NCBI RefSeq assembly: GCF_902713615.1
Contig: NC_052167.1
Location: 3,286,001 to 3,350,000, forward strand
DNA from: Scyliorhinus canicula
Taxonomy: Eukaryota
Direction of reading: 5' to 3'
Length of the DNA stretch: 64,000 bases
Program-made: the position numbers and the translations under genes
In this document: positions 1 through 64,000 of the stretch, piece after piece
Position numbering within the stretch: position 1 is the first letter of the stretch
How the letters are laid out: every line of letters begins with the position of its first letter
Notes under the pieces: model-generated
Told to the model about the DNA's origin: nothing
The model's input: the letters and a program-made list of their open reading frames with translations, nothing else
Databases searched by the model: none

Positions 1-269
1 TTCAGCCCATTTTTGTAATTCGAAACACAATGGTTTGTCTGAATTTTGAGGCATTTCAGAACTTTGCACCCCGATTACCATCACCAACCCAGGAACGGGA
101 CTGATGCCAATCATATTTCGCACAGAGTCAGAAGGAAAATTAGAACGTGATCACTCGCAATTGATTTCTAGAAAGTGCAGTCAGTTTCATCATTCAGATG
201 ATCGATCTATACGATTCAAGTACTTATATTAAAGCTGTAGTGTGAAATTATGGAATGACACAGGAATTC

Positions 270-630
270 CTTCATGGGAGGTGGGGGTCGCAGGCTGTGC
301 CAGCATTTATTTGCCCATCCCTAATTGGCCTTGAGGCAATTCAGAGTTAACCACTTTGCTGTGGGTCTGGAACCACATGTAGGCCAGACCATTTAAGGGC
401 GGCAGATTTATTTCCCTAAAGGACGTTAGTGAACCAGATGGTTTTTACGACAATCGACAGTGGTTTCATGATCATCATTAAACTTTTAACTCCAGATTTT
501 TATTGAATTCAAATTTCACCATCTGCAGTGGGAGGATCTGCAGTGGGAGGATTCAAACCCGGGTCCCCAGAGCTTTACCCTGTGTCTCTGGTTTACTAGT
601 CCAATTATAACACAACTAAACCTCCCCTGC
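270..630 (-). mobile_element. Old tRNA-headed SINE with a LINE-like tail
   Basis: Minus-strand B-box-like GGGTTTGAATCC; the tail (gccagcatttatt..gcccatccctaattg) recurs at ~5760, ~6900, ~8960 and ~12020. Confidence 0.55.
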
Positions 631-1585
631 CCATTGTGTCTTTGCTGACCTTTTGAACAAACTATCTATTTAATCTCATTGCCCTGCCCTTCTCCTGCAA
701 TTGTTTCACCCTTTTAGTCTTTATCCAGTTCCCTTTTGAAAGTTGCTATTGAATCTGTTTCCTCCACCCTTTATGGCAGAACATGCCAGATCATAAAACC
801 TTGCTGCGGAGAAACGGTTTCCTCATGGTGCCTCCTGTTCTTTTGCCAAACACCTTCAACCTGTCTTTTCCCTTTATCGGTACCTTCTGCTAACTGGGAA
901 TATTTTCTCTCCATTTACTCTTCCGAAACCCTTCAAGGTTTTGAACACCACCATCTATCCTCCCTTAACCTTCCCTGCTCTGAGAAAAAGAGGCCTGCCT
1001 TCCTGAATCTCTCCACATCACAGAAATCCTGCATCCCTGGATACCACTCTGGTCAATTTCATCCACCCGCCTCTTCAAGGCCTTGGCAGCCTTCCTGAAG
1101 TGTGGTGGCTAAATTTGGATGTGTTTAAACAGAGCTTTCTTTCTTATGCACTCTTGTTTATATAGGTATGGAGCCCTAATGGAGACTGGTATCTGTATGC
1201 CCCCAGACAACTCTGCCAGTGAACATAGAACATACAGTGCAGGAGGAGGCCATTCGGCCCATCGAGTCTGCACCGACCCACTAAACCCCTCACTTCTACC
1301 CTATCCCCGTAACCCAATAACCCCTCCTAAACTTTTTGGACATTAAGGGCAATTTAGCATGGCCAATCCACCTACCCTGCACGTCTTTGGACTGTGGGAG
1401 GAAACCGGAGCACCCGGAGGAAACCCACTCAGCGCCCTCCCTTTACATTTGTGCCATTTTTGTTTACACTGTGTCTCATCTTTCCTCCTACTAAAGTGCA
1501 TTACTCCCATCAAAATTATTTAGTTCTTCAGATTGATAAAGCACTGGATGCTGAAATGTTGCTGTACTTTCTGTCTGCTGTGCAG

Positions 1586-1731
1586 AATAAAGAAGTGTAA
1601 GGATTACTATGAAATCCTTGGGCTAACTAAAGATGCGTTAGAGGAGGACCTGAAAAAAGCCTACAGAAAACTGGCATTAAAGTTTCACCCTGACAAGAAC
1701 CAGGCGCCAGGAGCTACAGAGGCATTCAAAG
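1586..1731 (+). CDS. DNAJB12: DNAJB12 internal coding exon (J-domain N-half with HPD motif); earlier exons lie upstream of the window
   Basis: tgcag| acceptor and |gttagt donor; encodes (R)[48 protein letters not shown]; 146 nt; phase matches the next exon. Confidence 0.95.
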
Positions 1732-2143
1732 GTTAGTGGCCTGGTGCTTGGGCATCCAGCTAGGTTAGGAGGAGAATGCTTGAAAATCTACTGGACTTTA
1801 TTGTTGAAAAGAATAATGGCACCTTCTTATCACAGCCATCTCACCATAATGAATTATATTGAAAGGCAGTTGCTGCCAAAATAGAAACAAATGTGGCGAT
1901 GTTAGTAAAATAAAATTAGTTTTAAGGGATTTAGAAATAAGGTATTGTTTTAAGTGGGTTTTAAGTTAGTGTTTCTGTGCCTGGAAGGGTTAAATCTATA
2001 TTTAGATTAATGTGTGTGTATGAAGGGGGGTTAATGGAGTATTGTACCAAAATCCAATATTTTCATGTTCAACAAGAATTTTTTTTCGTATTGAAACTAA
2101 TTAGCAATCCTAGACTGTTCCTCCTTGTGTTATTAAAGTGAGT

Positions 2144-2470
2144 TAGAACATAGAACATACAGTGCAGAAGGAGGCCATTCGACCCATCGAGTCTGCACCG
2201 ATCCACTTAAACCCTCACTTCCACCCTATTCCCGTAACCCAATAACCCCTTCTAACCCTTTTGGACACTTAAGGGCAATTTATCATGGCCAATCCACCTA
2301 ACCTGCACGTCTTTGGACTGTGGGAGGAAACCGGAGCACCCGGAGGAAACCCACGCAGACACGGGGAGAACGTGCAGACTCCGCACAGACAGTGACCCAA
2401 GCCGGAATCGAACCTGGGACACTGACGCTGTGAAGTCACAGTGCTAACCACTTGTGCTACCGTGTTGCCC
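2144..2470 (-). mobile_element. V-SINE (HE1-like), CR1-tail type A; representative of many copies (e.g. ~1222, 10290, 22148, 30868, 34449, 56715, 63300)
   Basis: tRNA-like A/B boxes, V-domain (gtgtctgcgtgggtttcctccgggtgctccggtttcctcccacagtccaaag), and tail gcagactcgatgggccgaatggcctccttctgcactgta(tgttcta)n. Confidence 0.85.
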
Positions 2471-2573
2471 TCCAGTGTGGTCTTTTGAGCCCGGATTCCA
2501 TTTTGGGATCTTCCTGTCCAATTAGAACACCAACTGGAATCATAACAGCGATAATTTCTGAGATTACACAAAC

Positions 2574-2793
2574 AAATTCATCTCATCAGTGAAAGGTGAA
2601 AATCGCTTATTGTCACGAGTAGGCTTCAAATGAAGTTACTGTGAAAAGCCCCTAGTCGCCACATTCCGGCGCCCGTAACAGCCTCCCCGAACAGGTGCCG
2701 GAATGTGGCGACTAGGGGCTTTTCACAGTAACTTCATTTGATGCCTACTCTTGACAATAAGCGATTTTCACCTTTCACTGATGAGATGAATTT
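2574..2793. repeat. 220-bp near-perfect inverted repeat (103-bp arms, 14-nt spacer) built from a SINE tail plus flank
   Basis: 2574-2676 is the reverse complement of 2691-2793 with 4 mismatches. Confidence 0.9.
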
Positions 2794-4087
2794 AGTACTT
2801 AATCTTTTTTTTTAAATTTCCAATTAAGGGGCAATTTAGCATGGCCAATCCACCTAACCTGCACATCTTTGGGTTGTGGGGGTGAGACCCACGCAGACAC
2901 GGGGAGAATGTGCAAATTCCACACCGACTGTGCCCTGGGGCTGGAATCGAACCCGGTCCTCCCGCTGTCAGGCAGCAGTACTAATCACTATGCCACCGAT
3001 CAGGACATGGGGTGAAGGCTTTATGTTCTTCACCATGTTGTGGGAGTCAGATGTTCACCAGAAAAGACCGGCAAGGCCTATCTCATTATGTCTCTTCCAA
3101 AGGACCTCTGACTGCTCAGCATTCCTTTAACTCTGCCCAGTCATTTGTCAAGACTTTGTGTCCTGCTCCTGGAGTGGGGTTTGAAGCAACAACCTTCTAT
3201 TCAGAGATGAGTGTGCTCGCAAGTGAACAATGCTGGCATTAGTCCACAGTACTGATCTGCAGGGTCATTTAATTCACACCTGTAAGATGAACTTCTCCTT
3301 TCTGACAATGAACCTTAAGAAGCAAAGTTTATCGCTGACGTTTAGACATCAGTGCCAGTAGTGAGTAGGGAATTTGATTTGACTGGGCATTGGCCCTTCC
3401 AGATACTGTCACTTGTTACAGACTTAGACACACGGTGCCTGAGGAAGAGAGTTCTATAGATACAGAGCCTGAGAATTGGGAGCATCAGACTGAGCGGACA
3501 GTAGGTTTTACATTTCTAATTTTCATAAGTATTTTACTTTGGCATGTCTTGCTCATCCCTACAAAAACTCTCATTGTGACTATTAGGAACATCAAAATTG
3601 TTAGACATAAGATGGTATGGTTGCTTTATGGGCAGCATTACCCATATTTCATCCCTTAATCAAAGTCGATCTTTTTGACCTCCTAAGAAATAGGGGCAGT
3701 AGTAGACCATATGGCCCCATTCCATATGCTCATAGCTGAACTACTGCAACTCCATCTTCCTAACCTGTCCCTTGCTTCCCTTAGTACCCAAGAACCTATC
3801 AATCTCAGTCTTGAATACTCACAACTGAGTATCCACTCCTCTGGGACAGAGTTGCTCAAAAAAAGAAATGTAATTTGAAAGCTCAATGTGTCTTAAATTC
3901 TGCAAACATATGTTATTTGCCCCATTGTGGCACAATGCGTGCAAATTCCGAGTAAATGATAAATTATTTGAATGGTTGAATGCGAAGGCCCAGCCAGCCT
4001 GGAGGGAACAGGCTTTGGCTTGAAGATCCTCTGTCTCTTCCTGCCCTTTATGACTCTTGTTCTGATCTGCTGTCCCCTTTCCTGCAG

Positions 4088-4273
4088 CTATTGGGAATGC
4101 ATACGCAGTGCTCAGCAACGCAGAGAAGCGGAAACAGTACGACTTGTACGGCGATGAGAAACAGGCTGCTAACCGGCACAGTCACAGTGCCTCCGACTAC
4201 CACAGAGGCTTTGAGGCTGACATCTCACCTGAGGATCTCTTCAACATGTTCTTTGGTGGCGGATTCCCCTCTG
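4088..4273 (+). CDS. DNAJB12: DNAJB12 coding exon (J-domain C-half and G/F-rich region)
   Basis: cctgcag| acceptor and |gtacgt donor; [22 protein letters not shown]...[21 protein letters not shown]; 186 nt. Confidence 0.95.
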
Positions 4274-5173
4274 GTACGTTTTGGTTGCAATTGAGAAAGT
4301 ATTTCTGACACTATTATGAGTAATACTGGTTTTAACTACTGTTATAATGTCACCAGGTTAGCATCTATCCCAGAGTAATAACATCAATAGAATTATAGGA
4401 ATGAGAACTGCTGAGCAAGTTTGGTTCACTGATAGCCCTGCTCATTAATAAATTGCTCTTGCCGCTTATTTATCATTCCCAGAGATTGTTCTTTAACCCA
4501 AGTGTAAACTGAAGCAGCAGTCTTTTCAGACCATTGTTTCTTCACTGAATTTGCAATTAAACCACTTTGGAGGCAGGAGGTGGCTGTTTGGCCCATCGTC
4601 TTGATGCCAGCACTAACTCCACGCTGGAACTCTCGCGACCTGTTATCCTGCTCTTGCCCTGCACCCTTTAATGTTTTGGCCTATCAAGTTCCTTCTCAAA
4701 TGTTGTGCTTAAACTGTTTTGAGGGCAGGGATTTATTGAAAATCAAGTCACGATCCTGTGAGAGGAAGATGTCATTCAAATAATCGGCCAACCTCCTGTA
4801 AAAGAGGGCAGCGTTTCCTCATTCGGTACCCAAATTTATATGTTAAAGATCATTTCAAAATGTGCAAATAAGGCAGCCGCACACTTCTACCACTAGAGCT
4901 TGGTACCATCAAATAAGATAGTCACTGACAACTCTGATAGGGAATACAGGAGAAACTTCATTATCCTGAGAGTGGTTGAGAGTGAGTAGAACTTGCTACC
5001 ATGAGGGCTGAATGGTCTGTTCCTGTGCTGTAAATACTTTATAAATCTAAGCACGGTTACTTTCTAAGTTCATTTTATAAAGATGGTGAAGCAGCCATTC
5101 TAATCTCATTGAACATTTCAGGCGGCCAGACACCCTCTTCATATTGTTATTTCTTCTCCTCCTCATCCTCCAG

Positions 5174-5250
5174 GCAATGTTCATGTATATAGTAATGGAC
5201 GAATGCGTTACACGTACCACAGACCTGAGCGACGGGATCAGCAGGGTGAT
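5174..5250 (+). CDS. DNAJB12: DNAJB12 coding exon
   Basis: Pyrimidine tract + ccag| acceptor and |gtgagt donor; (G)NVHVYSNGRMRYTYHRPERRDQQGD; 77 nt. Confidence 0.93.
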
Positions 5251-7383
5251 GTGAGTATATAGGATCATAGTCTTCTGCAGCACTGAAGAAAGACTCTCGT
5301 TGTGCTTGTGCCAACTTGAAGGAGTCCTATTGGTCTGAGCTTTCCCATACCCTTCGTAACTGATTTTTGAACCATCGCCTCTTCCCTTCCAAAAACTAGC
5401 AGGGATTCTGATCTCTGCTGTTTCAGGCTGTGAATGATTGTAGCCCTTATCTTGGATTTCCCTCCCCTATCAGAGGGGGATAGCTTCTCTGTATTTCACA
5501 GAATCAAAGAATACTTATGGCACAGAAGGAGGTCATGGCTCTCTGAAGATAAATTTGCTGAGTGGCTGTGTCCCCGGCCTTCTGCCTATAACCCTGCACA
5601 TTCTCCCTCTTCCTATAATAATCCAACTCTCAAATGTTCAATCGACCCCACACTCTCAGACAGTGTATTCCATATCCTAGCCCCTCGCTGCATGAACAGT
5701 TTTTCCTCGTGTCTCCATTGCTTCTTTTGTCAATTACCTTAAATATTTAATTCATTTTATCAGATGTGGGTGTCACTGGTTTATTGCCCATCCCTCGTTG
5801 CCCTTCAGCAGGTGGTGGTGAGCTGCCATATTGAACCGCTGCAGTCCTGAGGTGTAGGTACACCCACTGTGCTGTTATTCAGGAATGAGTTCCAGGATGT
5901 TGTCCCAGCGACGGTGAAGGAATGGCGATTATATTTCCAAGTCAGGGTGATTTTGAAAGCCTCTGTCAAACCTAATCTCTCCACCTTTTGAAAAAAAAAC
6001 AATCCCAACCTCTAATCTACCTACGTAAGTGAAGTTACTTATCGACCATACTAATTATTTTCATAATTTCAAACGCCTCAATTAGATTAGTCCTTAACCT
6101 TCAAAAGAAACTCGAGGGAGTTCAGGCCAAGTTTATACCTTTTAAATCCCAATGCTAGCAGAAACAAAGCTTTGGAATTATTTGAGAAACAGTTGAATAC
6201 TGCCGCGGGGGATTGTAGGGGGTTTCTAGATGTATTCTATATAGATACAGGCATTTTTTCATTTTGGTAAGCATTGGGCCATTATGTTTGATGGAAATCA
6301 TCTTTGTTTTAAATCCTTTGATTGCTGAACCAAACGTCTAGACTTGTACAGGGTCTTATCTTAAATTGCATTACTGTTGCTTTTTTTCTGAAATAATGAC
6401 AATGATTTGAGCTCATTGCGAGACTGTGATGTGATTATGTATGCTGCGCAACTAGGGAATCAGCACTGAGTTATACAGAGAGTTGAACATTCCCCAAGTG
6501 CATTTACCGTCAATCTCCATCTGCTTAAAAAGTGGTTTCAGAATTGTTGCCCAGGTATTACTTTATATTCTGTTTTATCCACAGTCTGTGTCTGTGTATA
6601 TAAATTGGTAGAACCCAGACGCACCATCTCTGCCAGGTCCTGGGACAGCACCTTCCAAACACACAACCTCTGCCAGGCCCTGGGACAGCACAAGCTCTGC
6701 CATCTAGAAGGACAAGGGCAGCAGATGCATGGGAACACCTGAAATTTCCCCTCCAAGCCACTCACCATCCTGACTTGGAAATATATTGCCATTTTATTCC
6801 TTGTTGCTGGATCAAAATCCTGGAACTCCCTTCCTAACAGCACTGTAGATGCACCTACACCACATGGAATGGAGTAGTTCAAGAAGGTGGCTCATCGGCA
6901 CATTTCTGAGGGCAATTAGGAATGGGCAATAAATGCTGGCCTAGCCACACCCATGATCGAATTTCAAAAACATTCTCATTGGTGGCATGGTGGGGCGGTG
7001 GTTAGCACTGCTGCCTTACATCGCCGTGGACCCGAGGACAAGCCCGGCCCCGGGTCACTGTCCGTGTGGAGTTTGCACGTTCTCCCCGTATCTGCGTGGG
7101 TCTCACCCCCGCAAAAGATGTGCAGGGTAGGTGGATTGGCCACGCCAAATTGCCACTTAATTGGGGAAAAAAAAGAATTGGGTACTCTAAATATATATTT
7201 TTGTTCTTGTCAACAAATGGATTCAGTAGTTTAAATGCACCAAGAATATACTCTGTATATGGGTGAGACGAACTCGGACACTGTTGCTATGCTTATCTAG
7301 TTGCTCGGGTGTGTGTGAGACATTTGTACCATTTAAACATACTTGGTGTGTAATCTGATTGTATTCCTGTTTTTCTTTAGCAG

Positions 7384-7493
7384 GGTGGCTTGGCACTCTT
7401 TGTACAGTTAATGCCTATTCTGATCCTGGTTCTTGTCTCTGTGATTAGTCAAATGATGGTGTCGAGCCCTCCCTACAGTCTGAGCTACAGGCC
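7384..7493 (+). CDS. DNAJB12: DNAJB12 coding exon (transmembrane helix)
   Basis: tttagcag| tandem acceptor and |gtaagt donor; [37 protein letters not shown]; 110 nt. Confidence 0.93.
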
Positions 7494-8578
7494 GTAAGTA
7501 AAACCTTGAGTTCATGCCGTGTTTTCATCACTGGATAAAGTCTACTTCATTGTCCAAATTCAAGGAGGACATCTGACCTCTTCTTTACCTTGAATGGCCT
7601 CGTAATAGTGAGCGGGTTCATTGTAACGCAAGCTGGAAAGAGAGTTAAAGTAATTTGGTCTGGCAGGTTGCAGAGACCTTTCCAAGGTGATTTGGCCACT
7701 GGCATTGGGGATTAACTGGTGGCCGTGTATTTGGGGAAGCTATATTCTTTGATCCGTGTAGGTAGAGTTTTGTACACGCATGGATTCAAGTGGTTACATG
7801 GAGTTAGGAACTTTTACGGTCATCCCATACCCTGAAGTTACGTTAGAAAGGTTTGCTTCCCTTCGTCCTGCAGGTGAGTCTATCGAACAAACTGCATTCA
7901 TATAGCGCAAATAATATAAAACAAAGTCCCAAGACACTTTGTAGGTAAGAAAGGGAAGGCAGAAACTAGCAGGCTGGATTAAAAGGATGTTTTTTTAAGG
8001 AGGTTTTCAAAGTTAGAACGGTGGAGGGACTGAGGGAGAGAAGGCAGCTTGGAGGCTTTGCCAAGGCAGATTTCTTTAAGACTTTGGAGAGATTTGCAGA
8101 CAGTGTGAGATTTTGAGTGTAACATTTTGGGAGATAGGACATTGGGTGCAGAGCAGGACAGAAGCGCCACAAGTTTGGAGAGTTTGACATTTGTAGAAGT
8201 GGGGAGGCCAATGTGGAGAGTGTTGGAGTGTTCTGAAAAGCAGCACATGCAACAAGCGAGAGTTGAGACGTGTTGGGGAGCCCAGAATAGACCAGGAGTG
8301 AGCAAGCATGCTTCCCAGAGTAAGCTGCAGTAACACCCATCACAATGACATGGATACAAAAACCCACCTCCCTCCTCAACCTTTTAAATCCTCAAACAGT
8401 GACCTAAATTTCTAGTTTTATATAAAGTAGAATACTTGAGTGTGGTAGAAAGGTCATTGGGCTGAATTGTGAAGTGTTTCTCAAGCCACAGATGTTCCTC
8501 GGGGCCTGCGATGTTGCCCAATTGTAGAAACAGCACCTGTGGTAAGTTTTCTAATCTTGAGCTGTTGTTTGTTCTCAG

Positions 8579-8751
8579 GTCCACTGGTCACATTCACAGA
8601 CGGACGACAGAAGTACTGAAGGTGCATTATTTTGTGGCAGATAAATTTACGACAGAATATACGGGGCAGAATCTGAAGTTGGTGGAACGGAATGTGGAAG
8701 AGGATTTCATTGCAAACTTGCGGAATAACTGCTGGAAAGAGAAACAACAGA
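8579..8751 (+). CDS. DNAJB12: DNAJB12 coding exon (lumenal DUF1977 domain)
   Basis: ttctcag| acceptor and |gtgagt donor; STGHIHRRTTEVLKVHYFVADKF...VEEDFIANLRNNCWKEKQQ; 173 nt. Confidence 0.94.
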
Positions 8752-9828
8752 GTGAGTGATTGGAGGGGGCCGGGTGATGGAGGAGGTGCGGGGAGAAGAA
8801 TGATTTTTTACATGCAATGAACTTGAGCAACGTGCACCCCAGAAGGTACAGACTAATCATGGCTGCATGACCAAATCAAAGCATCCCGTGTACCCCAGTA
8901 ACTCACCCTGCAAACTCCATGTAATTATTTTAACATCACAAGCTCTAGATCCGGGGTAACCAGCATTTATTTCCCATCCTGAGTTTTCCTTGGAAAAGGT
9001 GGTTGTGAACCATCTTCTTGAACTGCTGCTATCCAAGGTATTCCCAAATACTGTGGGGTGGGGTCGGGTTTTGAACCAGCAACGATCGAGTGAACAATAC
9101 ATGGCCAAGTTGGAATGGCTTGTGACTTGGATGGGAACCGTTTGATAGTATTTAAGCCATGTCTCCAGTGCTTTTGGGGGGGGGGGGGAAGTAAGGTAGC
9201 GCAGTGGATAGCACTGCTGCCTCACGGCGCCCAGGACTCTGGTTTGATCCCAGCCCCGGTCACTGTCTCTGTGGGTCTCACCCCCCACAATCCAAAAACA
9301 TGTGCAGGGTAGGTGAATTGGCCACATTAAATTGCCCCTTAATTGGGGGGAACAAAAGAATTGGGTACTCTGAATTCATTTTTAAAAAAGACTCCAGTGT
9401 TGGGACCTTCAGAAGGTGCTGTGCGTATTAAATGGAAGTCACATCTTGCTGTCTGGTAATTCTGGATGGATGTAAAAGGCTCCATACCATTATTTGAAGA
9501 GGGCAAAGCTATTTCAGCGCTTTGATTAATATTCAGAGAACTAATGTTCTCTTATCAACATCATAAAAAGACTAATTTATCCCCTTAATATTTGTGGGTT
9601 GTAACTGCATCTAAAATGACTATTGTTTCCCCACAGAAGTCTCTGCACTTTCAAATATTTATTGTCACACTTCGAGATGTTGTAGAGCACAACAGACGGA
9701 TACAAGTATTTGTTCTGTTCTGCCAAAGTTGCTGTTGAAGTCTGTGTTGACAAGAGGTGTGAAATCACAATGGCTGCCCGTGGTACAAACTGCCCATTCT
9801 CACTTGCATTTTTATTTTGGCTCTACAG

Positions 9829-9950
9829 AAGAGGGGTTGTTGTATCGTGCCCGGTACTTTGGAGATGTAGATCTCTACCAGAGAGCCCAGAAGATGAGCA
9901 CACCGAGCTGTACCAGGCTATCAGAGGTTCAGGCTTCCCTGCACGTTTAG
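9829..9950 (+). CDS. DNAJB12: DNAJB12 last coding exon (stop TAG ends at 9950; exon probably continues to a donor at 9985)
   Basis: ctacag| acceptor; (K)EGLLYRARYFGDVDLYQRAQKMSTPSCTRLSEVQASLHV*. The C-terminus and the ANAPC16/ASCC1 synteny favour DNAJB12 over DNAJB14. Confidence 0.93.
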
Positions 9951-12494
9951 AACAGAATCTGTGACATCAGTAACCAGAGACCAGGTATGTCCTGTGGGTA
10001 TTAACATTCATTTACCTTCATTTCTTTTGATCTGTTGGCTATCCGGCAGATACAGAAACTCATTAGCATATTGAAGAGCCTCCAGATCAAGCTGCGAGGA
10101 CTCTCTTCCTGCAGAAACACATACTGCACAGATAAATCTAGAGGATTTAGGCATAGTTTGTGAAGGACAGAGGCTGTAAGAGCTATGATTTGGTAGCAGT
10201 ATTGTCCTGAGTATGTAAAGCACCTTGGTTTTAATCATATTCTATTCACCAGCTCTGTGATTTTTGGATCACAACTCTGTATGAATCATTGAATTTACAG
10301 TGCAGAAGGAGGCCATTCGGCCAATTGAGTGTGCACCAGGCCTTGGAAAGAGCATCCTACTTAAGTCACACACCCCACCCTGTCCCCGTAAGACAATAAC
10401 GCCACCTAATCTTTTTGGACACTTAAGGGCAATTTAGCACGCCAATCCACCTAACCTGCATATCTTTGGACTGTTGGAGGAAACCGGAGCACCCGGAGGA
10501 AACCCACGCAGACACTGGGAGAATGTGCAGACTCCGCACCAACAATGACCTAAGCCAGGAATCAAGCCTGGGACCCTGGAGCTGTGAAGCAACAATGCTA
10601 ACCACTGTGCTACCGTGCCATACCTGAAGTTAAAAACTCACCACTATTCTTAGAATTCCCCCTATACCAAAAATGGTCGATATTCTAAATGGTGAACAGG
10701 GATTCTCACTCCCTGACTCCGATGCAGGCTTGGATGGGTGCTATTCAGGTCAAACTATATTTTCAAGTTATCCCCGGTATAACCCATACCTTTACCGAAG
10801 AATTTTACCTACTTACCCCTTAGTAGCATTGATATCCTGGGTCCTGCGTTGTCAAGTAAGTAAAGTAGGCTAATAACCACTGTTTCAGGTTAAAACTTTT
10901 AAGTTATATTATTATTATTTTTTTCTTTTAAAAAGATGCAATCACTGTCTTTACAGAAAAGTAAAAAGATCTTGCTTCTGGATCCTTCTGGTTGGTTGAA
11001 GGGACCTTCAGGCCCAACTTGACAATCAATCTTCTTTTTAAAATCTGGTCTTCTTTAGATATATTCGCTGGTGAGCTCGGTTGCTATGTCCTATCTTTCC
11101 CATGTACCGAGCTGGCTCTGCTGGCTGTCCCCTTTCTTCGGGTTTATATTCTCTTTCCAACAGTTATTAAGTTTTATGACTTTATTGTAAAGTAACTTTA
11201 TTTCCCTTGGATTGTAAAAGGTACCTTTAATCTGAATTTTTCTAACATGACTAAGTATCATTTTGACATGGCCTTACCTCTCAGGTCTCTGATTACATTG
11301 TTTCCTTTGTGATGTTCAAAGTTCCTTTGTGATATTCAAAAATGCTTTGGTTTCAAGTTATCCCCCGGTATAACCCATACCTTTACCGAATTTTGGGTTG
11401 GTTCCTGTCATTTCTATAGTTTTATTTTCCAATTCTGTCCCCAGCTCATAATTTTGACTTTGATTTCAGCTTTAAATTATGTTTCTCGTAGACTGATAGT
11501 CTCCAGTTTTCTTTAATTTACTTGGTGTTAGCAGAATTTCACACCTAGAATTGTCACCAAATTCAACTGAACCTCACCCTTTCCTTTCCAGCTGCTTACT
11601 AAGAGAGTTAATTTCAATGAAGGTGTGAAACATTGCTTTTAGCTGTATGCTAAAATCCACTTGATTATAACTTGAAAGTTTTACGTTTATCACTAACTCA
11701 ACTGAAACCCTCATCCATGCTTTTCCAGATGCTTACTAAGATAGTTACTTTCAATGAAGGTGTGAACCATTGTTTTTAGCTTCATACAAAAATCCTGTTT
11801 TGTTTGTTTGGGAGAAGGAATCTACATTTTATAATCCTGCTCTTTGCAGCTGCTGTTAACCCTTTGTGGGATCTTTCCCTGTATCCTCTTGTGTTTCTCT
11901 CAGACCAGATATTGCCAGACTTCCATGTTTCAAATGACACATCTTTCCATATTTCCAATTACACACCGTGTATGTTGGAACTGTCAGTTATTTTTTCTTT
12001 ATTCTCTGACGGAATGTGGGTGTCGTTGACACAGCCAGAATTTGTTGCCCATCCCTAATTACCCTTGAACTGAGCGTCACGCTCGACTATTTCAGAGGGG
12101 CAGTTAAGAGTCAGCCATAATACTGTGGGTCCGGAGTCACATGTGATTTCCTTCCCTAAAGGACATTAGTGAGCCAGATGGGTTTTTACGACAATCGACA
12201 ACTCATTTCCACAATTAAACTGTTCCCAAAGCTTTTTCCATTATTTGTTCTCCAACTCCCACTTTCTCCCGTCTCTTGGTGCGGCGCAGTGGTTAGCACT
12301 GCTGTCTCACGACGCCGCGGGCCCGGGTTCAATCCCAGCACCGGGTCACTGTCCGTGTGGAGTTTGCACGTTCTCCCTGTGTTTGCGTGGGTCTCGCCCT
12401 CACAACCCAAAGATGTGCAGGCTAGGTGGATTGGCCACTCTAAATTGCCCCTTAATTGGAAAAAAAAATTGGATATTCCACATTTTTTTTTTTA

Positions 12495-13250
12495 AATTTC
12501 CCCTCTGGACCCTTTTACATCTCTCCCCTCTCACCTTAAACCTATGCCCTCCAGCTTTAGACTCCCCTACCTTTGGGAAAAGATGTTGACTATCTACCTT
12601 ATCTATGCCCCTCATTATTTTATAGACCTCTATAAGATCACCCCTGCCTCCTACACTCCAGGGAAAAAAGTCACAGCCTATCCGGCCTCTCCTTATAACT
12701 CAGACCATCAAGTTTCGGTAGCATCCTCGTAAATCTCTTCTGCACTCTTTCTAGTTTAATAATATCCTTCCTATAATAGGGTGACCAGAACTGTACACAG
12801 TAATCCAAGTATGGCCTTACTAATGTACAACTTCATCAAGACGTCCCAACTCCTGTAATCAATGTTCTGACCAATGAAACCAAGCATGCCGAATGTTTTC
12901 TTCTTCTACCCTGTCTACCTGTCACTCCACTTTCAAGGAGTTATGAAACTGTATTCCTAGATATTTGTTCTATAACTCTCCGCACCACCCTACCATTAAC
13001 TGAAAATCACCCCTCTACAGCCATCCTTTGTCTTCTGCTGTCAAGCAAATTTTGTATCCAATTGGCTACCTCACCCTGGATCCTGTGAGATTTAACCTTA
13101 TGCAACAACCTACCTTATTAAAACCCCGTGCTAAAGCCCATGTAGACAACGTCGACTGCACTGCCCTCATTTACCTTCTTGGTTACCCTTTCAAAAACTC
13201 ATTCAAATCAGTGAGACATGATTTTCCACTCACAAAGCTATGCTGACATT
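12495..13250 (-). mobile_element. Degraded CR1 LINE ORF2 3' fragment
   Basis: Homologous to 26200-27300 (ggtgaccagaactgtacacagta; ..RGIDKVDSQHLFP..GHRFKVRGER). Confidence 0.75.
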
Positions 13251-13890
13251 CATATAGTGCTTTTCATAGCCACTGGACGTCAAAGGGTTTTACAGCCAAT
13301 GAAGTACTTTTGACGTGCTGTAATCACATAATCCCTACAGTGCAGGAGGCCATTGGCCCATTGAGTCAGCACCAACCATTGGAATGAGCAGCTTACCTAG
13401 GCCCACGCCCCTACCCTATCCCCGCAACCCCACCCAACCTTTGGACACTCGGGGATAATTTATCATGGCCAATCCACCTAACCTGCACATCTTTGGACTG
13501 TGGGAGAAAACCGGAGCAAACCCACACAGAGACGGAGAGAACATGCAAACTCCAGTTTCTCGAGGTCGGGATCGAACGCAAGTCCTCAGCACCGTGAGGC
13601 AGCAGTGCTAACCACTGCACAGCCCTAATAATAGAATTATAAGAAATGCTGCAGCCAATTTGCACGCAGCAACTGCCCAACAATGTCACAACGACCCAGA
13701 TAATCTGTTACATTGATGCTGATTGAGAGATGGTCAGGACATCAGAGAGAATGCTCCTGTTTCATAGGATCTTTCACATCCGCCTGAGGCAGCAGATGGG
13801 GGTTTCAGTTTCACGATTCATCCGAACAACAGCACCTCTGACAATGCAGCACTTCCTCAGTACAGTACTGCTCTGGAATGTCAACTTTGA
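13250..13890 (-). mobile_element. Old Deu-domain-like SINE (SacSINE1/AmnSINE1-like) interrupted by a V-SINE; further fragments at ~3000-3240, 9400-9700, 15380-15575 and 59060-59220
   Basis: Reverse complement of the motif gagggagtgctgcactgtcagaggtg..cggatga..aaagatccc seen in several degraded copies. Confidence 0.55.
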
Positions 13891-14962
13891 TTATCTTAGC
13901 ACTTAAGGGGCACGGTGGCGCAGTGGTTCGCACTGCTGCCTAATGCGCCAAGGGCCCGGGTTCAATCCCAGCTCTGGGTCACTGTCTGTGGAGTTTGCAC
14001 ATTCCGGGTGCTCCGGTTTCCTCCCACAGTCCAAAGATGTGCGGGTTAGGTGGATTGGCCATGCTAAATTGCCCGTAGTGTCCTAATAAAAAGTAAGGTT
14101 AAGGCGGGGGTTGTTGGGTTACGGGTATAGGGTGGATACGTGGGTTTGAGTAGGGTGATCATGGCTCGGCACAACATTGAGGGCCGAAGGGCCTGTTCTG
14201 TGCTGTACAGTACTGTTCTATGTTCTCCCCGTGTCTGCGTGGGTCTCACCCCCACCAACCAAAGATGTGCAGGGTAGGTGGATTGGCCACGCTAAATTGC
14301 CCCTTATTGAAAAAATAATTGAGTATTCTAAATTTATATTTGTAAAGAATCTTTGCACTGAAGACCTGGAGTGAGAATATATGGTCATGGGAGGATTAGT
14401 AGAATAAGGGAGAGCTGCCTTAAACAAAGAGATTTATTTTGAGGGATGAAATTAAACTTTGATTTCTTTTTTAACATATAAAAAGTATATATTTGACCTG
14501 CTTTTGTCAATTTGTTACTCATTCAAATTCTTTGTTTATTCCTCCCGTTCCCATATTCTCACATGATATAGCGATGGAGATGACGATTACTTTTTTTTAA
14601 AAAAAAGACCCTTGAAATTTGTCTTAAGACTGGATTTTGATTAGCCAGCAGCACTGCTGAAAATACTCAGCCGATGAGCAAACCCCCACCACTGGACGTT
14701 TTTTGACGAACTGGAGCCAAGACCTCGGGCCACCTTGCTGTGTAGACTGTGAAACACTCAATTGGGGACAAGAGCGGCACAGCAGAAAGCAGGAGACATG
14801 ACTACGCATGAACCAAGTTTGTACATGTGCACTAGTCACTTCTAATGGAGTAAATCGACAAATGTGTTGAATTAATGATTTGGAAATTATTTATAGTTGT
14901 ATATACATTGTACTTTATGCAGGGGCTGAAATCAGTTGTAACTTATTTTGCTCTTCAATAGA

Positions 14963-14968
14963 AATAAA
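14963..14968 (+). terminator. Candidate DNAJB12 polyadenylation signal in a putative terminal 3'-UTR exon (~14570-14990)
   Basis: AATAAA in a non-repetitive, AU-rich, UTR-like block downstream of a pyrimidine tract (14520-14560); the link to the 9985 donor is inferred. Confidence 0.4.
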
Positions 14969-15194
14969 TCCTGTGACAAATACTCGTGTCTGCATTTAAT
15001 TGCCCACATTAGCCAATATTTGAGAATTTGGTAACCACTTGGAGCAGGACTTTGTCTGACCATCCAGCCTATAAGGAAACCTCTCAATTCAATTAAACTT
15101 TTCCTTGTGTTTCAGGCCCTGTATTGTCCAAGTTGGACACAGATTAAATATTACGGTTAAAGAACAGGCCCCACAGCAGTGTGATAAAGATCAG

Positions 15195-15372
15195 GGGCCA
15201 GATTCTCCATCCCGCCGCACCCGTTTTCTGGTGTGACACGCCCCTGCCGGCAGGGGGATTCTCCGTCCCAGCAGACGGCCAATGGGGTTTCCCATTGTGG
15301 GCACCCACGGCAATCGGGAAATCCGCGGGCGTGAGTGCACTGCCGTTGAAACGGTGACAGAGAATCCAGCCC
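15195..15372. mobile_element. Putative MITE (GC-rich, short TIRs); related fragment ends near 15905
   Basis: Terminal inverted repeats gggccagattctcc / agagaatccagccc; CpG-rich interior with no coding capacity; TSD unclear. Confidence 0.5.
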
Positions 15373-16423
15373 ATCTGTTTTTGTGATACTGGTTGGGTGG
15401 ATAACTATTGGTCAGGACCAAGGGGCTAATTCCGCTGCTGTTTGTTGAATTAGTGCCATGGGATCTTTTTCACCCGCCTTGGAGAACAGGCTGACCTCAG
15501 TTTGAGGTCTCGTCAGAAAGACCATTGTTCTGACAATGTAACTTTCCCTCAGTACTCCACTTGAGTGTCAACCTGGACCAACCCCCCCCCCCCCCCCCCC
15601 CCCACACCGGTCCGTCCCCCCGCCAGTGGAACAGCTCCACCCCCCGCAGCCGCCACGCCAGGTTCACTAACTTTGAGAGGACAAATGTCCCACGCTGTCG
15701 GGAAGTCGGCCCATTGAAGGCGGAGCATCGGAGGAGGGCCTCAGTGAGACGTCCTGAGGCCATCCCAACAGTGTATGCATTTTTGGGGGGGGGGGGGGGG
15801 GGAAATCATCCGAAAAACGGTCCGCCCCTATTTCAGCGTAAAAATTGATTCTTTGGCTGATCGGAGAACGCGATTTGGGCATCAGCAATCGGAGAATCCC
15901 GCCCAGGGTCTTTAACATAACACACCCCCCCCCATACTTCCAGGCTCTGAAGATTTTCTTCACTACTCCTTTCTGTATTTAATTTGACTAATTAACCCTC
16001 TTTCCGTCTCTATAATTTTGCTGTTTCCCTATCCTCAAATTTCATTGGGAAAAAGGCTCTTGGTCCTATTGTTCCCCAAGATGGCCCAGATTCCAACTCT
16101 CACCTGCAGTAATTTGTGGTGCAAACTAACTGAAGGCCGGTGGGGGGGCGGGAGGTGCATAGGACTCTCTGCAGGATGCCCTACTTCAGCAATTTCTGGC
16201 TCCATCTTTCGAATATGATCTCTATTTGCTGAGTTCGGCTATCAGTAGCTCGCTGAAGATGTACCCTTGGCATGTTTTGGCTTCTGAACACAAGTTATAA
16301 ATATTTTAACTAGGATACTTATTTTTCAGCCTTTTAGATCACCAGATGCTCCTCTTTTCCAATCTAAATACCCGTTGTCTGAAGTTAGCATTCAGCCCAA
16401 GAAATTAATTTGTAAAATATCAA

Positions 16424-16429
16424 TTTATT
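16424..16429 (-). terminator. Candidate ANAPC16 polyadenylation signal
   Basis: tttatt on + (AATAAA on -), about 210 nt downstream of the ANAPC16 stop. Confidence 0.55.
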
Positions 16430-16641
16430 ACCAGTTCATCTCACACCCATGCATCATTTAAAAAAGGTTTTACATGACCCAAATATACCCCCGCACACAG
16501 AATCCAACGTCTATTATGGACATTTAAAACACGATTCAAAACACTCACTGGTGCACAGTTTTACAGAGGAAAATAATTTGGGGTTTGATCTCCCAGTTTC
16601 AAAGCTTTCAGATTGATTAACCAAATCCAGTCTGTCTCATC

Positions 16642-16812
<171 letters not shown>

Positions 16813-17019
16813 CTAGTTCTCCGTTTGTTTTGGTAACGTTTCCAAATAGACAACGTTATGTTAAAGAGCCATAGCTCGATTCCTACAAAGGTTGGATTTT
16901 TGAGACAGCCAGCTCAACTTCTCAAGATAAAAATACAAATTTCAGTGTTCCATTTCAAAGTTGATCTCATTCACTGCCGATAGCCTGACTACCATTTCAG
17001 GAGAAAGATGTGCCCACTG

Positions 17020-17745
17020 GCACGGCAGCACATTGTTGCTTTACTGCTCCAGGGTCCCAGGTTCGATTCCCGGCTTGGGTCACTGTCTGTGCGGAGTCTG
17101 CACGTTCTCCCCGTGTCTGCGTGGGTTTCCTCCGGGTGCTCCGGTTTCATAGAACATTACAGCGCAGTACGGGCCCTTTGGCCCTCGATGTTGCGCCGAC
17201 CCGTGAAACCATCTGAAGCCTATCTGACCTACACTATTCCATTTTCATCCATATGTCTATCCAGTGACCATTTAAATGCCCTTAAAGTTGGCGAGTCTAC
17301 TACTGTTGCAGGCAGGGTGTTCCACACCCCTACTACTCTGAGTAAAAAAACTGCCTCTGACATCTGTCCGATATCTACCACCCCTCAATTTAAAGCTATG
17401 TGCCCTCGTGTTGGTCATCACTATCCGAGGAAAAAGACTCTCACTGTCCACCCTATCTAACCCTCTGACTATCTTATGTCTCTATTAAGTCACCTCTCAG
17501 CCTTCTCCTCTCTCTCTAACGAAAACAACCTCAAGTCCCTGAGCCTTTCCTCGCAAGACCTTCCCTCCATACCAGGCAACATCCTAGTAAATCTCCTCTC
17601 GACCCTTTTCCAAAGCTTCCACATCCTCTGAATTCTCCCTCCATGTATCCATTCAGGCGCCGGAATGTGGCAACTAGGGGATTTTCACAGTAACTTAATT
17701 GCAGTGTTAATGTAAACCTACTTGTGACAATAATAAAGATTATAA
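17020..17745 (+). mobile_element. V-SINE (tail type C) split by an antisense CR1 3' fragment (~17148-17625), in an ANAPC16 intron
   Basis: V-domain breaks at ccggtttc; the CR1 tail (catagaac..) follows; the SINE resumes at ctgaattctccct..gacaataataaagattat. Confidence 0.7.
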
Positions 17746-17787
17746 GAAATCCAGTTCTACTTCCAAGCACTGGCTTTGTGACTTTAC

Positions 17788-17862
17788 CTCGTTTCACCTG
17801 CCTCAATGTATGAGCCACCTGATAACTGAAAACTGCTTCACACAGGAACCTTTCAGTGGCAT
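17788..17862 (-). CDS. ANAPC16: ANAPC16 middle coding exon
   Basis: ttttgacag| acceptor and |gtaaag donor; (D)ATERFLCEAVFSYQVAHTLRQVKR; 75 nt. Confidence 0.96.
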
Positions 17863-18710
17863 CTGTCAAAACAGGAACAAAAGTGTTGAAATACAGTTCA
17901 CGTCATTTAGCAGCAACTGCACACTAGCAAATCCTCAGAAACAGAATAGCTCATCTGCATGAAGATTCATTTTTCTCTTCCTTTCAATCTTCTAAAGGGT
18001 TTATTTCAAAACAGTCTGGATTTCTGGACAATGGACCACTTGTATACAGTGTACCTGGCAGCATCACACACTTAGTTTTGTCAAGATTGCAACCAAATCC
18101 TTGGTCAAAGGGGCAAATTTTTAAAGAGCGATTTGGCAGAGGAATGGTAGAGAGATATGGGGAGGGAATTAGAGTTTAGGGCTGGGGCAGCTGAAGGCAC
18201 AGCCTGCCGATGTGGAATGACTAAAATCAGGGACCTGTAAGCAGTCAAAATTAGATGGAAGACACACATTCATGGGGGCAGGAGGGGGTTTCTGAGCTAA
18301 GGAGAGGCGTGGCCATGTTGGGACTTGAAAATTATTTTAAAAGAGATGTTACCAGACTGGGATCAGACAGAGCACAAACAGGGTGATAGATGAAAGGAAA
18401 TTGCTCTGAATTAGACCAGGGGCAGCAGAGTTTTGGATAACTTGGTTCTTTTTGGAAGGGGAGTAGTTTTTAATATCTCCATATTTAAGGAAGGATATAG
18501 TTGCATTGGAGGTGGCGCAGTGAAGGTTCACGTGATTGATCCCCAGGACGGTGGGCTTATCATTTGATGAGAGGCTGAATAAACTGGACCGATGGTCTCG
18601 AGAGTTTACAAAAACAAAAAATCTTCAAGACAACCTTTAGGTTTTGAACGTTTTGATGATCAGGACAACCATGTCAGCAGGTTCTGCCAGGTTTGGCTGA
18701 CACCAACAAA

Positions 18711-18892
18711 GGGCGGGTTTAGCACAGGGCTAAATCACTGGCTTTGAAAGCAGACCCAGGCAGGCCAGCAGCACGGTTCAATTATCGTACCAGCCTCCCC
18801 AAACAGGCGCTGGAATGTGGCGACTAGGGGCTTTTCACAGTAACGTCATTTGAAGCCGACTTGTGACAATAAGCGATTTTCATTTCATTTCA
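18711..18892 (+). mobile_element. Short tRNA-derived SINE without V-domain; other copies at ~36541-36712 (-), 38140-38300 and 39869-40040
   Basis: gggcgggtttagc..cacggttcaatt head; tail ccaaacaggcgctggaatgtggcgactaggggcttttcacagtaac..gacaataagcgatt(ttcat)n. Confidence 0.75.
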
Positions 18893-19349
18893 AGTGGAAT
18901 GATCAACCATGATCACGACGAATGGCGGAGACGACGGGAAGGGCCGAACGGCTCGCCTCCCCCATCAACCGCTCCTATTTTCTACGTAAATAGGGATTTT
19001 CCTCTGCGATGACAACGCAACAGTTGAGAACTGGAAGAGTCAAGTCTGGAGGTCAACAACAGGTGGGCGGAGGGTGAAATGTCTCCTCACAAGAAGTTGC
19101 TGTCCAGTAGATTCTGTGTTTAGAAAGTATTCTTGGAGGTGTCACAGCATGACCAGCACCCCCCCTCCCAGCCCCAGCCAGCTATTCGGCCATGGGTGCT
19201 GCCTTCCTACATAAACTGGACAACAAAAATATTGCTTTCCCTGCTGGATGATACCTGACTGTCATCCAAACACCCCCGCCCGCCCCGTGTCATTATTTTT
19301 GTTGAATTCTGGTAAAGGGTTCAAGGAAAATTCAAGACGACCGATCTGT

Positions 19350-20190
19350 AATTCCGGGAGACTCCCGGCCAGTCCTGGAGGGTGGCAACCCTGGTTGGCC
19401 CACCATTGGGGCCCAGGCTGAGCCCCGGGCCCAGGCTCCGGCCCTCACCTTCCAGCAGCTCGCTGGCCCCTTTGGGCGAGGTGAAGAGCACCTTGCGCGG
19501 CGGGGTCAGCTCGGACACCCCGAAGCCCCCGCCACCCGCCGCCGAGGAGGACGAGGACGACGCCGAGGTGGCCATGGCAGACGCGCTGCCGGAAAGCCGG
19601 GAGAAGAGCGGGGTCGCGCTTTACGGCGGAAGGTCGGCTTTCAACCTCACTTCGCGACACCCAGGCGCGGTGGACGATCCCATTCCCCTGGTAACCATGG
19701 AGAGAGAGGGGGGGAGGGCGACTTTCGCTGCGCCCGATTCAACAAACCTGTGAACCCTTTTTAATCCAACGAACGTACAGACATTCGAATTTCGCACGGA
19801 CTCAACAATCAACACCCGCTCTTTTGTAAACAATGCAGGGGCGCTGTGCACATTTATTTTGTCTGAGAAATTAACCCCCTGCATTTGTAAATAGCGGTGC
19901 CCCGGCCTTGTTGGCAGCTTATTGATTTCAGTCTCCAATTGCCGTGGACGGAAAGTCATTCACAAAACGGATTAGACGCCGTCTGTGCGCTGAGCCGCGG
20001 CGGCGGGTAGATTTTAAATAAATCGGGCAGTTATCGAGTTTGTCCCTGGGGGAGGGGGAAGGAGTCGGGTCGCGGACCCACCGGAAGGGACCCAGTCGGT
20101 CACCGGAAGGGACTGAGTTGAGTGACGGACGGAGCGCCCCCTCAAGGTAAGAGAAACATCTTTCAGTCAAAATATTAACCCGCGGGGGAG
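19350..20190. promoter_or_regulatory. CpG island / bidirectional promoter region shared by ANAPC16 (-) and ASCC1 (+)
   Basis: GC- and CpG-rich stretch between head-to-head genes; ETS-like CCGGAAG motifs at 20081 and 20103; strong + strand donor AAG|gtaaga at 20147 (putative ASCC1 non-coding exon 1). Confidence 0.75.
19449..19575 (-). CDS. ANAPC16: ANAPC16 first coding exon (anaphase-promoting complex subunit 16; total CDS 318 nt, 105 aa)
   Basis: gccATGG Kozak context; [42 protein letters not shown]; |gtgagg donor. Confidence 0.95.
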
Positions 20191-20203
20191 TGGGGGAGGC
20201 AAC

Positions 20204-20765
20204 AAGAACTTACATTGATGTGGCAACCTTTAACAACAACAACTTACATTGATGTGACAACCTTTAACAACAACAACTTACATTGATGTGGCAACCTTTA
20301 ACAACAACAACTTACATTGATGTGGCAACCTTTAACAACAACAACTTACATTGATGTGACAACCTTTAACAACAACTTACATTGATGTGGCAACCTTTAA
20401 CAACAACAACTTACATTGATGTGACAACCTTTAACAACTTACATTGATGTGGCAACCTTTAACAACAACAACTTACATTGATGTGACAACCTTTAACAAC
20501 AACTTACATTGATGTGGCAACCTTTAACAACAACAACTTACATTGATGTGACAACCTTTAACAACTTACATTGATGTGGCAACCTTTAACAAAAACAACT
20601 TGCATTGATGTGGCAACCTTTAACAACAACAACTTGCATTGACATGGCAACCTTTAACAAGAACAACTTGCATTGACGTGGCAACCTTTGACAACAACAG
20701 CTTGCATTGATGTGGCAACCTTTAACAACAATAACTTGCATTGATGCGGCAAAATTTAACGACAG
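20204..20765. repeat. Minisatellite of ~17 units of 28-34 bp, TTRCATTGATGTGRCAACCTTT(AAC)2-4, in ASCC1 intron 1
   Basis: Directly visible tandem array with no unique spacers. Confidence 0.95.
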
Positions 20766-20946
20766 CTTATCTTTATTTAGGGCCATTGACGTTCCAAAGG
20801 GGCTTCACAGGATCCATACGCCGCAAAGTTAGACAAACTTGGTCAAAGAGGTAGATTTCCAGGAGCGTCTGAAAGGTGGAGTCTGCAGATGGAGCGGCAG
20901 AGAGGTTTAGGGAGGGAATTTCAGGGCGTCAGCAGCTGAAGGCACA

Positions 20947-21180
20947 TGTAATAACCAGCACGGGGCATACAGTATGGGGAGGATTGTTTACCCCCTCTTC
21001 CTGGAGGGGTACGATCCTCTCTGCTGGGCAGCTTACCTGTACTTGTACAAAAAGGTTGGCCAGTCTGGAACTGACCGACGAGAGAGAGTACCCGGTGAGG
21101 TTGACCGGGCCTCGTGTATGAGCTGGTAAAATAAATGTCTTTATTTTAATCTCGCTGTGAACTCCCCGCGCCGTATTAAA
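20947..21180 (+). mobile_element. Solo LTR inserted in an L2-like fragment
   Basis: TGTAATA...TATTAAA termini; perfect 5-bp TSD GCACA (20942-20946 / 21181-21185); internal AATAAA; removing it restores agctgaaggcacagc as seen at ~18190. Confidence 0.8.
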
Positions 21181-21859
21181 GCACAGCTGCCAATGGTGGA
21201 GCTACTGAAATCAAGTGATGCTCAAGAAGCTAAGATTAGTGCGGCACAGGTCGATGTGACCACGATTTATGGCAAAAGATTTAAGGAACTCTTTGGCATT
21301 AGCGTAAAGCTGTAACGGCACAGAGTGACTGCCAGAGCTGTAAGAGCGGATAGGTTTCCAGAGCTGTGAAGGGGGCTGGGGAAGAGGGTGCTGCTGGGAC
21401 TGTGAGGGCAGGGTGGGAGGTGTTATCCAAACTTTCAGTTCACTGAAGAGAGAATTGAAGAGGAGAATGCAGTGCCAATCCCCCAACCACTGGCTAACCC
21501 TATAAAATGCAGGACGGTTGATCATCCTAGCGCAGATACCTCTGAGGGGTGTTGGGGCAGAGGAGATTACATGGATAGGGAAGGACAAGTTCAGATGAGA
21601 ATTTTGACATCAAGACATGGCTTGCCCGGGAACCAGCATTGGTCAGTAAGCAGAGGGATTGTGGGTGCACCAGATTTGGTTGGAATAAGGACAAGGCAGC
21701 TGAGTTTGGATGACCTTCAGGTAGAATGCGGGAGATCAGCCAAGAGTGGGTTGGAACAGTTACGTCTAGATGAATGAACTTAGCAACATGTAATCAGACC
21801 AAGTTTACTTTGACCCAAATTACCTATCTCCTATGGTTAAGAGATAGATAACTAGAAAG

Positions 21860-22076
21860 TGTTAAACGAATGGATGCTGTGGTATGAAGAGACAAAAGTC
21901 CAGCTCCTTTTCACAAACACCTTTATTTCACTTTAACAGACTCTGCACTAAACTCAATCATCACATCACAAGATCCTGAGTCCACCTGAAGCCCCTTTAC
22001 ATTTCAGTGTCAATCATTGAACACTTAACATAAATGAGACAACTAATTGCAATGTCTCTTAACCCATTACTTAACA
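21860..22076 (-). mobile_element. Solo LTR
   Basis: TGTTAA...TTAACA termini; flanks GAAAG/GAGAG (5-bp TSD, 1 mismatch); minus-strand AATAAA near 21922. Confidence 0.65.
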
Positions 22077-22689
22077 GAGAGAACTAAAATTGAGATTAGA
22101 AGATATTTTACACTGGGATGTTAGGACTTGGGAGTTCCTGACCCCCCATAGAACATAGAATATACAGTGCAGAAGGAGGCCATTCGGCCCATTGAGTCTG
22201 CACCAACCCACTTAAGCTCTCACTTCCACGCTATCCCCGCAACCCAATAACCCCTCCTAACCTTTGTGGTCACAAAGGGCAATTTATAATAATAAATTGC
22301 TTATTGTCACAAGTAGCCAATTCACCTAACCTGCACGTCTTTGGACTGTGGGAGGAAACCGGAGCACCCGGAGGAAACCCACGCAGACACAGAGAGAACG
22401 TGCAGACTCCGCACAGACAGTGACCCAGCCGGGAATCGAACCTGGGACCCTGGCGCTGTGAAGCCACAGTGCTATCCACTTGTGCTACTGTGCTGCCCCG
22501 TCCATGATGGAATCAGAATCCAGAGTGACTTTTAACAGTGAAGTGACTAAACATTACAAAAATAAAATGGCTTTATCTGAATGGAAGAAAAAGACAAGGG
22601 AATGTGACAAATTGACAGTTCTTTTAGAAAGTTGGTACAGGAATAATTTGCTGAATGACTTCGCTTGTTTATTGCGAGCGGAATTGAAC

Positions 22690-23620
22690 ACAAAAGTTAA
22701 GAGGTTATGCATCCTTTATATAGAGCATTGGTGAGACCACATCTGGAGTACGGTGTACAGTACTGGTCTCCTTATAAGGATATAAATGCTGTGGAAGCAG
22801 TTCAGTGGCGGTCTACTAGACTAATACCAGAATGGGGTGGGCTGTCTTATAAGGAATGTTTGGACAGGATAGGCGTGTATCCACTGGAGTTTAGAAAAGT
22901 AAAAGGGGACTTGATTGAAATGTAATTTGGCGGCACGGTAGCACAATGGGTAGCTTCACTGTTGCTTCACAGCTCCAAGGTCCCAGGTTTGATTCCTGGC
23001 TTGGGTCATTGTCTGTGCGGAGTCTGTATGTTCTCCCCGTGTCTGCGTGGGTTTCCTCCGGGTGCTCCGGTTTCCACCCACAAGTCCTGGAAGATGTGCT
23101 GTTCGGTGAATTGGACATTCTGAATTCTCCCTCGGTGTACCCGAACATGTGCTGGAATGTGGCGACTAGGGGATTTTCACAGTAACTTCATTGCAGTGTT
23201 AATGTAAGTCTACTTGTGACAATAAAGGTTATTATTAAAGGTCCTGAGGGGTATTGACAGAATAGATGTGAAAAGGATGTTTACTCTTGTGGGAGAATCT
23301 AGAACAAGGGGGTCACTATTTACAAAAGGGGTCGCCCATTTAAGAGCGAGATGAGAATTTATTTCTCGGAGGGTCCTGAGTCTTTCTCTGAGGGTCCTGG
23401 AACTCTCTTCCTTGGGTGCTCGTTTCGGCTGCACATATACTAAAATTGGAACGATGCAGAGAAGATTAGCGTGGACCCTACACAAGGATGACACGGAACT
23501 CTCTTCCTCGGAAGGCGAGGGAAGCAGAGTCTTTGAATATTTAAAGACAGAGCTAGATCGATTCTTGATAGGCAAGGGGGTGAAGGGTTAGATTTCATAG
23601 AATTTACCGTGCAGAAGGAG
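22690..23620 (+). mobile_element. CR1 3' fragment carrying a nested V-SINE (tail type C, 22929-23236) and a U6 retrocopy
   Basis: ORF remnant LYRALVRPHLEYGVQYWSPY..GDLIE matches CR1 ORF2; the fragment resumes after each insert. Confidence 0.8.
23416..23495 (+). pseudogene. RNU6: 3'-truncated U6 snRNA retropseudogene (U6 nt 1-80)
   Basis: gtgctcgtttcggctgcacatatactaaaattggaacgatgcagagaagattagcgtggaccctacacaaggatgacacg; 16-bp TSD gaactctcttcctYgg (23400-23415 / 23496-23511). Confidence 0.92.
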
Positions 23621-24265
23621 GCCATTTGGCCCATCGAGTCTGCACCGGCCCTTGGAAAGACCACCCCACCCAAGCCCACACCCCCACCCTATCCCAGTAA
23701 CCCCACTTAACCTTTTTGGACACTTAAGGACAATTCATCATGGCCAATTCACAATTTATCATGTGCCAACCTGCACATCTTTGGACTGTGGGAGGAAACC
23801 CACGCAGACACGGGGAAAACGTGCAGACTCCGCACGGACAGTGACCCAAACCGGGAATTGAACCTGGGACCCTGGAGCTGAAATGCAATTGTGCTAACCA
23901 CTGTGCTACCGTTCTGCCCTCACGGAGGTAGGTGGGGATGTGTTGTTGAGGTTACAATATGATCAGCCAGGGCATATTCCTTTTTTAAAAAATATTTTTA
24001 TTAAAGTTTTTACATTTTCTACACTCTGCATTCGTTAAATATAGATACAACGGTTACAATTTACAAGTTGTTCCTTTTCGGTGTGTCACTTGGCCTCACC
24101 TCTCTTACCTGGCCATATTTCTGAGGACTCTATAGCCTTTAATTAGTCTGAAGATATGGTGAAGTATGTAGTGCGAACCGTGTTTACATTGTTCTTTAGG
24201 CCAGCAGAGCTTGTACTGTGCTTTACCCACCCCTGGCTGCACACTCCTGGTGAGGATAAGATAAA

Positions 24266-24377
24266 ATGGAAGTTCTTCGGCCAACACTGATCAATATCGA
24301 TGGTCGGATTTACCGCAAAAACCATGTCAAAGAGCAGGTGTACTCGAATGAGGAAGAGGAAGACTTTACTTGCTCAG
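24266..24377 (+). CDS. ASCC1: ASCC1 first coding exon (exon probably starts at 24200)
   Basis: ttctttag| acceptor at 24199; MEVLRPTLINIDGRIYRKNHVKEQVYSNEEEEDFTCS matches the ASCC1 N-terminus; |gtattt donor. Confidence 0.93.
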
Positions 24378-25255
24378 GTATTTATGAACACAGACTATCA
24401 CTCCATTGTCTTAAACATTGTCAGAAGGCAAAGTTCTAGTGCTTTTTCCAGTGAAAGAATATGTAATCATATTGTAATCTAATTGTTTATATATTCATTA
24501 ATGATATAATTAATGCCTGGAAGTCAAATTATACTTTCACATGTCCATGTGGAGTTTGTTTTTAAAAATTTAATGTACCCAATTCATTTTTTTCCAATTA
24601 AGGGGCAATTTAACATGGCCAATCCATCTACCCTGCACATCTTTGGGTTGTGGGGGCGAAACCCATGCAGACACGGGGAGAATGTGCAAACTCCACATGA
24701 ACAGTGACCCAGAGCTGGGATCAAACCTGGGACCTTTGTGCCGTGAAGCTGCAGTGCTAACCACTGCGCCACCATGCTGCCCCTTTTGTTTTCCATGTGG
24801 AGTTTTCACATTCTCCCCGTGTCTGCATGGGCCTTGCCCCACAACCCAAAGATGCGCAGGAAAGGTTTATTGGCCACGCTAAATTGCTCTTTCATTGGGA
24901 AATAAGAATTGGGTACTCTAAATTCATTTTTTTTTTAAATGTTAGTTTCATGATACTTGCAGGGTGGCACTGTGGTTAACACTGCTGCCTCACAGCACTG
25001 AGGACCCGGGTTCGATCCTGGCCCCGGGTCACTGTCCTTGTGGAGTTTGCACATTCTCCCCGTGTCTGCGTGGGTTTTGTCCCCACAACCCAAAAATGTG
25101 CAGGGTAGGTGGATTGGCCACACTAAATTGCCCCTTAATTGGGGGGGAAAAAGAATTAGGTACTCTAAATTTAAAGAAATGAAATTGTAAAAAGTACTCT
25201 AAATTTAAAGAAATGAAATTGTAAAAAGTTGAGGCCCCAGCACAGCCCAGCCCCA

Positions 25256-25589
25256 GGGGCCTCACGGTAGCATGGTGGTTAGCATCAATGCTTCACAGCT
25301 CCAGGGTCCCAAGTTCGATTCCCGGCTGGGTCACTGTCTGTGTGGGGTCTGCACGTCCTCCCCGTGTGTGCGTGGGTTTCCTCCGGGTGCTCCGGTTTCC
25401 TCCCACAGTCCAAAGATGTGCGGGTCAGGTGGATTGGCCATGCTAAATTGCCCGTAGTGTAAGGTTAATGGGGGGATTGTTGGGTTAGGGGTATACGGGT
25501 TACGTGGGTTTAAGTAGGGTGATCATTGCTCGGCACAACATCGAGGGCCGAAGGGCCTGTTCTGTGCTGTACTGTTCTATCTATCTATC
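25256..25589 (+). mobile_element. V-SINE, CR1-tail type B; also at ~13907-14225 (+) and 61680-62025 (-)
   Basis: Tail cggcacaacatcgagggccgaagggcctgttctgtgctgta matches the 3' end of the adjacent long CR1. Confidence 0.85.
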
Positions 25590-26167
25590 ACAGCTCCCTG
25601 TGGGACTCCACTCATCAAACCCTATTAATCAGACAAACACCCATTTATCTGCCTGCCAGCAAATCTTTAATCCAGGCTAATATGTCACCCCCTATACTAT
25701 GAGCGTTTAATTTTTGTAATAACCTTTATTGTGGCATCTTATCAAATGCCTTCTGGAAATCTAAGCACAGCATATCTACAGGCTCCCTTTCTACTCCACA
25801 CTCTCATCATGTGACCTGTTTCTAGTCCAACATCCTTTTCCACATAAGATAGAGATAGAGAAATACAGCACAGAACAGGCCCTTTGGCCCACGATGTTGC
25901 GCCGAACTTTTGTCCTAGGTTAATCATAGAATTTTGGACAATTTTTCATGGCCAATCCACCCAACCTGCACATCTTTGGACTGTGGGAGGAAACCGGAGT
26001 ACCCGGAGGAAACCACGCAGTCACGGGGAGGATGTGCAGACTCCACACAGACAGTGACCCAAGTCGAAATCGAACTTGGGACCCTGGAGCTGTGAAGCAA
26101 TTGTGCTATCCACAATGCTACTGTGCTGCCCTTAAGAAGAAATTAATCTACACTCCATTATTCTACC

Positions 26168-28963
26168 CTAATCCATGTACCTATCCAATAGCCGCTTGAA
26201 GGTCCCTAACTTTTCCGACTCAACTACTTCCACAGGCAGTGCATTCCATGCCCCCACTATTCTCTGGGTAAAGAACCTACCTCTGACATCCCCTCTATAA
26301 CTTCCACCATTTATCTTCAATTTATGTCCCCTTGTAATGGTGTGTTCCACCCGGGGAAAAAGTCTCTGACTGTCTACTCTATCTATTCCCCTAATAATCT
26401 TATAAACCTCTATCAAGTCGCCCCTCATCCTTCTCCGTTCTAATGAGAAAAGGCCTAGCACCCTCAACCTTTCCTCGTATGACCTACTCTCCATTCCAGG
26501 CAACATCCTGGTAAATCTCCTTTGCACCTTTTCCAAAGCTTCCACATCCTTCCTAAAATGAGGTGACCAGAACTGCACACAGTACTCCAAATGTGGCCTG
26601 ACCAAGGTTTTGTACAGCTGCATCATCACCTCACGGCTCTTAAATTCAATCCCTCTGCTAATGAACGCTAGCACACCATAGGCCTTCTTCACAGCTCTAT
26701 CCACTTGAGTGGCAACTTTCAAAGATCTATGAACATAGACCCCAAGATCTCTCTGCTCCTCTACATTGCCAAGAACCCTACCATTAACCCTGTATTCCGC
26801 ATTCATATTTGTCCTTCCAAAATGGACAACCTCACATTTGTTAGGGTTAAACTCCATCTGCCACTTCTCAGCCCAGCTCTTGAAGCCGACAACAGCCCCC
26901 CTCACTATCCACAACTCCACCAATCTTCGTATCATCTGCAAATTTACTGACCCACCCTTCAATTTCCTCATCCAAGTCGTTAATGAAAATCACAAACAGC
27001 AGAGGACCCAGAACTGATCCCTGCGGTACGCCACTGATAACTGGGCTCCAGGCTGAATATTTGCCATCCACCACCACTCTCTGTCTTCTATCGGTTAGCG
27101 TTTGTTATCCAACTGGCCAAATTTCCCACTATCCCATGCCTCCTTACTTTCTGCATAAGCCTACCATGGGGAACCTTATCAAATGCCTTACTAAAATCCA
27201 TGTACACTACATCCACTGCTTTACCTTCATCCACATGCTTGGTCACCTCCTCAAAGAAGTCAATAAGACTTGTAAGACAAGACCTACCCCTCACAAATTC
27301 GTGCTGACTATCCCTAATCAAGCAATGCCTTTCCAGATGCTCAGAAATCCTATCCCTCAGTACCCTTTCCATTACTTTGCCTACCACCGAAGTAAGACTA
27401 ACTGGCCTGTAATTCCCAGGGTTATCCCTATTCCCTTTTTTGAACAGGGGCACGACATTCGCCACTCTCCAATCCTCTGGTACCACCCCTGTTGACAGCG
27501 AGGACGAAAAGATCATTGCCAACGACTCTGCAATTTCATTTCTTGCTTCCCATAGTTCCCATAGTGGATATATCCCGTCAGGCCCGGGGGACTTGTCTAT
27601 CCTCAAGTTTTTCAAAACGCGCAACACATCTTCCTTCCTGACAAGTATCTCCTCAAGCTTATCAGTCTGCTTCACGCTGTCCTCTCCAACAATATGGCCC
27701 CTCTCGTTTGTAAATACTGAACAAAAATACTTGTTCAAGACCTCTCCTATCTCTTCAGACTCAATACACAATCTCCCGCTACTGTCCTTAATCGGACCTA
27801 CCCTCGCTCTAGTCATTCTCATATTTCTCACATATGTGTAAAAGGCCTTGGGGTTTTCCTTGATCCTACCCGCCAAAGATTTTTCATGCCCTCTCTTAGC
27901 TCTCCTAATCCCTTTCTTCAGTTCCCTCCTGGCTATCTTGTATCCCTCCAGCGTCCTGTCTGAACCTTGTTTCTTCAGCCTTACATAAGTCTCCTTCTTC
28001 CTCTTAACAAGACATTCAACTTCTCTTGTCAACCATGGTTCCCTCACTCGACCATCTCTTCCCTGCGTGACAGGGACATACATATCAAAGACACGCAGTA
28101 CCTGTTCCTTGAACAAGTTCCACATTTCACTTGTGTCCTTCCCTGACAGCCTATGTTCCCAACTTCTACACTTCAATTCTTGTCTGACAGCATTGTATTT
28201 ACCCTTCCCCCAATTATAAACCTTGCCCTGTTGCACGCACCTATCCCTCTCCATAACTAAAGTGAAAGTCACAGAATTGTGGTCACTACCTCCAAAATGC
28301 TCCCCCACTAACAAATCTATCACCTGCCCTGGTTCATTACCAAGTACTAAATCCAATATGGCCTCCCCTCTGGTCGGACAATCTACATACTGTGTTAGAA
28401 AAGCTTCCTGGACACACTGCACAAACACTACCCCATCCAAACTATTTGATCTCCAGAGTTTCCACTCAATGTTTGGGAAGTTGAAGTCACCCATGACTAC
28501 TACCCTGTGACTTCTGCACCTTTCCAAAACCTGTTTCCCAATCTGTTCCTCCACATCTCTGCTGCTATTGGGGGGCCTATAGAAAACTCCCAACAAGGTG
28601 ACTGCTCCTTTCCTATTTCTGACTTCAACCCATACTACCTCAGTAGGCAGATCCCCCTCGAACTGCCTTTCTGCAGCTGTTATACTATCTCTAATTAACA
28701 ATGCCACCCCCCCCCCCCCCCCCCCACCTCTTACCATCCTCCCTAATCTTGTTGAAACATCTATAACCAGGGACCTCCAACAACCATTTCTGCCCCTCTT
28801 CTATCCAAGTTTCCATGATGGCCACCACATCGTAGTCCCAAGTACCGATCCATGCCTTGAGTTCACCCACCTTATTCCTGATGCTTCTTGCATTAAAGTA
28901 TACACACTTCAACCCTTCTCCTTGCCTACAAGTACTCTCCTTTGTCGTTGTTACCTTCCCCAC
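26168..28963 (-). pseudogene. CR1 ORF2 (APE endonuclease + reverse transcriptase), frameshifted
   Basis: [54 protein letters not shown] and RPHLEYCVQFW motifs across ORFs 28691-28963, 27088-28737, 26868-27077 and 26168-26971. Confidence 0.92.
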
Positions 28964-29071
28964 TGCATCACTACGTGCTTTGGCGTCCTGACTATCATCT
29001 TCCTTAGTTGCTGGACTACAGATCCGGTTCCCATTCCCCTGCCAAATTAGTTTAAACCCTCCCGAAGAGCA

Positions 29072-29982
29072 CTAGAAAACCTCCCCCCCCCCCCCCCCCC
29101 CCAGGATATTGGTGCCCCTCTGGTTCAGATGCAACCCGTCCTGCTTGTACAGGTCCCACCTTCCCCAGAATGCGCTCCAATTATCCAAATACCTGAAGCC
29201 CTCCCTCCTACACCATTCCTGCAGCCACGTGTTCAACTGCACTCTCTCCCTATTCCTAGCCTCGCTATCACGTGGCACCGGCAACAAACCAGAGATGACA
29301 ACTCTGTCTGTCCTGGCCTTTAACTTCCAGCCTAACTCCCTAAACTTGTTTATTACCTCCACACCCTTTTTCCTACCTACATCGTTGGTACCAATGTGCA
29401 CCACGACTTCTGGCTGCTCACCCTCCCCCTTCAGGATCCTGAAGACACGATCCGAGACATCCCTGGCACCCGGGAGGCAACATACCTTTCGGGAGTCTCG
29501 CTCGCGACCACAGAATCTCCTATCTATTCCCCTAACCATTGAATCTGCTATTACTATTGCTTTTCTATGCTCCCCCCTTCCCTTCTGAGCCCCAGAGCCA
29601 GACTCAGTGCCAGAGACCTGGCCGCTGGGGCCTTCCCCCGGTAGGTCATCCCCCCCAACAGCATCCAAAATGGTATACTTGTTTTGAAGGGGAACGGCCA
29701 CAAGGGATCCCTGCACTGTCTGCGTTAGTTTTCTTTCCCCTGACTGTAACCCAGCTACTCTTGTGTAGCTTTGGTGTGGCTACCTCCCTGTACCTTCTCT
29801 ATAACCCCCTCTGCCTCCCGGATGATCCGAAGTTCATCCAGCTCCAGCTCCAGTACCTTAACACGGTCTCTGAGGAGCTGGAGTTGGGTGCACTTCCCGC
29901 AGGTATAGTCACCGGGGACACCAGTAGTTTCCCTCACCACCCACATCCTACAGGAGGAGCATGCAACTGCCCTAGCCTCCAT
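29072..29982 (-). pseudogene. CR1 ORF1 (zinc finger/coiled coil + SGNH esterase), frameshifted
   Basis: CSSC..CGKC plus a leucine-rich coil; SGNH blocks IADSMVR, HIGTND and DGLHL. Confidence 0.88.
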
Positions 29983-30143
29983 CCCCTCTTACTTTACAGA
30001 ATTAGCTGCCCCTTGGACCAACTGGACCTCCGCCCTCCGACTCTACTTCCAGTCAGCTGTACTCTAAACTCCTGGCTCCCTTCATGCTCTTTGATAAATA
30101 TAGGAAATGAAATGTAAGGAGCACCTTACTCCCTCCTCACCTA

Positions 30144-30254
30144 ACTCCCTCAGTCACCAAACTCTCACTGTAGCATTCAAATGCCACAAGCTCAGCACTC
30201 CCTCAGTCACCAAACTCTCACTGTAGCACTCAAATGCCACAAGCTCAGCACTCC
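30144..30254. repeat. 53-bp tandem duplication in the CR1 5' UTR
   Basis: actccctcagtcaccaaactctcactgtagcaYtcaaatgccacaagctcagc x2. Confidence 0.9.
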
Positions 30255-32574
30255 AGTGCAAACAAAGTCTGCACTGTAACAATCTCCTATAGATAATATA
30301 TATTATCTATATATAAGGTGGGTAGTTGAAACGAAAGGGAAAATGCTGGTAAATCTCAGCAAGTCTGGCAGCATCTGTAGGGAGAGAAAAAAAAGCTAAA
30401 GTTTCGAGTCCGATGACTCTTTTTGGTAGTTGGGTCGATCAACATCCTGTGTGGTGGCTTTCACACCTCGAGAGTTTGAAATGGCTGGTGTCTTGTGTCT
30501 GAATGACCCATTCTATTTGAAATTACCCTTTTGAATTAGTTTAAGGTTAAGGCATCGAGTGCCCATCAGTCTGGAAGGTTCCTTTGTTTCCCCTTGAGAC
30601 AGGGGACTAATTTCAATCCACAAAACAAGTCAGGTGATCGTCGAGTAGCCATCTTTTTGTAGCCTTTGGTCTTCAGCTTTTTAAAATATAATAATTAGTC
30701 TGAAGTTCAGAATACACTGGGGACATGACACTGTGCTCCTGGGGACCCCCAATGGCACATTCCTCGGACGCAGTGTCCTCTGGAAGGCAATCTCTGTCAA
30801 TGTTATTGCAGAGAGGTTTTTTACTTTGTATGCAGCAGGAATAATATGCTATAAAACAAAAAAAAAGGTCGCTCAATGGTTAGCACTGTTGCCTCACAGG
30901 GCCAGGAACCCGGGTTCAATTCCCGCCTTAGGTGACTGTGTGGAGTTTGTACGTCCTCCCCGTGTCTGCGTAGGTTTCCTCCGGGTGCTACGGTTTCCTC
31001 CCACAGTCCAAACGTGTGCAGGTTAGGTGTATTGGCCAGGTTAAATTGCCCCTTAGTGTCCAACGGTTAGGTGGGGTTATGGGGATAGGGTGGCTTGTGG
31101 CCTAGGTGGGGTGTTCTTTGAGAGGGTCAGTGCAGACTCGATGGGCAGAATGGCCTCCTTCTGCTCTGTAGTGATTCTAAACTTATTGAGGCATTCCCAA
31201 TGCCAGTATGCCTGCCAATACACTAGTAGAATTCTGTTGACGTCCTGGAGCCTGTGATCTTCTTGCAGAGCCCAGACTGAAACCTGCTTTACGCAGTGCC
31301 AGGAGCTGCATGATGGCTTGTCAATTCCAGAGAGCCCTTTGTGCTGTTCTGTCAGCTCCCACTTCCAAGTCTATTATGCAGCAGTCTCACTAACTTGGCC
31401 AGCTAGGCTGGGGGCTGCTGCTGAGTACAGATCTTCATTCTGCTGTACAAATGCTGCCTCCTGCGTAGGCGTCAAGTAGTCCCCAGAAAGTCACTAACAG
31501 TCGGTCCACTGCACACGCTACCTGGGGCTTTTCAGTGGAAAGGCTTACACAGCTTTTAAAAAGTGTAGCTCCGTTGTAATTAAAACTCGAGAGGAAAACT
31601 AATTAAAACCGCAGTCTTTAACAGGCTGAAAATTGGTGGTGTGTAGTGTATGAATTTTCCAATGTATTGTTCTTTTTTTAAATATAAATTTAGAGTACCG
31701 AATTCATTTTGTTCCAATTAAGGGGCAATTTAGTGTGGCCAATTCACCTAGCCTGCACATAATTGGGTTGTGGGGGCGAAACCCTCGCAAACACAGGGAG
31801 AATGTGCAAACTCCACACAGACAGTGACCCAGGGCCGGGATTGAACCTGGGACCTCTGCGCCGTGAGGCAGTATTGCTACCACTGTACTACCGTGCTGCC
31901 CTCTTTTTCATAATTCCTCACAAAAGAGAATATAGACATGGATAAAACAATGACATGAACATTTTTTCCAGTGGTTACGTGTGCAGTGGAACGACCGAAT
32001 GCAATTTTTCTGTATTGTACTTCGACATAAACTAGAACCAAAGGACACCATCTCAGACTAAAGGGATGATCCTTTGGAACAGAGATGAGGAGGAATATCT
32101 TCGGCCAGAGGGTGGTGAATCTGTGGAACTCTTGCCGCAGAAGGCTGTGGAGGCCAAATCACTGAGTGTCTTTCAGACCGAGATAGATAGGTTTTTGATT
32201 AATAAGGGGATCAGGGGTTATGAGGAGAAGGCAGGAGAATGGGGATGAGAAAATATCAGCCTTGAATGAATGGCGGAGCAGAATCGATGGGCTGAGTGGC
32301 CTAATTCTGCTCCTATGTGTTATGGTCTTATTTCCAACCCATTCTTCATTTCCTGTTGGACTTACCATACTCCAGAACTGACGTAAACTACCATACCTTG
32401 ACTAAGGTATCCCATTGTACCAGAGATAGAACAATCATCACTTATGTTTCCTTACGTAGCCTTTAACCGGCCTGATTTGGACTCTTCTATGCACTTGTGT
32501 TGCTGCACCTCAACTGTGAATCGGCGCTCCAAGGTGCAACAGTGCTGTTAACGATTTCTCCTCTTCTTCTGCAG

Positions 32575-32674
32575 GAGTTGTAGACTATATGGATGAGCCT
32601 TGTGACTCTCTACTTATAGAGCAGACGGACCGAGGCTACCGCTGTGCCATGGCTGTGCCCAGCGCTCTTTACAA
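32575..32674 (+). CDS. ASCC1: ASCC1 coding exon
   Basis: ttctgcag| acceptor and |gtgagt donor; (G)VVDYMDEPCDSLLIEQTDRGYRCAMAVPSALY(K); 100 nt, phases consistent. Confidence 0.92.
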
Positions 32675-34780
32675 GTGAGTTGTCACTGTTTGGGATTTAC
32701 AAGCATGTTTCTGTTTGCCCTAGACTAAACCATGTCCTTTCCCCACATCCCAGTCACACAGTAGGGCCATAAAGATCCTAACAAACTGTTTGACTTGGAG
32801 CCTGGTCAATCTTGGCTGGTGCCTTAAACGGATCAGTCATGGTCACATTGAATGGTGGAGCAGACTCGATGGGCCGAATGGCCTACTTCTATTCCTCTAT
32901 CTTATGGTCTTAAACAGCTGGTCTTAAACAATAGTTTTCAATCTATCGCACAAAATAGGCAGTGCATTTAGCACTGAATTCCCACGTAATTTATTTATAT
33001 GTGGCATGCTTTGATATTCAAGGTACGAGTTGGCTGATTACAAAGGGAAACTGTACCTTTCTCTCTCTATCAGATTTAGGGATGGAACGGTACACTGAAA
33101 TCTGTACCCAAAATATAAATCCAGTTTTGTTTTCTCTTTTCAGGGCCCTGTTTGTGAGCTACTGAACTTCATTGTAGATCTGGGGATGTTAGCAATTAGT
33201 TTCTAACTGATCTAAAAAATATTCTCACTGACCCTCAACATGAACAATGAAAATGTTCTTAGAGTCATCGAGTCATAGATATTTACAGCATGGAAACAGG
33301 CCCTTCGGCCCAGCTTGTCCATGCCGCCCAGTTTCTATCCCTAAGCTAGTCCCACTTGCCCGCATTTGGCCCAAAACCCTCTATACCCACCCTGCCCATG
33401 TAACTAACTGTTTTTTAAAGGTAAAGAATTGGACCCGCCTCTACCACTGCCTCTGGCAGCTTGTTCCAGATGCTCACCACCCTGTGTGTGAAAAAATGTC
33501 CCCCCTGGTCTCTTTTATATCTCTCCCCTCTCACCTTAAACCTATGCCCTATAGTTCTAGACTCCTCTACCTTTGGGAAAAGATGTTGACGATCTAATTT
33601 AATTTGTCGGCAAAATATTAAAGATAGCTTTCAGCCAAGGCCAGTTCGAGACTGTTTGTGTTTTCCAGTGTTGCCATAGGGTGGCAGTGCACTATTCAAT
33701 GTACAGCTTTCACCATTTGATATATTCAGATTCCCCAAGATATTTCGTTGGGGGTGGGCGGGCTGTTGGAACTGAATAGGAGTTAAGAAAAGAGCTGAAG
33801 AAATAAAACACGAAAACACTGGATAAGACGCAGTTCAAATGTTGTGGACAATCCTGGGCACCTCACTGGGTATAGAGGACATTTTCCAGGATGTTGGGGG
33901 GGGGATTGGAAAAGTAAGGACTGTTATCCTTGAAATGGAGAAGATTGAGATGTACCTACCTACTCGAGATGTTCAAGATGAGGGGATTTGATGGAGCAGG
34001 TGGAGGAAAAGTGTTCCCTTTGGCAAATGGGGCCATACATTCAAAATCATTAGTGAAAGATCTAGAGGAAAGATAAGAATTTTTGGGAGCTGGAATGCTC
34101 AACCTGCGAAGTGGTAAAAATTAATTCCATCAATCATTTTAAAAGGGAGTTTATTGAGGATGAGTGACTGTCAGGGGTGACGCAGGAATGTGGGATGGGC
34201 CATCACTGCTCTTTCTAACAACCAGTACAGGCACCATAGGCCTAGTGGCCTCCCTTTGTGCTGTACATTTCTATTGTTCCTTGAGGTGACCAGATTTTAT
34301 GGAGAGGTTTGAAGACAACGAATGACATAGCAAAGGCTTCAGGGAGAGAATTCCTGTGAATGAGGGTGTGATAATGACTGACGGTGTTCCTATCGGTGTT
34401 GGTATTGGAGGGGAGAGATAATGTTTGCTGTCCGTTAGAGGGGAGGTACAGTGGTTAGCACTGATGCCTCACAGAGCCAGAAACCCAGGTTCGATTCCAG
34501 CCTTGGTTTACTGTGTGGAGTCTGCACGTTCTCCCCGTGTCTGCATGGGATTTCTCCGGGTGCTCTGGTTTCCTCTAAAGCTGTGCACCTTGGGTGGATT
34601 GGCCCTGCTATATTGCCCTCCTGTGTAAAGATTTGCAGGTTAGGTGGGGTTACTGGGATAGGGCAGGGGAGTGGGTCTAGGCTGGGTAGTCTTTCGGAGG
34701 GTCGGTGCAGACTCAGTGGGCCGCATGGCCTCCTTCTGCACTGTGGGGATTCTGTGGGACTTAGCTGCTTAAAACCCCTT

Positions 34781-37200
34781 CTCTGGCAGTCGCTCAGGCT
34801 CGAGGATGACTTTCTTCCTCTCTGGGGGGTGTGTTGGGTCTGCCATGGCTGAATAGACCAATCCTGGAGCTGCAGACTCTGCCATAGGTGGGTTAGGTGG
34901 TGATCAATGAGTCAGGTGGGTGCGACGCTCTGGATTCTGCACGCTCTGACGGATGCCTTCCACGCGTTCCACTCGACATGCAAGATGATTGGCGCCTTCG
35001 AGGATGCTTCTTCTCCACTGTGCGTACTCGAGGGCAAGCGATTTGTTGGTGGGGATGTTGCATTTAGGGAAGTTTTCAGGATGTCCGGATAGAGTTTCCC
35101 CTGCCCTCCTAATGATCGCTTGACATTGCAGAGCTCAAAGTAGAGCACTTACTTAGCGAGTTTATTGGGCATGGAGCCATGGGATGGGGCATGTGACCAG
35201 TGCCTCGATACTGGAGATATTGGCCTGGGAGAGGACGCTCACATTGGTACACCTATCCTGCCAGTGGCTTTGCAGGATTCTGCGGAGGCAGCGTTGGTGA
35301 TATGTCTCCAGGTGTCTGCTGTGCATTGTCCATCTTTCTGATGCAAACAGGAGGGTGGGGACCACGGCTGCTCTGTAGGCCATGAGCTTGATGCTGGATT
35401 TGAGATCTTGGTCATCGAACACTGTGTTCCTCAGGAGTCCGAAGGCCGTGTTGGCTCAATGGAGTCGATGCTGGATTTCATCATTGATGTCTTCTCGCAC
35501 CAAGGTATGGGAAATGGACAATGTTGTCCCTTCCAGATGTTTAGTCTGAGGCCTAGTCTCTCAAATGCCTTGGTGAATGCGTCAACGCTGGTTTGTAGTT
35601 CGGTCTCTGAGTGTGTGACACAGAAACGTCACCTGTGTCCAGCAACTCGGACAGAAATTGGGGTGGTTTTGTCCCTGGCCTGGATGGGTGGAGTGTTGCA
35701 GCGAGGAAGATGGAGAAGAGCATTGGTGCGATGAAGCAGCCCTGCTTGACCCTAGGTTACACTCGGATCGGGTTTGTGGTGGATCTGTTGCTGAGGATCA
35801 CAGCTTACATGTCATCGTGGAACAGGCGGAGAATGGTGATGAATCTCCTGATCATTCTCGTCAAACCAGTCCTGGTGTTTCCTGGTCGAGAGACCGAGCG
35901 TCTCCTCTCAGCTGCTGACTGTGGTGGATTTTAGGGCAGACCAGGAGCTGTGGGAGCTCTCCGGCTCTGGCTCTCTGATCGTCGCCAGGTTCGCTGTGAG
36001 GCACCAGGCTGAGCAGCTCTTTCTTCTCGGGGTCTTGATTCCAGCGACAGCGAGCCTCCTGCGGCCGAGTTTCTTCTGCCTGTGTCGGTTTGGGGCCAGA
36101 TTGATGGAGGTGGGCGAGCGGATCAGTCGGTGGTCAGTCCAGCAGTGTCGTCGGCTCCAGTCGTGATGCGGACATCTTTGCGGTCCCTCACTCGGATGAT
36201 GGTGTCGTCTATTAAGTGCCAGTGCTTGGAGCGGGGGTCTTGCCACAGGTCTTGTGCCTGTCTCTCTGGCAGAACAGGGTGTTCGTGATGACCAGGTCAT
36301 GTTCGAGGCATTTCGTCAGGAGGAGGACTCCATTGGTGTTTGCTTTCCCTACGTCTTCCCTGCCTAACACGCCTTTCCAAAGGTTTGCGTCCTTCCTGAT
36401 TCTGGGCATTGAAGTCGCCGAGGAGAATCGGGTTGTTTACCTTTGGATGCAGGACAGCCATTGGTCGAGGCTGGAGTAGAATGTCTCTTCTGCCTCGTCC
36501 AATGCATCTCGGGTTATGGGCGTAGGCGCTGATGGCTGCGATGATAATAATAATCGCTTATTGTCACAAGTAGGCTTCAATGAAGTTACTGTGAAAAGCC
36601 CCCAGTCACCACATTCCGGCGCCTGTTCAGGGAGGCCGGTACGGGAATTGAACCCGTGCTGCTGCCTTGTTCTGCATTACAAGCCAGCTGTTTAGCCCAG
36701 TGTACTAAACCACTGCTGGTGGGCCAGTGTGAGCTGTAAGGTGATGAGGTCCTCACTTACCTGCAGGGGATTTATTGAGATGTCTGTCAAATTTTTTTTT
36801 TTTTTTTTACAGCGAAGTCAGACCCGTAGAGATGGCGTTCCCTTACAGAAGAAGGTATCCACCGCCTTGTTCTTTAAGCTGGCCTTCTCCTGCCAGTCGT
36901 GTCATTGCTCAGGGAGGCCACGTCAGTGTTGTAGCACCAGTGTTCCTGGGTTATGATGACGGTGCGACATTCGATTCTGTCACTGTTGGGGTTATCCATT
37001 GGGGCCCTGACATTCCAGATCCTGAAATTCATTTGGGTGTGTGTGATGGGGTTGGAGCTGGAAGATGCCTGTTTGCGAATTGTTTTAACGTGGAGTGGTC
37101 GTTGCACACCAACCACCGGACGGTCCCAGCGGAGCGAGGTCCGGTGGCAGGGGACTCTGCGACGACTGGAGACCAGGCTCTGCCGTAGGGCAGGGGACTA
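34781..37200 (-). mobile_element. Degraded, internally deleted RTE-clade LINE
   Basis: Endonuclease-start remnant WNVRAPMDNPNSDR..RT, NTNGVLLLTKCLEHDLVITNTLF, and C-terminal KLMAYRAAVVPTLLFASERWT..HQRCLRRIL; a SINE is nested at ~36541. Confidence 0.8.
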
Positions 37201-38312
37201 ACAAACACTGATCGTCCACCAGTCAGCTTATAAACTCACAGCAAGACAAGAAACATTTTTTTGAAAGCTGATTTAATCCAGCAGGTCCTTACCCACTTTG
37301 ACTGAAATGCTGAGTGATCCATTTGCGAGAGACTGGAAACTGATCCTTCCCAAATTTATATTTAGCATTGAACAGTTTTAAATAGAAGATGCAAGTTAAG
37401 TGTTAGATTGGTGAGGTTACCTGTACAAACTGAGCACAGCCTCCTTACATTTCAGCAGTGGGTAAACATCAACTCCTCTCATTTCTAGACAAGTACGGGT
37501 TATTACAAGTTAGTTCTCTTCAATGGAAGTGGAGCGGCTTTATAAAGAAGTCAAAATTTCCTTCACTAAACCAACAATTGTTTAAGTTTCTAAAGTGAGG
37601 TTGATTTGCCGGATAAAATCCATCATTTTTCTTTTTAAATTTATTTACATTCATTTTTTCCAATGAAAATGAAATGAAATGAAAAAATGAAATGAAGGGG
37701 CAATTTAGCGTGGCCAATCCACCAGGGATAGCAGGGACGATAGTGACGTTTAAGGGGCACCTTGACAAATACATGAATAGGATGGGAATAGAGGGATACG
37801 GACCCCGGAAGTGTAGAACATTTTAGTTTAGACGGGCAACATGGTCGGCGCAGGCTTGGAGGGCCGAAGGGCCTGTTCCTGTGCTGTACTTTTCTTTGTT
37901 CTTTGTACCCTGCACATCTTTGGATTGTGGGGGCGAAACCCACATAAACACGGGGAGAATGTGTAAACTCCACGCGGACAGTGACCCAGAGCCGGGATTG
38001 ACCCGGGACCTTGGTGCCGTGAGGCTGCAGGGCTAACCCACTGCGCCACCGTGCTGCCCTGCTAAAATCCATCATAAATGGTTAACATTATGTATTATTT
38101 TCTTTTCTTTGGTATGTTTGGGTGTGCCCTTCTCTTCTGGGGCTGGTTTAGCTCACTCGGCTAAATCGCTGGCTTTGAAAGCAGGCCAGCAGCACGGTTC
38201 GATTCCCGTACCAGCATCCCCGAACAGGCGCCGGAATGTGGTAACTAGGGGCTTTTCACAGTAACTTAATTGAAGCCTACTCGTGACAAGCAATTTTCTT
38301 TTTTTCTTCGTA

Positions 38313-38351
<39 letters not shown>

Positions 38352-38599
38352 TTCTTATCCTGTGTACATAACGGTAAATATACCTTGTTCAAAAACCCAA
38401 TAAAAAACATTTATAAAAAAAATAAATAGTTAACATGTGTCACTTCCAGAAAGGCGAACTCTTGATATTTACCTTGTCCAAGGATTAATGGCTTCAAAAA
38501 ACATTTTGACAGTTTAATTCGTTCCACGAGCAAGGGTGTCCTCACCTGACCATGAAATACATTCAGCGTGATGAAAATATAGTTTTCCTTTTTCCACAG

Positions 38600-38697
38600 A
38601 TACATAATCGGGAAGAAAGGGGAGACTAAACGGAGACTGGAGACTGAAACACGAACTTCCATAACAATCCCTAAACTTGGAATGGAGGGAGAAATCG
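38600..38697 (+). CDS. ASCC1: ASCC1 coding exon (KH domain GxxG loop)
   Basis: ttccacag| acceptor and |gtgagc donor; YIIGKKGETKRRLETETRTSITIPKLGMEGEI; 98 nt. Confidence 0.94.
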
Positions 38698-38843
38698 GTG
38701 AGCTTGGTGTCCAAAGGGAATCTTTTATTAGTGCATGAAATGTTTGTTCGCGGTAAGCTTCTGTTTCTGTACACTGTCCTGTGCCTGCGTACAGCAAGAC
38801 CTGGACAACATTTGGGCTTGGGCTGATAAATGACAAATAACAT

Positions 38844-41800
38844 GGACTTCCGGTGGCGGCTATGAAGGAGTAATTCGCACATTTGGTGGCTCCTGCTCGG
38901 GTCGGACTTTTGGACCTTTTCCCCCGATTTTCTACCAGACTTTAACTGTAAAACTGAAGACAGAGGCAATTGTGTACTGAATTCCCACATCGGTGCATGG
39001 AGAGAAGGACTGGAAGTGCTCGTAAAGGCAGAAACAGAAAGACAGAGAAGGCTTGGGCTGAAGCTGCAGCAGGAGACAGCATGGCAAAGGACCGAATCTC
39101 TGGTTTGTCGACCCAGCGGTCAATGGAGCAGCTGATGCAAGTCATTCAGGAAGGCTTGAGCGGCTGGAGCTTAGATTGGACGCCCACGATCGGGCGATCC
39201 AGACGGTGGAGAAGACGCTGGCTGAGCAGGAGGAACATCAAACAACGGTGAAGTTGGAGGTGGGGATGCTGAGAGACCAGCAGAAGAAGCTCCTGGAGAA
39301 GGTGGAGGACCTAGAGAATAGGTCCCACCGGCAGAACTTGAAAATTGTTTTGCTCCCGGGGGGGTCTGAAGGAGCAGGCGCTGGGACATATATCGCAGAT
39401 AGGTTTGAGTAGCTGCTAGGGGATGGGACATTCTCCCGACCCTTGGAGGTGGACAGGGCTCACCAAGCACTCGCGAGGAAGCCGCGAATGGGAGACCCCT
39501 CGAGGGCAATGGTGGTGAGACGCCATAGGTACTTGGATAAGGAGCGCTTTCTACAGTGGGCCAAGCAGACACGGAGCTGTAAGTGGGACAATAGTATCCT
39601 GCGGGTTTACCAAGACCTGAGTGTGGAGGTGGCCAGGAGAAGAGCGGGCTTCAACCAGATTAGGTCAGTCCTTTTTAATAAAAAGGTGAAGTTCGGACTG
39701 TTGGATCCGACCCGTCTCTGGGTCATGTACGAAGAACAGCACTTTTATTTCGAGTCGGCTGAGGACACGCTGGACTTTGTGAAAAGGAAAGGACTGGTGG
39801 TGGACTGAGAACTTTTGAACTTTGCTGCAGCGTTCATAGTTTTTTTTTCTCTTTTGGTTTCTCTTTTTGGTTAGCTCACTCGGCTAAATCGCTGGCTTTT
39901 CAAGCAGGCCAGCAGCACGGTTCGATTCCCGTACCAGCCTCCCCGGGCAGGCACCGGAATGTGGCGACTAGGGGCTTTTCACAGTAACTTCATTGAAGCC
40001 TACTCGTGACAATAAGCAATTTTCATTTCATTTCATTTCTGTTCTTTTTTTAAAAAGTTTTTCGTTTTGTGGAAGCTGTTTGTAATGCCTTCTGTATTGA
40101 TTTGGGACCAGTGGCAGAGCTGAGTGAGTTAAGGTTTTCATTTGCACTGTTGGGGCTGGCGGTGCGCTTGTTTAGATTTTGGTGTTTTTCTGTTGGGAAC
40201 TGTGTGGGGATAACGGGGGAAATTTCAGCTGCGGTGGTCTGGGATGCACTGAAGGCGGTGGTTAGAGGGGAGCTGATCTCGATACGGGCACACAGGGAGA
40301 AGGTAGATAGGGCAAAGACGGACCGACTGATTAAGGAGATACTACAGATCGATAGGAGGTATGCTGAGACCCCAGAGGCAGGGCTTTTAAGAGAACGGCG
40401 GAGGCTACAGGCGGAGTTTGGCTGTTAACCACAGGGAGGGCGGTGGAGCAGCAGAGAAAGGCGAGTGGGGGGAACCTATGAGTGTGGAGAGAAGGCCAGC
40501 AGAATGCTTGCACAGCAGCTTAGAAAGAGGGAGGCAGCCAGAGAGATAGGGAAAGTAAATGACGGAGATGGGAACCTGGTTGGAGAATCAGTGGGGTGAA
40601 TAAGGCGTTTAGGTATTTCTACAGTAGGCTGTATAGGTCAAAACCCCCAACGGGGCCGGAGGGAATGAGGCACTTCTTGGGGGGGGCTGAATTTCCCAAA
40701 GTGGACGGGGAGCTGGTAGAAGGGCTGGGGGCCCCGATCGGGTTGGAAGAGATAGTGGAGGGTCTGAAGGCCATACAGGCGGGTAAAGCCCCGGGGCTGG
40801 ACGGGTACCCAGTGGAGTTTTATAAAAGGTTCTCTGGGATATTGGGGCCGGTGTTGATGAGGATGTTCAATGAGGATAGGGAGAGAGGGGTGCTGCCCCC
40901 AGCAATGTCACAGGTCACGATTTCACTGATTCTGAAGCGGGACAAGAACCCGGAACTGTGTGGGTACTACAGGCCGATATCCCTGATCAATGTGGATGCC
41001 AAATTGCTGGCCAAAATTTTGTCCTCAAGGATTGAGGATTGTGTTCCGGACGTTATTGGTGAGGACCAGACGGGGTGTTAAGGGTAGGCAGTTGGTGGCC
41101 AATGTAAGAAGGCTGTTAAATATGATCATGATGCCCCCGGAAGGTAGGGAGGTGGAGGTAGTGATCGCAATGGATGCAGAAAAGACTTTTGATCGGGTGG
41201 AATGGGATTATCTGTGGGAGGTACTGGGACGGTTCGGATTTGGGCGGGGCTTTATTGACTGGGTCAGGTTACTGTATCAGGCTCCTGTGGCAAGTGTACG
41301 GACGAAAAGGGCAACATCGGACTATTTTAGACTGCACCGGGGGACCAGACAGGGATGCCCTCTCCCCACTGTTGTTTGCGCTAGTTATAGAGCCGTTGGC
41401 AATTGCTCTGAGAGCCTCAAGGGGCTGGAGGGGGCTAGTCTGGGGTGGGGGGGGAGCACAGAGTCTCGCTCTATGCAGACGACCTGCTTCTGTATGTATC
41501 GGACCCATTAGAGGGGATGGAAGAAATCATGAGGATTCGAGGGGAATTTGGCTGGTTTTCGGGGTATAAGCTAAATATGGGGAAAAGTGAAATGTTTGCG
41601 ATCCAGGCAAGGGGATAGGAGAGGCGATTGGGGGAGCTGCCGTTTAGATTAGTAGGGGAATGCTTTAGGAACCTAGGCATTCAGGTGGTGCGGGAATGGG
41701 ACCGGCTGCATAAATTTAATCTGGCCCGGCTAGTAGACGAAATGAAGGACGATTTTCGGAGGTGGGACGCGCTCCCGTTGACATTAGCTGGGAGGGTGCA

Positions 41801-43310
41801 GACGGTGAAGATGATGGTCCTCCAAAGATTCCTGTTTGTGTTTCAATGTCTCTCCATCTTTATTCCGCGGTTCTTTTTAAAACGGGTCAACAAAGTGATC
41901 TCTGGTTTTGATTGGGCGGGCAAGACCCTGCGGGTAAGGACAGTAATGCTTGAGCGGAGTCGGGGAGAGGGCGTGCTGGCGCTGCAAAATTTTAGTAACT
42001 GTTACTGGGCTGCGAATATAGCCATGATCAGGAAGTGGGTGGTGGGGGAGGGGTCGGCATGGGAGCGTATGGAGGCGGCTTCGTGCAAGGGGGCGTTGGT
42101 AGTCTGGGGGCGTTGGTAACTGCGTCTCTGCCGTTCCCACCAGCACAGTACTTCACCAGTCCTGTGGTGATGGCGACCCTGAGAGTTTGGGGGCAATGGA
42201 GGAGACATGTGGGAGCAGAGGGAGCATCGGTCTGGTCCCCAATCTGTAATAATCACCGGTTTGCCCCGGGAAGTATGGCAGTGGGGTTCCGGATATGGCG
42301 GAGAGCAGGGATTGAGAGGATGGGGGATATGTTTATAGAGGGGAGCTTTCCGAGTATGAGGGCGCTGGAGGAGAAGTTTGGGTTGGCGAGGGGAAACAAA
42401 TTCAGGTATCTGCAGGTGCGGGACTTCCTACGTAAACAGGTGTCAACCTTCCCGCTCCTACCGCTAAGGGGGATTCGGGACAGGGTAATTTCCAGAGGGT
42501 GGGGAGGAGAAGGGAGCGTCTCTGACATTTACACGGAACTTATGGGGTCAGAGGAGACGCAGATCGAGGAGCTGAAGCGCAAGTGGGAGGAGAGATAGAG
42601 GATGGTCCATGGGTGGATACGTTGAGTAGAGTCAACGCGTCCGCAACATTTGCCAGGCTCAGCCTAATACAATTTAAGGTCGTTCATCGGGCTCACATGA
42701 CAGTGGCCCGGATAAGCAGATTCTTTGGGGTGGAAGACAGGTGTGCAAAATGTGCGGGAGGACCAGCGAACCATGTCCACATGTTCTGGACATGTCCGAA
42801 GCTTAGGGGATTCTGGCAGGGGTTTGCAGATGTCATGTCCACGGTGTTAAAAACAAGGGTGGCGCTGAGTCCAGAGGTGGCGATTTTCAGGATGTCGGTA
42901 GACCCGGGAATCCGGGAGGAGAAATAGGCAGACGTTCTGGCCTTTGCTTCCCTGGTAACCCGGAGACGGATACTATTAGCTTGGAGGGACTCAAAGCCCC
43001 CGAAGTCGGAGACCTGGCTATCGGACATGGCTAGCTTTCTCTGTTTGGAGAAAATCAAGTTCGCCTTGAGAGGGTCAATGTTAGGGTTCACCCGGAGGTG
43101 GCAGCCGTTCGTTGACTTCATCGTGGAAAATTAATCGTCAGCAGAAGGTGGGGGGGGGGGGGGTTTAGTTTAGCTTAGAGTAGGGGGTTAATAAAGGTGG
43201 GACCTGTAAGGGAGGGAGACGGCATTTGCACTATGTTTATAGATTCATGTACATTGTTTATTTTGTTGTTGCTATAATACCAAAAATACTTCAATAAAAT
43301 GTTTATTTAA
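38844..43310 (+). mobile_element. L1-clade LINE with intact 5' end, frameshifted ORF1 (38997-39808) and an ORF2 lacking the endonuclease (~40210-43133)
   Basis: GGACTTCCGG 5' end; ORF1 motifs DLENRSHRQNLKI and YQDLSVEVARRR; ORF2 motifs KAPGLDG, YRPISLINVDAK, GTRQGCPLSP, YADD (41472) and CxxC..H..C; AATAAA at 43293. Confidence 0.9.
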
Positions 43311-43311
43311 A

Positions 43312-43698
43312 AGGTGGTAACCGTTTGTCGACTTCTTCGCAGAAAATTAATCGTCATGGTGGGGGGGGGGGTTAGTTTAGCTTAGAGTAGGGGGTTAATA
43401 AAGGTGGGATCTGGGTCACTGTCCGTGTGGAGTTTGCACATTCTCCCCGTGTCTGCGTGGGTTTCACCCCCACAACCCAAAGATGTGCAGGGTAGGCGGA
43501 TTGGCCACGCTAAATTGCCCCTTAATTGGAAAAAATAATTGGGTATTCTAAATTTTTAAAAAATAAATAAATAAAGGTGGGACCTGTAAGGGAGGAAGAC
43601 GGGTTTTGCACTATGTTTATAGTTTCATGTACATTGTTTATTGTGTTGTTGTCATAATGCCAAAAAATACCGCAATAAAATGTGTATTTAAAAAAAAA
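43312..43698 (+). mobile_element. Second, diverged L1 3' end directly after the first, carrying a nested A-tailed V-SINE (43410-43569)
   Basis: Repeats 43097-43310 with many substitutions; SINE flanked by 13-bp TSD aataaaggtggga; AATAAA at 43674 and an A tail. Confidence 0.85.
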
Positions 43699-44765
43699 CA
43701 TTTGTGCCACACATGTTCCAGGAAATGAGCATCTCCCAACAAGAGAAAGCCTGACCTCCTCCCCTTGATGTTCACTGGCATTGCTATTGTTGAATCTCCC
43801 ACCCTGGGCATTCTAGAGGTCATCATTGACCAGACATTTTTTGAACCAGCCGTCTAAATGCAAAAGTAGATCGGCGGCTGTGCGTTCTGCAAGTGAGGCT
43901 CCGCCGCTGTAACGGCTCTGTGGGTGTATCTGCACCACACAGACAGCAGTGGTTCAAGAAGGCGACTCCCCACCACCTCCTCAGGGCCAACCCTAGGCAA
44001 TAAATATCAACCCTGCCAATGACACCCACATCCTGTGAATGAGTTTTAAAAGGTGACTCCCGAGTGTTATTTTGGATTCAGAGAGTCGATCTGTATTGTG
44101 AGGTATGGGTATTAATACCACTGTGGAAGTAACCCGTGTTGTCCAAGATTATTTCTCCTCTGTAGTGTTGATGCATTCCCAAAGACTTACGCACATAGTC
44201 TAGGCTCCTCTGAAGTATCTTTAACCTTCAGGTCAAACGGTAAATTGAGGCCTTGCTTCGAGTGTTTTTAGGAGGTTTCTTTTATTAATAAATTTAGAGT
44301 ACCCAATTCATTTTTTTTTCCAATTAAGGGGCAATTTAGCATGGCCAATCCACCTACCCCGCACATCTTTGGGTTGTGGGGGCGAAGCCCACGCAAACAC
44401 GGGGAGAATGTGCAAACTCCACACACAGTTTTTTAGCAGGTTTTGACGATCTTGTGTCACTATTCAATTTCTTTCAACGCTGGTTATCAATCCTCACCCA
44501 CCCAATACCAAAAACGAAACCCTGGTCATTTAATGCATTTAAGTGAGATTTTCAATGCAAGGTTTTTAACGTGGCGAGTGCTGTTGAGATTGAATTGGGC
44601 AATCAATTGGAAAATGGACAGGCCACACTAATGCATCCACTGCAATTGAGACTCGGGGTTGGGATACTCAACGCAATGCAGAGACATCTCTATGCTATAA
44701 CTGAGCAGAGAATGCTTCATGGTTCTAGTAGGAGATACTGAATTTCAGCCTTTCCTTGTTTCCAG

Positions 44766-44944
44766 TCATCACAGGGCAGCAGCGAGCAGGCGTCGCGTCA
44801 GCACAGACCAGGGTCGAGGTGATGTTGGAGAGTTTCCGCAGGAAGCAGCCCTTCACCCATTTCCTGTCCTTCGCCGTCAATCACCCCACGATTCAGGAAC
44901 AGTTTGCGAAGTTTAAAGAGCGGGTGTTGGACGAGTGCTCCCAG
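44766..44944 (+). CDS. ASCC1: ASCC1 coding exon (end of KH domain, start of 2H-phosphoesterase-like domain)
   Basis: ttccag| acceptor and |gtacgt donor; (V)ITGQQRAGVASAQTRVEVMLESFRRKQPFTHFLSF...DECSQ; 179 nt. Confidence 0.94.
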
Positions 44945-45609
44945 GTACGTTACCGAGGCTGGGGACAAAGTATTGCGGTACCTCCAATCCCAGGTGAGTT
45001 GGGTTGAGGAAAGGACATGGGCTTGATGAACCAGGCTGATCTCTTCAAGAAATAGATATTCCTGGTAGGCTCCACAGCCATCCATTTGAATACCAGGTGG
45101 CTGAAGGTACTTTAAAAAGAACCAGCATCGACACTGATCGCAGGATTTCCTGCACTGATTCATAGCCGACAAAGTACTTTGAAGCAAAAGCAAAATGCTG
45201 GAAATTTGAAATAAAAACAGAAAATGTTGGAGTCACTCGGCAGGTCAGGCAGCATCTGTGGAAACAAAAACATAATTAACGTTTGGGTCTACAAGCTTTC
45301 AACGTTACATTCCAGTATTTGCGGTATTTAGTTTGCACATTCTCCCCGTGTCTGCGTGGGTTTCGCCCCCACAACCCAAAAATATGCAGAGTAGGTGGAT
45401 TGGCCACGCTAAATTGCCCCTTAATTGGAAAAAATAATTGGGTAATCTAAATTAAAAAAATAAGTATTTGCGGTATTTTGCGTTTGTCACTACTGCGGTA
45501 AAGGAAATGTGGCCACAAATGTGCGCAGCAAGCCCCCAAAAACAGCACACTCATGATTAGAAGGAAAGCCAGCCATTGACCAGGGGCATGAAACAAGAAG
45601 GTAACAATT

Positions 45610-46085
45610 TCCCTGGAGGGGGTGCAGAGGAGATTCACCAGGATGTTTCCTGGGATGGAACATTTCAATTATGAAGAGAGGTTGGATCGGCTTGGGTTGG
45701 AGCAGAGAAGACTGAGGGGGGCGACCTGATTGAGGTGTGTAAGATTCTGAGGGGCATGGGCAGGTTGGATAGGGAGCAGCTGGTCCCCTTAGTTGAAGGG
45801 TCAGTCACTAGGGGGCACAAGTTCAAGGTGAGGGGCGGGAGGTTTAGGGGGGTTTTGAGGAAAAGCTTGTTTTTACTCACAGGGTGGCGACGGTCTGGAA
45901 CGCACTGTCTTGGAGGGTGGTAGAGGTGGGCTGCCGCACATCCTTTAAAAAGTACCTGGATAAGCACTTGCCACGTCATAACATTCAAGGCTATGGGCCA
46001 AGTGCTGGCAAATGGGATTAGGTATGCAGGTCAGGTGTTTTTTTGCATGTCGGTGCAGGCTCGATGGGCCAAAGGGCCTCTTCTG
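45610..46085 (+). mobile_element. CR1 3' fragment
   Basis: gagggggtgcagaggagattcaccaggatg..ILRGMGRLDREQLVPLVEGSVTRGHKFKVRGGRFRG plus tail gatgggccaaagggcctcttctg. Confidence 0.75.
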
Positions 46086-49000
46086 CAGAGATTCTCTGAC
46101 CCCAATAGTCTGGAAATCTGCATTAGCTGATATAGGCACGAGGGTTTTTCAGAGGTGGGCTTGGAGATAATTAAACGTGGCAGCCATTTTCCAAACTACT
46201 CGTGAGCCACACCAGGGGCAATCTGTCAGTATGGCCAATTAACAACAGGCTATGACACAATTATACTGAAGCATATCGAGAGAGACATGAACATTTTGTA
46301 CGCCGGCATCAAATATGCAAATTATTACAAACGATCAAAGTTTTCATTGATCAAAAGAGCAATGTAGCTAATTAGGTCAAGGCACTGATCCAGTTCGATC
46401 CTTTGATTCTGCCGAAATAATGTAATCTTTATGAAGCATGCACTGCAAACTCCTCCACGGTTTGCAAAATTGATTTGGACATGCCCCGAGGCCGTTCCAT
46501 TGATGCCATGCCAGCCAAATTCACAAGAGGCCCGCATCTTATGTTGTGCCGACAGAAATGATCAGGGCTACCGCGCTCGAGGTCCCATTGCAGGCTGGTG
46601 CTCCTTGTGTCAGCATCCTAATTGCAAGTCCAAACTTGTATCACAAATGCTGAATGAAGAAAACCAGGGCACTTTGGAGGAACAAGCAACATCCACGGCA
46701 AACTGGGCCCTTGGCAGGTCCTTAAGAAGGTCTCTGAGGGGGTCCGGAGTGTTTGACTTGCACCTACCTCATTGCAAATTTTATTTTACTGACGTTATTT
46801 TTCTTGAACTAATGCGTTTCTGCAGCACGAACATGGTTTTAATATCCGGCTAGCTGAAACCATATTTCAGAAATGAAGACAGTAGTGCATCAATATTTCA
46901 AAGAGGCCATTACGCAGCAATGTTCGGGAAACATTGATCTAAAGAGGTGATTGGGATCAGTGGCAAAATAATTGCAACGCATTCACTGAATGAGGAAAGA
47001 GAGCAAACTTCAAAAATACCGCTGTTTTTTGGGAAGGAATTCTGTGTTTTAATTTGACCTCTTGGGGATAGACAAATGGGCTCTCGCTTGCTTTTTCTTC
47101 CTCTCTCTTTGTTTCTGTTTCCTGGTCTTCCATCACCTCTGCAAATCTCTCTCCCCCCCCCCCATCCCCCTCCCCACCCGCAAACCTCTCTTTTCCATCT
47201 CCTTTTGTCTTGTAATAATTTTTATTATCGTCACAAAAGTTCAGTTTTGTCTGGGCCAGACCCACTCTTACCCATTGAAGTAGGTTTTCCTCCACGCGGC
47301 TCACATTAGCACTGCAATGAAGTTACTGTGAAAAACCCCTCGTCGCCACATTCCGGCGCCTGTTCGGGTACACTGAGGGAGAATTCAGAATATCCAATTC
47401 ACCTAACATGAAAGTCTTTCAGGACTTTTGGGAGGACACGGGAGAACCCGGAGGAAACACACGGGGAGAAGGTGCAGACTCCGCACAGTGACCCAAGCCA
47501 GGAATATGTTCTCACAGTTTAAATCCATCCAAAGCAGGAAAAGATGTGGCATTTCCTTATTGGTTCAAACATTGTGGCTCTCGATAGCTAGGCCTGGACT
47601 ATTGTAAATAACCGTCTGCTCTGGGATCTGGTGATTGGCTAAATGGCAGAATCTCCTGGAGGCTTGCTTCACTGTTCTATTCTATTGCTGTTGCTGCCGC
47701 AATAAGCTTTACAGCCCACACTCCATGTACACTATGGATGGACAACTGATTTTAAAAAAAGGTTTCTCATACTTCCTGTATCATTGACTGGACATTAATT
47801 TTTTTTAGTCAGTTAATTGATTACTTCACTACCTCACAAAGCCCATTAACACTCTGGGTCACTGTCCGTGTGGAGTTTGCACATTCTCCCCTTGCCTGCA
47901 TGGGTCTCACCCCTCACAACCCAAAGATGTGTAGGGTAGGTGGATTGGCCACGTAAAATTGCCCCTTTAATTGGGAAAAAAAAAACAAAGGCCATTAACC
48001 ATCAGTATTAATACTGGGCACTGATGAAGAACTCGGTGTTAACGTTACGTTAATTGTATTATTACGGGTAGGGATAAGCAAATGGAGGGTATTGACTGAT
48101 TAAGTATCTTGAGCACATATAAAGAAGGACTGCTTGCCATGGCATTCTGGCCCTTATTGTGGGGGGGGGGGGGGGGTCTCGCTGCATGATCGTCCCCCTT
48201 TTCCACTGGGAATACGGTGTGGAGGGTGTTGCATGCATCAGGCCCGTGCAACAAAAGACTAAGTTGTTTTGTGGATTCCCAGGTCACTCGTCTTTCCCGC
48301 CACCTTGAGGAGTCCATGTTTCACCTTTACATAGTTTTTGTGAGGTTGCGACCCCCTTTTTAATTCATTGAGGGGCCGCTGCTCAGGTTCTGGCTGCTGC
48401 ACTTCAGCTCCTGATCTTTGGCCACCTGGTGCGGTGGATGGCAGGCAGCATGGAGGACCTCCAGGTAAGCCTGTTCCCGGACCTGACCGCTAACAGGTCC
48501 AGGCAGCAGGCGGTTGAGGGGGCATTCGGCCTGACTACCCTCTCACGCGGCTACATTTGCATCCAGGTGTCCTGGAGAGGGAGCACTCGGTGTCCATTGG
48601 CACGCCTGAACCCCACCATGACCAATGGATGCTGCTGGGGCTGAAGTGCATCACCAACCTCAGGAATGACATCTCAAATCAATTTGATCGGTTTTGCTTT
48701 GCAGTTTTGTTTTAGTTGCTGTGCCCTTTGAGGGGGCTGCTTACTTGATCATTTGTCCATTTGTTTTAATTGATATTTTTCAGTTGAGTATAATGAAGGA
48801 CTGCGAAGCACTGAGTGTGTTAGTAAATAGGAGGCAGGCACAAATAACGCTGCAGTCCAAAAATAAAAGCACTATCAAGGAAAGGATTAGCGCCTACTTT
48901 CAAACATCTGACTTGGGATGTAATCATCACTCTGAATTGAATTAATTTGGACAGCATGGTGGCACAGTGGTTAGCACTGCTTCCTCACGCGCCGAGGTCC

Positions 49001-49600
49001 CAGGTTTGATCCCTGCTCTGGGTCACTGTCCGTGTGGAGTTTGCACATTCTCCCCGTGTTTGCGTGGGTTTCGCCCCCCACGACCCAAAGATGTGCAAGC
49101 TAGGTGGATTGGTCATGCTAAATTGCCCCTTGATTGGAAAAAAAATGAATTGAGTACTCTAAATTTATTAAAAAATAAATTTTTAAAAAAAGAATTGAAT
49201 GAAGTCAACCCATGAGTTTCACGATGCAGTTAGTAATTTGTACACAGGAGCTTTCTTCAAGAGAAAGACTTGCATTTATGTAGCGCCTCCCACACCTGGA
49301 CATCCCAAGCCTTTTACAGCAAATAATGTACTTTTGAAGAATGGTCACTGATGTCATGTGGGGAAGGGGGTGAGATTGCAGCAACGTTCCAGATAACAAT
49401 AACAGCTCAACCTGACTCTGCCATTGGCAGCACCTTCTGAAACATTGATCCACTTTCTGCTTTGTAATCGTTCCTAGATGCCGGCTATTGCCTATGCGGC
49501 AGACCTCAGTCCCTCCTTCCTAGTTTGTATCCTTGCCCAGAGGGATGGAACAACGCGACAATTCAGCTTCTTGTTTTTTTTGTCCCTTTTTCTCTTCCAG

Positions 49601-49737
49601 GACCGAGGGATTGACGGCAGTATTTTCCAGAACCCAGCGAAGCTCCACCTGACAATCGGAACGCTTGTTCTGCTTAATGAGCAAGAGGTCACCAAAGCCT
49701 GTGAACTGCTGCAGAAATGCAAAGAGAGCTTCATCAA
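49601..49737 (+). CDS. ASCC1: ASCC1 coding exon (first HxT motif); later exons not found in the window
   Basis: Long pyrimidine tract + ccag| acceptor and |gtgagt donor; DRGIDGSIFQNPAKLHLTIGTLVLLNEQEVTKACELLQKCKESFI; 137 nt. Confidence 0.94.
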
Positions 49738-50633
49738 GTGAGTAAAGCCCCAGTCGTGTCCAGCAACTGGCTGCTGCTCTTCCATTCAAATGGTGTTCCT
49801 CAGCTTGCTGCCGTGTTACAACAGAGATCTACCACTGGGGGGGGGGTTATTCCTAAAGCCAGTATACAGTGGGAGGGATGTTTTGAAAGCAAAGATGTAC
49901 TCGGCTCCTGCGAAAGATTAAATTTAGCACGTACGTGTTTGGAGGGGCAAAAATCATTTGGTCAGTCAGCTTGCACAGATCTCTAAGGAAGCCTTCTGAC
50001 AGTTGTCTTCTCTTCTGCCCCTTCTCCACTCTAACCGTCAAGGCAAGAAAGGTTTACGTAAGTCACCCAAAGCGCAGGTGCACATTTCTGAAATTTATTT
50101 AATCTGCATCTCATCCCTTCAGCAAAGTAACGCGAGGTTCCTTGTCATTGTCAGCCCGAGCTTTAACATTGTTCACCTACTCAGGGTCCCTCCTGCAGCT
50201 CTTCACAGGAGAACTGCATATTGTTATTATTATTTTTTCACAAATGATTCTGTGGAGTCACAAATATTTAGAAGCAGGGCCCTCAGCGTCTGTCTGTCAC
50301 AAGTGGCCTGATCTAGTCACCACTAGATGTCATTAAATGTTTGATTAAGCTCTGCACTACACCACCCTGTGACTTCAGCAATTCCTTGTCATACTTCCAG
50401 GAGGCACAGAGTGAAAGGACAAACTGGTTTATTTTAAACTGAAAATAAAGCCACTCCCACGGCAGTGCACAAAACAAATGTCCCAGCCCAGGATTATCGG
50501 GAACGGCCGCTCTGCGCCTGGGAGCGACTTTTAAAGGTCCCGCTAATGTGCCCTAACAACCGTGGGAACCCAGATTCTACAAAGCACATGGGGAGATCAA
50601 TCAGCGATTTCTCCGGGTCCCCGTGAGGGTTAT

Positions 50634-51685
50634 TGTAATGAACTCCAATTGGCTTTATTGGTTGGCCAATTGGAGTATGAGCTCCCTCAATGATAGCTCA
50701 TTGAGGGGGCCCATATAATCACCTGTGTAGGCCCGTCTTAAGTTGACTGGACTGCTAGCAGCACTGTTTGTAGCTGCTCCTGTAATATCGTTATTGTAAA
50801 TAAATATTGGTGTGGTGACAGAACTCCTGCCTCCCGTGGATTACTACAGTGGCAACGAGGATGGGATCTCCTTTTCCCAAATTTAACGGGGAAAGTGGAG
50901 AAACAACAGGAGGTCCAACGCAGGGGGCATGATAATAGTCGGCAGCAGAGACATTTCCAGGTGGGGGCACCGGTTTGGGTCAAGAATTATGGGAATGGAC
51001 CAACGTGGGTCAAAGGCACGGTAGAGTCCCAAACAGGGCCCATATCCTATGAGGTTTCAATAGGAGGTAATGTGCTGAAGAAACACCTAGACCAAATAAG
51101 GGCAGCGGAACCACACCTGGAGGCAGGCGAAGCAGGACCGCCTCAAGCTGGGATAGCCCAGACGGAAAGGATACCCACACCCCAGCCCCGAGCAATTTCT
51201 CCAGACCCCGTCATCCAGTCATCAGAGTCAGAGATGGACACACTCGACGAGGCTGCCGCGACACCTCTCCCCGAGGAGGAGGACGAACAACTTCCAAGGA
51301 GGTCGTCAAGGAAAAGACGAGCACCTATAAGGTACACCCCGCCCACTTCAGAGAACGACCCGGCGGACGACACAGAGGTGACAGACCCAGACATGAGGAG
51401 CAGGAAGAAGCTCAGAGGAATGCCAGCTGGCAGGAATTCCTCGGACCTTGGGGGGGAGGGGTGTAATGAACTCCAATTGGCTTTATTGGTTGGCCAATTG
51501 GAGTATGAGCTCCCTCAATGATAGCTCATTGAGGGGGCCCATATAATCACCTGTGTAGGCTTTGTGAGCCAGTCTTAAGTTGACTGGACTGCTAGCAGCA
51601 CTGTTTGTAGCTGCTCCTGTAATATCGTTATTGTAAATAAATATTGGTGTGGTGACGGAACTCCTGCCTCCCGTGGATTGCTACA
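50634..51685 (+). mobile_element. Miniature non-autonomous LTR element (TRIM-like, 1052 bp) nested in the older LTR
   Basis: LTRs 50634-50848 and 51462-51685 (TG..CA, near identical); perfect TSD GTTAT; PBS 50850-50867; PPT 51450-51461; interior holds only the pol C-terminus. Confidence 0.92.
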
Positions 51686-54637
51686 GTTATCACATCACTC
51701 CCGCATCAAGTCCGAATCATCCCCTCACTCGCACAGTGATGAGGCATCTTTACCGCTCGGCACAAGGCTTCGAGTTGGCAGCAGATGGAACCGGATCCAG
51801 GGGGAGGTGAAGTGGTTTGGAGATCGCCACTTCCTTGTTAAACGCTGAAGGGCCACAGCCGGAGGTTCATCGTTAATGCTGATCTCGAGCAGGGAATCAA
51901 TCTCTTCGGTCTCCATTTCGGATTCCGAATCTTCATTGTGGGAGGGGAACGACTCTCGTGTCCCCCATAGGCTGAGCCCCCTTGCCCGAGGTAGTCTCAA
52001 CGAGTGTTAAGGACATGGTCTCTGCTGAAATTGTCGTCGCTGGAGTACGTTCCCTGCTTCTCAGGTGGTCCAGGTGTTTTTTCACGGCCTTCCCTTGGAT
52101 GTTGAGTTTGGAAGAAACCAGTCTTTCCCAGCGAGACTGCTTGGCATCCAATGGGAACCATCTCCAAGGTTCCGCACATAGACAGCACCTCCTGTTCTGA
52201 AGATCCTTCCAGGTCTTCTGGTGTCATAGTTCCTTTTTTTGGGTCTCCTGTTTTGACTCCACCTCCCCTCCCAAGTTGGGAAATAGCAACCGAGTCTGGT
52301 GCGCCACATGGTTCTATAGTCAAAGAGGAACCAATCCAATTCCGCATCCAGGAAACCAGCCGGCTGTTTCTTCAATCTGCTTTTCAATGTTTGAACTGCT
52401 GTTTGGCCAGGCCAATAGACGATGAATAGTACGCCGGCACGGCACCGTTCGGATGTGTTCAATGCCGTTCGCCTTCATGAATGCCTGAAATTCTTCACTG
52501 GTAAAGGAGGTCCCATTGGATATGAGGATCTCTGATATGTCGTGTGTACAGAAACTTTGCCAGAGTTTCTTTATTGTGTGAGAAGTCATGGAGGACATAC
52601 GTACTTGTACTTCTAACCATTTCGAAAGGTCATCGATCCCAGGAACAGGCCAGCAAAGTCCATGTGTACCTGTACCCATTGTCTACCTGGGCATTCCCAT
52701 GGGGGAATTCTGGTTCTCCTGGCACAAGGAGCACAATTTCACCAGATTCTCAATGTCTGTATCGAGCACGGGCCACCAGATGTAGCTCCTTTCGAGCTTT
52801 TCCATCTTGGACACCCCGGGGTGTCCATTGCGCAGTTCCGTCAACATTGGGTGCCGACCTGGGTGGGGGGGTGGTGAATACTCGGGCCCCCACAGGATGA
52901 TGCCACCTTCTACAGTCAGCTCTTGTCATTCAGTGAGAAGGGCTTCATGTCATCGAATTCTGCCACTGAGGATCATGTGGAGCAATTTTGCCAATGTGGG
53001 ATCCGTCTGAGCCCACATTTCAATCTGGTTCAGGGCAAGGTATCCAGCGAGTTCTTCCAATGCCAGCAGAGGGCCCAAGCTTGTGGGCAGCAGGTGGCGA
53101 CTCATGCCATCCGTATGGCAATGTGCATTCCTGGGCAATACTCGAGAAAGTATTCGCAGGCCGCTAACAATAATGCCCAACGTATAATTCAAGCCGAGGC
53201 AATGGGGGGAATCGCTTTATCCTCTTTAAAAAAGGCCAGCATGGATTTATGGGCTGTTAAGATTGTGAAATGTCTGCTGTAGATGTGGGTGGAATTTCTC
53301 CACCTCAAAAATAACAGCTTTTTCAATCTGAGAATAACATCTTACCGCATCCGAAAAGGTTATCTCGGTGCCATTGACCCATCTGGACCCTCTGGAGCCA
53401 GACTCTGCCCAAGTGTCTGGGTCCTGGTCCTCGTACAACTATGAGTGGGAGTCGGCCATCTGCTTCACAGATGTAACCGGTGTCATGATGGTCCCCATAC
53501 AGTGGTTAGAGCTGTTGCTTCACAGCGCCAGGGTCCCAGGTTCAATTCCCACATAAGTCCCTGTCTGGGTGGAATCTGCGTTTTCTCCCCATGTCTGCGT
53601 GGGTTTCCTCCGGGTGCTCCTGTTTCCTCCCACAAGTCCCGAAAGACGTGCTTGTTAGGTGAATTGGACATTCTGAGTTCTCCCTCTGTGTACCTGAACA
53701 GGCGCCAGAGTGTTTCGACTCGGGACTTTTCGCAGTAACTTCATTGCAGTGTTAATGTAAGCCTACTTGTGACACTAATAAAGATTATTATTAATCTTCA
53801 ACGGTTCCCCTGTGTATGTGGCCAACCCGGCTCTGGTGTTTCGCAGGTCTGAGGGCAAGATGCCCATCCGGAAATGTCAGAAGGTCTGTTCCCTGACGTT
53901 GGAGACTGCGGTATCCACCTCCATTTCTAGGGAGCAAGACTGTTCTCTTTATCAGGGCAATCTAAGAGGTGTAGCTGGAATTTAGTGGCAGCATTTCGTC
54001 TTCTAAGGGCTGTTGGATAAGGCTCGAGCCTGAGGTGGCTTTAGCTTCTGGCCTGGGCAGCACGTGTACTGCTGACTCTTGCAGCCTTGCCCGGGCCGAT
54101 CCTTCGGCGAACACTTGTAGTCCTCCGGGGACTTCCTTGGTTCCTCTAGGGTTATCCGACCGTCTTTTGAGAATCCAGAATGTCCTGGCTGAATCTTGAG
54201 TTGGTGGTGGGTGAGGCACATGGAGCCTTTACTGGGAAAGTTGGACTTACCGTACGAGCGCCCACCCGTCACGGGTTTCCCGGGGTCCTCCCAGCCGTGT
54301 TGAATTGATAATGCTGGAGGGTTACGGATGGCTTTGGGTCAGAATGCTTCTTTACTACTTCCACAGACTCATTGAATGTTTTTGTGTCAGGGGCTGCAGG
54401 AAAAGTTAAATTCTTAGTAATGCTGAATGTCGGGGCCTTGCATGCTGTCAAAACGATTACTTTATGCCGATGCTATTGATGGGGACGAAGTAGCACAAGC
54501 GTTCAGCATACTGGGGCCAGTCCTCCACGTCCGCATCATAAGACTCTAGCTTCCCAAACAAAGGCATTTCTGGATTTTACTTTCTGCTTTGTTTCTTACC
54601 AGCGTTGTCGTCAGGGAGTTTTGAAAAAGCTGCTGAG

Positions 54638-54865
54638 GGGCGGCACGGTGGCGCAGTGGGTTAGCCCTGCAGCCTCACGGTGCCAAGGTCCCAGGTTCCA
54701 TCCCGCCTCTGGGTCACTGTCCGTGTGGAGTTTGCACGTTCTCCCCGTGTTTGCGTGGGTTTCACCCTCGCAACCCAAAGATGTGCAGGTTAGGCAGATT
54801 GACCACGCTAAATTGCCCCTTAATTGGGAAAAATGATTTGGGTACTCTAAATTTATTAAAAAAAA
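54638..54865 (+). mobile_element. A-tailed V-SINE subfamily (type D); representative of many copies (e.g. ~6982, 24570, 24961, 31680, 44280, 45330, 47851, 48948, 62590)
   Basis: Shortened V-domain (gggtttcaccctcgcaacccaaag); tail aattgccccttaattgg(A)n..gggtactctaaattt(A)n; 15-bp TSD gaaaaRgctgctgag. Confidence 0.85.
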
Positions 54866-57696
54866 GAAAAGGCTGCTGAGAATCCTGTGTTCGATTCGCG
54901 TTGCCAGTGTAATAATTCCAGGAGGTGCCGAAAGGCCAAATTGGTCTATTTTTTAGCTGAAAGGAATGGTGCACACAAAACAAACATCTGAGCCCAGGAC
55001 TACCGGGAACAGCTACATTCATAGGTCCTGCTAACGAACCCCAGCTGGGCAGGCCGCCGCCTACTCACCACATGAACTCCTACGAAGCCCATGGGGAGAT
55101 CAATCAATCATCCCCCATGGTTCTCGTGAGGGTTATCTCACCCCCTTTCTCTTCAATCTGCTTTGGGTCTGTTGGGACTAAGATGCATGGTGACGAGTCA
55201 ATAGGCAAATTCCTTTGAAAATGAGAGAATAATGTTGAACAATTCAGGGTGATGACAATCCACATTTCTGCAAAGGCTGAATTCATTACAGGGGGTGTGC
55301 ATAGCTTCATATCGATGTTTTTCAAACTCTTCCGTTTGCGGACTCACCTGAAAATATCAGTGATGTCCCAGGTGCCCAGTGTAAGTATGAAGCCACTCGC
55401 AGGGACCCAGAGCACGTGAGTCCGCTGGGGCACTCCTGCGGTATAACGTGTCCTTACAGCAACAGCACTGCTAAGAGATTGATTTCCCCTTTAAAGCAGG
55501 GATGATTACACCAGGGCTGCCTTAAGCCAGGAACAAATTGGGGCTTTGTTTTGCAAGGAAAGAAAGACTGATTATTCAACAAAGGAGATTTGTGCACGCA
55601 GTACGGATGAGCTGCTTGCTGGTCACACTCGTGATAGGTTTTACAGAATCTTAGTTTGCAAACCTCCATTAATCCTCCAAACTGGAGAGCTTTACAGATT
55701 CTCGGTGCGAAGGTAACACAAAATACATTATTAGCGTAACTCGGGGGAATTGTTTTGAAAAAGTTATGCATTTTAGTTAATTGCAGACATTAAAAAAATG
55801 CAAAAGAATCTGTCTTCTCACAGATGCTATTCGGCATGGTGCATGTTTTAGGCTTTTTTAGATTTCCAGCATTCACAAGTTGTTTTAAATCTGGATAGAT
55901 TATTTACCTCTGCCCACTCCCTTCACAAATCCTTCAAAATCATTGTCTTTATGGTTATCCTCACCTTCCTCTTCCTTCCAAACTCTCTCTTCCCTTGACC
56001 TCTTGTGCGCAATCTCTTCCTTCCTTTGTCCCAGCCTACCCGGTGGCCATCTCCTCGACCATTAGGCCGCATGGTCTGAATTCTCTCCTAGAACCCCTCT
56101 GCTTCTCCACCTCCTTCTCCTTGACGTCCCGACATTAAACCAGGCTTTTTGGGCCAATCCACTCCCTCTCTCTTTTTTAACCTCCTTCAGCCCCCGACAA
56201 CCCTCCCCAGACCTCTGATTCTCACCTTCTGTATGTGCCTGATTTTCACTATTGGGTGGCTAAGCTTTCAGCTCCGATGGTACTGAGCTCTGGAATCCCC
56301 TTCCTAAACCACTCCATCCCTCTTCCTCTTCTCCTTTAAGATATTCCTTGAAACCTACTTCTTTGACCAAGGTTTAATTCATGTGTCCTAATATCTCCCC
56401 ATGTGGCTGGATTTCAAATTTTGTCCACTAATTCTTCTGTGAAGTGCCTCGGAATGTTTTACAATATTAAAGACTAGATGAACACTAGCTGCTGCTGAGA
56501 CAGCAGGTGGAGGGGCTCTAGATTTCTTAAGACGTGGAACCCACAGCCTTCCCCGATGCCCGAAGGCAAGATGGGGGGGTGAAGAAATTTGTCCTGCCAC
56601 AAATTCTGTGATTTGTGTTGAGGGAATGGTTAAAATCTGGTCTTGCAGCCAGTCGCTGGGGGGGTAGTGGATGAACCAACATCCTGTTTTACATTTGACC
56701 AGAGGGCATATGGTTTCATAGAATTCCTACAGTGCAGAAGGAGGCCATTTGGTCCATCGAGTCAGCATTGACCCTCTGAAAGAGCAACCAACCTAGGCCC
56801 ACTCCCCCGCCCTATTCCCATGACCCCATAACCCCACCTGACCTACACATCTTTGGACATTATGGGGCAATTTAGAATGGCCAATCCACCAGACCTGCAC
56901 ATCTTTGGACTGTGGAAGGAAACCAAAGCACCCAGAGGAAACCAACGTAGACCCGGGGAGAAAACGGAAACTTCAAGGCTGAAATTGAACCCAGGTCCCT
57001 GGCACTGTGAGGCAGCAGTGCTAACCACTGCCACAGTGCCGTCCCTGTGACACAGGAGTAACGGGTTCTGCAAGGGGTTATATGATTAGGAGGTGGTGAA
57101 GGAGATTGTAAGAGGGTGAGGCTTGGGTTCTATATCCAGCCGAGCTGTTGGCAGGGGATTAGTAAACTATTTCTTTATCCAGGCTGGATCGTCTACGTTT
57201 TGCTTGGGGGAGTCAGGAAGGGAAGAGGAATCTACAGCATATTTTGATGAAGGGGCATAACTATTTCCAAATCGCGTGTTGCGTTTAGGTCTTTACAGTG
57301 CTATTGAGGAACTTGTCCTACATTCATCCTCGTGTTTCTGTTGCATATTCACTACTCTCTGTTGTGCGAACGGTAATAAAGCAACAAAGCCTGCTGAGAG
57401 TCACCAGAGGGCATGAATATAAATGAGTGCCAATGTATTCAGTCTCCTGCTTGAGTAAACAGTTTTAAATAGTTTCTTTCCAAGGCCAGTGAAAGATTGG
57501 AACAGTATCTCTCAGGAGATTATGACGCACTCTTAAATTGATGTTTGTTAGGCAAGCATCGTGTGGTTTACATGATGAGCACTAACGAGAAGTAAAGTAA
57601 TTAATGTTAATCGTGCAGTAGGTTAAGCACAGTTCCACCTGTTTCTCATTTATTTGCCTCCATAGAATTAAGGAAATGCTTCACAATATTTTAAGA

Positions 57697-58909
57697 TTGT
57701 GCTATTCAACCTTTCTTTCCCGGGGCCCACTTTTGCCAGCCGGCCGACCTTCGTGACCCATGCCAGCCGACCTTCACGACCCACGCCGGCTGACCTCCGC
57801 GACCCACGCCGACCGACCTTCATGACAGATGCCAAGGTTCTCTAACCTTTAATGTGAAAGGGGAGCCTGGTTGGTCCTCATGATCACATTCCAATGAGGT
57901 TCACAGGAGGAGAGGGCAATGCGCATATCAGTTGCAGAGTTCAGCCAGTTCCTTTGTGCCATTTTCATTTTTGTGAGAACGGAAAATTAGACCTCGCAAA
58001 TGTAGGTTGTCATGAAGGACAATAGCAACAAAATGCTTGTTTTACTCAGCACTGGATACTCCTGGGGGAGGCTACTCCAGAATGCCGACAGCCTCGTGGG
58101 CTTTTGCCATGTTTTTAATGCGCTGTCACTGGTCAGGTAGAGCAGCGTAGTCTTTTCATTTGGAGTCAGCTGTAAGTTAATAACTGATGCTGGGGTCTCA
58201 GCCTCAAAAGGAATTTTTTACCCTACACTTCTGTCTCAAAATCTGAAACTTCTCTCAATTGCCAGTACTTGACTGCATATAACACACATGGGCGTTTCAT
58301 CTTTACTTGCATTGGCACAATTGACAAAACCATACCTCAAGAAATCATCATTATACTGCTTTGTTCCTGAGTTAAGTTTCTTATTTGTAGGTTGTTAACC
58401 AGAGGCCTCGGAGCTCTGCACAGAGCTAACACTAGCACTGCTCTCCTGCCCTGGACTCTCCTGAGCAGAGCTCTCCAGCAGATTCTGTTGTGGGATCCTG
58501 GCCAGTTGGTACACTGCCTATTTCTGACTCTGGCCATCTCTTACTTGCAAGAAATGCGATTCATCTTCACAGTCCTCTTGCCCTGCTTGCCGGCAGCTAG
58601 AAAATGGAAGAAGCTCTCCTCTGTGATTTGGCAACAAAAGCACGTACATACAGGGAGCTTGATGTCAAGTATATGTGCAGGGCGCGTGCCCTGCTCACTG
58701 CTGCCACCTCTGGCCGGAAGATTGCACACACCCTAATTTTCTTCTCATTTAAATGGCGGCAGCGGACGCTATTCTCAATAACAATGGCGGTAGCAGCTGT
58801 TGGGCGCTACTTCTGGGATCGGGACCCCCATAGGAAAGCCTCTACCAATCGCTCCATCGCCCGACTACAACCACCCCACAGGTCATGCCCCGCTCTTAGA
58901 AAAACCCTG
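57697..58909 (-). mobile_element. Internally deleted hAT (Charlie/Buster-like) DNA transposon
   Basis: Minus-strand remnants FLRYGFVNC..PMCVICSQVLA (N-terminal Zn finger) and LLLLSFMTTYICEV*FSVLTKMK..RNWL..DMRIALS (hAT dimerisation domain); degenerate TIRs; ~21-bp subterminal tandem repeats at 57736-57830; ttttaaga on both flanks. Confidence 0.75.
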
Positions 58910-59744
58910 TTTTTAAGACCTATTTTCTTTAAATCCGATTAAACCTAACCTGCAGACTTTCTCTATTTAGCAGTTTCACATATTGTAAATAAAAATAAAT
59001 ATCTTTTAATTGCCTGAGTTTTCTGCTTTCCTTCATGCTTTTCTTATTATTTTCAATTGCCACGTTGCCTCACTTGGCAGCACTCTCATCTGTAGATCGG
59101 AAGATTGCAGGTTCAAACCTACTCCAGACTCGGAACACCTAATCTAAGCTAACCGTTGAGTGCAGTGCCAAGGGAGTGCGGCACCGTCAAGGGTGCTGTA
59201 CTTCGGATACGTTGTGAAACATGTTCTGCAGGATAGGAAGCCATTGGAACTGGCGGAGTGGCCACGGTGCTCCAGGTAGGGAACAGAGAGCAGTGCCTCG
59301 GAGGTGGACTGTGAAAGAGAGGTACACAAGAGCAATGGAGTGGTCAGAACTAGCGAAGACAGCTGAGGAATTAAGGAGGGAGGTCGCACCATGACCGCAG
59401 TGACGTAGGGTATCTTGATAATTGTAGGGTTTTGAAGTTGGAAGGTAACATTGATCGAGGACTTTAGGAAGACCTTTTTCCTGCTGCCAGATAACCTGCT
59501 GCTTTAAAGAAAATGTTTTAATTGTCTAACGGCAAATGGAAGATTCCAATATGGCGAGTTAAACCACAGGATCATCGTCTTCAGCAAGGTGAAGTCTACA
59601 AGTTTAGAACTGCACGGAGCCGTTCCAAATTCAGTAAACTGTACATCCACCCATTTATTTATTATTTGTTTTATTCCTTTAACAGAGTTACATAGCCAGA
59701 GCTCTCAGCTCTTGCCTGCTCCAAAAAGCAATTCATGGTCCCCT

Positions 59745-59745
<1 letters not shown>

Positions 59746-59776
<31 letters not shown>
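59746..59776. repeat. (AG)n microsatellite; a (TA)n tract also lies at ~38310-38348
   Basis: Directly visible. Confidence 0.9.
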
Positions 59777-59779
<3 letters not shown>

Positions 59780-60128
59780 CACCAGATCCAGGTGACTTCA
59801 CTCACCTGACCTCACGATCACCTTAGCCAAAAGGCCAAGATGCGATCGACGTCCATTTGTGGATGTTAGCACATCTCCGAGACAGAGTTGCAGCCTCTGA
59901 AGTCCTTTGCAGCACGCTTTATTTTTTGCAACGCCTTTGCTTATTTTTGTAACTGACAATGTCGCTGAACAATGCAATCCCATCTCTCGGGGATGCAGTC
60001 GGTGCAGGCCTGTGTCGCCATTTTCTGCATCAGTCCAACATGTCTGCTGGGGAGTCCTGCAGAAAGCCTCAGTCCTGTTTCGTCTGTGTGGTGAATCATA
60101 ATAGCATAATTCACACTGTTATCACACA

Positions 60129-60406
60129 TGTTGTACCATGCCTCTGTAAGCTCGGCACACGAGCAGTTGCGCAGCTCTGCCTCTAGGGGGAGGTGTACTG
60201 GGAATGTACGGAAGTTTGTACTGGGCCCCACCCTTGGCTCCGCCCATGACTCCTCCCCCCTCCCACTGGTTGTATAAAGCTTGGCAGTCGGAGCCTGCCT
60301 GCCAGTTCATCTAGAGTTCATCTCGTCACAGGCAGGCTCTGTTGTAAGACGATTAAAACCACTGTTCACTTCTAACCTCGTGTCGCGTGAATTGATGGTC
60401 TCATCA
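60129..60406 (+). mobile_element. Probable solo LTR
   Basis: TGTTG...CATCA termini, TATAAA at ~60273 and ATTAAA at ~60352; no matching TSD found. Confidence 0.45.
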
Positions 60407-61327
60407 GTCTGCTCATGCAGCTCTTTCCCAGTTGATGGCATAAACTGAACATCCATCGCTTGTAAGCAAAAGTTTAGATGTAGGTTTAATCATAACTAAA
60501 GGAGAGCCTAACATTCATACAGCCCCTTCCATAACCTTGGTATACTCCTAACGCGCTCCACAGCCGATCTAGCACTGCTTTTGAAGTATAGTCACCATTG
60601 TAACATAGGAAGTACATTAGCTCAAACCTGGGCTTGTGGACTGTGTTTCATTGGAGCTCTTGCCACCCTGTCACGATAACGCAGTTCCCACAGCGGCGGA
60701 GCAAGAGAAAGTCTCAAGAAATTCACTGCCATCCCCACCACTTTACCGCGTGTCAGACTGCGCTAAGTGCTCTGAACGAGCGTACTTCAGTCAGATTTCT
60801 CCCAAGTTACTTTTGTGGACTCCCACTGACCAGTTCAATAGAATTATACAAGCCTCACAGCAGGGACGGAGGCATGGAGGCAGGTATCTGCGCGGCCGAA
60901 GAAACGGGCCACCCAGCATGATTCCATTCTCCTGTCCAAAGCTCTGCAGGTTACTGCACTTCGGCTGCTTATAAATCAGATGTGGTTTTCTGTTTCTACT
61001 ACCTTTCAGAAGTGGGTCCTCAACCACTATTACCCTCTGTCTGCGTGGGTTTCCTCCGGGTGCTCCGGTTTCCTCCCACAATCCAAAAATGTGAAGATTA
61101 GGTGGATTTGCCACGCTAAATTGCCCCTTGTGTCCAGAAGGTTAGGTGGGTTTACTGGGTTACAGGGGTAGGATGGGACTGTGGGCGTGGGCCTAGGTCG
61201 GGTGCTCTTTCCAAGGGACAGTACAGACTCGATGGGCTGAATTCCCTCTTCCTGCACTGTATGGATTCTATGGATAGAGACTCAGAAGACGGGGCGCAAA
61301 TAGTTAAGGAGAATAATGCATGAGTGA

Positions 61328-61630
61328 TAAAAGCAAATTACCATGGATGCTGGAATCTGAAACAAAAGCAGAAAATGCTGGACAAACTCAGCAGGCCTGA
61401 CAGCATCTGTGGAGAGAGTAAACGGAGCTAACGTTTCGAGTCCGGATGACTCTTTGTCAAAGCTAGCGAGAACTGGAAATGGGGTCAGATTTATACTGTT
61501 GCGGAGGTGGGGGAGGTGCAGCGATAGGTGGAGACCGACAGATGTGGACAAAAAAGGCAAAGGGAATGTAAATAGTGGCTAAGAAGGCTGCTGATAGTGG
61601 CAATTTGAGATCAGAATGTGTGAATGGCAG
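61328..61630. mobile_element. Dispersed repeat fragment, possibly a Penelope-like element end; also at ~30332-30425 and 45185-45310
   Basis: Three copies of gaaaatgctgga..ctcagcaggtctgRcagcatctgtgga..aacgtttcgagtc; the class assignment is inferred. Confidence 0.45.
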
Positions 61631-62997
61631 AATTCATGATGTGCACTTATGATCTTGCACGTTTTTAGAAAAACTGTTTTAGAACATAGAACAGTACAGC
61701 ACAGAACAGGCCCTTCGGCCCTCAATGTTGTGCCGAGAATTGATCACCCTACTCAAACCCACCCTATACCCGTAACCCAACAACCCCCCCCCCCCCCCCC
61801 TTAACCTTACTTTTATTAGGACACTACGGGCAATTTATCACGGCCAATCCACCTAACCTGCACATCTTTGGACTGTGGGAGGAAACCGGAGCACCCGGAG
61901 GAAACCCACACACACAGGGGGAGGACGATCAGACTCCACACAGACAGTGACCCAGCCAGGAATCGAACCTGGGACCCTGGAGCTGTGAAGCATTTATGCT
62001 AACCACCATGCTACCGTGCTGCCCCCAACGTGGGTCACGTGGGTTTTGAGGGTCACATTTTTAAAATTCCTTTGATTGAGTTTAAAGATGTTCTCAAATT
62101 GGCTCCAGACTACCCGACAGAAGTGTAGATTTCAATCCTCTTTCTCTTACCTCCCGAGGAGACCAGGATGCATTCCTCAGACATATATACACGTAAAATC
62201 TAACGAGTGCTCTGAAAGAGTGAACAAAAACTCATAGACTTGATGGCTTTTCCACAAAAGATGCAAACTGATAAGGCACCAAAATGTGTGAACAGCCCAT
62301 GACCCTTTTCATCACTAGGTAAAGAGATTTTGGATGACTAATGAAATTCCCACTTGCCTAGAAAGTGACTCAGCATTGTTGTATAGGTCACATGATAATG
62401 GTGGCCACCTTGTCTTAACCTGCACATCTTTGGGTTGTGGGGGTGAGACCCACGCAGACACGGGGAGAATGTGCAAACTCCACACGGACAGTGACCCCGG
62501 GGCAGGGATCGAACCCAGGTCCTCAGAGCCGTGAGGCAGCAGTGCTAACCACTGCACTACCGTGCAGGCCTGCACTGAATTTGGATTATTAATTTTTAAT
62601 TTTAAAAATAAATTTAGAGCACCCAATTTTGTTTTTCCAATTAAGGGGCAATTTAGCGTGGTCAATCCACCTAACCTGCACATCTTTTGGTTGTGGGGGT
62701 GAAACCCACGCAAACACGGGGCGAATGTGCAAACCCTACATGGACAGTGACCCAGAGCCGGGATTCGAACCCGGGTCCTCAACGCCGCAGTCCCAGTGCT
62801 AACCACTGCGCCACGTGCCGCCCCTAAATTTGGATTATCCATGATTTATATTTGTAGGTGTTGTTTTATCTTCATTTGTAACTAATCTTTGTTTGTATCT
62901 GTTAGTAACATTATCGTTTCTAAAGTAGCTTGTGTGAAATTAACTAACTTTTTCCTTTTCAAGGAAAAAAAGCTTTACCGCTGGGTTAGTTTAAATT

Positions 62998-63215
62998 GGG
63001 GTCCGGTTTAGCTCAGTTGGCTGGACAGCTGGTTCATGATGTGGAGCGACGCCAGCAGCGTGGGTTCAATTCCCGTACCGGCTGAGGTTATTCATGAAGG
63101 TCCCGCCTTCTCAACCTCACCCCTCGCCTGAGGTCTGGTGATCCTCAGGTTAAATCACCACCACTCCGCTCTCCCTCCTCAAAAGGGAGTTTATGGTTCT
63201 CTGGGATTGTGACAA
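62998..63215 (+). mobile_element. tRNA-derived SINE of a further family
   Basis: gggtccggtttagctcagttgg (A box) and gggttcaattccc (B box), followed by a non-tRNA body. Confidence 0.6.
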
Positions 63216-64000
63216 CTTTATTTTCATTATAAATAGAATTCATTAACTCCATAAGTAAGAACATACATGTACACACACACGCATGTTCAAATACATTGGC
63301 GGCATGGGGGGGCTCATCGCTGCCTCCCAGCGCTAAGGACCAGTGTTCAATTCTTGCCTTTGGTGACTGTGTGGAGTTTGTACATTCTCTCTGTGTCTGC
63401 AAAGGTTTCCTCCCAGAGATGTGCAGGTTAGATGGATTGGTCATAGATGATCAATGCACAGGGTTGTGGGGAGAGGGCGGGAGAGTGGACTTGGGTGGAA
63501 TGCTCTTTCAGAGGGTCAGTGCAGACTCGATGGGCCAAATGGCCTCTTTCTGCACTGCAGGAATTCTGTGGATGACTTTCAGGAAGCACCTTTAAAGCAT
63601 CTGTGACACAAGGAATGTCGAAGCAGCAATTGAAGCTAAAGCAGATCGCATTTGTATAGCGCCTTTCATGACCTCTGGCTGTCCCAAAGCACTTTACCCC
63701 CAATTAACTACTTTTTGAAGGGTAGGCACTGTTATAATGATCCGAATAGAATTTGTTCATTATGAGCATTCCAGTCCAGTCCATTCACAAGGGCTTCCCT
63801 GCATTTTGGGTCCTGCAGTGCACACACATCAGAGATGCACAAAGCTGATTGGTGCTTGGGGGGAGATACAGGGTGTGAAGGTGCACTGTGATGGAGGCAA
63901 ATTAGGCGAGTTGGGTCCTTTTTGCGAGTTATGCAACGTTATCAGGCTATGTCTTTTCAGCATGTTGGATTTCGGAACGTGCTCTGATTCTTAATCGCTC

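What the first reader, a model, noticed from the sequence alone, without database searches (positions are those of the whole stretch)
54623..54880. A V-SINE subfamily that appears to have switched from CR1 to L1 as its mobilising partner
Seen in sequence: many V-SINE copies share a shortened V-domain and end in aattgccccttaattgg(A)n..gggtactctaaattt(A)n, with no CR1-like tail. These copies carry long TSDs: gaaaaRgctgctgag (54623/54866), aataaaggtggga (43397/43570), agtatttgcggtattt (45314/45463), acaaagSccattaac (47836/47985) and aatttggattat (62578/62827). Several are 5'-truncated, and some sit at TT|RAAA-like sites. Established: elasmobranch HE1 V-SINEs share their 3' end with a CR1-type LINE (HER1), whereas A-tails, ~15-bp TSDs and TT/AAAA targeting are L1 hallmarks. 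An L1-clade element is present at 38844. Inference: this subfamily dropped the CR1 tail and now uses L1 machinery, Alu-style.
Basis: partly seen in the sequence, partly recalled or inferred. Interest (0 to 1): 0.72.

Follow-up and report, generated by a model that had tools for sequence, protein, structure and literature searches.

The report
Shark V-SINE subfamily with L1-style insertions
A branch of the common shark V-SINE has lost its CR1-type tail, ends in an A-rich tail and sits between 12-16 bp target duplications, so an L1-type enzyme probably copies it; this is a new shark example of a known SINE habit, not a new mechanism.

Summary
The window holds about 39 V-SINE (HE1-like) copies. 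Eighteen form one subfamily ("D") with an ~18-nt deletion in the V-domain, no CR1 hairpin or ATTCTATG repeat, and a tail of internal A-run, a 20-nt module and an A/T-rich end. All five quoted TSDs are correct.

- **TSDs:** 9 of 16 assessable D copies have flank matches above the 95th percentile of mismatched-flank controls (12-16 bp). None of 13 copies with other tails does. Age-matched, the count is 9/14 against 0/5.
- **Target sites:** T-rich at -3 to -1 and A-rich at +1 to +4, which is L1-like. They lack the RTE "Tn-TA" signature.
- **Empty site:** a paralogous L1 3'UTR copy confirms one 13-bp duplication.
- **Short copy:** one TSD-flanked copy ends at the internal A-run.
- **Tail origin:** the tail matches no LINE end in the window, including the L1 3' ends.

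L1-type, A-tail-dependent mobilisation is therefore the best reading (about 0.55) but is unproven. An unidentified partner sharing the 20-nt module remains possible.

Partner switching by SINEs is well known. The scan has also noted this subfamily several times on other pieces of this genome. Interest is modest.

The parts
54638..54865 (+). Full-length D-type V-SINE (the reported copy). It has a tRNA-like head with A and B boxes, a shortened V-domain, an internal A-run, the 20-nt module and an ATT(A)8 end. It is flanked by 15-bp TSDs at 54623-54637 and 54866-54880.
43410..43569 (+). 5'-truncated D copy (starts at element position 72) inside the 3'UTR of a truncated L1. 13-bp TSD at 43397-43409 / 43570-43582. 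The neighbouring L1 3'UTR paralogue (about 43166-43222) carries the same site uninterrupted and with a single copy of the 13 bp.
45330..45462 (+). 5'-truncated D copy with a perfect 16-bp TSD (45314-45329 / 45463-45478).
47852..47984 (+). 5'-truncated D copy that ends at the internal A-run and lacks the 20-nt module. 15-bp TSD at 47836-47850 / 47985-47999.
62590..62826 (-). Full-length D copy with a 12-bp TSD (62578-62589 / 62827-62838). ARAGORN reads its head as tRNA-like (62749-62828).
44279..44429 (-). 5'-truncated D copy with a 14-15 bp TSD, 1 mismatch (44430-44443 / 44265-44278). It is the only exact match to the 20-nt module.
37627..38062 (-). D copy split by a later CR1-like LINE 3' fragment (about 37720-37905). 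13-bp TSD at 38063-38075 / 37614-37626.
24558..24791 (-). Full-length D copy inserted into an older 5'-truncated D copy (24792-24925, +). 14-bp TSD at 24792-24805 / 24544-24557. Eight extra bases lie between the 5' TSD and the SINE head.
48949..49191 (+). Full-length D copy. TSD core of 9 bp, 12 of 15 matching (48934-48948 / 49192-49206).
9179..9391 (+). D copy with an internal deletion. Its TSD of about 15 bp is interrupted by a 2-nt indel (9163-9178 / 9392-9405).
6981..7200 (+). D copy without a recognisable TSD. The D copies at 2788-2998 (-), 12276-12490 (+), 14222-14340 (+), 24959-25175 (+), 31680-31902 (-, 7-bp match only) and 62416-62565 (-, 3' part lost) are in the same state.
38844..43312 (+). 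Defective L1-clade LINE. ORF1-like region, then another SINE inserted at about 39865-40040, then the ORF2 RT and C-terminal Cys motif with frameshifts and stops. The endonuclease part is missing. It is followed by a second, 5'-truncated L1 3' end (43312-43698) that ends in A9.
23596..23920 (-). Example of the CR1-tailed parent type (HE1-like). It has the full V-domain, a strong 3' hairpin and an ATTCTATG-type end, and no TSD. Others: 2149-2472, 10286-10620, 22154-22499 and 56714-57045 (all -).

Best explanation
The D copies are a derived subfamily of the elasmobranch HE1-type V-SINE. It keeps the pol III tRNA-like head and most of the V-domain. It has lost the last ~130 nt that carry the CR1-type hairpin and ATTCTATG repeat. 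Its RNA instead ends in an A-rich tail. The most likely mechanism is Alu-style. Pol III transcribes the element. An L1-clade ORF2 protein nicks a T-rich|A-rich target, primes reverse transcription on the terminal A-run, and makes the second nick 12-16 bp away, which creates the TSD. Reverse transcription often stops early, which gives 5'-truncated copies. Shown here: the structure, monophyly and derived state of the subfamily; the TSDs and their absence in CR1-tailed copies; the target bias; and the lack of any LINE end in the window that shares the tail. Inferred: that the enzyme is L1's, and that recognition needs only the A-run.
For: Structure:
- Consensus alignment shows D = HE1 with an ~18-nt V-domain deletion, shared sequence up to ...CTAAATTGCCCCTTAA, then its own tail.
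- CR1-tailed copies fold into a conserved hairpin before the ATTCTATG repeat (about -20 to -22 kcal/mol, z down to -2.8). D tails fold no better than shuffles (z about 0).

TSDs:
- 9 of 16 D copies score above the 95th percentile of mismatched-flank controls and 4 score above the control maximum. For copies with other tails the count is 0 of 13. Mann-Whitney D against non-D gives p 0.002.
- Restricted to copies with K2P <= 0.11, the count is 9/14 against 0/5 (Fisher p 0.022).
- A paralogous L1 3'UTR gives the empty site for the 43410 copy.
- In all 11 TSD-bearing copies an A-run directly abuts the 3' TSD.
- Copy 47852 ends at the internal A-run, lacks the 20-nt module, and still has a 15-bp TSD.

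Target sites:
- A at TSD positions +1 to +4 is 28/44 against a 0.256 background (p 1e-7). A purine at +1 occurs in 10/11.
- T at -3, -2 and -1 occurs in 8, 5 and 5 of 11 copies.
- The RTE-type signature (TTT about 10 nt upstream; PMC13295347) occurs in 1/11.

Tail and context:
- All 13 module matches lie inside D copies.
- There is no significant similarity to the two L1 3' ends.
- An L1-clade element is present and of similar age.
- A U6 snRNA retropseudogene with a 17-bp TSD shows that small pol III RNAs are retroposed with long TSDs in this genome. From my own knowledge, that is an L1 trait in mammals.
Against: - No L1-mediated event is demonstrated.
- The only L1 in 64 kb is dead and lacks its endonuclease. 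L1 is rare here (two fragments) while CR1-like LINE fragments are many.
- L1's own TSD could not be established. The candidate 8-11 bp match has p 0.09, so no L1 against D logo comparison was possible.
- The tail is not a pure poly(A). It carries a conserved 20-nt module with a weak AU hairpin just before the A/T-rich end. That is what a stringent partner would recognise.
- Poly(A)-ended LINEs can be stringent (PMC3747384).
- The U6 pseudogene has a long TSD without any A tail, so long TSDs here do not strictly require A-tail priming.
- The sample is 11 target sites from one window.
Confidence: 0.55

Rival explanations
1. Stringent partner not seen in this window. A LINE that ends in an A-rich tail (an L1-lineage, I/Nimb-like or other clade) carries the same ~20-45 nt 3' module. 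It recognises that module on the D SINE in the classical shared-tail way.
For: The module is conserved in 13 of 18 copies at a fixed distance from the end. A small AU hairpin is predicted at the same place in four copies. Most non-mammalian SINE/LINE pairs are of the stringent type, and poly(A) ends do not exclude this (PMC3747384).
Against: No LINE end in the window has the module. The hairpin is no more stable than in shuffles. Copy 47852 was inserted with a TSD although it lacks the module. The module resembles the SINE's own upstream segment (15-16 of 20-21 bases; best-anywhere shuffle p 0.016), which suggests a self-duplication rather than a captured LINE end.
Confidence: 0.25
2. RTE-clade partner. 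RTE LINEs also give TSDs of about 10-15 bp and mobilise tRNA SINEs.
For: TSDs of 10 bp or more with a T|A cleavage step are described for Bov-B/RTE elements and their SINEs (PMC13295347). Two of the 11 D targets are T|A.
Against: The T-stretch about 10 nt upstream that marks RTE insertions is present in 1 of 11 copies. D copies end in A-runs, not in microsatellite-like repeats. No RTE-like ORF was seen in the window.
Confidence: 0.07
3. No separate mobilisation. The D copies are ordinary CR1-mobilised HE1 copies that lost their tails by deletion or 3' truncation, and the flank matches are chance.
For: CR1-like LINEs are the dominant LINEs in the window.
Against: Eighteen copies share the same V-domain deletion and the same new tail. 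Their flank repeats far exceed controls and abut the element ends. One empty site is directly visible.
Confidence: 0.02

Closest known systems
HE1 V-SINE of sharks and rays, partner LINE HER1 (Ogiwara et al. 1999, 2002; listed in Table 1 of PMC3747384)
   Same: tRNA-derived head with A and B boxes. V-domain core. Sequence collinear up to ...CTAAATTGCCCCTTAA.
   Different: ~18-nt deletion in the V-domain. The whole CR1-type 3' part (hairpin plus ATTCTATG repeat) is replaced by an A-run, a 20-nt module and an A/T-rich end. D copies have 12-16 bp TSDs, and the CR1-tailed copies in the window have none.
L1-dependent A-tailed SINEs of mammals (Alu, B1, B2)
   Same: Pol III head. A-rich 3' end abutting the TSD. 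TSDs of 12-16 bp. T-rich|A-rich target. No sequence shared with the L1 3' end. A-rich linker inside the element.
   Different: Found in a cartilaginous fish with a V-domain body. One third of copies are 5'-truncated. There is a conserved non-A module just before the terminal tail. No experimental evidence exists.
CORE-SINE and V-SINE tail exchange ('module exchange'): MIR/L2, MIR3/L3, Mar-1/RTE; V-SINEs with CR1, L2 or LfR1 tails (PMC3747384 Table 1; PMC5499810; PMC11481361)
   Same: One conserved body recurs with different 3' ends that fit different LINE partners. CR1-tailed, a second CR1-like-tailed, a third-tail type and D types coexist in this window.
   Different: The documented V-SINE partners in those tables are CR1, L2 or LfR1 types with a shared tail. 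Here the new end is A-rich and shares nothing with the L1 seen.
Stringent L1-clade pairs of plants and green algae (for example SINEX-3_CR / L1-1_CR; PMC3747384)
   Same: SINE and L1-clade LINE both end in poly(A).
   Different: Those pairs share about 80 nt of 3' sequence. No such sharing was found here.

Membership tests
V-SINE superfamily / HE1 family | tRNA-derived pol III head with A and B boxes | tested here: met
   The A box TGGCGCAGTGG and the B box GGTTCCATCCC are readable in 54638-54710. ARAGORN calls the head of copy 62824 tRNA-like.
V-SINE superfamily / HE1 family | Conserved central V-domain | tested here: met
   The consensus alignment to the CR1-tailed copies is collinear through the core, apart from an ~18-nt deletion.
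V-SINE superfamily / HE1 family | 3' tail shared with the CR1-type LINE HER1 (hairpin plus short repeat) | tested here: not met
   D copies lack the hairpin and repeat that the CR1-tailed copies have. D is therefore a derived subfamily, not classical HE1.
L1-dependent (relaxed, A-tail) SINEs | Terminal A-rich tail directly abutting the 3' TSD | tested here: met
   Seen in 11 of 11 TSD-bearing copies.
L1-dependent (relaxed, A-tail) SINEs | TSDs of about 7-20 bp | tested here: met
   TSDs of 12-16 bp. Nine of 16 copies are above the 95th percentile of controls. Copies with other tails: 0 of 13.
L1-dependent (relaxed, A-tail) SINEs | Cleavage at TT|AAAA-like sites | tested here: inconclusive
   T is enriched at -3 to -1 (18/33) and A at +1 to +4 (28/44, p 1e-7), but only 3 of 11 sites are TT|R and n is small.
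L1-dependent (relaxed, A-tail) SINEs | No 3' sequence shared with the partner L1 | tested here: met
   There is no significant similarity to the two L1 3' ends in the window. Other L1 families of the genome were not available.
L1-dependent (relaxed, A-tail) SINEs | Trans-mobilisation by L1 ORF2p that depends on the A tail | not testable with these tools
   Needs a cell-culture retrotransposition assay.
L1-dependent (relaxed, A-tail) SINEs | A coeval, coding-competent L1 in the same genome | tested here: inconclusive
   An L1-clade element of similar divergence is present but defective. Look-ups for further shark L1 copies found nothing usable.
Stringent SINE/LINE pair | SINE 3' module identical to a LINE 3' end | tested here: not met
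   Within the window all 13 module matches are inside D SINEs. The genome-wide test was not possible.
RTE-dependent SINEs | Tn-TA target signature and a microsatellite-like 3' end (PMC13295347) | tested here: not met
   TTT at -14 to -7 occurs in 1 of 11 copies, and the ends are A-runs.

The most novel reading that the evidence does not exclude
Relaxed, poly(A)-dependent trans-mobilisation by L1, known from mammals and flowering plants, also operates in a cartilaginous fish. It has produced an Alu-like composite V-SINE: a monomer ending in an A-linker, followed by a partial self-copy and a new A tail. That would place relaxed L1 recognition near the base of jawed vertebrates and bear on the open question of whether stringent or relaxed recognition is ancestral for the L1 clade (raised in PMC3747384).
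Probability: 0.4. Interest if true: 0.5.

Novelty: new member of a known kind. Interest (0 to 1): 0.35.

Why it matters
If L1 is the partner, sharks would give a non-mammalian case of an A-tail-dependent SINE derived from a CR1-dependent one. It coexists in the same genome with its CR1-tailed relatives. That is a natural side-by-side comparison of two LINE integration machineries acting on nearly the same RNA. It also bears on when relaxed 3'-end recognition by L1 arose. For annotation, these copies should be classed apart from CR1-tailed HE1, because their insertion signature differs. The principle that SINEs change partners by changing tails is already established.

Tried and rejected
- **Reads.** The run search found the stretch in several studies of one coded organism (A) and partly in a second (B, 0.18-0.20 of words) and a third (C, 0.08). 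I then tried to lay four runs on 43300-49250 to look for orthologous empty sites. No cross-species presence/absence data exist.
- By oversight the whole-window Rfam scan included those places, and it reported nothing there. The whole-window BLAST database queried inside scripts also contained them. The D consensus was built without that copy, and its divergence was measured only on 43467-43555.
- **Metagenome scan for the 19-nt tail motif.** Nine hits, all unrelated contigs with no V-SINE upstream. These are chance matches.
- **Exact look-up of two L1 ORFs.** Not on record.
- **Word search with the L1 C-terminal piece.** One hit at 45% identity. Its contig (L010) has no shark SINE and no similarity to this L1. 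It is not usable for shark L1 3' ends.
- **Idea that the D tail is the collinear HE1 body, 3'-truncated.** The alignment score is no better than shuffles (p 0.62). Rejected.
- **Idea that the D tail mimics the L1 3' end (both end in TTTATT(T)AAAA).** Not significant.
- **L1's own TSD.** The best flank match is 8 bp (p 0.09). Not established.
- **Ogiwara et al. 2002 (PMC155270).** Not held in the library.


Full report
**What is there**

The window is shark-like DNA, very rich in tRNA-derived V-SINEs. BLAST of the reported copy (54637-54865) against the window gives 39 hits. Reading each hit with its downstream sequence sorts them by 3' end:

- a CR1-tailed type ending in ...GGGCCGAATGGCCTCCTTCTGCACTGTA plus ATTCTATG-like repeats;
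- a second CR1-like tail (...GGGCCGAAGGGCCTGTTCTGTGCTGTA...);
- a third tail shared with another SINE family;

Eighteen copies are type D:

- minus strand: 2998, 24783, 31901, 38059 (split), 44429, 62565 and 62824;
- plus strand: 6981, 9195, 12283, 14222, 24792, 24959, 43410, 45330, 47852, 48954 and 54637.

A multiple alignment and a consensus-to-consensus alignment with the CR1-tailed copies show three things:

- D is collinear with the HE1-like type through the head and the V-domain.
- D has an ~18-nt deletion in the V-domain.
- D diverges after ...CTAAATTGCCCCTTAA into its own tail: TTGG, an A-run of 5-9, the module GAATTGGGTACTCTAAATTT, and an A/T-rich end that finishes in an A-run.

The module occurs 13 times at up to 3 mismatches (0 expected), always inside D copies. 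Because the deletion and the tail are shared, D is one derived subfamily and not a set of damaged copies.

**The observation**

I defined element ends from coordinates where similarity among copies stops. I then scored the best ungapped match between the 30 nt upstream and the 50 nt downstream of each copy, using the flanks of different copies as controls.

| Set | Above 95th percentile of controls | Other results |
|---|---|---|
| D copies (16 assessable) | 9 | 4 above the control maximum; two more (9195, 12283) have indel-interrupted matches |
| Copies with other tails (13) | 0 | No different from their controls (p 0.62) |

D against non-D gives p 0.002.

Age does not explain the difference. 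K2P to the in-window consensus is 0.03-0.16 for D (median 0.095) and 0.07-0.24 for CR1-tailed copies (median 0.123). Among copies at or below 0.11, the TSD count is 9/14 against 0/5 (p 0.022).

TSD lengths are 12, 13, 13, 14, 14-15, 15, 15, 15 (12 of 15 matching) and 16 bp.

For copy 43410 a natural control exists. It sits in the 3'UTR of a truncated L1. The adjacent L1's 3'UTR carries the same sequence uninterrupted, with the 13 bp present once.

**Target and ends**

- In all 11 copies with a recognisable TSD, an A-run directly precedes the 3' TSD.
- The first four TSD bases are A in 28 of 44 positions against a background of 0.256 (p 1e-7). This remains so when the first base is dropped (20/33).
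- Ten of 11 TSDs start with a purine.
- T occupies positions -3, -2 and -1 in 8, 5 and 5 of 11 copies.

This is a loose TTT|RAAA pattern, as expected for an L1-type endonuclease. It is not a strict TT|AAAA.

The signature described for RTE-clade LINEs and their SINEs is a T-stretch about one helical turn upstream plus T|A (PMC13295347). It is present in 1 of 11 copies.

Six of the 18 copies are 5'-truncated, with starts clustered at element positions 71-102.

**The tail**

- CR1-tailed copies fold into a long conserved hairpin just before the repeat (-20 to -22 kcal/mol; z down to -2.8). D tails fold no better than shuffled sequence. They show only a weak AU hairpin over the module.
- The D tail is not significantly similar to the collinear part of the HE1 body (p 0.62).
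- The module's best match anywhere in the SINE is the element's own segment GGATTGGCCAYGCTAAATTG, about 45 nt upstream (15-16 of 20-21 bases; shuffle p 0.016). This suggests a composite: a monomer ending in an A-run, followed by a short self-copy and a new A tail, rather as in dimeric Alu. This is an inference from one modest statistic.
- Copy 47852 ends at the internal A-run, lacks the module, and still has a 15-bp TSD. Either reverse transcription was primed on the internal A-run, or monomer-type sources existed. Both fit priming on an A-run better than recognition of the module.
- The two L1 3' ends in the window show no significant similarity to the tail.

**The candidate partner**

The element at 38844-43312 is L1-clade. 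An RT piece matches human L1 ORF2p at E 2e-24, against R2 at 1e-3. The L1-type C-terminal Cys-His motif and an ORF1-like region can be read in the translation. The element is defective: it has stops and frameshifts, lacks the endonuclease region, and carries another SINE inside it.

A second, 5'-truncated L1 3' end follows directly and ends in A9. Its divergence from the first (10-16%) is in the range of the D copies. Its own TSD could not be shown.

By protein search no other L1 is in the window, whereas CR1-like LINE fragments are numerous. These include a copy with an esterase-type ORF1, endonuclease and RT at 26168-29716. A CR1-like LINE 3' fragment is inserted into D copy 38059. CR1-type activity therefore went on after D insertions, and the 'switch' is a branching, not a succession.

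**Context**

Rfam found one match, a U6 snRNA pseudogene at 23416-23498. It is 3'-truncated at about position 81 and has no A tail. It is flanked by a 17-bp duplication with one mismatch (23399-23415 / 23495-23511). It sits inside a CR1-like LINE fragment whose paralogues carry that site once.

From my own knowledge, TSD-flanked snRNA pseudogenes in mammals are attributed to L1. This copy shows that the genome retroposes small pol III RNAs with long TSDs. It also shows that such TSDs can arise without an A tail, which cuts both ways for the argument.

**Comparison with what is known**

- HE1 of sharks and rays is listed with the LINE HER1 as partner. V-SINEs elsewhere are listed with CR1-, L2- or LfR1-type tails (PMC3747384, Table 1).
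- Exchange of tails to change partner is an established model (PMC5499810, PMC11481361).
- The same review warns that a poly(A) end does not prove relaxed recognition, because some L1-clade and R1-clade LINEs are stringent.
- I found no paper in the searchable library describing an A-tailed or L1-type V-SINE in cartilaginous fish. Repeat libraries could not be consulted.
- The scan itself has noted this subfamily repeatedly on other pieces of this genome, with the same tentative reading.

**Limits**

No orthologous empty sites could be examined. My handling of those places afterwards, including the oversight, is set out under Tried and rejected.
- The metagenome scan for the tail motif gave only chance hits.
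- Protein routes to further shark L1 copies failed.
- The key refutation test, whether some LINE in the genome shares the tail, was therefore run only within 64 kb.

**Verdict**

| Reading | Confidence |
|---|---|
| L1-type, A-tail-dependent mobilisation | about 0.55 |
| Unidentified partner sharing the module | about 0.25 |
| RTE partner | about 0.07 |
| Chance or decay | about 0.02 |

This is a new member of a known kind. Interest is modest.

Noticed in passing
window 23399-23511: U6 snRNA retropseudogene (Rfam RF00026, 65.8 bits, model positions 1-81 of 105). It is 3'-truncated and has no A tail. It is flanked by a 17-bp TSD, ggaactctcttcctYgg, and sits inside a CR1-like LINE 3' fragment whose paralogues carry the site once. 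A further ~20-nt direct repeat lies just upstream (about 23363-23405).
   Followed up: partly
window 43120-43700: Two L1 3' ends lie in tandem. The full element ends at 43312 in TTTAAAA. It is followed at once by a 5'-truncated copy of the last ~220 nt (84-90% identical) that ends in A9. This could be a nested insertion or a template jump. A possible outer TSD, aacatttg (38807-38814 / 43697-43704), is not significant.
   Followed up: partly
window 26168-29716 (-): CR1/L2-like LINE with a GDSL-esterase-type ORF1 (214 aa), endonuclease plus the start of RT in a 549-aa ORF, and a 267-aa C-terminal ORF. A V-SINE with the second CR1-like tail starts about 37 nt after its stop codon (26131-25855).
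   Followed up: partly
window 37720-37905 and 17130-17199: 5'-truncated CR1-like LINE 3' ends (tail ...GGGCCGAAGGGCCTGTTCYGTGCTGTA) are inserted into SINE copies. One is in D copy 38059 and one in copy 17049. This gives a direct in-window SINE/LINE shared tail for the second CR1-like SINE type.
   Followed up: partly
window 24544-24805: D copy 24783 carries 8 extra bases (aaacaaaa) between its 5' TSD and the SINE head. It is inserted in the 5' end of an older truncated D copy lying head-to-head.
   Followed up: no
window 25160-25235: Tandem duplication of about 34 nt that includes the end of the D module (gtactctaaattt aaagaaatgaaattgtaaaaa, twice), behind D copy 24959.
   Followed up: no
window 38140-38303, 39865-40040, 18711-18885, 36561-36712: A second tRNA-SINE family. 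ARAGORN calls its heads tRNA-Ser- or tRNA-Leu-like. Its tail (...GGCGACTAGGGGCTTTTCACAGTAACTTCATTG...) is also found on some V-SINE copies (22929, 47495, 53500). One copy sits inside the L1 between ORF1 and ORF2.
   Followed up: no
D copies 43410, 47852, 44429, 24792, 45330, 14222: 5' truncation points of D copies cluster at element positions 71-102, just after the tRNA-like head. This could reflect a reverse-transcription stop at the structured head or a head-less source.
   Followed up: no
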